Shown here: positions 1-43,978 of the stretch, piece by piece
How positions within the stretch are numbered: the stretch's first letter is position 1
Layout: each line of letters opens with the position of its first letter
Virus record (IMG/VR): IMGVR_UViG_3300027581_000011
Location: 1 to 43,978 of that record
Origin: a virus
Taxonomy: Duplodnaviria; Caudoviricetes
DNA length: 43,978 nucleotides
Strand: one strand, 5' to 3'
Program-made: the position numbers and the translations under genes
The notes under the pieces: generated by a model
Told to the model about the DNA's origin: nothing
The model's database searches: none
The model's input: only the letters and a program-made list of their open reading frames with translations

Positions 1-58
1 GTGCTACGATACTGAGTGTGCTAATGATCTCTTTGTTTCTTTCGATAAATTTAATCAT
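1..58 (-). CDS. 5' end of a divergently transcribed gene (partial; N-terminus MIKFIERNKEIISTLSIVA, signal-peptide/membrane-anchor-like)
   Basis: On the - strand there is an ATG at 58, preceded by SD AAGGAGG (complement of cctcctt, 64-70). The frame is open to the window edge. A basic N-terminus is followed by a hydrophobic stretch. Function cannot be assigned from 19 aa. Confidence 0.7.
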   Translation of the reverse strand, partial: MIKFIERNKEIISTLSIVA

Positions 59-105
59 AGTTTCCTCCTTAGAAAACAATAACACCTTGGTAGGTGTTAC
101 TACCA

Positions 106-135
106 AGTATAACACAAAATTTTGTTAAAAGTCAA
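106..135 (-). promoter_or_regulatory. sigma70/SigA-type promoter TTGACT-N18-TATACT with extended TG
   Basis: The reverse complement reads TTGACT (135-130) and TGTTATACT (114-106), upstream of the - strand gene at 58. Confidence 0.65.
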
Positions 136-145
136 CTTTATAGGG

Positions 146-154
146 TGGTATAAT
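146..154 (+). promoter_or_regulatory. extended -10 promoter TGGTATAAT (leaderless start at 162)
   Basis: TATAAT at 149-154 lies 7 nt before ATG 162; there is no SD. Confidence 0.7.
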
Positions 155-161
155 AAATATT

Positions 162-710
162 ATGCCTGTATCATCATCTAATTATCCTACTATGAAGTAT
201 CCTATTGCTTCTGATCCCGTGAATGTACACGGAGACTTTAAAGTATTAGTTGATGCTTTAAATAATATTTTGCCACCATTAGGAATGACTGGTGTTTCTT
301 CTCCTGTAAGAAATAATACTAATTTAGCATTATCTGCTGGAACTCCCGTGTATATTTCAGGAAATGTTTCCCATAGCGGACAAATGAAAACAACTGTAGA
401 AAGATATAACCCATCAGCAAGTAATCATAACCCAGATTCACCAATACTTGGTTTAATACAAACAGGTATTTCTGCATTAAGTGATGGTGTCGCAGTTGTT
501 TCTGGAGTTTTGCAAATGAACACATCTGGACTTGGAGCACCTGGAACTAAAGTTTACATAAACTCTAGCGGAGAACTTGTTGGAGGAAGACCTATAACTG
601 GCCCAGCAAGATATGTTGCTGTTGTTGCAGTTCAAGGTACACAAGGTTTAATCGTTGTTCAGACAAAAGGCAACGGTACTTGGGGAGCACTCAAAGACGG
701 ATTGTCGTGA
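162..710 (+). CDS. putative virion structural / minor tail or decoration protein
   Basis: The N-terminal YP..SDP...DF..LVDAL motif resembles actinophage minor tail proteins. The C-terminal AGTPVYI...LGL...GVL...GTKVYI pattern resembles beta-clip 'cement'-type domains. Located in the fibre module. Confidence 0.5.
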   Translation: MPVSSSNYPTMKYPIASDPVNVHGDFKVLVDALNNILPPLGMTGVSSPVRNNTNLALSAGTPVYISGNVSHSGQMKTTVERYNPSASNHNPDSPILGLIQTGISALSDGVAVVSGVLQMNTSGLGAPGTKVYINSSGELVGGRPITGPARYVAVVAVQGTQGLIVVQTKGNGTWGALKDGLS

Positions 711-716
711 TATAAT
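708..716 (+). promoter_or_regulatory. extended -10 promoter TGATATAAT (leaderless start at 723)
   Basis: The TG is supplied by the upstream TGA stop; TATAAT 711-716 lies 6 nt before ATG 723. Confidence 0.65.
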
Positions 717-722
717 AACATT

Positions 723-1133
723 ATGGCAACTTTAAGAGGATCTCAAACATCATACGATATAGGTAATGCACCTCCTACAGTTCTTTGGACTGTTGTTCGT
801 GGAGATACTTCTGGCTTTAAGGTTTATGTAACAGATGATGCAAAAGAGCCTTTGATTTTAAAAGGTCCTGGATCTGAATGGGATATTGCTATGAAGATTA
901 AGAGACCTACTTCAACCCCTGGAATTATTACAGACAATGCAACACTGGTTTTAAATTTATATCCAGTTGCAGATGAAGATGACCTTGTTGGAGAGTTTAC
1001 GGTTTGGCTTACAGCAGCAGAGTCAGTACAACTTCAAACAGGAGACATCTTTGACATTCAAGTGTCAGACCCTACAAGAGTTTGGACGGTTGCTCAAGGT
1101 AGCCTAAAGATTCTTGAAGATGTAACAGACTAA
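723..1133 (+). CDS. putative baseplate/fibre adaptor (BppU N-terminal-like Ig fold)
   Basis: The WTVVRGDT..F.V ... YDIQ/FDIQV ... TVAQGSLKI..DVT pattern is typical of small phage adaptor proteins. Confidence 0.5.
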   Translation: MATLRGSQTSYDIGNAPPTVLWTVVRGDTSGFKVYVTDDAKEPLILKGPGSEWDIAMKIKRPTSTPGIITDNATLVLNLYPVADEDDLVGEFTVWLTAAESVQLQTGDIFDIQVSDPTRVWTVAQGSLKILEDVTD

Positions 1134-1357
1134 TGGCAACAGCAGTAATTTTAGATGAACTAAATAATAAAACAAAACGAATCTTTCCTATAGATTACTC
1201 TCTAATTCAGTTAGAAGGTTTTACAAGAGACACTGTAATAACTGATGTACTTCCTTTTAGGGTTAAGTTTTCAGCCATTCAAGTTGTGGCTATTGGTTTG
1301 GGAAACACACCAGGAATTCCTCTTCAAGTAATTGGATATAGCAACTACATTCTCTAA
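1133..1357 (+). CDS. hypothetical protein (74 aa)
   Basis: TAATG stop/start overlap with the upstream gene. Confidence 0.7.
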   Translation: MATAVILDELNNKTKRIFPIDYSLIQLEGFTRDTVITDVLPFRVKFSAIQVVAIGLGNTPGIPLQVIGYSNYIL

Positions 1358-1375
1358 TAATCTTATTAAAAGGGG

Positions 1376-1384
1376 TGTTATAAT
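1376..1384 (+). promoter_or_regulatory. extended -10 promoter TGTTATAAT (leaderless start at 1391)
   Basis: TATAAT 1379-1384 lies 6 nt before ATG 1391 and is preceded by AAAAGGGG. Confidence 0.7.
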
Positions 1385-1390
1385 TACCAC

Positions 1391-1837
1391 ATGGCTAAAG
1401 TATCAATCCCAGCAGTTAAGAGTCTGTTCCAAACTGGAGATAGACCAACTCAAGAAAACTATGAAGATTTAATCGATACCGCAACTGCTCAGTCAACAGA
1501 CTTAGGCACATACGGTAACAATGAAAACACAATCAATGGTATTGAGAACGTAACTGTTGTTGATAACTTTGACGCTACAGTTTGGCGAATGGTCAAGTAT
1601 ATTGTTTCAATATCAAAGACCTCTGCAGGGGACAACAAGTTCTATGCAACCGAACTAACAATTCTCGTTGACGGTACAAATGTATCAGTCAGCGAATACG
1701 GAACAATCGACAATGATGGGAATATTGGCACCATTAATGTCTCTCGCACTGGAAATACCGTGGCCTTAACAGTCACTCCAGATCCTGCGATCAAGCCAGT
1801 CACAGTTCGTTTTGCACGAATTGGACTTAAGGCATAA
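1391..1837 (+). CDS. virion structural protein (fibre-associated beta domain)
   Basis: N-terminal LFQTGDRPTQENYEDLID motif, as seen in phage tail proteins. The C-terminal domain (R..KY.V...E....D......EYG) is homologous to the C-terminus of the next gene. Confidence 0.6.
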   Translation: MAKVSIPAVKSLFQTGDRPTQENYEDLIDTATAQSTDLGTYGNNENTINGIENVTVVDNFDATVWRMVKYIVSISKTSAGDNKFYATELTILVDGTNVSVSEYGTIDNDGNIGTINVSRTGNTVALTVTPDPAIKPVTVRFARIGLKA

Positions 1838-1853
1838 CTAAGGAGATATAAAA

Positions 1854-3494
1854 ATGGCAACAGTAAATAAAGATTTTAAAATTAAGAGTGGCTTAATTGT
1901 TGAAGGTACAACAGCGACAGTTAACGGTTTTGACGTTCTTACAAAGAAGACAGCAGATCAAGACTACATTGTTAGTCTTATTGGCGGAACAGCCACATCT
2001 GCTAACGAAGCAAACAAGGTTGTAAAGCGTGATGCTAATGGTAACTTTGCTGCAGGAACAATAACAGCAGACGTAACTGGTCAAGTATCAGATATTTCAA
2101 ACCATGATACAGGAGATCTTGCAGAAGGTACAAACAAGTACTTTACTGATGCTCGTGCAGTTTCAGCAACTGCAGCATCATATGATGTACTTGGAGCAGC
2201 AGCAGATGCAGCAGCAGATGCAGCAGCAGACCTTACAACACACTCTAACCTAACAGTTGCACACGGTGCAACAGGTGCGGTAGTTGGAACAACAAACACA
2301 CAGACATTAACAAACAAGACTATTGGAGATACACTTAACTTCACTGGCGCAGGAGCAATGACAATCAATTCTGATTCTCATATCGTTCTTACTCCAGCAG
2401 CAGGTTCTTCAGTCAAGTGGGGTGCAGATGTTCTTGCAACACAGGCTTATGCAGACCTAGCACAATCAGACGCAGAAGCAACAGCCTCAGCAGATGCAAC
2501 TACAAAGGCTAACAATGCATTAACTGCAGCAAACCTCTATACAGATGGAGCAGTTTCAGCACTTGTTGATTCAGCGCCAGAACTTCTAGACACTCTTAAT
2601 GAGTTGGCTCTAGCACTTGGTGATTCACCAGACACAATCACAAACCTTACAACTCTTGTTGGAACAAAGGCTGACACATCATACGTTAACTCAGAAATTT
2701 CTGATCTTGACACAGCAGCACAGGGTTATGCTAATACAGCAGAATCTGATGCAATCGCAGCAGCAGCACTTGATGCAACTGATAAGGTAGCAGCAGAGGC
2801 AGCACTTAGAGTATCAGCAGTTACAGCAGCAATTGCAACTGCAGCAGCAGATGCAACAACTAAGGCCGACGCAGCACAAGCAGCAGCACAAGCAGCAGCA
2901 GATGCTCTTACAACATCTGATGTAGCAGAAGGAACAGCACAGTACTTTACAGATGCTCGTGCTAAGTCTTCAGCAGCAGACCTTTTGGTTGGTGCAACAA
3001 AGACTAACATTACAATCACAGGTACAGGTGCAGGACTTACTATCACCGCAGAAAACGGTGTAGCAGATTCTACAACATCTGATCTAGCAGAAGGTTCAAA
3101 CCTTTACTTTACAAATGAAAGAGCAGTAGATGCTCTTGAAGCAGTTGTTCCAAACTTCACATCAGTTGAATTGAATTCAGTTGCTAAGCAAGTTGCAGCA
3201 ACTCTTTCAGCACCAACTGCAGGAATTCAGACAGCCCACGCTTTCTTTAAGGCTGACTACCGTTCAGCAGAATACCTTGTAAAGGTTGCCTACGGAACAC
3301 ACACTGAAATTTCAAAGGTTCTTTTGACCCTTGACTCTTCAGATAATATTGCAATTACTGAATACGGAATTGTTGGAACCAATGGTTCAGCATCAACAAT
3401 TTCAGCAGGTATCTCAGGAGCAAATGTACAACTTCAAGTTACAACCACTAACAATAACTCAACAGTTACTGTAATGGGAACACTTCTTAAGTAA
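1854..3494 (+). CDS. tail fibre protein (546 aa)
   Basis: SD AAGGAG. Contains VVKRDANGNFAAG, three DLAEG.N/QYFT..RA repeats, the SAPELLDTLNELALALGD fibre motif, Ala-rich helical stretches and a C-terminal YRSAEYLV domain. Confidence 0.75.
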   Translation: MATVNKDFKIKSGLIVEGTTATVNGFDVLTKKTADQDYIVSLIGGTATSANEANKVVKRDANGNFAAGTITADVTGQVSDISNHDTGDLAEGTNKYFTDARAVSATAASYDVLGAAADAAADAAADLTTHSNLTVAHGATGAVVGTTNTQTLTNKTIGDTLNFTGAGAMTINSDSHIVLTPAAGSSVKWGADVLATQAYADLAQSDAEATASADATTKANNALTAANLYTDGAVSALVDSAPELLDTLNELALALGDSPDTITNLTTLVGTKADTSYVNSEISDLDTAAQGYANTAESDAIAAAALDATDKVAAEAALRVSAVTAAIATAAADATTKADAAQAAAQAAADALTTSDVAEGTAQYFTDARAKSSAADLLVGATKTNITITGTGAGLTITAENGVADSTTSDLAEGSNLYFTNERAVDALEAVVPNFTSVELNSVAKQVAATLSAPTAGIQTAHAFFKADYRSAEYLVKVAYGTHTEISKVLLTLDSSDNIAITEYGIVGTNGSASTISAGISGANVQLQVTTTNNNSTVTVMGTLLK

Positions 3495-3529
3495 TAAAAA
3501 ATAAAAATAGTTGGAAGAGGGAGTAGTAA

Positions 3530-3982
3530 ATGGCAACAGTCGATAAAGACTTCAAAGTCAAGAATGGATTAGCCGTAGCAAACGGCGGTACATTCGGAGG
3601 AGCAGTAACAGTAGGAACCCCTACAGCATCAACTCACGCAGCAACCAAGGCGTATGTAGATTCTCTAACAGGGATGACTGTATCATCAACTGCTCCTTCT
3701 TCACCAACTAATGGTAAGCAGTGGCTAGACACCACAACAAACAGAGTTAATTTCTATTACGATGGAGTTTGGTATACCCAAGCAACTATTGATGATACAA
3801 ATAATTTACCACAGCACATTCACGATACCGCAATTGATGGAACTGGTTTCATAGTATCCCAGTTTTATGAAGGCGGATCATTTAATAGCCCATTGGGTGT
3901 AGGTTTGGATGCTGGAGGACCAAGTACAACAACTTGGACTGTAGTGTTCGATGGCGGTAGTGTAGTAGATAACTTCAATTAA
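3530..3982 (+). CDS. short fibre/structural protein
   Basis: Shares the N-terminal MATV.KDFK.K.GL with the 1854 gene; has HAATKAYVD and SSTAPSSPTNGKQWLDT fibre motifs. Confidence 0.65.
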   Translation: MATVDKDFKVKNGLAVANGGTFGGAVTVGTPTASTHAATKAYVDSLTGMTVSSTAPSSPTNGKQWLDTTTNRVNFYYDGVWYTQATIDDTNNLPQHIHDTAIDGTGFIVSQFYEGGSFNSPLGVGLDAGGPSTTTWTVVFDGGSVVDNFN

Positions 3983-3990
3983 AAAATTGA

Positions 3991-3999
3991 TGTTATAAT
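3991..3999 (+). promoter_or_regulatory. extended -10 promoter TGTTATAAT (leadered, upstream of 4042)
   Basis: Exact motif in an intergenic region after an A-tract; SD AAGGAG precedes ATG 4042. Confidence 0.65.
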
Positions 4000-4041
4000 A
4001 AAGATAAGTAATTGGGCAGCCCCCATAAGGAGAAATAAAAT

Positions 4042-5724
4042 ATGGCAACAAGAATGCAACAGCGCAGAGGTACTGCAGCCCAATGGACGGCTGCCAACCC
4101 AATTCTCGCAGCAGGTGAAATCGGTTTTGAAACCGACACAAGTAAATTTAAGATGGGTAACGGATCCTCTACATGGTCAGCATTGACATATTTTGCAAAT
4201 GCAGCCGAACTAGCAGCAGTTATCGACGGCGCACCAGATCTGCTAAATACTCTCAATGAGTTAGCAGCAGCAATGGGAGATGACCCAGCATTTATCACAA
4301 ACCATACAACTGCAACAACAAATGTTCACGGTATTGCAAATACTGCACTACTATCAACAACAGCAGGAGTAAACTCAGCAATTGCTATTTCGGCAGAATC
4401 ATCATCACAAGACGCAACTACAAAAGCAAATGCAGCATTAACAAATGCCCTTGATGCAGTTACAACACACACCGCACTTCAAACAGGTGTTCATGGCATT
4501 GCAGACACAGCAGCACTTGCAACAAAGGCGTATGCAGACAATGCAGTAACAGTACACGACACAGACGAAACAAATGTTCATGGAATTGCAAATACTGCAC
4601 TTCTAGCACTTAAATCAGAAATTGAAGCACACAACACAGACGAAACAGGTGTTCATGGAATTGCAGATACTGCACTTCTAGCACTTAAATCAGATGTTGA
4701 AACAGCAAAATCTGATGTACTCACTTCAATTTCAACAGCAGTATCATCAATTACACAATCTTCCATAGGACTTGCTAACGTTGATAATACATCAGATGCA
4801 AATAAGCCAGTATCAACTGCAACAGGAACAGCAATTGCAACAGCAGTTTCTGATCACAATGCAGATACTAGCAATGTTCACGGTATTGCAGATACATCAG
4901 TTCTTGCAACACTAACAGATGTTACAAATGCTGTTAATGGTGCAGAGGTAGATCAGGCATCACTTGCTGGTGTAGGTATTGATTACAATGCAGTATCTGA
5001 AGCATTCGATCTTGACAACACATACATTACAACTGCTACACAAACAGCACTTGACCTAAAGGCTCCACTTGCTTCACCTACATTTACAGGAACAGTTTCT
5101 GGTATCACATCAACAATGGTTGGTCTTGGAAACGTAAATAATACAGCAGATGAATCAAAGCCAGTATCTACAGCACAGGCTTCAGCAATCGCAACTGCTA
5201 AGTCAGAAGCAATTGCAGAAGTTAATGCACTTCTAGTTGGTGCTCCAGCAGCCCTCAACACACTTGATGAACTTGCTGCAGCACTTGGTGATGACGCAAA
5301 CTTTGCATCAACAGTTACAACTAATTTAGCAGCAAAAGCACCTCTTGCTTCACCAACATTTACTGGTACAGTAACAGTTGCAGCAGCAGGAGTAGCATTT
5401 ACAGACGGTACACAAACAAAGGCTGGCGTACCTTCAATTACTAACATCCCAACTGCAATAGCAGCAGGAGCACACGCACTTGCAGCAGCACGGGCAGATC
5501 AGTTTATCCCATTAACTGGAGCAGTAGTTATTACTCTTCCTGCAACAGGATATTCAACTGGTCAGTCAATTGATTTCTACCAAGAGTCAGGAACTGGAGC
5601 ATCATTTGCTTCAACTAACTCAGTAGTGGGAACACCAGGACTTAAGTTTAGAACAACCAACTCAGTAGCAACAGCAATGAAGACTGCAGCAGGATGGTTG
5701 GTCTTCGGCGACTTATCAGCATAA
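4042..5724 (+). CDS. tail fibre protein with Mtd_N (major tropism determinant N-terminal)-like domain
   Basis: The N-terminus QRRGTAAQWTAANPILAAGEIGFETDT.KFK.G.G...W..L.Y matches the Mtd_N pattern. Also contains 5x VHGIA[ND]T, 2x GL.NV.NT.D..KPVSTA, 2x KAPLASPTFTGTV and 2x GAP..LNTL.ELAAA.GDD. Confidence 0.8.
   Translation: MATRMQQRRGTAAQWTAANPILAAGEIGFETDTSKFKMGNGSSTWSALTYFANAAELAAVIDGAPDLLNTLNELAAAMGDDPAFITNHTTATTNVHGIANTALLSTTAGVNSAIAISAESSSQDATTKANAALTNALDAVTTHTALQTGVHGIADTAALATKAYADNAVTVHDTDETNVHGIANTALLALKSEIEAHNTDETGVHGIADTALLALKSDVETAKSDVLTSISTAVSSITQSSIGLANVDNTSDANKPVSTATGTAIATAVSDHNADTSNVHGIADTSVLATLTDVTNAVNGAEVDQASLAGVGIDYNAVSEAFDLDNTYITTATQTALDLKAPLASPTFTGTVSGITSTMVGLGNVNNTADESKPVSTAQASAIATAKSEAIAEVNALLVGAPAALNTLDELAAALGDDANFASTVTTNLAAKAPLASPTFTGTVTVAAAGVAFTDGTQTKAGVPSITNIPTAIAAGAHALAAARADQFIPLTGAVVITLPATGYSTGQSIDFYQESGTGASFASTNSVVGTPGLKFRTTNSVATAMKTAAGWLVFGDLSA
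4555..4694 (+). repeat. near-perfect 75-bp tandem duplication within the fibre gene
   Basis: cac[g/a]acacagacgaaaca..tgttcatggaattgca[a/g]atactgcacttctagcacttaaatcaga occurs at 4555 and 4630. Confidence 0.85.
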
Positions 5725-5758
5725 TAAAAAAAAATTAAAGAAATAGGGGAGATTAAAT

Positions 5759-7414
5759 ATGTCAAAGCAAGCAGGTAGAATGAGTCAGTCGGCAAACGAC
5801 TTTCTGGCTCCACTAGCACCAACAATTGGTACAGCAACAAATGTTGGAACTGGAAGGGCTTACAACAATGGTGCAGTTACAGTAACTTTTACTGCTAATA
5901 CAGATGGCGCACCAGCAACATCTTTTACAGCATCAGGATACTGCTCTGTACATGGTGTGACACACTCTGCAACTGGTTCATCTTCTCCAATAACAATCCA
6001 AGGCTTTGGCTCTGGAGTAGTCACAAATATAACAGTAACTGGAACAAACTCAGTAGGACAAGGCCCAGCATCTGCTGCATCTAACTCTGTAACAGTTACA
6101 ACTGTTCCTCAAGCACCAAGTGGTCTAAGTGCTACAGACACTGGAACAGGAAGACCATTTAATAATGGTGAAGCACGAATAAGTTTTACTACTCCAGCAA
6201 CTGGTGGATCAGATATTACTGGATATGGAATTCAATCAAATGATGGAGGTTATGCTACTTCTGGAAATTCAAATCCACTAAGTGCAGCAGGAATTGCATC
6301 AGGAACAACTTATTCTTTTAGAATTAACGCAACGAATGCAAATGGAACTTCTGATTATTCTGCTTTGTCTAATTCAGTAACATTGACAACAGTGCCCGCA
6401 ACACCTTCAGCACCAAGCGCATCATCTCCTTCAGCAGGAACAGATAGCGTATCTTGGTCAGCACCATCAAATGGTGGATCAGGAATTACATCTTACACTT
6501 GGGCATCTTCTGATGGAAAGTCTGGCAATGTTGGAACAGCAACATCAGCAAGCGTTGGACAAGAACAAGGAACAGAACAGACATACACTGTTTATGCAAC
6601 AAATGCTAATGGTAATTCTGCAACATCAGGTGCATCAGGATCTGTTACAACTGTATTTGCTGCATTCGGTGCATTTGGTGCCTTCGGTGCCTTCTCTGCC
6701 TTTGGTGCGTTCGGTGCGTTCTCTGCCTTCGGTGCCTTCGGTGCATTCGGTGCGTTCTCTGCATTCGGTGCCTTCGGTGCATTCGGTGCGTTCTCTGCAT
6801 TCGGTGCATTTGGTGCCTTCGGTGCCTTCGGTGCATTTGGTGCATTCGGCGCATTCGGTGCCTTCGGTGCATTTGCTGCTTACGGTGGAGGATCTCGCTG
6901 GTACTCAGTTGGTCCAAACACTTTGATCTTAACAACAAACGGATATGTTCAAGCATCAGATCTTGAAGTAGGAGACACTCTTGTTTCAGCAGATGTTCCT
7001 GGATTAGGAATGTCATTTACAAAAGAAGAGATGGTAGCCTGGACAAATAATCCAGACAGTCTTGCAATTGTTCCAAACCAAACAACAACAGTTACGGCAG
7101 TTGGAGTATCAAATGCTTCAGTTGTTGTAATGATAGGAAATGAAACATACTCAGGAACTCACCATTTACTTGCAAAAAGAGATGGTCTTGCACAGATGAT
7201 TTTGTCTGCAAACCTTTTGACTACAGACAAGTTATGGTCTACACAGACAAATTCTTGGACTGATATAGTTGACCTAGTCATAACAGTCATGGATCATCAA
7301 GTTATTTCTGTTAACTGTGAACCTCTAGATATATTCTTTACAGAAAACTATCTAGTCTATGATGGATATCCTATAGATTCCCCATTGCCCGAACCAGAAC
7401 CTGCACCAGAATAA
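5759..7414 (+). CDS. Fn3 x3 - (AFG)n repeat - Hint domain protein
   Basis: Three fibronectin type III-like repeats (VP.AP...A....S.S[FW]..P..GGS.IT.Y...Y...ATNANG.S), then 24 AF[G/S/A] units. The C-terminal Hint-like region has SVGPNTLILTTNG..ASDLEVGD, SGTHHL and VNCEPLDIFFTENYLVYD. Confidence 0.8.
   Translation: MSKQAGRMSQSANDFLAPLAPTIGTATNVGTGRAYNNGAVTVTFTANTDGAPATSFTASGYCSVHGVTHSATGSSSPITIQGFGSGVVTNITVTGTNSVGQGPASAASNSVTVTTVPQAPSGLSATDTGTGRPFNNGEARISFTTPATGGSDITGYGIQSNDGGYATSGNSNPLSAAGIASGTTYSFRINATNANGTSDYSALSNSVTLTTVPATPSAPSASSPSAGTDSVSWSAPSNGGSGITSYTWASSDGKSGNVGTATSASVGQEQGTEQTYTVYATNANGNSATSGASGSVTTVFAAFGAFGAFGAFSAFGAFGAFSAFGAFGAFGAFSAFGAFGAFGAFSAFGAFGAFGAFGAFGAFGAFGAFGAFAAYGGGSRWYSVGPNTLILTTNGYVQASDLEVGDTLVSADVPGLGMSFTKEEMVAWTNNPDSLAIVPNQTTTVTAVGVSNASVVVMIGNETYSGTHHLLAKRDGLAQMILSANLLTTDKLWSTQTNSWTDIVDLVITVMDHQVISVNCEPLDIFFTENYLVYDGYPIDSPLPEPEPAPE
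6653..6886 (+). repeat. 9-bp coding tandem repeat GCNTTYGGT (24 core units at 6662-6877 plus degenerate VFA and AYG flanks)
   Basis: Read directly: 19 AFG, 4 AFS and 1 AFA unit, with synonymous variation GCA/GCC/GCG and TTC/TTT. Confidence 0.97.
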
Positions 7415-7444
7415 TATTTTAACATAATGCTAAAGCATTTGTTG

Positions 7445-7453
7445 TGATATAAT
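7445..7453 (+). promoter_or_regulatory. extended -10 promoter TGATATAAT
   Basis: Exact motif 13 nt before ATG 7467. Confidence 0.6.
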
Positions 7454-7466
7454 TATAGGTAATAGA

Positions 7467-8189
7467 ATGGGAATTATGAATACTATTAAATTTCTTCAGA
7501 TGTATCCTCAATTGTTGAGTATTGTTCCAGAACCAGAACAGAGCACAAAAAATGTTCCTACATGGTATAAAGATCAGCCAGCAATTTCGGGAAGTGAGAT
7601 TCCTGATAGAGGGATTATGAGGCTTACTGTAAAAAAATGTCAAGCCTTTTTTGACGCTATGGCAATGGGATATATTTTAAAAGTTCCATGCGATATATAC
7701 ATAGATACAACTGACGGCAATTTAAATATTCAACTTCCTGCGGGGGTGAGCAAGTATCACTCAATGCTTATAAGTGAGCATTCAGAAGAGCAGGTTTCTC
7801 ACTTACCTATAGATAAAGAAATCTATTGTAGTAAAATTTTAAGAATTCACCCTACCTGGATGGTACAAACCGATGAAGGTTACAGTACACTATTTACAAA
7901 CCCAATGCACCAAAGTCCAACACCTTTAAAGGCAATCGATGCTGTTGTTGACACTGATAACTATTTTACTGATGGTCATCTATCCTTTTTGGTAAAAAAG
8001 AATTTTAAGGGAACATTAAAGCAAGGAACACCAATGTCTCAAATTTTTCCATTTAAAAGAGAAGAATGGACAATGGAATTAGTTAACAACTTCCCACCAA
8101 AAAAAATAGAAGAACAACGGAATAAAGTTAGATCTACTTTTCAAAATGGTTATAGATTAAAGTTTTGGCAAAAGAAAACCTTTAAGTAA
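7467..8189 (+). CDS. DUF6065-like conserved phage protein (possible dUTPase-like fold), function unknown
   Basis: Motifs P.WYK, TVKKC..FFDAM..GY, W...T..GYS.LF.NP, VVDTD.Y and GTP..QI.PFKRE.W are recognisable from a family common in aquatic phages. Confidence 0.55.
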   Translation: MGIMNTIKFLQMYPQLLSIVPEPEQSTKNVPTWYKDQPAISGSEIPDRGIMRLTVKKCQAFFDAMAMGYILKVPCDIYIDTTDGNLNIQLPAGVSKYHSMLISEHSEEQVSHLPIDKEIYCSKILRIHPTWMVQTDEGYSTLFTNPMHQSPTPLKAIDAVVDTDNYFTDGHLSFLVKKNFKGTLKQGTPMSQIFPFKREEWTMELVNNFPPKKIEEQRNKVRSTFQNGYRLKFWQKKTFK

Positions 8190-8236
8190 AACTCTCAACA
8201 ATAGATTTAGGTAGAGTTTTGCTTTTCATAAAACTC

Positions 8237-8245
8237 TGCTATACT
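8237..8245 (+). promoter_or_regulatory. extended -10 promoter TGCTATACT for the RNR gene
   Basis: Motif in an intergenic region; SD AAAGGA precedes ATG 8280. Confidence 0.55.
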
Positions 8246-8279
8246 TAGGTCTTAATCCGTTTTTGAAAGGACGATACAC

Positions 8280-10313
8280 ATGTCAGATTTTTTTAGTTTT
8301 AAACTTCCAGAGGACTTCGTAGAAAAATACAAGAACCAAGAAAGCCCATTTGGGTTTAAGGATGCAGCAGAAAATTCACTTGGAGAAATTACTTTTATTC
8401 GTACATATTCTCGCATGAAGGAAGATGGAACTAAAGAAAGATGGCACGAGGTTTGTCGTCGTGTAATCGAGGGAATGTATTCAGTTCAAAAGAATCACGC
8501 TAAAGAAAATCGTTTACCTTGGAATGACTACAAGGCACAGAAGTCTGCACAAGAAGCATTCCAAAGAATGTTTGAATTAAAGTGGACACCACCAGGTCGA
8601 GGTATGTGGGCCTTTGGAACTCCTATGACTATGGAGAAGAAGAACTCTGCAGCACTACAAAACTGTGCAATGGTATCTACAAAAGACCTTGATAAGAATG
8701 ATCCAGGAGCATTATTTGCTTGGGTTATGGATGCTCTTATGCTTGGTATTGGTGTAGGGTTTGATACAGTGGGACAGGATAAGAATTTCTCAATCTATGC
8801 CCCAACAGAGCCCGAACAGGTGTTCGAAATCCCAGACACTCGTGAAGGCTGGGTAGAGTCAGTTAGACTTCTAATCAACTCTTACCTTAGAGCAAACCAA
8901 AGTATTCAGAAGTTTAACTATGATTTGATTAGACCCCTAGGAGCCCCTATTAAGGGCTTTGGAGGCGTTGCATCAGGACCTGCACCTCTTATCAAGTTGC
9001 ACGACCATATAGACCGTGTAATCGGCTCCAGAGCGGGTGAAACACTAGACTCTCGTGCTATCGTAGACCTTGTAAACCTTATTGGTACCTGTGTGGTATC
9101 AGGAAATGTTCGACGCTCAGCAACACTTGCTTTGGGAAATGCAGGGGATGAAACATTTATGAACCTAAAGAATTCAGAACTATTCCCAGAGCGTAACTCA
9201 TTTGACCCAGATAATCCAGGATGGGCTTGGATGTCTAATAATTCTATTTCAGCAGAAGTAGGAACAAAGTACGAAGACTATGTAGATTTAATTACGGAAA
9301 ACGGAGAACCAGGTTTTATCTGGCTTGATGTTGCTCGTAATTATGGCAGGCTAAAGGATGCGCCAGATGGAAAAGACTATCGTGTGATGGGCTTTAACCC
9401 CTGTGCGGAGCAGCCATTAGAGTCATACGAATTATGTACACTTGTAGAAGTGCACTTAAATCGTCATGAATCTAAGGAGGACTTCCTGCGTACCCTGAAG
9501 TTTGCATACCTATATGGAAAGACTGTGACACTTGTTCCAACACACTGGCCACAAACAAACGGTATTATGCAACGTAATCGACGTATTGGCACATCCCTTA
9601 CTGGTATTGCATCATTTGCAGATCAAAAAGGTTTGCCAATTGTTCGTGAATGGATGGATGAAGGCTATAATAAGATTCGTCATTACGATCACAAGTATTC
9701 AGAGTGGCTATGTGTTCGTGAATCAATTCGTGTAACAACAGTTAAGCCATCAGGATCAGTCTCAATTCTTTCTGGTGCAACTCCTGGAGTTCACTGGGGA
9801 CCTGGAGGAGAGTTCTTCCTTCGTGCCGTTCGTTTTGGAAATACAGACCCAATGATTCATTTGTTCAAAGCAGCAGGGTATACAATTGAAGACGATGTAG
9901 TATCAGCAAACACATCAGTAGTTTACTTCCCAATCAAGTCAGGTCACCCAAGATCTGAAAAGGATGTAACATTATTTGAAAAGATTGCCCTTGCTGCAAC
10001 TGCTCAAAAGTATTGGTCTGACAATGGTGTTTCTGTAACATTATCATTTGATAAAGAAACAGAGTCAAAGCACATTGTTCCAGCACTCAACATGTACGAG
10101 GGACAACTAAAGGCTGTTTCATTCCTACCAATGGGCAATACAGTTTATCCACAGCAACCATACACAGGTATTACTGAAGAGCAATATGAGTCCTATATTG
10201 GTAAATTAAAGCACATTGATTTTGCTGCTATTTATGATGGAGCAGAAAATCTTGAGGCTCAAGGAGAGATGTACTGCACTACAGATTATTGTGAAATCAA
10301 AATAAACAAGTAG
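8280..10313 (+). CDS. nrdJ: class II (adenosylcobalamin-dependent) ribonucleotide reductase, monomeric RTPR type
   Basis: RTYSR, PPGRG.W, NCA, GNVRRSA, NPCAEQPL (thiyl radical Cys), ELCTL, TTVKPSG, DNGVSVT and a C-terminal redox pair CTTDYC. No intein is apparent. Confidence 0.93.
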   Translation: MSDFFSFKLPEDFVEKYKNQESPFGFKDAAENSLGEITFIRTYSRMKEDGTKERWHEVCRRVIEGMYSVQKNHAKENRLPWNDYKAQKSAQEAFQRMFELKWTPPGRGMWAFGTPMTMEKKNSAALQNCAMVSTKDLDKNDPGALFAWVMDALMLGIGVGFDTVGQDKNFSIYAPTEPEQVFEIPDTREGWVESVRLLINSYLRANQSIQKFNYDLIRPLGAPIKGFGGVASGPAPLIKLHDHIDRVIGSRAGETLDSRAIVDLVNLIGTCVVSGNVRRSATLALGNAGDETFMNLKNSELFPERNSFDPDNPGWAWMSNNSISAEVGTKYEDYVDLITENGEPGFIWLDVARNYGRLKDAPDGKDYRVMGFNPCAEQPLESYELCTLVEVHLNRHESKEDFLRTLKFAYLYGKTVTLVPTHWPQTNGIMQRNRRIGTSLTGIASFADQKGLPIVREWMDEGYNKIRHYDHKYSEWLCVRESIRVTTVKPSGSVSILSGATPGVHWGPGGEFFLRAVRFGNTDPMIHLFKAAGYTIEDDVVSANTSVVYFPIKSGHPRSEKDVTLFEKIALAATAQKYWSDNGVSVTLSFDKETESKHIVPALNMYEGQLKAVSFLPMGNTVYPQQPYTGITEEQYESYIGKLKHIDFAAIYDGAENLEAQGEMYCTTDYCEIKINK

Positions 10314-10320
10314 TCTTTTG

Positions 10321-10329
10321 TGGTAAAAT
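10321..10329 (+). promoter_or_regulatory. extended -10 promoter TGGTAAAAT
   Basis: Motif 9 nt before ATG 10339; no SD. Confidence 0.5.
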
Positions 10330-10338
10330 AGACCTATA

Positions 10339-13300
10339 ATGTCTAATCCATCAAACCTATATGCCGAAAAAGTCTTTGCTGAGCATCCGACTGGATTGTG
10401 GGCTTTAGACGATAAGGCAGATTATGTTTCTTTATTGTCAGAGTCACAAAGAAATTTGTCAAATTGGACAATAGTTGGCGGTACATATGAAAATTATACT
10501 CAATCAATAGACGAGCCATTCATAAGTAGTTATGTAGGAAGAATCACTGCCACACCAACAAGTAATGAATTTGCATCTATAACTGCAGTAAGTAACGAAA
10601 TAATGAACCTGCAAGATCTTAATAAATACCTAAGAACATTTTCTGTAGGTGGATATTTTTATTCTGAAAGCGCATACATTGCTGGGTTTGAAATTGGATA
10701 TCAGTATATAGACACAACTACTGGTCAAGAGGTCAGACATTTAAAAAATTATGACACAGTCATAAACAGCAACTGGATTTTTATATCGGAAACATTTGAT
10801 ACTCCTCCAGATGATGAAAAATTAAAACTAGTATTTAAAATAAACTTTATTGGTGGATCAGAAATAGAAGATGTATTCTTGGTAAACGGAATAAGCCTTG
10901 GCCAATGGTCAGAAGAATTTGCATCCACGTCACTTGGAGCAAACACTACAAACATATCTAATAAAAATATTGCACTTAATGCACAAACAGCAGTTGTTGC
11001 AAAATGTTATGGACTGCAAGAGTTAAATGCTTATTACTTGGTTTCTGATAACATGCTTAAGGCTAAAAATACAGGAATCCCAATTGTCTATGGAACGTCT
11101 GGTCTTACAGTCATGTATCCAAATACAGGCCTACCTTCTCTCATAGTTCCTGGCTCTGGAATGCTTAATGAGTCTGGAAAGTTTAAACAGTACACTCTAG
11201 AAACTTGGCTTAGAATAAATTCTTATAGTAATGACAGAAAAAGAATTATTGGGCCGATTGCTTCAGATGATGGAATTTATGTAGATGGTCCATCTATTGG
11301 ATTAAAAATAGGAAACGAATATAGCAATTACTATGTCGGCGAATGGACAAGGCCAATGCTAGTTCATATGCGTGTTGGAAAAGACACTGCCTCTCTTCTT
11401 ATAAACGGTCAAGAAGTTATTTCTTTAAACTATTTAACAGAGTCTCTTTCTTTGCCCTCAATGCTAGACACAAGCAGAAAAGATCAAGACTGGATAGGAT
11501 TTTATGCATATGACGATATATACCCAATAGAGATAGACTGTGTTGGAATTTACCCTTACACTGTAGCAACAGCAGTTGCTAAAAGAAGGTTTGTGTTTGG
11601 TCAAGGTGTGGATATTCCAGAAAACATTAATACATCTTACAGTGGAACATCTGTATTTATTGATTACTCATTTGCAGACTACTCTTCAAATTACTCTTAT
11701 CCAAAGATTGGTTCTTGGAATCAAGGCTTTAGCGATAATGTTTCTGTGGCCAATAGAACCTTATCTGTTCTATCTCAACCCCTTCCAGAAATAGTAATAT
11801 CTTCAAAAACAGAAGAAGAATTGTTTGCAGATTGTAAAGCAGTTCAACTAACAGATACAGAAAAATTCTTTTCTTTCAGACCAAACTCTTCGTGGAACTC
11901 TGTTACTGGATACATTTTCTTTAAAAACTTTGACTTTATAAATGCACCAGTTTCTACTTTTTATGGATCTTTTAGATTACCCCAAACATCTGCATCTGCT
12001 CAAACACTTTTTAAAATTGAAAAAGAAAACACAGGAAGTTATTTTTTAATACAATTATTAAATAATCAAATATCTTATATTATAAACTATAACGGAATTT
12101 CGGAAACCATTTATTCTCCTTTAGTTGCTGAACCAGGAGAATTAGTAGACATAGGTCTAAACATTCCAGCATTTGTATCAAGATTTGGAAATCTAGCATC
12201 AGACTTTTTCGGGTCTTTATCAGATTTGAGAATGTATGTTGGAGGAGATAAAAATGGATTATCAACATTTACTGGAAAAATTTACAATGTTGGTATATGC
12301 ACAGATTATAATTTTCAGAAAATAAAGTATTTATTTAATGAGATAGGGGTTCCAGTTTGGAACGAAGACCTGTTTTCTGTCTACGAAAATACTCAGGGAA
12401 TAGGCATAGATGGAGGTCAAGACACAACATTAATGACAGCCGTTCTGGGTACAACAGACACTGCATCTGGTGCAGTTTCTGGCGGTGGGGTATTGACTAT
12501 TGAAGAAGATTCCTTGCTCGACCATATTGCAAGTTACACACTTTTACCAGATATAGTTTTTGACACATATAAACTTACAGTTTCTGCAAGCGCATATTGG
12601 GAAGACCAACTTCCATTAACATATTTTGCAGAATCAGTTATTGACAAAAGAGGGGATCAGTATTTTGATCTTGATTTTATTCAGTTTAACATTGACTATC
12701 CTATACCTTCAAAGACAGTCTCAGTAGAAACAAAGCCAGAGAGTTGGAGTTATGCAGAGTTAGAAAATCAATATGGTCTTCCAGTTCAAAGAACTTATGA
12801 GTCATTGGACAATTACCTATTTACTGGATACAACGACTATGAAGATTTAAAAAATAAAATATCAAAAGACTATTTTTATGACACAGATGGGGCAATCGTA
12901 AAAACATATGTGACCTTTCAATACACAAAGTTAGGTGCAAATCAAACATATTATTATTTTACAAAAACAGAAAGGCCATCAAGGAATGGAGTACTTGTTC
13001 CTGGATCTGACTGGATGACAACAAAATATGAAGTTGTAGACAATATGATTATATATCCTCCATCAGGGGTAGACTTTAATGATTTGTCAATTGTTACACA
13101 CATAGAAATAAATGCTAAAAATTCAGAAACAAACAATATTTCAGTTAAGAAACTTTCGTATGTATCTCAAGCATTAAATGAATCTAACGCAAGTCCTATT
13201 GGGACAAGATTTGGAACATCTGTATACCCATATACTAAAACTGGAATTTACTACGACTTTAAAAGAAACAACCCTTTTGCAATTTACACTGGCTCATCCC

Positions 13301-14058
13301 CATATCTCTATTTAACTAAGAATAGCGGAATACAATTAAAAGGAAAGTATGATCCCTTGGTAAATAGAGGGCTAATGATTCCAGTAAATCAAAGTAGGGC
13401 TGAAGGCTTTAAGGTTATAGCAATGCAAATGGCTGTTCGATTTGATGGAGACTATTTCCCTTATTCTCCAACTCAAATATTTGAGATAGAAAGCAAAGAC
13501 TCTTACATAAAGTTCTACATGGTAGCCAGTGATCCTTCTGGAAGAAGAGCAAAGATATATGCCATAGATGCAAAAACAGGACTTATTCAAAATGGAATTG
13601 GGTTTTACTGGAATGGCAATGTAGTAAAAGAGCCAGTAATAACTCTTCAAGAGTGGGGATTCCTAGGAATTAATTTTTCAAGCAGTTTGAATTTTTCATT
13701 TTTTGAAGGGGCAGTGAGATTAACTGGACCATTGCTATTCAACAGCATATCTTACTACCAGTCTACCAACCTGCAAGAAGTTCAAAATATAGCAGAAAGA
13801 CCATGGTTTAGAGTAAAAGTATTAGATTCAGAGCGTCTTAACTGGAGATTTTGGAATATTCCTTCCTTTAACTGGAACAAGGTTCTTGTGTTGTCAGAAA
13901 CCAGTTATTATGGAGTCAACCCTTCGGATATTTACAAGAGTTATACAGGAACAAACAAGATAATTATAGACGATGATAGACCAGTTCAGTTTGGAGAATA
14001 CTCATATACTCTGTTTACAGAAGCAAATTGGGATCAGTTCGTACAAGATCCAGTATGA
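10339..14058 (+). CDS. large virion protein with LamG/concanavalin A-like domain(s) (1239 aa)
   Basis: The N-terminal YAEKVFAEHPTGLWALDD and the YTLETWLRIN...ASLLINGQEV...IDCVGIYPY segment resemble LamG-like jelly-roll proteins; the composition is beta-rich. Confidence 0.55.
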   Translation: MSNPSNLYAEKVFAEHPTGLWALDDKADYVSLLSESQRNLSNWTIVGGTYENYTQSIDEPFISSYVGRITATPTSNEFASITAVSNEIMNLQDLNKYLRTFSVGGYFYSESAYIAGFEIGYQYIDTTTGQEVRHLKNYDTVINSNWIFISETFDTPPDDEKLKLVFKINFIGGSEIEDVFLVNGISLGQWSEEFASTSLGANTTNISNKNIALNAQTAVVAKCYGLQELNAYYLVSDNMLKAKNTGIPIVYGTSGLTVMYPNTGLPSLIVPGSGMLNESGKFKQYTLETWLRINSYSNDRKRIIGPIASDDGIYVDGPSIGLKIGNEYSNYYVGEWTRPMLVHMRVGKDTASLLINGQEVISLNYLTESLSLPSMLDTSRKDQDWIGFYAYDDIYPIEIDCVGIYPYTVATAVAKRRFVFGQGVDIPENINTSYSGTSVFIDYSFADYSSNYSYPKIGSWNQGFSDNVSVANRTLSVLSQPLPEIVISSKTEEELFADCKAVQLTDTEKFFSFRPNSSWNSVTGYIFFKNFDFINAPVSTFYGSFRLPQTSASAQTLFKIEKENTGSYFLIQLLNNQISYIINYNGISETIYSPLVAEPGELVDIGLNIPAFVSRFGNLASDFFGSLSDLRMYVGGDKNGLSTFTGKIYNVGICTDYNFQKIKYLFNEIGVPVWNEDLFSVYENTQGIGIDGGQDTTLMTAVLGTTDTASGAVSGGGVLTIEEDSLLDHIASYTLLPDIVFDTYKLTVSASAYWEDQLPLTYFAESVIDKRGDQYFDLDFIQFNIDYPIPSKTVSVETKPESWSYAELENQYGLPVQRTYESLDNYLFTGYNDYEDLKNKISKDYFYDTDGAIVKTYVTFQYTKLGANQTYYYFTKTERPSRNGVLVPGSDWMTTKYEVVDNMIIYPPSGVDFNDLSIVTHIEINAKNSETNNISVKKLSYVSQALNESNASPIGTRFGTSVYPYTKTGIYYDFKRNNPFAIYTGSSPYLYLTKNSGIQLKGKYDPLVNRGLMIPVNQSRAEGFKVIAMQMAVRFDGDYFPYSPTQIFEIESKDSYIKFYMVASDPSGRRAKIYAIDAKTGLIQNGIGFYWNGNVVKEPVITLQEWGFLGINFSSSLNFSFFEGAVRLTGPLLFNSISYYQSTNLQEVQNIAERPWFRVKVLDSERLNWRFWNIPSFNWNKVLVLSETSYYGVNPSDIYKSYTGTNKIIIDDDRPVQFGEYSYTLFTEANWDQFVQDPV

Positions 14059-14060
14059 TA

Positions 14061-14069
14061 TGGTATACT
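14061..14069 (+). promoter_or_regulatory. extended -10 promoter TGGTATACT (leaderless start at 14077)
   Basis: TATACT 14064-14069 lies 7 nt before ATG 14077. Confidence 0.65.
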
Positions 14070-14076
14070 TGTGGTT

Positions 14077-14463
14077 ATGGATTCACTAATAGACCCAAAA
14101 ACTGGTCAACCAATTGTAAAGAATGTAAGACGCCAAGTCATTGAAAAGAACTATGACTGGGGCCTTTATGTGTATAAGAAGGCAAATGGTAAATGGTTTA
14201 CAGATGGAAACGGTTCTGTACTAAATATACCTTCAGATAAAAACGACTTTACTAGAATGGCAGAACTAAAAAAGACTGCAATGCATTACGGAGATCCAGG
14301 AGATGGTACATGCATATTTGTTCCAGGGCTAACAAGAGTTTCAGAAGAAGAGTATTCTGAGCAGGTAGACAGGCTAAATGCTGGCTTGATTCCATCCCTT
14401 AATGATCTTGGAGCAGTTCAGGCAGCAAAAGATACAATTGCTAAATACGGAGATGAGGATTAA
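14077..14463 (+). CDS. hypothetical protein upstream of portal
   Basis: ORF with start reassigned from GTG 14071 to ATG 14077 on promoter spacing. Confidence 0.7.
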   Translation: MDSLIDPKTGQPIVKNVRRQVIEKNYDWGLYVYKKANGKWFTDGNGSVLNIPSDKNDFTRMAELKKTAMHYGDPGDGTCIFVPGLTRVSEEEYSEQVDRLNAGLIPSLNDLGAVQAAKDTIAKYGDED

Positions 14464-14465
14464 TT

Positions 14466-16061
14466 ATGGAAGATAACGATTACGAAATCCACGCAAGAAT
14501 TGATGATGCAATAAAGAAAGATGATACATTTTCAAAATCAGATCCATTTAACGGTAATTGGGATTCATTAAAATCTCTTGATGGGCTAGAGGCAAATTTC
14601 AAAAGACGCATAAGCAGATCTTCAACAAAGATGGTTGAGCCAACTACTCAGTATACAACTGCAGCACTTGCTGGAAAAAGCGGTATTGATGGAGCACAAT
14701 CAAAAGAGATAAACCCAGGATTAGTATATGTAAACGGCTATGGAATGTTTGATGTTATTACACCACCGTGGAACCTTTACGAATTAGCAAACTATTACGA
14801 CACCTCATTTGCAAACCATGCAGCAATTGATGCTAAGGTAGAAAACATTGTAGGTCTTGGATATGAGTTTAAGGTTTCTCAAAGAACAATGATGAGGCTT
14901 GAGTCATCAGAAGATAACAGTGCAACACAGAAAGCAAGAAAGAGAATTGAAAGAACGAAGATTGAGGCAAGAGACTGGCTAGAGTCACTTAATGACGATG
15001 ACTCATTTACTGCAACAATGGAAAAGGTTTACACAGACTTACAGTCAACTGGAAATGGCTATCTAGAAATTGGTAGAACTACTCGTGGAGAAATTGGTTA
15101 TGTAGGACACATACCTTCAACAACAATGCGAGTGCGAAGAATCAAAGATGGCTACGTTCAGATTATTGGAAACAAAATCGTTTACTTCCGTAACTTTGGA
15201 GCAAAGAACCAAAACCCACTAACAACAGATGCAAGACCAAACGAGATTATTCACTTCAAACAATACTCACCTCTCAACACCTTCTACGGAGTGCCAGACA
15301 TTATGTCGGCTATTAATTCATTACACGGAGACTCGCTTGCTTCACAATACAATATCGATTACTTTGCAAACAAGGCAGTACCACGTTATGTTGTAACGTT
15401 GAAGGGTGCAAAACTTTCTGGAGATGCAGAAGATAAGATGTTTCGATTCTTACAGACAAATCTCAGAGGGCAGTCACACAGAACGCTATATATTCCACTT
15501 CCAGGTGATAGCGAAAACAACAAAGTTGAATTTAAAATGGAGCCCATCGAAGACGGTATACAGGACGGCTCATTTAAAGAGTATCGTAAACAAAACCGTG
15601 ATGACATCCTAGTAGCACATCAAGTGCCACTGTCTAAACTTGGAGGTGGCGATTCTGGATCTATTGCAGCAGCACTTGCACAGGATCGCACCTTTAAGGA
15701 GCAGGTTGCAAGACCAGCACAAAGACAACTTGAAAAAATGATCAATAAGATTATTCGTGAAAAAACAGACATCATTGAATTTGCATTTAATGAACTAACC
15801 CTTACAGATGAAATTGCTCAGTCTCAAATTCTTGAAAGATATGTAAAGAATCAGATCATGACTCCTAACGAGGCTAGAGTTGTTTTAGATATGCCACAGC
15901 GAGATGGTGGAGATGAAGTACTAGATCTTAAGCCAGAGGCTGCAGCAGAAGCAACCACAACAAGAGCAAGAGATGCAGAACGCATAAACAACAATTCGGA
16001 CAGTTCCTCAACCGTATCGGGAAGAAACCCAAAGGGCGAGGGAAGAAAGTTTGACGAATAG
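14466..16061 (+). CDS. portal protein
   Basis: GNGYLEIGR, EIIHFKQYSP..TFYGVPD, YFANKAVP, D.SF.EYRK..RDDIL.AH.VP and MTPNEAR are typical HK97/PBSX-type portal motifs; it precedes the protease and capsid genes. Confidence 0.92.
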   Translation: MEDNDYEIHARIDDAIKKDDTFSKSDPFNGNWDSLKSLDGLEANFKRRISRSSTKMVEPTTQYTTAALAGKSGIDGAQSKEINPGLVYVNGYGMFDVITPPWNLYELANYYDTSFANHAAIDAKVENIVGLGYEFKVSQRTMMRLESSEDNSATQKARKRIERTKIEARDWLESLNDDDSFTATMEKVYTDLQSTGNGYLEIGRTTRGEIGYVGHIPSTTMRVRRIKDGYVQIIGNKIVYFRNFGAKNQNPLTTDARPNEIIHFKQYSPLNTFYGVPDIMSAINSLHGDSLASQYNIDYFANKAVPRYVVTLKGAKLSGDAEDKMFRFLQTNLRGQSHRTLYIPLPGDSENNKVEFKMEPIEDGIQDGSFKEYRKQNRDDILVAHQVPLSKLGGGDSGSIAAALAQDRTFKEQVARPAQRQLEKMINKIIREKTDIIEFAFNELTLTDEIAQSQILERYVKNQIMTPNEARVVLDMPQRDGGDEVLDLKPEAAAEATTTRARDAERINNNSDSSSTVSGRNPKGEGRKFDE

Positions 16062-16111
16062 TCCAATTTGTCCACATTGTGATATAGTTGCAAAAAGGGG
16101 TATATAATATA

Positions 16112-17440
16112 ATGGTGAGTAATATATCTAAGGCCCATTGGAATTCTGATGGGGATAATCTGCGTCTTTCAATGCCTTTTAGTAAGGTAGACAAAGAGCG
16201 ACGAATCGTATCTGGATTTGCATCCTTAGACAATCTTGACAAGCAAGATGATATTGTAACAGCAGAAGCATCAATGGAGGCATTTGCAAAATTCCGAGGG
16301 AACATTAGAGAAATGCATCAGCCACTAGCAGTAGGCAAGATGGTAAACTTTAAAGCAGAAAAGTATTTTGATCCAGACTCAAAGAAGTTTTATAACGGAG
16401 TCTTTGTATCAGCATATGTTTCAAAGGGTGCACAAGATACTTGGGAAAAAGTTTTAGACGGAACCCTTGCTGGTTTTTCTATTGGCGGAAGAATGAACAA
16501 GTGGGATGATGGGTTTGACGAGAAGTCAGACAAGGCAATTAGAATTATTAAGCAATACGATTTGATTGAGTTGAGTCTTGTAGATTCCCCAGCAAATCAG
16601 TTTGCAAATATTGTATCTGTTGAGAAGGTTAACGGAGTGGACATTATTAAGGCTGATGAAACAGTTTTAGAAAATGTTTTTTATGATAAGGAATCAGGAA
16701 TTGTAATGGTTTCAGAAAATGAATCAGAGGTAAGTCCAACTACTGGTGAACAAATGGCAAATATAGGTTTCGTTGAAAAAACGGATAATGAAAAGACAGA
16801 CATGATAAAATTCTTAGTTGATAGTGCTAAAGGCATTAATACTTCTAAGATTAACAAGGAGGTACAACCTATGACAAAATCAAAAACACAAGTTGAAAAG
16901 ACAAATGTAGTTGAAGACGTTGTGGTCGCTCCAGAGGCAGTTGCAGAAGTTACTGAAGAAATTGCCAAGGCAGAAGAGGTTGAAGCAACAGAAGTTGCTA
17001 AGACTGATGATGTTGTAGCAGAAGAGATTGTCAAGGCAGAAGATGCTCCAGCAGTCGAATTAGTAGTTGAAGCAGTTGTAGAAGTATCTAAGTCAGAAGA
17101 GGTAATTGCAGATGCAGTTACTGAAATGAAAAATACTCTAGAATCAGCCTTTAGCGATCTAGTGTCAACAGTAAAGTCTTTGCAAGCAGAAGTAGAACTT
17201 CTTAAGTCTTCAAAGGTAGATGTTGATACAGCAAAAAGTTCATTCGAAGCAGTTGCAAAAGATATTGCAACAGTTTCAAGTGAATTTAATGAATTTGGAA
17301 AACGAGTAGACGCTGTGGAAGCAGACACCGCATTCCGAAAGTCTGGAGATATCGGCGATATCTTTCAGAATCAACCTGAAACGGTTGAAAAATCCCTATG
17401 GGGCGGTAGTTTCCTCAAAACAGCCGATCTATTCAAATGA
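16112..17440 (+). CDS. prohead protease fused to acidic scaffold-like domain
   Basis: RIVSGFAS...D.Q.DIV, REMHQ, GFSIGG and ELSLVDSPANQ are HK97-type protease motifs; the C-terminal half is E/V/A/K-rich. The start is ATG 16112 or GTG 16115, after TATAAT 16103-16108. Confidence 0.88.
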   Translation: MVSNISKAHWNSDGDNLRLSMPFSKVDKERRIVSGFASLDNLDKQDDIVTAEASMEAFAKFRGNIREMHQPLAVGKMVNFKAEKYFDPDSKKFYNGVFVSAYVSKGAQDTWEKVLDGTLAGFSIGGRMNKWDDGFDEKSDKAIRIIKQYDLIELSLVDSPANQFANIVSVEKVNGVDIIKADETVLENVFYDKESGIVMVSENESEVSPTTGEQMANIGFVEKTDNEKTDMIKFLVDSAKGINTSKINKEVQPMTKSKTQVEKTNVVEDVVVAPEAVAEVTEEIAKAEEVEATEVAKTDDVVAEEIVKAEDAPAVELVVEAVVEVSKSEEVIADAVTEMKNTLESAFSDLVSTVKSLQAEVELLKSSKVDVDTAKSSFEAVAKDIATVSSEFNEFGKRVDAVEADTAFRKSGDIGDIFQNQPETVEKSLWGGSFLKTADLFK

Positions 17441-17463
17441 AAAAATCACTAGGAGGTGACAAT

Positions 17464-18597
17464 ATGTCAGAAGAAATAATCAAAAACCAGCCAGGCGAGA
17501 GTGCAAATCTAGGAGGAACAACTCCAGGTCTGTACCAAGGCCAAGGTGCTTTCGCATCAGGTGGAATTGGTGGAGTATCAAACCCAGGAGCAGACACACT
17601 GGGCAACATTCCAACAGCAACACTAGGATCTACAAGCGGAGCAAACGCTGTTAACCCTAGTGGTTCAGCCGCTTCTGGAATTTTGCGCCCCGAGCAGGCA
17701 CGTCGTTTTATCGACTATGTTTGGGATGCAACAGTATTAGCAAAGGATGGCCGTCGTGTAACAATGAAGGCTAATTCAATGGAACTTGAGAAGGTAAACG
17801 TCGGTGAGCGTGTAATCAGAGCAGCAGCGCAAGCAGTTGGTAACTACACAAACACAGGTGCAACATTCTCTAAGGTCGAACTTACTACCAAGAAGATTCG
17901 TCTTGATTGGGAAGTAACAGCAGAATCATTGGAAGATGGTGTAGAAGGTGACGCTCTAGAAGATCACTTAGTACGCTTGATGACCAACGCATTCGCAAAT
18001 GATATCGAAGATCTCGCTATCAATGGTGATGGTTCAACAGGTTCATTCTTGTCAATCATGCCAGGCTTTATCAACAAGGTAAAGACAAACAACGATGCAC
18101 ATGAGTCAGTAGTAACCGTAGCAGATAATGCTTGGACACCTGATGTAATGCAGGGCATCATCAATGCAATGCCACGTAAGTACCGTGCACTTAAGAACAA
18201 TCTTAAGTTCTACGCAGGTACAGATGCATTCGGCGGAATCGTTAAGAATAACGGTACACTCGCTGATGCAGTTGCAGAAGCATTCTCAGGCCAGATGCCA
18301 GGATCAACCCAGGCAAACCGCCAATCATACCTTGATGGTATCGGACAGACATTCGGTGGAGCACGTACAACTCGTGTTCTCGGAATTGAAGTTCAGGAAG
18401 TTCCTTACTACCCAGCAGACTATATCGATTTGACATTCCCTGCAAACCGTGTATGGGGATTCCAAAGAGACATCACTGTAAACCGTGAGTACGTAGCGAA
18501 GAAGGATACAATTGAATACACTGTATTCGTTCGCTTCGGAATCAACTGGGAAGAAGAGGATGCAATTGCATTCGCTGACGCTGCTTCAGATGCATAA
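17464..18597 (+). CDS. major capsid protein (HK97 fold)
   Basis: SD AGGAGGTG before ATG 17464. Contains GILRPEQARRFID, ELTTKKIRL..EVT.ESLED.VEG and EDLAINGD. Highly expressed codon usage; followed by a terminator. Confidence 0.9.
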   Translation: MSEEIIKNQPGESANLGGTTPGLYQGQGAFASGGIGGVSNPGADTLGNIPTATLGSTSGANAVNPSGSAASGILRPEQARRFIDYVWDATVLAKDGRRVTMKANSMELEKVNVGERVIRAAAQAVGNYTNTGATFSKVELTTKKIRLDWEVTAESLEDGVEGDALEDHLVRLMTNAFANDIEDLAINGDGSTGSFLSIMPGFINKVKTNNDAHESVVTVADNAWTPDVMQGIINAMPRKYRALKNNLKFYAGTDAFGGIVKNNGTLADAVAEAFSGQMPGSTQANRQSYLDGIGQTFGGARTTRVLGIEVQEVPYYPADYIDLTFPANRVWGFQRDITVNREYVAKKDTIEYTVFVRFGINWEEEDAIAFADAASDA

Positions 18598-18618
18598 TCT
18601 GTAAACAGTACCTTTAAT

Positions 18619-18658
18619 GGGGGGCGGGAGTTCACTCTCCTGTCCCCCTTAATACTTT
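18619..18658 (+). terminator. rho-independent terminator after the major capsid gene
   Basis: Stem GGGGGGCGGGAG / CTCCTGTCCCCC with loop TTCACT, followed by TTAATACTTT. Confidence 0.75.
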
Positions 18659-18660
18659 AA

Positions 18661-18669
18661 TGATATAAT
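18661..18669 (+). promoter_or_regulatory. extended -10 promoter TGATATAAT
   Basis: Exact motif right after the terminator; SD AAGGAGG precedes ATG 18689. Confidence 0.65.
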
Positions 18670-18688
18670 ACAAACAAGGAGGATACAA

Positions 18689-19114
18689 ATGGAAAATAAT
18701 AACCCGTTTTCAGAATACAAAGCAAAGATGCAAGAGAACCTTGATCAGCCAGTAGTTGAGACAGTAGTAGAGCCAGTTGTAGAGCCAGTAGTTGAACCAG
18801 TAGTTGAGGTAGCAGTCGAATCAGCAGTTGTCGAAGCACCAGCAGCAGAAGAGCCAGTTCAGTCACTAGGATTTACAGATACAGGTGCTATCGGATCAAT
18901 GGCAGCAGATGGTCCAAAGAGAGATATTAAGCCAGCACAAGGCCTTGGAGACAAGGTTGCCCTATACTCAACAAAGAACGTTCGTTGGGAAGAGGCAAAT
19001 GGAGCAGTTTATAGAGGCGTTAATATTGTAACAAAAGACCAAGCAGATAAGTGGCTAACTCGTTCACATGTTCGCATTGCAACACCCGAAGAAGTCCAAA
19101 AGAGTTTAGGGTAA
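18689..19114 (+). CDS. hypothetical head-associated protein with PVVE repeats
   Basis: Strong SD; lies between capsid and connector genes; acidic low-complexity N-terminal half. Confidence 0.7.
   Translation: MENNNPFSEYKAKMQENLDQPVVETVVEPVVEPVVEPVVEVAVESAVVEAPAAEEPVQSLGFTDTGAIGSMAADGPKRDIKPAQGLGDKVALYSTKNVRWEEANGAVYRGVNIVTKDQADKWLTRSHVRIATPEEVQKSLG
18749..18808 (+). repeat. 12-bp coding tandem repeat, 5 units ([P/T]VVE)
   Basis: ccagtagttgag acagtagtagag ccagttgtagag ccagtagttgaa ccagtagttgag. Confidence 0.85.
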
Positions 19115-19120
19115 TTAAAG

Positions 19121-20017
19121 ATGGAAATATTGAGAGTTTCGCCATATGCAGATATATCTGTTGATTTTGTAGTTCCTACGGGAATAACATCATCACCTAT
19201 AACTGTTACCATAACGGATATGGCGGATCTTTCAGTATCAACATTAAACTTTTTAAATAAATCAGCAGGAAATATTCTTGATATAACTTTACCAGGAAAC
19301 TACGATTCCTCTTATAGAGTCGAAATTGTTAAAAATCTTGGGGTAGTTGGAGAAGTAGTTCTTCAAGATGAAACCTATGAGATTGTAAGACCATATGTAG
19401 ACCCATCAAAGAAAGCAACAACAGCATCAGACATTTCAGCCTATGCCTTAAATGAAGAAATTGCAAGAGCAATTATAGATTCTATTGTTATTGAAGGATT
19501 TTATTACAAGAAGAAGGTTCTTCATTTTACGGGAACTGGAGCAGACTATCTGCCAATCTGGGACGACGTAAAGAAAATTTTAGCGGTATACGAAAACAAT
19601 AAACTAGTAGAGGATAGACAATACGAAGTATCGTCAGACAAGACAGCAATTATTGAAAAGTCCTCTGATAACATTAATCGTGCAGAATCTTCTCCACTAG
19701 TTTTGCCTGCAGCAGCATCAGATTCTTTAGATCCACAGTTTATCTATAGAGGGTTTGGCAAAACATGGGATTACCTAATAACTGTTGAGTATGGCCACAC
19801 ATCAGTACCATCAGACATCGTTAGAGCAACAGAGATACTAATCCATGACATAGAGTGTGGAAAGTTAGATTATTACAAGAGATTTATTTCTTCTTACAAC
19901 ACAGATCAATATAGAATTCAGTTTGATAAAGGTCTTTTCGAAGGAACAGGAAACATAATTGTAGACAAGATACTTTCAAAGTATACTAAGTCTATTACAA
20001 AACTTGGGGTGTTATAA
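19121..20017 (+). CDS. head-tail connector/adaptor protein
   Basis: The VEYGHTSVPSDIVRAT..L motif is typical of gp6/gp15-like adaptors; position after the capsid gene fits. Confidence 0.7.
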   Translation: MEILRVSPYADISVDFVVPTGITSSPITVTITDMADLSVSTLNFLNKSAGNILDITLPGNYDSSYRVEIVKNLGVVGEVVLQDETYEIVRPYVDPSKKATTASDISAYALNEEIARAIIDSIVIEGFYYKKKVLHFTGTGADYLPIWDDVKKILAVYENNKLVEDRQYEVSSDKTAIIEKSSDNINRAESSPLVLPAAASDSLDPQFIYRGFGKTWDYLITVEYGHTSVPSDIVRATEILIHDIECGKLDYYKRFISSYNTDQYRIQFDKGLFEGTGNIIVDKILSKYTKSITKLGVL

Positions 20018-20466
20018 TGACAATTTGTGAAACTCCAGACTTTATGTTTCCAATGCAGGCCTCCCTTTATCATCCAATTGTTGAGCAAGGAGATTTCGGA
20101 GCAATCAAAAAGCAATGGGTTTTAGATAGAACTTTTGCCTGTAGTTTTTCATCAGGAGGTTCAGCATTTAAAGAAGATGTAAAGCCAAATGTAAACATTA
20201 CCCAAAACTCACTTTTAGTTGGAAGAACAAAGTCAGACATAAGAATATCTTCAAGAGACAATAAAAATGCACTAACAAATATATTAGTAACAGACATAAG
20301 AGATCAAGAAGGAAACCTTATTTATATGGAGACTGCTGGTGTTCGAACTGGCAAACCAACTCTTTTTGAAATAGCAACCTGTGAACCCTTTGTCGGGCCA
20401 TTCGGAGTTGTTGAGTCATTCAAGTTAGTTATTAGAAGATCAGAAAATCAATCAGGTGACCTATGA
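20017..20466 (+). CDS. putative head closure (stopper) protein
   Basis: Synteny, size and a beta-rich sequence; translationally coupled. Confidence 0.55.
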   Translation: MTICETPDFMFPMQASLYHPIVEQGDFGAIKKQWVLDRTFACSFSSGGSAFKEDVKPNVNITQNSLLVGRTKSDIRISSRDNKNALTNILVTDIRDQEGNLIYMETAGVRTGKPTLFEIATCEPFVGPFGVVESFKLVIRRSENQSGDL

Positions 20467-21137
20467 AACCAGTCTATAACTCTAAGAAGTTTAAGAAGGA
20501 AATGAACAACATAATGAAGTATTCAGTTGGCTTCCTAGACGGTGTTCAAAAAGGAAAGACTCCATTCTTAAAATCTTTAGGAGTCGATGCAGTTGAAATA
20601 ATGAAGCAGTTCGTAGACTCAAATGCAAGAGTAAATCCATCAATGCTCCATCATATCTATGAATGGAACAGAACAGGAAGTCCAGCAGCAAGATTATACG
20701 ATATAAATTTTACAGTAAGCAACATTGGACTATCTTTTAAATCATCATTCCGTCAATCAGAATCAATCCAGGATGGATCAAAAACACCATTTTATGACAA
20801 GGCAAGAATTATTGAGAATGGACTTTCTGTAGTTATTAAGCCAAGATCATCAGAGGTCCTGGCTTTTGAAGAAGATGGAGAAATGGTGTTTACAAAAAAA
20901 CCAATTAGAGTTGCTAATCCTGGAGGCGTTGAAGCACAGGGTGGATTTGAACAAACTATGGATCTATTTTTTAATAAATATTTTTCACAATCATTCTTGA
21001 GAACTAGTGGAGTTGCACAATATCTTGAAAACCCAGTAGTATATAAAAAGAATTTAAGAGCAGGCAAAGCAAGAGGAAGAAGCAAAGGGCTTTCAACTGG
21101 ATACACTTGGGTTGCTAATGCAGGGGCAGGTGCATAG
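20463..21137 (+). CDS. putative neck/tail completion protein
   Basis: Basic protein in the gpZ/gp10-like position; ATGA overlap. Confidence 0.5.
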   Translation: MKPVYNSKKFKKEMNNIMKYSVGFLDGVQKGKTPFLKSLGVDAVEIMKQFVDSNARVNPSMLHHIYEWNRTGSPAARLYDINFTVSNIGLSFKSSFRQSESIQDGSKTPFYDKARIIENGLSVVIKPRSSEVLAFEEDGEMVFTKKPIRVANPGGVEAQGGFEQTMDLFFNKYFSQSFLRTSGVAQYLENPVVYKKNLRAGKARGRSKGLSTGYTWVANAGAGA

Positions 21138-21649
21138 TGGCTGCAGTAATCCATCATCCCCCAACAATTATTAATGCTTACTTGGCAGATAAGATAGGTC
21201 CAAGTTTTGGTTCCTCTGGAACAACTTATTTTTTCCCTACGCTACCTACTCAGATAGATGATCTTATAAACACATTCCCACAAAGTAATGGTGTTTTCGG
21301 TGTGTACGATAGAATGTTTAAAATGAGAAGAGAGGCTTTCCCATATATTAAGTGCGAGCAACTACTGTATTATTTTTATTCTGTAGGAGAGAATGCACAA
21401 AAGAATATGATCATAACCCAGCAACAGATAAGTGATCTTTTAGATCAAGCAGACGACTCAGCAAAAGACCTTAATGAGTGGGCAGCAGCAAACCCAGGAA
21501 CTTGGAATGCAGAGTCTAAGCCATTGTTCTTTCATACCTTCAAGATCTACCAACTAGAAGAAACAAGAGACATTGTGGACTTCGCTACAGCCCGTACTTA
21601 TGCGGGGAATAAGATAATCGTCGATTACGACTGGCATCCAAACCCTTAA
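21137..21649 (+). CDS. putative tail terminator protein
   Basis: Immediately upstream of the major tail gene; TAGTG overlap. Confidence 0.5.
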   Translation: MAAVIHHPPTIINAYLADKIGPSFGSSGTTYFFPTLPTQIDDLINTFPQSNGVFGVYDRMFKMRREAFPYIKCEQLLYYFYSVGENAQKNMIITQQQISDLLDQADDSAKDLNEWAAANPGTWNAESKPLFFHTFKIYQLEETRDIVDFATARTYAGNKIIVDYDWHPNP

Positions 21650-21656
21650 TAAAAGG

Positions 21657-21665
21657 TGTTATAAT
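21657..21665 (+). promoter_or_regulatory. extended -10 promoter TGTTATAAT for the major tail gene
   Basis: Exact motif preceded by AAAAGG; SD GAGGTG precedes ATG 21715. Confidence 0.65.
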
Positions 21666-21714
21666 TGTACTGAGGAAACAAGCCCTTTTTAATAAAATGA
21701 AAGAGGTGAGATAT

Positions 21715-22368
21715 ATGGCATACAGCCGTGGTTCAAGTAGTAACATCATCGTAGGTGCAGCAGCACTATTTACGCATGATGCAGGTCCAATCGGACTTGA
21801 TGTAGATGGAAAGATTACTGATACCCAAGCAGGTACAGATCTTCCAGTATTTACAGCAAGTGCAACATCATACAAGACAACACTGTCAGCAGATGATGCA
21901 TACACAAATATCGGTTACACATCAAATGGTCTAGAACTAGCGTTCGAACCAGATTTTGGTGAAGTAGCAGTAGATCAACTTCTCGACGTTGCTCGTTTAT
22001 TCAAGCAAGGTATGACAGTTAATCTAAATACATCTTTTGCAGAGGCAACACTAGAAAATCTTCTAGTAGCAATTGCAGCAGATGGTGGAGATTTATCTCC
22101 AGAGACAGCAGGTTTACAGACTCTTAAGATGTCAGCAGGCGACATTGGCGACGTTCCACTAGAGCGTGGTCTTGTAGCAGTAGGACCAGGTTCTGGTTCT
22201 GCAGCAGATCCAAAGGAAAGAATCTATGTTGCATACCGTGCACTTTCAATCGAAAGCGTAACAGTATCAGCAAAGCGTGATGAGGCTTCAATGTTTGAAG
22301 TATCATTCCGTCTCCTTCCAAACGATGACGCATCATACGGTAGAATCGTAGATCGTTCACTCGCATAA
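21715..22368 (+). CDS. major tail (tube) protein
   Basis: NIIVGAA, IGYTSNGLEL...PDFGEV.VDQ, FAEATLENL and R.EA..FEVSFRLL fit a siphovirus tail tube pattern; followed by a terminator. Start reassigned to ATG 21715. Confidence 0.85.
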   Translation: MAYSRGSSSNIIVGAAALFTHDAGPIGLDVDGKITDTQAGTDLPVFTASATSYKTTLSADDAYTNIGYTSNGLELAFEPDFGEVAVDQLLDVARLFKQGMTVNLNTSFAEATLENLLVAIAADGGDLSPETAGLQTLKMSAGDIGDVPLERGLVAVGPGSGSAADPKERIYVAYRALSIESVTVSAKRDEASMFEVSFRLLPNDDASYGRIVDRSLA

Positions 22369-22381
22369 TACAACTTAATAT

Positions 22382-22418
22382 GAGAGGCTCAATCCTTCGG
22401 GGTTGGGCCTTTCTGTTT
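22382..22418 (+). terminator. rho-independent terminator with cUUCGg tetraloop
   Basis: AGGCTCAATCC-TTCG-GGGTTGGGCCT followed by TTCTGTTT. Confidence 0.85.
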
Positions 22419-22426
22419 GGTATACT
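22418..22426 (+). promoter_or_regulatory. extended -10 promoter TGGTATACT (leaderless start at 22433)
   Basis: TATACT 22421-22426 lies 6 nt before ATG 22433; no SD. Confidence 0.65.
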
Positions 22427-22432
22427 TATATA

Positions 22433-23113
22433 ATGGCAACCAGCATATATCAAAAAAGAAAATTTTATTTTGTAGACAGAACAGAGATTATTGCTGCACC
22501 CCTTAAAATAAAATATCTTAGAGATTTCTTAGAGGAATTTGAACTAATCAAAAAAGCACAAACAGATAATGAGTCTATATCTGTTTTAGTTAATTGTGCT
22601 TTAATAGCAATGAAACAGTACGCCCCACACATCAACACAATAGAGGAACTTGAAGATAATTTAGACCTTCCAACAATCTATGAGGTTTTAGATATTGCAG
22701 CAGGAATTAAGATTAATCAAAAATCAGAAGAGTCTGTAAAGTCTCAAGCCGTAGAAAGCGGATCAACATGGGAAGCCTTAGACTTGGCAAAATTAGAATC
22801 AGAGGTTTTTGTACTTGGAATATGGAAGGACTATGAAGAACTGGAAGAGTCTTTATCTATGTCAGAACTAACTGCAACACTTGAAATAAAAAGAGAACTA
22901 GAATATAACGATAAGAAATTTTTTGCAGCAATGAAAGGTATTGATCTTGACAAACAATCTGGCAAAGGCAACGAGTGGGAAGACATGAAGGCCAGAGTCT
23001 TTAGCAAAGGCGCAACAACTGATGGAAGAGATATTCTGGCCCTGCAAGGTAAAAATGCAGAAAGGGCTGGTTTTGGAATAGGAAACGGTCTTACTTATGA
23101 GGTTTACGAATAG
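22433..23113 (+). CDS. tail assembly chaperone, long form (G-like domain + T-like extension in one frame)
   Basis: Lies between tail tube and TMP. The N-terminal ~95 aa are homologous to the next gene; a C-terminal extension follows (W..LDLAKLESEVF.LG.WK.YEELE). Confidence 0.65.
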   Translation: MATSIYQKRKFYFVDRTEIIAAPLKIKYLRDFLEEFELIKKAQTDNESISVLVNCALIAMKQYAPHINTIEELEDNLDLPTIYEVLDIAAGIKINQKSEESVKSQAVESGSTWEALDLAKLESEVFVLGIWKDYEELEESLSMSELTATLEIKRELEYNDKKFFAAMKGIDLDKQSGKGNEWEDMKARVFSKGATTDGRDILALQGKNAERAGFGIGNGLTYEVYE

Positions 23114-23133
23114 TCAAAAATAAGCCTGTCCTA

Positions 23134-23142
23134 TGGTATAAT
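23134..23142 (+). promoter_or_regulatory. extended -10 promoter TGGTATAAT
   Basis: Exact motif; SD AAGGAGG precedes ATG 23169. Confidence 0.65.
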
Positions 23143-23168
23143 TGACTAAACCTTATAAGGAGGAAATA

Positions 23169-23492
23169 ATGACTGCAAAAGTTGAAGATAAAGAAGAACT
23201 ACATCTTATCGACGGAACAAAGTTTGAAGTACGACCACTAAAAATCTCACTGCTAAAGCCATTCATGCAAAAGTTTAATGATTTGCAAGAAGTCGCAGAA
23301 GATAACGAAAAATCAATGAACGTTCTACTTGATTGCGTACAGATTGCATTCAAGCAGTATTTGCCTGCAATAGCAGACAACAGAGAGGCGATTGAGGAAA
23401 ATCTAGATCTTCCTACAGTCTATAAGATTATTGATGCTGCGTCAGGAATGAAACTGGCAGATGCAACAGGTCTTCTAAACTCAATCAAATAA
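23169..23492 (+). CDS. tail assembly chaperone, short form (gpG-like)
   Basis: Directly upstream of TMP. Shares PLKI..L..F, DNE.S..VL..C..IA.KQY.P.I and E.NLDLPT.Y..[IL]D.A.G.K with the upstream gene. Confidence 0.7.
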   Translation: MTAKVEDKEELHLIDGTKFEVRPLKISLLKPFMQKFNDLQEVAEDNEKSMNVLLDCVQIAFKQYLPAIADNREAIEENLDLPTVYKIIDAASGMKLADATGLLNSIK

Positions 23493-23510
23493 AGAAGAGG
23501 GTGTTAATGA

Positions 23511-26500
23511 GTGGCTGATGTAAACTCCAATATTGGTATTAATTTTGATACCACAGCAGCACTCGCATCTCTTCGTAAACTTCAGGCTGGGTTAAGCACA
23601 TTTAATCAATCCCTAACTCAGGGTAACGTTGCAGCGATGAATGCCCAAAAGGGCCTAAATCAAAGTTTAATCCAGTCTATAAATGCAACTGGAAAGTTTG
23701 TCGCAAGTCAAAAAGAAATAGCAACAAGCACAGGATCTTTTACTCAGGCCCTTGAAAAAAATCAACTGTCAATGCGACAGTACTTTAGGTACACGGCAGC
23801 AGCAGCAACGGCCAATACTAAAGTCTTTAAAGGAATGTTTGCTCAAGAGCGTGAGATTATTAACCGTGCTCGTAAAGATAGAGTAAAACTTCTTCAGTCC
23901 CAGTATATTCAATTAGGCAATGCCAATGGTGACCTTGTCAAGGTTTTGCAGGTAGTTCCAAAGCACCTACAGATGGCCAATGGAAAGTACACAGACTATG
24001 CAACAAGAGTACAAATGGCTGCTCAGCGTCAGCAGTTCTTAAACCAATTACTAAAGCAAGGATCTACAAATCTTCTAAACTTTGGTAAGAATACTCAGTG
24101 GGCTGGTCGCCAGTTGATGGTTGGTTTGACAATACCTCTTTCTATCCTTGGGTCTGCAGCAGCAAAAACATTTTTAGAAATGGAACAAGCAGTTCTTAAG
24201 TTTCAAAGAGTATATGGAGATCTAACTACATCTGGAGATGCAACAAACAAAGCATTAAAAGATATACAGATGCTTGGAAAAGAATTTACAAAATATGGTA
24301 TAGCAGTAAAAGATACTGTTGAGATGGCTGCAACTGCTGCAGCAATGGGTTTGACAGGTGGTGCTTTAAATGCACAAGTAATCGCAGCAACAAGACTTGC
24401 TGTTCTTGGACAGGTTGAGCAGCAGCAAGCACTTGAGACAACTATATCTCTTCAAAATGCTTTCGGTATATCGTCAGAACAACTTGCACAAAAAATTAAT
24501 TTTCTTAACGCAGTAGAAAACCAGACTGTTCTTTCTATTGAAGACTTAACAATTGCAGTTCCAAAGGCTGGTCCAGTTATAAAGCAACTTGGTGGATCCG
24601 TAGAAGATCTTGCATTCTTTATGACTGCAATGAAAGAAGGTGGAATCAACGCATCAGAAGGTGCTAACGCACTTAAGTCTGGTCTTGCTTCTATGATTAA
24701 CCCTTCTAAAAAGTCAGCAGAATTTCTTGCCCAACTTGGAATTAACATAAAGGGTATTGTAAATAATAATGCTGGAGACCTTAAGGGTACTGTAGTTGGT
24801 TTTGCTAGAGCACTTGATACTCTAGACCCACTCAACCGTGCAAGAGCAATTGAACAACTATTTGGTAAGTTTCAGTTTGCACGTTTGTCTACCTTATTTC
24901 AAAACGTAACACAAGATTCTTCACAGGCTGCAAGAGCACTTGGTTTGGCAGGGGCATCAGTAGAAGAGTTGGCAATTTTATCTGAACGAGAATTAGCAAA
25001 GGTTGAAGACTCAACAGGTGCAAAGTTTAAGAAAGCAATGGAGAACATAAAGAATGAATTAGTTCCAGTTGGAAAAGCATTTCTAGAAGCAGTAACACCA
25101 ATTGTTTCTTCTGTAGGTAAAATATTAGAAAAGTTTAATGGCTTAAGTGATGGTACTAAAAAAGTAATAACAATAATGATTGGAGTAATTGGTGGTCTTG
25201 CTCCAATTGCACTTATGACATTTGGTATTCTTATGAACGGTGTAGCAAACGCCATAAAACTATTTGCAAAACTTCGTGGTGGAATTGCTCAACTTAACGG
25301 ACAAAACAATGTTCTTGGTGGAGGGTTTGACTATTTAACTAATCAGCAAACAGAATTACTTGCAGAAACAAACGCTCTTCATACATCTCATCAACAACTT
25401 CTTTCTACATTTAATGTTGAAAAAACTGCAGTTGATGCATTGGCCTTAGCATATGGAAATGCAGCCAGCCAAGCAAGAGCCCTTGCAAGTTCATCACCAG
25501 GGCTGTTTAACTCAGTCCCAGGACCAGCAGGGGCCGTAGCAGGGCTACCTCCTAAGAAGTTTGCAACAGGTGGAGTTGTTCCAGGCAGAGGTAATGGAGA
25601 TACAGTTCCAGCAATGCTTACCCCTGGAGAAGTTGTATTAACAAAAGAAGAGGCTAAAAATAATCCAACACTAATTGCAGCAATTCAAAATGGATCAGTA
25701 ATGAAGTACAACGGTGGAACTGGAAAATCACAAACTGCAGGTCAATCTTCTAAGGGAGTGGCGTTTGATGTTGGTGGTCAGCAACTTCGTTTAGCAATAA
25801 AGCCAGAATCAGAAAAAAATGTTACAGCAGTAACAAACCTTGTAAAAGCAATGCAAGATGGATCAATGGGTGTTGAAAATGGAGCAGACGTTCTTCAAGA
25901 AGTTTTTGCAAGATTAGCAAAGGAAGGAAAGGTAAAACTTGAAACCTTCCTTGCAGAATTAAGAATTGTAACAGAAGAAATGAGTGGTGTCACTTTAGCA
26001 TCTAATCAAATTAATGAGGCATCAGGTTTTACAGGCAAGGATAAGATTGCGGGTCACTCAGCAGGAGAATCTGAAGGAGGAGGCAGCAGTGTAAGAGATG
26101 ATATGTACGCAGCAGGTCGTGGTGCAGAATATGAAAGAATGCAAAAAATTGCCAATGAGTCTGGAGATAGAATAGATCAAGTTCCTGGTATGAAGCCACT
26201 TCAAAGACCAGATGCAGATCCATCAAAGGGTAAAAAGGGAAATGTTCAGTTAGACAGAGGCCATATTGCTTCTCCTGGTGCAACAGCAAAATCAGTTTCT
26301 GAAGGATGGGACCCAGACTTGTGGGATATCTCAACCCACTCAGAAAATGAACTATCTGAAATGCTTGCGCCTAAGCAAAATGAAGACGGCACAGAAAAAG
26401 CAAATGCAGCAAGAGATCTTTATTTTAAAAAATTAGAGGCACTTGAAGCAAAAAAAGAAGCAACAACAGAACAAATAAATTCTATAAAAGAAAAAATTCT

Positions 26501-29500
26501 TGTTAATGGAGCATTGAACGAAGAAGAACTTCAGATCCAGGCAAGAGTCCTTCAATCAATGTTGGATGACACAGAGTTTATGGCTAAAGAAACAACAGGA
26601 AAGAAAGGCAACAAAGGAACTGTTGCAACCCCTGGATTTAAAAGAGCAGCAACAGCAACAATTTTTGATGCTGAAGGCCGAGCAAAATATCCTAAAACAG
26701 ACATTGCAGATCCAAGATCTAAAGAAGAGCGTGTTGCTTCTGGAATGGCAAAAGTTGAAAAAAGAAAAGGAAAGTTTAATGAAGACGGTGGCGATAGTTT
26801 TGTCCCACTATCAGAAGCCGAAAAGAAAGCAAGGCTTGATTCAATCACAGTTGCTAAAGATGTAGACGCAGATCTTACTGCTGCAGAAAAGAAAGCAGAG
26901 ACAGCATCACCATCAAGACGAACTAAGCGTCTTGGAAAAGACATTGCAGATGGTCTTGCACAAGGAATAGAAGAAGGAACTCCTGGAGTCAAAACAAAGT
27001 CTTCACAACTTACTGATGCAGCACTACCATCAGCAGCAGAAACACAAGCAAGAGTTGGCAAGATGGATCTTGGAAACAAGGCATTCTATGATGACATTAA
27101 TACACCAGAGATGCGTGATGAAAGACAAGTTCTTAAGTCTTTAGATAGACAAAGAAGAAAGCGTGGGGCTAAGGGTTCTGTAGAACTTCCAGCAGATAAA
27201 TCATCAGTCAAGTCTAAAGTTCGTTTAGCAAAGAAAACACAAGTACAAAGTCAAGAGATTGCCAAGGAAACAGAAAATGTAGCAAAATCAACTGTTCTTG
27301 TTGCAGAAGAAACAGATGAATTTGCAAATGTAACTCAGGCTGCGGTAGATGCTCAAACAACAAATACATCAAATTTGATCACCACTAACCAACTAACCGA
27401 TGCAGCAAATAACAATCTTGGTCAGATGCTTCCAGCAATGGACAAAGCAGGAGTTGCCCAACAAGATCTTGCAGATTCTTCGGCAAATATTGCAAAGACA
27501 AATGATCAAATAGACGCAGAAAAGAAAGAACAGTTAGCACAACTAAAATCATATAACGCTCAAGAGGCTGCACGTATGGCAGCAGAAAATGGAATTGTTC
27601 CACCAGGAAGTCAGACAGGGAATGAAGAGTTAGGCAAAAACAGAATGGGATCTGTTGCTGCATATGAAGAAGCGTCTACTTATACCAGAGATAAAAATGG
27701 AAAAATACTGTTTGATCCAGAGCGAGATGCAAATGGCAAGAAGCAACCAACAACTCTTTCAGCAAAACAAATTAAACAAAAGAAACGTGGCATGCGTAGA
27801 GAGAAGGTTGGTAGGACTTCTGGAAAGGTGTCAGGAGGGCTTGGAACTGCAGCAATGGTTGCGGGTATGGCAGGAGCACCACCAGCAGTTACAGCAGCCC
27901 TTGGAGGCGCAGCAACAGTAGCACAGTTTGCTCCAATGCTTGCTGGTCTTACTGGTCCACAAGGCATTGCTGCTGCAGTTGTTGCAGTAGGAGCAAGCCT
28001 TTATTTATTAAATAGACACTTCACTGCATCTGCCAGAGCACAAGCAAAATTTGTAAAAGATATAACCGCAACAACAGATAAGATGAAAAAAATTGGTGAG
28101 TTTACTGGCACAGTTGGTGCATCTGAGATCATGGCAAAAAGAGCAGAGGCTGGCTTTAGTGGTGGATATATCCCAAGAGAAAGAAAGGGACAAGAATTTG
28201 GAATTACTTTTTCTGAGGGAGAAGTTGGAAAGCAGATGGCTGCATCCTTTGTTACCAGCATGGAAAAGTTTGGATCAAAAGAGGCAGCAAAGATATTTGG
28301 TTTGGAGTTAGCAGCATATGTAGCAGACGGAGTTTTGACTGCAGAACAAGCACAAGGAATAGCCTTTGCAATTGGATCAAAGTTTAAAGATCAAAACATA
28401 ATGGTTGATATAGAGGCCCAACTCAGTAATGTAATCGGAATGAATGGGGAAGACCTATCAAGAGATCCACTAGAACTCAGATTAAGACTTGTCTCAGAAG
28501 GAAATAGGCAGGTACAAAGAGAAATTGATGCCATGATGGATAAGGCAGACAACACAACCGTATCTGGTGCAGATGAAGCAGCACGAGTAGCAGGGTTCCA
28601 ACTAAATGCAATAACCCTTGCACAATTAGCAGCAGACTCTATGGCAAAATATTATGAGGATGAAAAGAAAGTTTTGGAAACACAACTTGCTGCAACAGCA
28701 AATAAAGAAGAACAAGTAAAGATTCAAACAAAACTAAGTAATTTAATTCAAGAGTCTTCAGATTCACAACAAATTGTAAATGACCAGATGCTACAACAGA
28801 TAAATAGTGCTATTGCTCAGTTTGATTCTAAAATTAGAACTAATAACGTTGGCATGTTTAGTGACAAGGCAAGAAGAGAAAATGCTTATTTTGATTCATT
28901 AAAGCAGTCTGTTACATCTGCATATGCTGGAACTGGTATGGAAAAAGACGCACAAACACTTATAAGCAGAACATCAAAAATATCTGATACCGCATACAGA
29001 CAAGGATTTGATAACACTGGTGGAAAAACCGCTTATGATAAAGGTCAAAATCTTGAAGTAAAAATTAATATGCTTGTGGCAAACAAGTTAATTTCACCAA
29101 TGCAAGCAAATGCATTTTTAGATTTATTTGAAGGAAACCTTCCTGACCTAGAGACTACCCTAGATGTAGGAATTCAATCAAGGGGTGCTGCCAAGACATC
29201 AGAACTACTAGGAATAATGACTAGGTTTGAAGATAAAGATTCTGCCAGAAAGATGGCAATGAATATAACCATGGAAGATAATGAGACGTTTGATAGGCTT
29301 ACAAATATTCTTGGTCTAGCAAATATGCTAGACGGTAAAGAAATTGATATTGATATTATGTTTGGTGGAGTTGAAGGAGAGTCAAGACTAAAAGTTTTAG
29401 ATGAGCAATTCCTTGCACTAACCAATAATGTAGATGCTCTTGCAGACAAAGAGATAACAACAGACTTCTTGGTTAATTTTGATCAAAACTATGGAACAGA

Positions 29501-32500
29501 TGTATCTAAGGCTGACTTAGATTTTATTAAAAAAGAATTTGCAGGGGATAAAAAAGGTCAAGTAAATGCATTAAGAACATATGAAATAATCTCTCAATAT
29601 GTAAATAGTATGGAGTTTGATAGCCCAGAAGCAGAAGAAATGTTTAAGCAAGAAGCAGAAAGAAGACTTGTTGAAGGATACAGGACTAGAGCAGATAAAA
29701 GTCAAACTTTTGATGAGTATCGTAATGTTAATTATGCACTTTTGCTTGATGAGGCAAAGAGTGATTTCTTACTAGATAAAGATGGATTTATTCAAACTAG
29801 GTTTAAGGCTGTAATTGGAACTACTCCAAAGATAAATGCTAATGATGGTGGTAACGGTCCTGGTGACGGTGGAAAAGAAAAGAAGGACCCTCTAGAGTTC
29901 CTTGACTCACTTGCAATGAGAATTAAGAATGTTCGTGATGGAGCATTTGATGCAACAAAGCCATTACAGTCTATGCTTGCTGCTTTTAGTAATCCAAAAG
30001 TAAAGAAAGACATGGCTACTGCATTTAAGGTGTTTGATGGTCTGCAACAAAGAATGATTGGTATGAAGGTTCCAAAAGAATTTAGAGATATGATCGCTTC
30101 TATGTCTTCTGAAGACTTTAAGGAACTAGCAAACCTTAAGGGTAATAAGGCTATCTTTAAGTTTAAGAAAGATAAAAATGGAAAAGCCTTGCCAAGAACA
30201 AAGGCAAATATTGAGGCTCTTACCGACACTGGTAAAAAAATGATGAAGACATACAATGAGGCTATAGTTGGAGAAGGCAACGTTGTTAATAGAGAAGTAG
30301 TAGAACAAATTTCTAATCAAGAAAAGGCATTTAAGATTTTGATTTCAGAAGGTGCAACTGCAACAGAAGCCCTAGAGCATGTTCAGGATGCAGCCCTTGC
30401 TGCAGCAATTGCATCAGGTGCTCTTGGCAAAGAAGGAAGTGCAGAAAGAAAGCAATATATTGCAGATCTTAAAAAGGCTGCTGACGAAACAGAAAGGTTT
30501 GCCCTTCGTCAAAAAATGATTACAGCAAATGAAGAGTTTAAACTTCTTGAGCAAATGCCAAAACTTGGAAGCGCAATGAAACTTGCAGGATTCTCTGCAG
30601 ACCAAATGCAAGAAGTGTTAAATGATCCAGCACTTGCAAAGAGTTTAATTGAAGATCTTAAAGATGGAAAGGTTGACTCTAAGGAAATAGCAGACTACCT
30701 AAACTCTATTGAGGCTAGAAAGATTATTGATATCCAAGTAAACTATAACTCTGGAAAATTCTCTGAGTCTGCCCAGCCTGGTATGGACCTTGTAGATGAG
30801 ATGTTCTCTGTTCAAGAAAGCATGCTAAGAACTGGTGCTGATCCAAAAACAAACGGTATGGTTAAGACATTGCAGGCTAATGAAGAAAAGTTAATAGACC
30901 TAGAGTTAGCAGCCAAGCCAATTAGAAAAGAAATCGAATTGCTTAATCGTGAGATTAGGAACATAGAGCAAGAGATTGAGAAGAATTACACAAGACCTAT
31001 AGAAGGATTACAAGAAGAGATTAGCGACCTAGAACGAACACTAGAAATAGATCCAAAATTTGGTGATCGTGCTATGGAAGCAATCAATAAGCAAAATGCT
31101 AAGATGTCAAATGATGCTGCAATCATGGCGAACCAAGCAGAAACAATTAATGATAAATATGACAAGCAGGCAGAGGCTCTTGCTAAGGTTGCAGAAATAA
31201 ATGAAGATATTTTAAATCAGCAAAAGAGCCAACTTGATATTGCAGGTGCTTTAACTAGCGGAGACATTTCAGCAGCAGCCAAGGCAGCACAAGAAGCCCG
31301 TGCACAGTCAGCACAAAGATTTAGTGGTTCTTTATCTCAAGCATTAGACCAATCCAGAGCAAATGAAATTGATGGGCTTAGAGGAGCAGAGACTGGCTTC
31401 TCTCAAAAAGAGATTGATCAAAAGCAGTTTGAAAATGCTCAAGCACTTTACAAAATGGAGAACGATCCAGCACGACTTAAGATTGTTTCAGATATCAGAG
31501 ATAAGCAAGATCAGATTTACAAACTAGAAGAGTTGCGTGAAAAGAAACTTGCCGATATTCAAATAAAACAAGATCTCATTCTTAAAAAACAAATAGAGCA
31601 ACTTCAACCACTAGAAGATCAGATTGCAGACATTACATATTCAAATGAACTGATACAGGCACAGATAGATAAGTATGTCAAGGGCATAGAAGTTCTAGGA
31701 AAAACCCAATCAGAGTGGGATGCAGTCAAGGCTAAGATTGACGCAAACACACTTGCAGGTAAAAACTTTGATGCCCAACTTGGAGCATTGCTTGCTTCAA
31801 CAGATGCAATTGACAAGAAGTGGCAAAGCATTCTTGATAAGTTGGCAGCATATAATGGAATACCACAGGGAGTAATTGACGCCAAGACCCAGGTTGAACA
31901 AAATGGTGCATCAGCAGATGCACAAGTAGCAGCAGATAAAGCAGCAGCCGATGCAGTCATAATTGCAGCACTAGATAAAGCAATAACAGGAAAAGATGAT
32001 GGATCTCCAACAGCATCTGCCAATGCTGTTGTATCTAGCACAGTACCAACACCAGTTAAGGCACCAGTAAAAACAGCAGTAACTGTCAAGTCTGGAGACA
32101 CACTTTCTAGCATTGCAAAAGCAAACAAGACAACTGTGGCAGCACTGCAGGCTGCAAATCCTGTATTAATGAGTAATCCAAAATATAATGATGGAAAAAC
32201 AATATTCTCAGGAACAAAAATTACAATCCCTGCTCCTAAAGCACCAAGTGTTGGTGGTGGTGGCGGATCAAGCAGTATGATGTTTAAGTCTAAGGGTGGA
32301 CTTATACCTAGGTATTTTGCTAGAGGAGGATTTGCAAGAGGAACAGATACTGTCCCAGCGATGCTAACTCCAGGAGAGTTTATTGTTAGCAAGTATGGTG
32401 TAGATTCTTACGGTGCAGATAATCTTAAAAAGATAAATAACGGAGATGCACCTGTCGGAGCAGTGTATAATAATACATATACGCTAACTGTTAACGCAAA

Positions 32501-32600
32501 GACAAATGCTAATCCAAATGAAATTGCACAGGCAGTAATGTCAACAATTAGACAAGTTGACGACAGAAGAATTAGAGGGGTGTCATTAAATGGTCGATGA
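23511..32600 (+). CDS. tape measure protein (3029 aa) with C-terminal LysM domain
   Basis: TP901-type TMP core (AMKEGGINASEGANALKSGL, AIEQLFGK), hydrophobic segments, long coiled-coil regions, two DTVPAMLTPGE motifs and LysM (VKSGDTLSSIAKANKTTVAALQAANP...IFSGTKITIP, 32079-32231). Confidence 0.93.
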   Translation: MADVNSNIGINFDTTAALASLRKLQAGLSTFNQSLTQGNVAAMNAQKGLNQSLIQSINATGKFVASQKEIATSTGSFTQALEKNQLSMRQYFRYTAAAATANTKVFKGMFAQEREIINRARKDRVKLLQSQYIQLGNANGDLVKVLQVVPKHLQMANGKYTDYATRVQMAAQRQQFLNQLLKQGSTNLLNFGKNTQWAGRQLMVGLTIPLSILGSAAAKTFLEMEQAVLKFQRVYGDLTTSGDATNKALKDIQMLGKEFTKYGIAVKDTVEMAATAAAMGLTGGALNAQVIAATRLAVLGQVEQQQALETTISLQNAFGISSEQLAQKINFLNAVENQTVLSIEDLTIAVPKAGPVIKQLGGSVEDLAFFMTAMKEGGINASEGANALKSGLASMINPSKKSAEFLAQLGINIKGIVNNNAGDLKGTVVGFARALDTLDPLNRARAIEQLFGKFQFARLSTLFQNVTQDSSQAARALGLAGASVEELAILSERELAKVEDSTGAKFKKAMENIKNELVPVGKAFLEAVTPIVSSVGKILEKFNGLSDGTKKVITIMIGVIGGLAPIALMTFGILMNGVANAIKLFAKLRGGIAQLNGQNNVLGGGFDYLTNQQTELLAETNALHTSHQQLLSTFNVEKTAVDALALAYGNAASQARALASSSPGLFNSVPGPAGAVAGLPPKKFATGGVVPGRGNGDTVPAMLTPGEVVLTKEEAKNNPTLIAAIQNGSVMKYNGGTGKSQTAGQSSKGVAFDVGGQQLRLAIKPESEKNVTAVTNLVKAMQDGSMGVENGADVLQEVFARLAKEGKVKLETFLAELRIVTEEMSGVTLASNQINEASGFTGKDKIAGHSAGESEGGGSSVRDDMYAAGRGAEYERMQKIANESGDRIDQVPGMKPLQRPDADPSKGKKGNVQLDRGHIASPGATAKSVSEGWDPDLWDISTHSENELSEMLAPKQNEDGTEKANAARDLYFKKLEALEAKKEATTEQINSIKEKILVNGALNEEELQIQARVLQSMLDDTEFMAKETTGKKGNKGTVATPGFKRAATATIFDAEGRAKYPKTDIADPRSKEERVASGMAKVEKRKGKFNEDGGDSFVPLSEAEKKARLDSITVAKDVDADLTAAEKKAETASPSRRTKRLGKDIADGLAQGIEEGTPGVKTKSSQLTDAALPSAAETQARVGKMDLGNKAFYDDINTPEMRDERQVLKSLDRQRRKRGAKGSVELPADKSSVKSKVRLAKKTQVQSQEIAKETENVAKSTVLVAEETDEFANVTQAAVDAQTTNTSNLITTNQLTDAANNNLGQMLPAMDKAGVAQQDLADSSANIAKTNDQIDAEKKEQLAQLKSYNAQEAARMAAENGIVPPGSQTGNEELGKNRMGSVAAYEEASTYTRDKNGKILFDPERDANGKKQPTTLSAKQIKQKKRGMRREKVGRTSGKVSGGLGTAAMVAGMAGAPPAVTAALGGAATVAQFAPMLAGLTGPQGIAAAVVAVGASLYLLNRHFTASARAQAKFVKDITATTDKMKKIGEFTGTVGASEIMAKRAEAGFSGGYIPRERKGQEFGITFSEGEVGKQMAASFVTSMEKFGSKEAAKIFGLELAAYVADGVLTAEQAQGIAFAIGSKFKDQNIMVDIEAQLSNVIGMNGEDLSRDPLELRLRLVSEGNRQVQREIDAMMDKADNTTVSGADEAARVAGFQLNAITLAQLAADSMAKYYEDEKKVLETQLAATANKEEQVKIQTKLSNLIQESSDSQQIVNDQMLQQINSAIAQFDSKIRTNNVGMFSDKARRENAYFDSLKQSVTSAYAGTGMEKDAQTLISRTSKISDTAYRQGFDNTGGKTAYDKGQNLEVKINMLVANKLISPMQANAFLDLFEGNLPDLETTLDVGIQSRGAAKTSELLGIMTRFEDKDSARKMAMNITMEDNETFDRLTNILGLANMLDGKEIDIDIMFGGVEGESRLKVLDEQFLALTNNVDALADKEITTDFLVNFDQNYGTDVSKADLDFIKKEFAGDKKGQVNALRTYEIISQYVNSMEFDSPEAEEMFKQEAERRLVEGYRTRADKSQTFDEYRNVNYALLLDEAKSDFLLDKDGFIQTRFKAVIGTTPKINANDGGNGPGDGGKEKKDPLEFLDSLAMRIKNVRDGAFDATKPLQSMLAAFSNPKVKKDMATAFKVFDGLQQRMIGMKVPKEFRDMIASMSSEDFKELANLKGNKAIFKFKKDKNGKALPRTKANIEALTDTGKKMMKTYNEAIVGEGNVVNREVVEQISNQEKAFKILISEGATATEALEHVQDAALAAAIASGALGKEGSAERKQYIADLKKAADETERFALRQKMITANEEFKLLEQMPKLGSAMKLAGFSADQMQEVLNDPALAKSLIEDLKDGKVDSKEIADYLNSIEARKIIDIQVNYNSGKFSESAQPGMDLVDEMFSVQESMLRTGADPKTNGMVKTLQANEEKLIDLELAAKPIRKEIELLNREIRNIEQEIEKNYTRPIEGLQEEISDLERTLEIDPKFGDRAMEAINKQNAKMSNDAAIMANQAETINDKYDKQAEALAKVAEINEDILNQQKSQLDIAGALTSGDISAAAKAAQEARAQSAQRFSGSLSQALDQSRANEIDGLRGAETGFSQKEIDQKQFENAQALYKMENDPARLKIVSDIRDKQDQIYKLEELREKKLADIQIKQDLILKKQIEQLQPLEDQIADITYSNELIQAQIDKYVKGIEVLGKTQSEWDAVKAKIDANTLAGKNFDAQLGALLASTDAIDKKWQSILDKLAAYNGIPQGVIDAKTQVEQNGASADAQVAADKAAADAVIIAALDKAITGKDDGSPTASANAVVSSTVPTPVKAPVKTAVTVKSGDTLSSIAKANKTTVAALQAANPVLMSNPKYNDGKTIFSGTKITIPAPKAPSVGGGGGSSSMMFKSKGGLIPRYFARGGFARGTDTVPAMLTPGEFIVSKYGVDSYGADNLKKINNGDAPVGAVYNNTYTLTVNAKTNANPNEIAQAVMSTIRQVDDRRIRGVSLNGR

Positions 32601-33231
32601 AGTAATAGATCCTAGAGTCACATATATGCTTGGCCGTAAAAAATATAGAAGACCAAGCGGTATGCTGTGGTCAGAAAATAGTGGCACACTGCAAAACGAA
32701 ATCTATGTACCTAATGGTCATGAGGTAGGGGCAGATCCGCTAGGAGTTGAAGACTCGTCACTAATAGATCAGTTCTTACTCATCACTGACGATAACAGAC
32801 AACCACTACAGTTTAAAAATGAAAGAATAGAAAAAAGAGAAAGAATGATTAATGGGCGAATGAGATCTTATCATATTGCTGACAAACTTACTTTAAGTAC
32901 TAGTTGGTCTCTAATTCCTTCTAGGTCTCACGAGGATGTTCCAACATTTGATACAGAAAGTGGCTCGTCTCCAAAAAAATCATATACAACAGATGGCGGA
33001 GCAGGTGGTGCTGATATGCTAGAGTGGTATGAAGCACACAAGGGATCTTTTTGGGTATTTCTTGCTTACGACAGAAAGGGTATATTTAAAGGACAGCCAG
33101 ATGCTTATGATAACCTACAGGAATACAACCAACTAATTGAAATGTTTATTAGTGACTTTTCTTACTCTGTTGAAAAACGAGGAAACAAGTTTGACTATTG
33201 GAATGTCTCAGTAATTTTGGAAGAAGTATAA
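32590..33231 (+). CDS. putative distal tail (Dit-like) protein
   Basis: Immediately after TMP; RERMINGRMRSYHIADK..LS.SW and a C-terminal WNVSV.LEEV pattern. Confidence 0.6.
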   Translation: MVDEVIDPRVTYMLGRKKYRRPSGMLWSENSGTLQNEIYVPNGHEVGADPLGVEDSSLIDQFLLITDDNRQPLQFKNERIEKRERMINGRMRSYHIADKLTLSTSWSLIPSRSHEDVPTFDTESGSSPKKSYTTDGGAGGADMLEWYEAHKGSFWVFLAYDRKGIFKGQPDAYDNLQEYNQLIEMFISDFSYSVEKRGNKFDYWNVSVILEEV

Positions 33232-36200
33232 TGTTTGAAGACAAAGACCTACAATCATTTTTAGAGACTGCTGATACTGTTAGAACTAAGTCAGCAGTTA
33301 TTGCAGAACTAAATATGAATAGAACAAATAATATTAGGCATATTGGAAACTATAGATACAGACCAACACAGACATCGTCAGTCTATTCTTCTTTACCAAC
33401 AAGTTTTGACATTAATGACTCTGGAAATTTTTATACAGGAGCAACTGACGCAGATGTTTCGATTGATGGCACTTTTGAAAATGAGACTACTCCAACTCCC
33501 TTTTTAAGTAAAAAAGAAAAAATACAGACCCTATACTCGCTAGAGAGTTGTTTTGAAAAATTTAGACCAAGGTCTGGAATAAATAAGGCAGTATATTTTG
33601 AAAATGTAAAACTTCATCATCCTAATATGTTTATGGCAGATAGACCAAGGTATTATATGCCAGAGAAAAAAGACAAGTTTAAGTACTGGACATCTTATAG
33701 AACGGAGTCTGGTAAAGAATATGGGATTTCATCAAACGTAAATGGTACTCAGAATTATATTGAAGACGCTTGCCCTTTTGTGGTTTATAAAAATAAAGTG
33801 CCAACAAACAGGGTTGTGCTCAAGATGCAAACGCATACTGGAACTGAAGACCTGGGACCATTCTCATCTTCAACAGGCTCTTTTATTGATCCATTTTACG
33901 GAGAAGTAAATCAAAAGGTTCCAAGTAAGTGGAAGATTCAATTCTTAAAAGATAATAATTGGCAAGATGTTATTTCTTTTAATTCATCAAAAAGAAGAAA
34001 AGATGGTTCTGCAATTATCAAGAGCGATGGGTATGTTGAAATTGCTTATGGGTTTATTGTTCCAGATGAATGGGTAGACACATTTGTATTTGCAGAGACA
34101 TACTCAAGCGATATTCTTCTTCCTGAAAAGTCTGTGTTAGGCTATGCATATCTTATAAAAGAAAATAGCAGTGATGTAGGAAAGTATCATATATGGAACG
34201 GAACTGGCTACACAGTAGTAACTCCAAAGTATGGATGGTATGTTCAGGATGAAACTGTTGACAGACTGACTAATTTTCTTACAGATGCAACATCTCCAGA
34301 TCAGTTTGTAAACTCACTAAACAATAAGATTCAGTACAGGGAGTTTGAATACATATCTGGAATTAGAATTGTTGTAGATTCAATGACCTCAAAAGACTCA
34401 ACATTTGACCTTATTGAAATATCTCCTAGACTCACTATGAACCTTTCTGATAAAGTTATAAATTATTCAATCAATAAAAGTGCTTCTGACTTAGGACTAA
34501 GCGGTTTGCCTGTTGGCCAATTAGTTGCATCAAACGGAAGCGTTAATATATTTGATCATGACCAAGCATTTAATGATAATAATCCGTTAAGTATTATAGC
34601 AAAGTATGTAGACAGTCATGTACAGTTTAAGTTTTATGAAATTATTATAGATGTTAATGGTTGGGACTATTGGGTTCCAATGAAAACATTATACTCAGAC
34701 TCATTTCCAAAAGCAGATTTAGAGAATAAAAGAATTGCAATATCTTTAAGGGATATGTATTGGTACTTAGAATCACTTACGGCACCAGAAATATTGATGA
34801 CAGAGGTTTCTGTTAGTTCTGCAGTATCTCTTTTGTTAGACAGTATTGGATTTTCTAATTACACATTTAAAAGAGTTTCAGGTGAAAAAGAAATGATTAT
34901 GCCATTCTTTTTTGTTGCTCCAGATAAAAGTGTTGCACAAGTACTACAAGACTTAGCAGTATCAACACAGACAGCGATGTTTTTTGACGAATACAATAAT
35001 TTTGTTATGATGAGCAAAGACCATATAATGCCAACCGTTGCACAGAGACCTACGACCTTTGCTCTTAAGGGGACTAATGATTTATATCAAGACAAAGAAA
35101 TAAAAAATAAAACATCAGACAACTCCAAATTAGCAAATATTATTTCAGTTTCAAACGAATCAAACTCGGTATACAACGGAGGGTCGATAAATTATACTGT
35201 AAGACATATTCAAAGATCTATTGGAACTCTAAGACAAGCAAGTCTTTTAGAAGATGAAAGAATGTATGTGTATAAGCCAGCCCTTCTTTGGGAGGTCTCT
35301 GGTACTGAAAATACAAAGTCAATAAACAATGAGGTTGGAACACAGTCTTCTTATGTCCTTGCTGCCATACCTTTAAATTCTAACCTATCAAAAAATGTTC
35401 CAGAAGTAAAAAACGGCATAGTAATAAATAATACATTTAGCCTTGGAGAAGCCATATACTGGATCACCAGATACAACGGGTATTTCTACTCTGGTGGAGA
35501 AGTAATAAAATATGATGCAGTTCAATATAATGTTACTGGGTTTGGCAATGTTTGGATATCCTCCGTTGAAGAGTACCAGAATTATTTCTCTAAATTGCCA
35601 TTTAATGGAAAGATCTACCCTACTGGCCTTGTAAGGATTTACTCTGTTCCTAATTACTTTGAGCAAGAAGGAGTTATCAAACTTAAGAATGGTCCAGTAG
35701 CAAAGCATGGTCGTGGTCAGTTTGGAACGACAGTTGTAGAACATTCTGCTGGAATATCTGATTACTGGAAATCTGATGATAACGTAAAGGGCTGCTCTAT
35801 GGCCTCAGAATATTTGTTTGAAACAAAAACTGATTCTCCAGTAACCACTGTTGCATCAGCAGGAAAGACATTGAGTACTGGCATTTCATCAGATGCCTTA
35901 GCAAGAACTTCAACAAGAACAGGACTTATTAAAAATTTCTTATCAACTTCTTTAACAGGAGAAATAACCACAAAGACTCAACAAGTTCCTGGCTCTGTGC
36001 AGTCATCAGCCTTTTGTTTAAATGGACCTAACTTTACAACAAAAGATAAACCAAGAGATTTTATATCATATGTTCATAAGCCTTTGACAGATAAAAAATA
36101 TAAGCATTTTGGTACAAGGGTAAGACTAGTTGGTAAAATAGAAAACAATCAGGACAGAGGTCAGACTGCTAATGGTGCAGCAGCATACTATACTGTAAAC

Positions 36201-37523
36201 GGATCTACACCAGATAGAAATGTTACAATTTCTGGAGGCTCTGCTGGAATAGCAGTAATGCTAAACCCAACTACCAACGTTGGTTATTATTTTGAAATTG
36301 CAGCCCTTGGTCTAAACAAACTATCAGAAAAACAAAAAGAAGATGTCCAAAATGTTTTATTTTATAAGATTAAGTCTAATGAAGGAAAGGCAATCCCAGT
36401 CTTACTATATAAGGGTTTGGCTAAGATCATTGTAGATGACGGTAAATTTACAGGCCAGTCAAGGCTGTTTGCTGAAGAAAATCCGACGGTATATGACTTA
36501 GCAGTAGAGTATGAAAACATAGGGAAAATAAGAAGATTCTATCTATACATAAATGGAACACTAGTAAAGACAGTAGACGATACTGATCCACTGCTAGAGT
36601 ATTCAAACATTGCACTATTTACTAGAGGTTCTTCAAGAGCGATGTTTGAGAATGTATATGCTTTGTGCAACAACTATTCACAGAATACATCCTTTTCTTT
36701 AGGAACCGTTTCAAACTCTGTGTTTGGAGATTCTGATATTGATGCAAACAATTCTTTTAGAAAATATGCTCTTAGTGGGCTTATACAAAATACCTATCTT
36801 ACAGGAGTAGGATCCTCAGAGCCACCAAAATATAATATTTATTTTGAAGAGTTTGGAAGCATAATGAGAGAGGTAGCAGAATTTAATTTTAGATATGATA
36901 AAGCATACCCAGCACTTACTGCAAAAATTTCTCCTACCTTTAATAAGGTAAAGGGGTTTGTCGTTTCTGGATTTAGAGCAGGCTCTTATGGAGCAGAGTT
37001 CTTGGTGTTTAATGCAACAGATACTCTTCTCAGCCTAGACGAAACAAGCGGAAACTATTTAAGAATTCAGGGAATTACTTTTACTCAACAGTCAAACAAC
37101 ACTTTAACAGTTGATCAGTATTTTACAAAAAATAGTCTTATGTCAGATCCAAAGTTTGTTGCAGATAAATTAATTTCAAATCCTTTTAAATTTAAGTTAG
37201 ACTATGAAGACATTAAGTTTAGCAGAATGCAACATGGTAAAAAAGATTTTTCTTTAGACGCTGCCTATATTCAGTCACAAGATGAGGCATCAGAACTAAT
37301 GAAGTGGCTTGTTACAAAAATATCAAAACCAAGAAAGTCTTTAGGTGTTAAGATATTCTCTATTCCAACAATCCAACTTGGAGATATTGTTAGTTTAGAT
37401 TATAATGAAAATGGAATAGATATTGCAGCAGACCCTTCTAATAGATTTGTTGTATATAATATTGATTTTTCAAGAAGTACTAATGGTCCAGAGATGCAAC
37501 TATTTTTAAGTGAGGTGATATAG
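33231..37523 (+). CDS. tail tip / baseplate hub (Tal-like) protein
   Basis: Large protein after Dit. SVAQVLQDLAVSTQ.AMFFDEYNNFV and a C-terminal YIQS...A..L....P.IQLGDIV.L hub signature. Start reassigned to ATG 33231 (TAATG overlap). Confidence 0.7.
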   Translation: MFEDKDLQSFLETADTVRTKSAVIAELNMNRTNNIRHIGNYRYRPTQTSSVYSSLPTSFDINDSGNFYTGATDADVSIDGTFENETTPTPFLSKKEKIQTLYSLESCFEKFRPRSGINKAVYFENVKLHHPNMFMADRPRYYMPEKKDKFKYWTSYRTESGKEYGISSNVNGTQNYIEDACPFVVYKNKVPTNRVVLKMQTHTGTEDLGPFSSSTGSFIDPFYGEVNQKVPSKWKIQFLKDNNWQDVISFNSSKRRKDGSAIIKSDGYVEIAYGFIVPDEWVDTFVFAETYSSDILLPEKSVLGYAYLIKENSSDVGKYHIWNGTGYTVVTPKYGWYVQDETVDRLTNFLTDATSPDQFVNSLNNKIQYREFEYISGIRIVVDSMTSKDSTFDLIEISPRLTMNLSDKVINYSINKSASDLGLSGLPVGQLVASNGSVNIFDHDQAFNDNNPLSIIAKYVDSHVQFKFYEIIIDVNGWDYWVPMKTLYSDSFPKADLENKRIAISLRDMYWYLESLTAPEILMTEVSVSSAVSLLLDSIGFSNYTFKRVSGEKEMIMPFFFVAPDKSVAQVLQDLAVSTQTAMFFDEYNNFVMMSKDHIMPTVAQRPTTFALKGTNDLYQDKEIKNKTSDNSKLANIISVSNESNSVYNGGSINYTVRHIQRSIGTLRQASLLEDERMYVYKPALLWEVSGTENTKSINNEVGTQSSYVLAAIPLNSNLSKNVPEVKNGIVINNTFSLGEAIYWITRYNGYFYSGGEVIKYDAVQYNVTGFGNVWISSVEEYQNYFSKLPFNGKIYPTGLVRIYSVPNYFEQEGVIKLKNGPVAKHGRGQFGTTVVEHSAGISDYWKSDDNVKGCSMASEYLFETKTDSPVTTVASAGKTLSTGISSDALARTSTRTGLIKNFLSTSLTGEITTKTQQVPGSVQSSAFCLNGPNFTTKDKPRDFISYVHKPLTDKKYKHFGTRVRLVGKIENNQDRGQTANGAAAYYTVNGSTPDRNVTISGGSAGIAVMLNPTTNVGYYFEIAALGLNKLSEKQKEDVQNVLFYKIKSNEGKAIPVLLYKGLAKIIVDDGKFTGQSRLFAEENPTVYDLAVEYENIGKIRRFYLYINGTLVKTVDDTDPLLEYSNIALFTRGSSRAMFENVYALCNNYSQNTSFSLGTVSNSVFGDSDIDANNSFRKYALSGLIQNTYLTGVGSSEPPKYNIYFEEFGSIMREVAEFNFRYDKAYPALTAKISPTFNKVKGFVVSGFRAGSYGAEFLVFNATDTLLSLDETSGNYLRIQGITFTQQSNNTLTVDQYFTKNSLMSDPKFVADKLISNPFKFKLDYEDIKFSRMQHGKKDFSLDAAYIQSQDEASELMKWLVTKISKPRKSLGVKIFSIPTIQLGDIVSLDYNENGIDIAADPSNRFVVYNIDFSRSTNGPEMQLFLSEVI

Positions 37524-38086
37524 TGGTAGATACAGGAACACCAGCAACAGCAGGAATCCCAGATCCAGTCAAGACAAATACGTCTGACGCTGTAAAAATT
37601 GCAACACCAGACCTTCTCGTATTTGGAGACGAAGTTGTTGCTATTGAAGTAATGACAGATCTTATATTTGAAGATATCGGTGGTTTTGAACTTGCAACAA
37701 TATCCAGACATGATTTGGTAAATGGTCAAGCAGTAACGTATGCACCAATTAAAAATTTAACAGATCTTTATCTACAGTATAATCCAAATAATATTTTAGC
37801 CCTTCAGTCATCTGATTCATATTTTAAATCTTTATCTTTGTCTATTTTTGATCATATCCCCGTTTGTGGAACTGGCTATGACATCTCCCCACCAGAAAGC
37901 AACCCAACAGAACAAGACAAAACTAAGTGGATAAAAACACCCAACTGTAAGTCAGTCTACATAGACCCGTATACGGGAGACCTGATTATTAATTTAGTTA
38001 ATGTTAAAGAAAATGAGCGGGTAGAGGTTCAGATTCTTGCTGATGGAGAAATTTTTAATGATACAATGTATGATGGGAGTAATTAA
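37523..38086 (+). CDS. putative minor tail protein
   Basis: Coupled (TAGTG) within the tail tip operon. Confidence 0.55.
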   Translation: MVDTGTPATAGIPDPVKTNTSDAVKIATPDLLVFGDEVVAIEVMTDLIFEDIGGFELATISRHDLVNGQAVTYAPIKNLTDLYLQYNPNNILALQSSDSYFKSLSLSIFDHIPVCGTGYDISPPESNPTEQDKTKWIKTPNCKSVYIDPYTGDLIINLVNVKENERVEVQILADGEIFNDTMYDGSN

Positions 38087-39237
38087 TGATAACTAATATA
38101 GGTAAAAATATTTTAGCCAAGTATCTTGTAGGACAGACCCAATCATATGCCTCACACATTGCTGTAGGCTGTGGACCCACCCCAGTGGCTTCTGACGGGG
38201 GTAATTTGGGAGACTACGCACTAAAGAAGTCCTTGGACTTTGAGATGTTCCGTGTTCCAATTATATCTAGAGGTTTCGTAAATGAGGACGGTATTGACAA
38301 GGTAGTCCTGACCGCAGAACTACCGACAGAAGAAAGATATGAGATAACAGAAGTTGGAGTGTTCTCTGCTGGATCAAATCCAATTGCTGGATCTTTTGAT
38401 AGTAGAACTGTTTATTCTTTTGCAGACTCAGATAATTGGCTATACCAACCACTTGGTGCTTCTGCTATAGATATTCCAGTTAGATATGGTCCTCTTGATG
38501 GTGATTCCGAAAACGGTGTAATAAATGAAGCAGCCACTGTCTTTGCAACAAATGCAGACAATAGAATTTTTACAAACCCAACTAGAATAGCAAGAAATGA
38601 AAGATGTAGATTCTTAAACAATATAATTGCAATGGCTGGAAACACTTCTACACTTACAGCAACATCACTTGGTAAATTACAAATTACTCCTGGATCTAAG
38701 TTTATTAGATTAAATGAAACATCTGTAGATTTTACAAAAAATAGTCCATTAGATGAACTAAGGCTTGCATTCTCCGTTGTAAGCAAAAGCCCTAGTGCAA
38801 ACACGGTCCCAGACAATGTTAAAGTTTTACTTGAGTTTTCTTACACTGGCACAAACAATACTAACGAGTATGCAAGGTTTGAGGTTAATATTGATGATAT
38901 AACTAATACTACTGGAACAGCAACAGACAAAAGAAATCTTGCAACAAACAGATACCTAGTAGTAAAAAAAGCGTTTAAAGATTTGGTTAAAACAGATAAC
39001 TTTGATTGGAGAGAGGTCTCTGTGGCAAAAATTTATTCTTGTGTTACTGAAGCAGGATCTCCGTCTAATTTGTTTTATGTTTGCTTAGATGGATTAAGAT
39101 TAGAAAACACATCATCTACAAACTCTTTGTACGGCCTTACAGGATACTCTGTAATTAAAAGTGTTGGTGCAAAGCCAATTATAAAGTCAGCAAACACAAC
39201 AAACTATATTGAATTTAGATTTGCTTTGGGTGTTTAG
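38086..39237 (+). CDS. putative baseplate/tail-collar fibre-anchoring protein
   Basis: MITN.GK..LAKYL...SHIAVG.G and EITEVGVF resemble tail-collar/fibre N-terminal domains. Confidence 0.55.
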   Translation: MITNIGKNILAKYLVGQTQSYASHIAVGCGPTPVASDGGNLGDYALKKSLDFEMFRVPIISRGFVNEDGIDKVVLTAELPTEERYEITEVGVFSAGSNPIAGSFDSRTVYSFADSDNWLYQPLGASAIDIPVRYGPLDGDSENGVINEAATVFATNADNRIFTNPTRIARNERCRFLNNIIAMAGNTSTLTATSLGKLQITPGSKFIRLNETSVDFTKNSPLDELRLAFSVVSKSPSANTVPDNVKVLLEFSYTGTNNTNEYARFEVNIDDITNTTGTATDKRNLATNRYLVVKKAFKDLVKTDNFDWREVSVAKIYSCVTEAGSPSNLFYVCLDGLRLENTSSTNSLYGLTGYSVIKSVGAKPIIKSANTTNYIEFRFALGV

Positions 39238-39239
39238 TT

Positions 39240-39695
39240 ATGGCAGACAAAGGAATAAGAAACATTGTCATTAAAAAAGATTTGCTTGGCAGAGTAACCT
39301 TTTCAAACTCAAGAGTTGTTAGATTTAGGATTGTTGCAGAAGATCAAAATAGAAAATCGGCATTTTCAAAAATTTTTATTACTAATTCACAGGATGTTGT
39401 ATTTGGTACAGGAGATCTTAATCTCGTTGGCAATACTGTTCTTGCAAACTGGTCTGTTAGCCAGGCATCAACACAAACAGAATATGACATTTTTGTAGGA
39501 TTTGATGGAGCAACACCAACATACTCAGGATCTACAACATCACAAAATTATTCTTTTTTAAAAAATGGAACACAGTCTGTAAGGGTAGTTGTTCAAGTTG
39601 CCTCTATTAGCCCAAAACTTGCAGACGTATATGATCAGAATAATGTAAAAACAAACCACTTAGAGGTCTATTCTAAAACCTTGAGTCTGGTATAA
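39240..39695 (+). CDS. putative minor tail protein (Ig/Fn3-like)
   Basis: Beta-rich (ANWS...EYDIFV...YSF...VRVVVQV); tail operon context. Confidence 0.45.
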   Translation: MADKGIRNIVIKKDLLGRVTFSNSRVVRFRIVAEDQNRKSAFSKIFITNSQDVVFGTGDLNLVGNTVLANWSVSQASTQTEYDIFVGFDGATPTYSGSTTSQNYSFLKNGTQSVRVVVQVASISPKLADVYDQNNVKTNHLEVYSKTLSLV

Positions 39696-39696
39696 T
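39688..39696 (+). promoter_or_regulatory. extended -10 promoter TGGTATAAT (leaderless start at 39703)
   Basis: Overlaps the upstream stop codon; TATAAT 39691-39696 lies 6 nt before ATG. Confidence 0.65.
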
Positions 39697-39702
39697 TATA
39701 GT

Positions 39703-40146
39703 ATGGCAATTTTACCCGTACCAGAGCGAGGACAACCTTTAGACGTAACATATATCTACCAGATTGTTAAGGCTATTAATGATCTTTCCGTTCAGGTCTC
39801 TCCATCAAACTCTAAGTATGTAACAGTAGATACTCCAAATGCTGGAAAGCAAAGCGTTAAGGCATCTGAAGCAAGAGTTATTGGGGGCTATGTTCAGGTT
39901 ACAACAAGCACAACCCAGACTGCTGGAGCCTCTCAGTCATTTTCTTATGACTTCCCAAGCGAGTTTAAGTTTGCTCCAGTAGTAACAGCAACACCAGTAA
40001 ATGTTGGAAATACTGATGCTGGTAAAGACGTAACTGTTACACTCAAAAGCGTTTCAACCTCAAAGGTTGAGGGAACTATTAAGTTCAATGCTGGAGGAGA
40101 CACAAGCGTTGGTATCAACTTAGTAATCATTGGAATACCAAATTAA
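39703..40146 (+). CDS. putative tail fibre tip / H-type-lectin-like protein
   Basis: The F...FKFAPVVTAT ... VTLKSVSTS ... INLVIIG pattern is typical of small trimeric fibre-tip domains. Confidence 0.5.
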   Translation: MAILPVPERGQPLDVTYIYQIVKAINDLSVQVSPSNSKYVTVDTPNAGKQSVKASEARVIGGYVQVTTSTTQTAGASQSFSYDFPSEFKFAPVVTATPVNVGNTDAGKDVTVTLKSVSTSKVEGTIKFNAGGDTSVGINLVIIGIPN

Positions 40147-40337
40147 TGATCAAATGTCAAAAATGTAACGGAAGAATGTTCATCGATAGACAGTATACAG
40201 AGATAAACAATCTAGAGTTATATTGCATTATGTGCGGATTAAGAAAATTTTTTCATCCGCCTAACAATTCTCAGGAGGGCCGATGGCTACTAAAAAAGGA
40301 ACAATTGAGAGCGAAAAATACAATGAGTCACCTGTAA
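40146..40337 (+). CDS. zinc-ribbon protein
   Basis: CQKC...CIMCG, 63 aa; TAATG coupling. Confidence 0.75.
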   Translation: MIKCQKCNGRMFIDRQYTEINNLELYCIMCGLRKFFHPPNNSQEGRWLLKKEQLRAKNTMSHL

Positions 40338-40825
40338 TTCCAGGTAACAAAAAGGTTTGGTTTCTTAATGGAGACCTTGTAAGGATCCATCACATAAATA
40401 GATCAAATGGAATAATGTCTGTTTATAATATTACAAAAGATCAAATAGAAAGTTGCTTGATCGGAGACTTCAAAAACAAAAGAGAACGAGCCTACACTGT
40501 AGGCCAGACTGCTGATTTAGTTAATCGTCATAAAAAATATATGCCTGATTTAATGAAGAGAGGCGTAATCCCTGCACCTACTGGATCTCAAAAGGGTGGG
40601 GCTAGAGGTTTTCAAGTAAGATCATATTATTCAGAATCGCAGGTAAAGGCAATACGTGATATACTTGCTTCATACCATATTGGTAGACCAAGAAAAGACA
40701 AATTAATAACAAACGATATTACGCCCAGCAAGCAAGAGTTGACACGCAGGATGGGCGATGGTATACTTACTTATAGGAAAACAGAAGATGGAAGGTTTGT
40801 TCCAATCTGGAACGAGTCTATTTAA
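40283..40825 (+). CDS. MerR-like helix-turn-helix DNA-binding protein
   Basis: SD AGGAGG at 40273-40278. AYTVGQTADLVNRHKKYMPDLMKRGVIPAP...RSYYSESQV resembles a MerR-type HTH plus wing. Confidence 0.65.
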   Translation: MATKKGTIESEKYNESPVIPGNKKVWFLNGDLVRIHHINRSNGIMSVYNITKDQIESCLIGDFKNKRERAYTVGQTADLVNRHKKYMPDLMKRGVIPAPTGSQKGGARGFQVRSYYSESQVKAIRDILASYHIGRPRKDKLITNDITPSKQELTRRMGDGILTYRKTEDGRFVPIWNESI

Positions 40826-40838
40826 CGAGGGGTATAAA

Positions 40839-41048
40839 ATGGAAAACGAAGAGACAAAGGTATCCGTTACACTTGGATACACGCTTAATCTTGGCAACTT
40901 TCAATCACTAAGACTTGATCTTGGAGTTGTTGATTCAAAGCGCAACGGAGAAAATATTGATCAGGCTTTTGAGCGTGTCTACAAGTTTGTTGAAGATAAA
41001 CTTACAGACAAGATCAAAGAAGCACAAGAAGAGGCTGCTGAAGCATAA
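40839..41048 (+). CDS. conserved hypothetical phage protein
   Basis: SD GAGGGG before ATG 40839 (start reassigned); motif V.VTLGYTLNLGNFQSLRLD. Confidence 0.7.
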   Translation: MENEETKVSVTLGYTLNLGNFQSLRLDLGVVDSKRNGENIDQAFERVYKFVEDKLTDKIKEAQEEAAEA

Positions 41049-41356
41049 TGGCCGAACGCAAAGACCGTATGGCTTTGCTTTCAAGATACAGCAAGTATCA
41101 TACCGCAAGGTACGAATCAAAGCCATCTCTTAATCTAAATGTAGAGCAGTGGGCTTCTGATGCCCTTGTAGAATCATACACACTGCCAGGATGCTACGAT
41201 ATACTTGAGTATTACTTTACCGTTTCGGAAACCCCCTCATGGAATTACTTTGCATACAATGCAGAGAAAATATTACAGGCAAAGAAAGATAGACTAAAGG
41301 ATAGTCAAGAAAGAGCAGAGCGTAGGAAAATGGCAAAGGAGTGGTTAAGTGAATAA
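41048..41356 (+). CDS. hypothetical protein (possible helicase loader/accessory)
   Basis: Coupled to the upstream gene and overlaps the helicase start; function inferred from position only. Confidence 0.6.
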   Translation: MAERKDRMALLSRYSKYHTARYESKPSLNLNVEQWASDALVESYTLPGCYDILEYYFTVSETPSWNYFAYNAEKILQAKKDRLKDSQERAERRKMAKEWLSE

Positions 41357-42572
41357 CACAGAAGCAAAATTACTTACGGCTGTTTTAAAAGATAAGCAGA
41401 TCCATGTTCTTCTTCAGGCAAATGTTGACAACCTTCTAAGAACTCACGGAGACATCTGGAACTTTGTAAGATTATATTTTGAAAATAACTCAGCCCTTCC
41501 ACCAACAGAATTGGTTACTGAAAAGTTTAGAGACTTTGAGCCTGTGGCTGGTATCGGTGCCACAAAGCATCATCTTGAAGAACTTCAAGGAGAATATTTA
41601 ACAGATAGCCTTAAAGACATTATTAGATCCGCAGCATCTGAGATTCAGAACAACAATGGAACTGGGGCTCTTAACGAACTCATTACAAAAACCTCAGAAC
41701 TAAAAAAGAATACTGCTGCAATTCGTGATATCGATGTTACAGACCTTGAGTCAGCAGTTGCTTATTTTGAAAATGTAAAGAAGCAACAAGCACTAGGTCA
41801 TATTGGCATCAAGACTGGCTTGCCAGGATTTGATAACTATCTGCCATCTGGGATTATGCCAGGGCAGTTAGGAGTCTTCTTGGCATACCCAGGTATAGGA
41901 AAGTCTTGGTTAGCCCTGTACTTCGCTGTGCAGGCATGGAAGCAGGGTAAGACACCCCTTGTAATATCACTTGAGATGTCAGAGACAGAAGTCAGAAATC
42001 GTGTATTCACCATTATGGGAGAAGGCCGTTGGTCTCATAGAAAGATTAGTAATGGTGAAATTGAGATTGATATGCTAAAGGAATGGCATGCAAAGCATCT
42101 TCAGGGTAAGCCAGAGTTTCATATTATTTCCAACGATCAGGGTGGAGAGATTAATCCATCAGTTCTTCGTGGAAAGATTGATCAATACAAGCCAGACTTT
42201 GTAATCGTTGACTATCTTCAATTGATGGCTCCTAATCAGAAGTCAGAAAATGAAACGGTACGAATGAAGAACCTTTCAAGAGAACTCAAACTAATGGCTA
42301 TTGGCGAAGAGGTTCCTATCATTGCTATCTCATCTGCTACCCCAGATGACGTTAACGACCTCTCTACGGTACCTACACTGGGTCAAACGGCATGGTCTAG
42401 ACAGATTGCTTATGATGCTGACTGGGTGCTTGCATTAGGCCGTGGGACAAACAGTGATATCATTGAATGTGCATTCCGTAAAAACCGTAATGGATTTATG
42501 GGAGACTTCCTAGTCCAGTGTGACTTTGACAAGGGATATTATAGATATAAAGACTTTGAGGATAAAAATTAA
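41349..42572 (+). CDS. dnaB: DnaB-like replicative helicase
   Basis: TGLPGFD, Walker A AYPGIGKS, SLEMS, Walker B VIVDYLQL, SRELKLMA, DADWVL and KNRNG. Confidence 0.92.
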   Translation: MNNTEAKLLTAVLKDKQIHVLLQANVDNLLRTHGDIWNFVRLYFENNSALPPTELVTEKFRDFEPVAGIGATKHHLEELQGEYLTDSLKDIIRSAASEIQNNNGTGALNELITKTSELKKNTAAIRDIDVTDLESAVAYFENVKKQQALGHIGIKTGLPGFDNYLPSGIMPGQLGVFLAYPGIGKSWLALYFAVQAWKQGKTPLVISLEMSETEVRNRVFTIMGEGRWSHRKISNGEIEIDMLKEWHAKHLQGKPEFHIISNDQGGEINPSVLRGKIDQYKPDFVIVDYLQLMAPNQKSENETVRMKNLSRELKLMAIGEEVPIIAISSATPDDVNDLSTVPTLGQTAWSRQIAYDADWVLALGRGTNSDIIECAFRKNRNGFMGDFLVQCDFDKGYYRYKDFEDKN

Positions 42573-42593
42573 GATAAGTAGTTATAATATGGT

Positions 42594-42941
42594 ATGTCAA
42601 AAAAGAACAGTGGTTCATACCATCACAAGCCAATTAAGAGGTTTTACCTTGATGGAATAATCCATGACGATTCAATGATCGGAAGACTTAAAAATGAGTA
42701 TGTTCGGTTATTAACAATAGAGATGAAACTTAGTGGATATGTTCCAAGACTTGATCTTGACCCAGACTTCACTATAAGGTATAATGAGATAAAGAACTTT
42801 TTTGAATTTGAGTTATCAGTGCAGGCAGTCTACGCAGGGAAAAGGAAAAGCGAATGGATAGCAGGAATAGACGGAACCAATCCAATATTTATTCTGCAGA
42901 GCAAGTCAAGCGAGTCCTTACAGGATCGGGTATTACCGTAG
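42594..42941 (+). CDS. hypothetical protein
   Basis: TATAAT 42583-42588 lies 5 nt upstream; the 3' end overlaps the primase gene. Confidence 0.65.
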   Translation: MSKKNSGSYHHKPIKRFYLDGIIHDDSMIGRLKNEYVRLLTIEMKLSGYVPRLDLDPDFTIRYNEIKNFFEFELSVQAVYAGKRKSEWIAGIDGTNPIFILQSKSSESLQDRVLP

Positions 42942-43798
42942 AGTCTGAACTTGATGCAGACTTTATGATCTTTTGTCCATTTCACAACAATCACAGAACC
43001 CCAGCAGGAGAAGTACAAAAAGGTAGCGGAATGTTCTTTTGTTTTTCTTGCCAAAAATCTGCAGACCTTATAGAACTAGTTATGCATACCTCTGGAAGAA
43101 CATATTTTGAGTCTGCAAGGTTTATAAAGAGTAAAGAAAAGTTAAGTAATATTACTACAGAAATTGACAAGGCTCTTGTAAAAGAAGAAGTTTATAAAAC
43201 CTTTGATGAACTTATTATCAAAAGATTACACAATGGCTTGGTTGCTTCAGAAAGAGCAAGAAATTATTTTAAATACAGAAAAATTGAAAAGACTTCTTGC
43301 ATAAAGTTTTCATTGGGCTATTCAGAAAAGCAAGATATGGTAACAGTGCCTGTACATAGTCCAGACGGAATCCCCTTGGGGTTTGTTGGCAGATCTGTTG
43401 AGGGAAAAGATTTTAAGAATACTCCAGGACTTCCAAAAAGCAAAACATTATTTAACTTGCATAGAGTTAAAAAGTCTGATAGAGTATATGTAGTGGAGTC
43501 TTCGTTTGATGCTATCAGACTTGACCAGGTAGGACTTCCAGCAGTAGCAACACTTGGTGCAAACGTATCAAGCACACAAATAGAATTGCTTCAGAAGTAT
43601 TTCAATAACATTATTGTTATTGCCGATAATGATGAGGCAGGAGGAAACATGAAAGATAGGATAGTTGAAAAACTTTCTACTCGTGTTTCTGTTATCAAAC
43701 TAAACAATCAGTATAAGGATATTGGAGATATGCCAGATGAAGAACTTAAGAATTTAGAGTTCCAGTTTGACAAATCTATATCTCTTATGCTAAACTAA
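42854..43798 (+). CDS. dnaG: DnaG-like DNA primase (CHC2 zinc finger + TOPRIM)
   Basis: CPFH...FFCFSC, GFVGR, KSKTLFNL, VVESSFDAI, VATLG, ADNDEAG and KDIGD. Confidence 0.92.
   Translation: MDSRNRRNQSNIYSAEQVKRVLTGSGITVESELDADFMIFCPFHNNHRTPAGEVQKGSGMFFCFSCQKSADLIELVMHTSGRTYFESARFIKSKEKLSNITTEIDKALVKEEVYKTFDELIIKRLHNGLVASERARNYFKYRKIEKTSCIKFSLGYSEKQDMVTVPVHSPDGIPLGFVGRSVEGKDFKNTPGLPKSKTLFNLHRVKKSDRVYVVESSFDAIRLDQVGLPAVATLGANVSSTQIELLQKYFNNIIVIADNDEAGGNMKDRIVEKLSTRVSVIKLNNQYKDIGDMPDEELKNLEFQFDKSISLMLN
43767..43796 (+). promoter_or_regulatory. sigma70/SigA-type promoter TTGACA-N18-TAAACT (extended TG) inside the primase 3' end
   Basis: TTGACA at 43767-43772 and TGCTAAACT at 43788-43796; SD AAGGAG precedes ATG 43822. 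Confidence 0.65.
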
Positions 43799-43821
43799 TA
43801 TAACAAACAAAGGAGAAATAT

Positions 43822-43978
43822 ATGAGCGTAGTAAAGGGACTCAAGAACATTAATGCCCTGCTCGACAAGCCAAAGTATGAAAACGACGGGCCAAAGTTAA
43901 AGTGGCTAAAACTCGCTGATGGACAATCAGTTAAGATTCGATTTATCGAAGAACTTGATGAAGACTCAGCAAACTATA
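43822..43978 (+). CDS. partial gene, probable gp32-like single-stranded DNA-binding protein
   Basis: Translates as MSVVKGLKNINALLDKPKYENDGPKLKWLKLADGQSVKIRFIEELDEDSANY. WLKL.DG....IRF is typical of phage SSBs, and it follows the primase. Runs off the window. Confidence 0.65.
   Translation, partial: MSVVKGLKNINALLDKPKYENDGPKLKWLKLADGQSVKIRFIEELDEDSANY

What the first reader, a model, noticed from the sequence alone, without database searches (positions are those of the whole stretch)
5759..8189. Candidate new system: Fn3-(AFG)24-Hint self-processing virion protein paired with a DUF6065-like putative tailoring enzyme
Seen: the last gene of the fibre module encodes three Fn3-like domains, a pure tripeptide repeat, a GGGSRWY linker and a C-terminal Hint-like domain. 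The next gene is a conserved non-structural-looking protein. Known: Hint domains (Hedgehog, bacterial intein-like) perform an N-terminal acyl shift that cleaves the upstream polypeptide or ligates it to a nucleophile. Inference: processing would leave an Fn3 stalk ending in a ~75-aa Phe-rich repeat, possibly with a C-terminal adduct. The layout (carrier, repetitive core, self-cleaving domain, adjacent enzyme) resembles a RiPP-like precursor/maturase pair used on a phage appendage. I know of no characterised system with this architecture.
Basis: partly seen in the sequence, partly recalled or inferred. Interest (0 to 1): 0.88.

Follow-up and report, generated by a model that had tools for sequence, protein, structure and literature searches.

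The report
Phage fibre protein with self-cleaving cap
A freshwater phage encodes, at the end of its tail-fibre genes, a stalk protein with a phenylalanine-rich repeat capped by an unusual serine-type intein-like domain that likely cuts itself off, while the neighbouring gene is a dUTPase-shaped protein shared by many phages rather than a partner dedicated to this cap.

Summary
The anatomy is real. Gene 5759-7414 encodes three Fn3-like domains, 25 F-[G/S/A]-A tripeptides and a C-terminal Hint domain (model matches BIL, intein and Hedgehog structures, Z up to 16.6; Ser383 sits at position 1). The domain keeps the N-terminal cleavage residues (Ser1, Ser-x-x-His) but has Tyr-Asp-Gly where inteins have His-Asn-nucleophile, so it most likely cleaves at Y382|S383 and does not splice. 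Orthologues collected by their Fn3 domain end in Hint (44 of 56), stop after the repeat, carry a Cys-rich tail, or carry a split S74 chaperone: the cap looks interchangeable and removable. Gene 7467-8189 has a dUTPase fold with a conserved cysteine, like the protein noted in the cyanophage Syn9 oxygenase array in 2010. It follows Hint-bearing (28 of 37) and Hint-less (10 of 12) orthologues alike, and often occurs with neither, so a dedicated precursor/maturase pair is not supported. Relatives with Pro-rich repeats carry hydroxylase-like genes; this Pro-free phage has none beside it. No cleavage, adduct or virion location is shown. The scan found this family before on other DNA. Verdict: new variant of a known kind.

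The parts
5759..7414 (+). Fn3x3-(F-x-A)25-Hint protein, 551 aa, last gene of the fibre cluster
   Evidence: phrog_6977 minor tail protein, E 1e-8
5807..6655 (+). three Fn3-like domains (about aa 17-115, 116-212, 213-299), predicted stalk; limits approximate
   Evidence: Pfam fn3 on aa 136-203; third domain alignment A5; first by similarity
6656..6880 (+). 25 F-[G/S/A]-A tripeptides (19 FGA, 4 FSA, 2 FAA), aa 300-374, no proline
6881..6904 (+). linker aa 375-382; Y382 is the -1 residue and the predicted new C-terminus
6905..7363 (+). Hint domain aa 383-535: Ser383 (position 1), Ser465/His468 (block B7/B10), Ser517 (F4), Tyr534-Asp535 (G6-G7)
7364..7411 (+). 16-aa acidic Pro-rich C-terminal extension starting with Gly (+1, not a nucleophile); low model confidence
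7467..8189 (+). DUF6065-like protein, trimeric-dUTPase fold, conserved K56, C58, D63, D162, D164, G187, Q192
4042..5724 (+). context: upstream fibre gene with Mtd_N domain
   Evidence: E 2e-13
8280..10313 (+). context: class II ribonucleotide reductase, directly after the DUF gene; no oxygenase, GNAT or glycosyltransferase lies between

Best explanation
The 551-residue protein is a likely tail-appendage component whose C-terminal Hint domain likely cuts itself off at Tyr382|Ser383, which would leave an Fn3 stalk ending in the phenylalanine-rich repeat. Predicted steps: Ser383, helped by Ser465 and His468, attacks the preceding carbonyl (N-to-O acyl shift) and the ester is hydrolysed; no splicing follows because +1 is Gly and His-Asn is replaced by Tyr-Asp. 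The Hint domain would be a disposable cap that shields or helps fold the sticky repeat until assembly, one of several interchangeable ends (Cys-type Hint, Ser-type Hint, split S74 chaperone, Cys-rich tail, none). The dUTPase-fold neighbour is a general accessory of phage fibre-linked enzyme islands, here the only one left, probably acting through its conserved cysteine and a nucleotide-type pocket; it is not needed for the cleavage. Shown: folds, register, conservation, interchangeable ends, gene neighbourhoods. Inferred: cleavage, hydrolysis, virion location, cap function, any activity of the neighbour.
For: Fold and register: model residue 12 (S383) aligns with residue 1 of several inteins and with Hedgehog residue 258, residue 164 (D535) with the last intein residue. 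In 181 family domains position 1 is Ser 133, Cys 31, gap 14, other 3; B7 is Ser/Thr in 179, B10 His in 165. Ser1 uses both TCN (59) and AGY (4) codons among 63 rows; dN/dS of the domain is 0.16-0.29 against 9 of 10 relatives. These residues drive step 1 (PMC4031507, passages); BILs without a +1 nucleophile mainly cleave (PMC7664689, passages). Of 60 distinct orthologues fetched by Fn3 (best 80 of 445 loci), 4 are cut by contig ends; of 56 whole ones 44 end in Hint, 6 stop just after the repeat, 4 have a Cys-rich tail, 2 an S74 motif. In 5 of 5 loci tested the next gene is the rest of a Peptidase_S74 domain (E 1e-7 to 5e-6); S74 is a self-cleaving fibre chaperone (PMC10769870, PMC12143355, passages). 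Terminus type changes at least 32 times on a 122-row stalk tree.
Against: No cleavage data. F4 is Ser, not the usual Asp, and Ser1 is a weaker nucleophile than Cys (established chemistry), so the reaction may be slow or need a trigger. No intact fused S74 was seen: all are split in two ORFs, and several S74-motif ends have no second half within the fetched DNA, so they may be decaying remnants. Hint-less orthologues show that a cap is dispensable, which fits a removable cap but also an optional tip domain. The conserved terminal Asp (127 of 181) and the GNAT gene found after 32 of 63 Ser-type and 0 of 75 other rows are not explained by simple hydrolysis. Virion location rests on gene position and one PHROG hit.
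Confidence: 0.5

Rival explanations
1. Hedgehog-like ligation: the Ser383 ester is not hydrolysed but captured by a nucleophile (another virion protein, a host envelope component or a small molecule), so the stalk is covalently tagged or anchored at Y382.
For: Same fold and N-terminal machinery as Hog (Z 15.5); a distinct Ser1/F4-Ser/terminal-Asp signature runs through most of the family; a GNAT-like gene (Atlas 0.95) follows only Ser-type Hints, 32 of 63 against 0 of 75.
Against: No sterol-recognition-like region, only 16 residues follow the domain; orthologues that stop after the repeat cannot ligate; the GNAT link is not significant on independent tree pairs (median p 0.5) and this phage has no GNAT there.
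Confidence: 0.2
2. RiPP-like pair: the dUTPase-fold neighbour chemically modifies the F-G-A repeat or the new C-terminus.
For: The gene follows most Fn3-repeat orthologues (38 of 49); strong purifying selection (dN/dS 0.05-0.10) and near-invariant K56, C58, D63, D164 (223-225 of 226) suggest an active site; DUF distance tracks repeat composition (Spearman 0.73 over 37 loci); hydroxylase-like genes track proline content (0 of 22, 17 of 56, 54 of 60); such a protein sits among peptide-modifying enzymes in Syn9 (PMC2938197).
Against: Fold points to nucleotide binding. It accompanies FGA, YSFTP, FGFTP and PFFP repeats alike; FGA repeats sit beside versions 38-41% and 90% identical. 28 of 50 of its loci have no Fn3-repeat or Hint gene in the fetched DNA; in HF2 it lies by tail genes and RNR with only hypothetical neighbours. 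The correlation is confounded by adjacency and kinship; Hint~DUF p 0.5, Pro~hydroxylase p 0.25 on independent pairs. Phe, Gly and Ala offer little chemistry without an oxygenase.
Confidence: 0.12
3. The Ser-type Hint is retained: a slow or silent Hint fold reused as a globular tip or binding domain of the appendage.
For: Loss of Cys1, F4 Asp and His-Asn; dN/dS of the domain is higher than that of the neighbour; purifying selection shows function, not catalysis.
Against: Ser1, B7 and B10 are the best kept positions across domains only about 20-35% identical, and Ser is kept across both codon families.
Confidence: 0.15

Closest known systems
Bacterial intein-like (BIL) domains, types A and B; C. 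thermocellum BIL (PDB 2lwy), Tetrahymena BIL2 (6tmm/6y75)
   Same: Hint fold (best structural matches), no +1 nucleophile, sits in a hypervariable protein, predicted cleavage rather than splicing (PMC7664689, PMC7765530, passages).
   Different: Ser1, Ser-x-x-His, F4 Ser and Tyr-Asp end; not the His-Asn of A-type; in a phage fibre cluster behind a low-complexity repeat; Pfam Hint models score below cut-off.
Hedgehog C-terminal autoprocessing domain (1at0)
   Same: C-terminal Hint with only step 1 expected; S383 aligns with residue 258 (Z 15.5).
   Different: Ser instead of Cys, no F4 Asp, no sterol-recognition region; no adduct known.
Peptidase S74 intramolecular chaperone of phage fibres and Bdellovibrio MAT fibres
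   Same: C-terminal domain that cleaves before its own Ser and is interchangeable with other ends in fibre families (PMC10769870, PMC12143355, passages); split S74 occupies this slot in relatives.
   Different: Unrelated fold; S74 drives trimerisation, which is untested for this Hint.
dUTPase-fold protein with a conserved cysteine in the Synechococcus phage Syn9 dioxygenase array (Iyer et al. 2010, PMC2938197)
   Same: dUTPase fold, conserved Cys58, company of 2OG-Fe(II) oxygenases in relatives; weak match to Syn9 gp43 next to a halogenase (E 0.1, 83% covered).
   Different: Here it stands alone between the fibre gene and RNR. The paper proposed metabolite synthesis for the cyanophage array; identity with gp43 is my inference.
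Trimeric dUTPases / dCTP deaminases
   Same: Top 22 VIA rows have this fold (Z 8.9-5.1, best rmsd 3.8 over 130); an Asp-x-Asp and a Gly...Gln lie where motifs 3 and 4 would (motif positions recalled).
   Different: No Pfam dUTPase hit or PDB sequence hit; motifs 1, 2 and 5 not recognisable (recalled consensus); extra N-terminal K-x-C motif.

Membership tests
Hint superfamily | Hint fold | tested here: met
Hint superfamily | Cys/Ser at position 1 and Thr/Ser-x-x-His in block B | tested here: met
   S383, S465-x-x-H468
Hint superfamily | Autocatalytic N-terminal acyl shift | not testable with these tools
   needs expression
Class 1 intein | Cys/Ser/Thr at +1 and a C-extein to be joined | tested here: not met
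   +1 is Gly536, 16 residues follow
Class 1 intein | Terminal Asn, Gln or Asp, usually after His | tested here: inconclusive
   Asp535 is an allowed end (PMC7664689 passage) but the penultimate residue is Tyr and F13 is Asp
Class 3 intein | Cys at F4 (WCT motif) | tested here: not met
   F4 is Ser517 by sequence alignment; the conserved Cys lies three positions later
A-type BIL | C-terminal His-Asn | tested here: not met
   Tyr-Asp here; His-Asn only in Cys-type relatives
B-type BIL | Match to Pfam Hint_2 and B-type C-terminal motif | tested here: inconclusive
   Hint_2 E 0.066 on 27 residues, 14 bits against cut-off 28.4; motif not compared
Hedgehog Hog | Sterol-recognition region after Hint | tested here: not met
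   only a 16-aa tail
DUF6065 (PF19541) | Pfam gathering score | tested here: not met
   17.4 bits against 26.6; some homologues carry the family: a related subfamily
Trimeric dUTPase | Fold | tested here: met
Trimeric dUTPase | Five catalytic motifs | tested here: inconclusive
   D162/D164 and G187/Q192 conserved; others not recognisable; consensus recalled, no residue-level superposition seen
RiPP precursor/maturase pair | Dedicated co-occurrence of precursor and enzyme | tested here: not met
RiPP precursor/maturase pair | Enzyme-dependent modification of a core peptide | not testable with these tools
   needs co-expression and MS

The most novel reading that the evidence does not exclude
A cysteine-free, Ser/His/Asp Hint domain acts as a phage ligase: it holds the Fn3-(Phe-Gly-Ala)n appendage as a stable ester and transfers it to a host envelope acceptor or to a nucleotide-derived group supplied by the dUTPase-fold cysteine enzyme, the minimal core of a widespread phage fibre-tailoring system whose larger versions add hydroxylases, acetyltransferases and glycosyltransferases matched to each repeat.
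Probability: 0.12. Interest if true: 0.85.

Novelty: new variant of a known kind. Interest (0 to 1): 0.5.

Why it matters
If cleavage is confirmed, Hint domains join S74 as a second, unrelated self-removing cap of phage fibre proteins, and a large natural family of Ser1/terminal-Asp Hint domains (117 clusters at 50% identity scored E<=0.001; mostly this type) becomes available for studying cleavage without a cysteine nucleophile. This phage is the simplest test case of the fibre-linked enzyme islands: one repeat without proline and one accessory, so the function of the dUTPase-fold conserved-cysteine family, unexplained since 2010, can be probed with two genes.

Tried and rejected
Complex prediction (neighbour trimer with the repeat and junction) was not available; nothing was folded, so binding is untested. 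Class 3 intein reading rejected (F4 is Ser). Ordinary dUTPase serving the adjacent RNR considered unlikely: 1-3 paralogues per locus among oxygenases and motifs missing, but not excluded. 'Hint and DUF exchanged as one cassette against a fixed backbone' looked attractive (RNR 96-99% identical while Hint 19-32% and DUF 38-62%) but the gene after RNR is also only 44-57% identical in those loci, so RNR is a poor backbone marker; dropped. Word-index search with the Hint region found nothing; the Fn3 search returned long multi-Fn3 proteins and said nothing on termini. No Hint relative among annotated phages or in the genome collection (two patterns only). PDB sequence search with the DUF alignment gave 0. 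My first label 'degenerate DUF' for one neighbour family was not supported (hhalign 0.3%). NCBIfam HxsA4 hit on the repeat (20 bits against 55) is compositional. No promoter or terminator above chance. RNA-library contigs hold the stretch but do not show transcription. Independent-pair tests were mostly underpowered.

Full report
Setting. The window is part of a long-tailed phage: portal, prohead protease, capsid, tape measure, class II RNR, helicase, primase. The best capsid matches among annotated phages are Streptomyces phages at 41-42% and the DNA occurs in freshwater metagenomes, so an actinobacterial freshwater host is likely (inference). The finding covers the last gene of the fibre cluster, behind an Mtd_N fibre gene, and the one gene between it and RNR.

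Observation. The 551-aa protein has three Fn3-like domains, 25 F-x-A units (19 FGA, 4 FSA, 2 FAA; aa 300-374), an 8-residue linker and a 153-aa domain from S383 to D535. Pfam barely sees the last domain. A 76-row family alignment hits gp41-1 intein and BIL sequences, folds at pLDDT 88 and matches Hint structures: Foldseek best E 7.6e-8, VIA Z 16.6 for BIL2, 16.1 for 2lwy, 15.5 for Hedgehog. Aligned ranges put S383 at position 1 and D535 at the terminal Asn position.

Catalytic residues. In 181 family domains from my loci and the 117 representatives (near-duplicates included), position 1 is Ser 133, Cys 31, gap 14, other 3; B7 Ser/Thr 179; B10 His 165; last residue Asp 127, Asn 47. Cys-type members mostly end His-Asn near the protein end; Ser-type members mostly end x-Asp with F4 Ser. 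This protein is Ser-type: S383, S465-x-x-H468, S517, Y534-D535-G536. Ser1 is kept in both codon families and dN/dS is 0.16-0.29 against 9 of 10 relatives, 0.46 against a near-identical one. Reviews (passages of PMC4031507, PMC7664689, PMC7765530) assign position 1, B7, B10 and F4 to the first acyl shift and say that domains without a +1 nucleophile mainly cleave. I therefore predict cleavage at Y382|S383 without splicing. Against: F4 is not Asp, and nothing here shows activity.

What occupies this slot in relatives. To avoid selecting for Hint, I fetched loci with the third Fn3 (best 80 of 445). Of 60 distinct ends, including the window's own, 4 are cut by contig ends; of 56 whole ones 44 end in Hint, 6 stop right after the repeat, 4 end in a Cys-rich peptide and 2 in an S74 motif. 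A second set fetched with a Pro/Phe-repeat query (best 80 of 138) is mostly Hint-less. Where an S74 motif ends the protein, the next gene was the remainder of Peptidase_S74 in 5 of 5 loci sent to Pfam; other S74-motif ends had no such gene nearby, and no intact fusion was seen. S74 is a self-cleaving fibre chaperone, interchangeable with other ends in fibre families (passages of PMC10769870, PMC12143355). Terminus type changes at least 32 times on a FastTree of 122 stalks (mean 64 for shuffled labels). Repeats are FGA, FGFTP, FGFSP, YSFTP, PFFP and others. The constant is an aromatic low-complexity tract after the Fn3 stalk; the end is swappable. The lead that S74 or nothing replaces the Hint came from earlier scan notes and was tested here.

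The neighbour. The 240-aa protein folds at pLDDT 93.7. Foldseek gives no row at E<=0.001 but lists almost only dUTPases and dCTP deaminases; the top 22 VIA rows have that fold (Z 8.9-5.1). K56, C58, D63, G68, P146, D164, G187, Q192 and R198 are kept in 223-226 of 226 distinct homologues; dN/dS is 0.05-0.10. By recalled consensus only dUTPase motifs 3 and 4 are recognisable. Iyer et al. 2010 (PMC2938197, passages; supplement not seen) note a dUTPase-fold protein with a conserved cysteine in the Syn9 dioxygenase array, and tail-collar and collagen-like proteins beside bacterial oxygenase operons; the window's protein matches Syn9 gp43 weakly (E 0.1) and haloarchaeal virus proteins well (E to 1e-27).

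Linkage. In the Fn3-fetched set with about 4 kb downstream, the gene follows 28 of 37 Hint and 10 of 12 Hint-less orthologues (counted). In the pooled table of 138 rows (3.2 kb downstream) it follows 51 of 63 Ser-Hint, 14 of 15 Cys-Hint, 26 of 27 Cys-tail, 20 of 26 plain and 5 of 7 S74 rows. That table is biased upwards: many loci were fetched through this gene (other rows: 26/38, 8/9, 25/25, 19/25, 5/7), Hint rows whose start my pattern missed were dropped, among them at least seven without the gene, and one frameshifted locus (L129) counts twice. Conversely only 22 of 50 distinct loci fetched through the gene, with 4 kb or more upstream, hold an Fn3-repeat or Hint gene; a Hint gene elsewhere in those genomes is not excluded. 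So it is a frequent companion of the fibre protein but indifferent to the Hint and not confined to it.

Other co-variation. Hydroxylase-like genes follow 0 of 22 rows with under 5% Pro in the tract, 17 of 56 at 5-25% and 54 of 60 above 25%; a GNAT-like gene follows 32 of 63 Ser-Hint rows and 0 of 75 others; a 130-150-aa unknown follows 22 of 27 Cys-tail rows and 0 of 111 others. On independent tree pairs only the last reached p about 0.03; Pro~hydroxylase p 0.25, GNAT p 0.5, Hint~DUF p 0.5, with directions almost never opposed. A family-wide tailoring system is plausible, not shown; this phage has a Pro-free repeat and none of these enzymes at the locus.

Literature. Searches for Hint domains in phage fibres, DUF6065 and phage prolyl hydroxylases (listings only) found no description of this architecture; two phage papers opened mention Hint only for terminase inteins (passages). 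The library lacks most subscription papers.

Verdict. Observation confirmed; self-cleavage likely; dedicated precursor/maturase pair not supported. A Ser/Asp variant of a BIL-like domain used as a likely removable cap on a phage appendage, beside an already noted but uncharacterised dUTPase-fold family. The scan has met the same family in other genomes. New variant of a known kind, interest 0.5.

Noticed in passing
L342:2850-4015, L343:3563-4691, L350:3563-4670, L375:2358-3464, L300:324-1680: Peptidase S74 chaperone split in two ORFs: the catalytic-Ser motif ends the Fn3-repeat protein and the remainder is a separate 93-95-aa gene; L300 has a different split point. Possibly a trans-acting chaperone, possibly decay.
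   Followed up: partly
L310:609-1613, L313:3572-4528, L317:3572-5049 and others: Fn3-(PFFP)n proteins ending in a short Cys-rich peptide are followed by a 130-150-aa gene of no Pfam family in 22 of 27 rows and 0 of 111 others; the only pairing significant on tree pairs (p about 0.03). A better precursor/partner candidate than this finding.
   Followed up: partly
L045:6049-6555 and 31 other rows: GNAT-like gene follows only Ser-type Hint proteins; absent in the window.
   Followed up: partly
L157:4862-7510 and L150 (same contig): One phage contig carries two FGA-Hint proteins with similar Hint domains on different N-terminal parts; the second has VTP repeats and is followed in relatives by a hydroxylase-like and a GT61-cupin gene.
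   Followed up: partly
L129:2329-3640: Fn3-repeat and Hint parts lie in different frames; frameshift in the repeat, real or assembly error.
   Followed up: no
L159:1480-2385, L026:1088-2011: PF11397 (Skp1-type GlcNAc transferase) genes beside hydroxylase-like genes downstream of Hint proteins.
   Followed up: no
L219:4881-5765: Halovirus HF2 homologue of the dUTPase-fold gene lies between tail genes and ribonucleotide reductase, as in the window; a cultured system for testing it.
   Followed up: partly
window:10339-14058, 33198-37523, 23511-32600: A 1239-aa gene with no Pfam or PHROG hit follows RNR in most relatives; the 3029-aa tape measure carries a C-terminal LysM.
   Followed up: no
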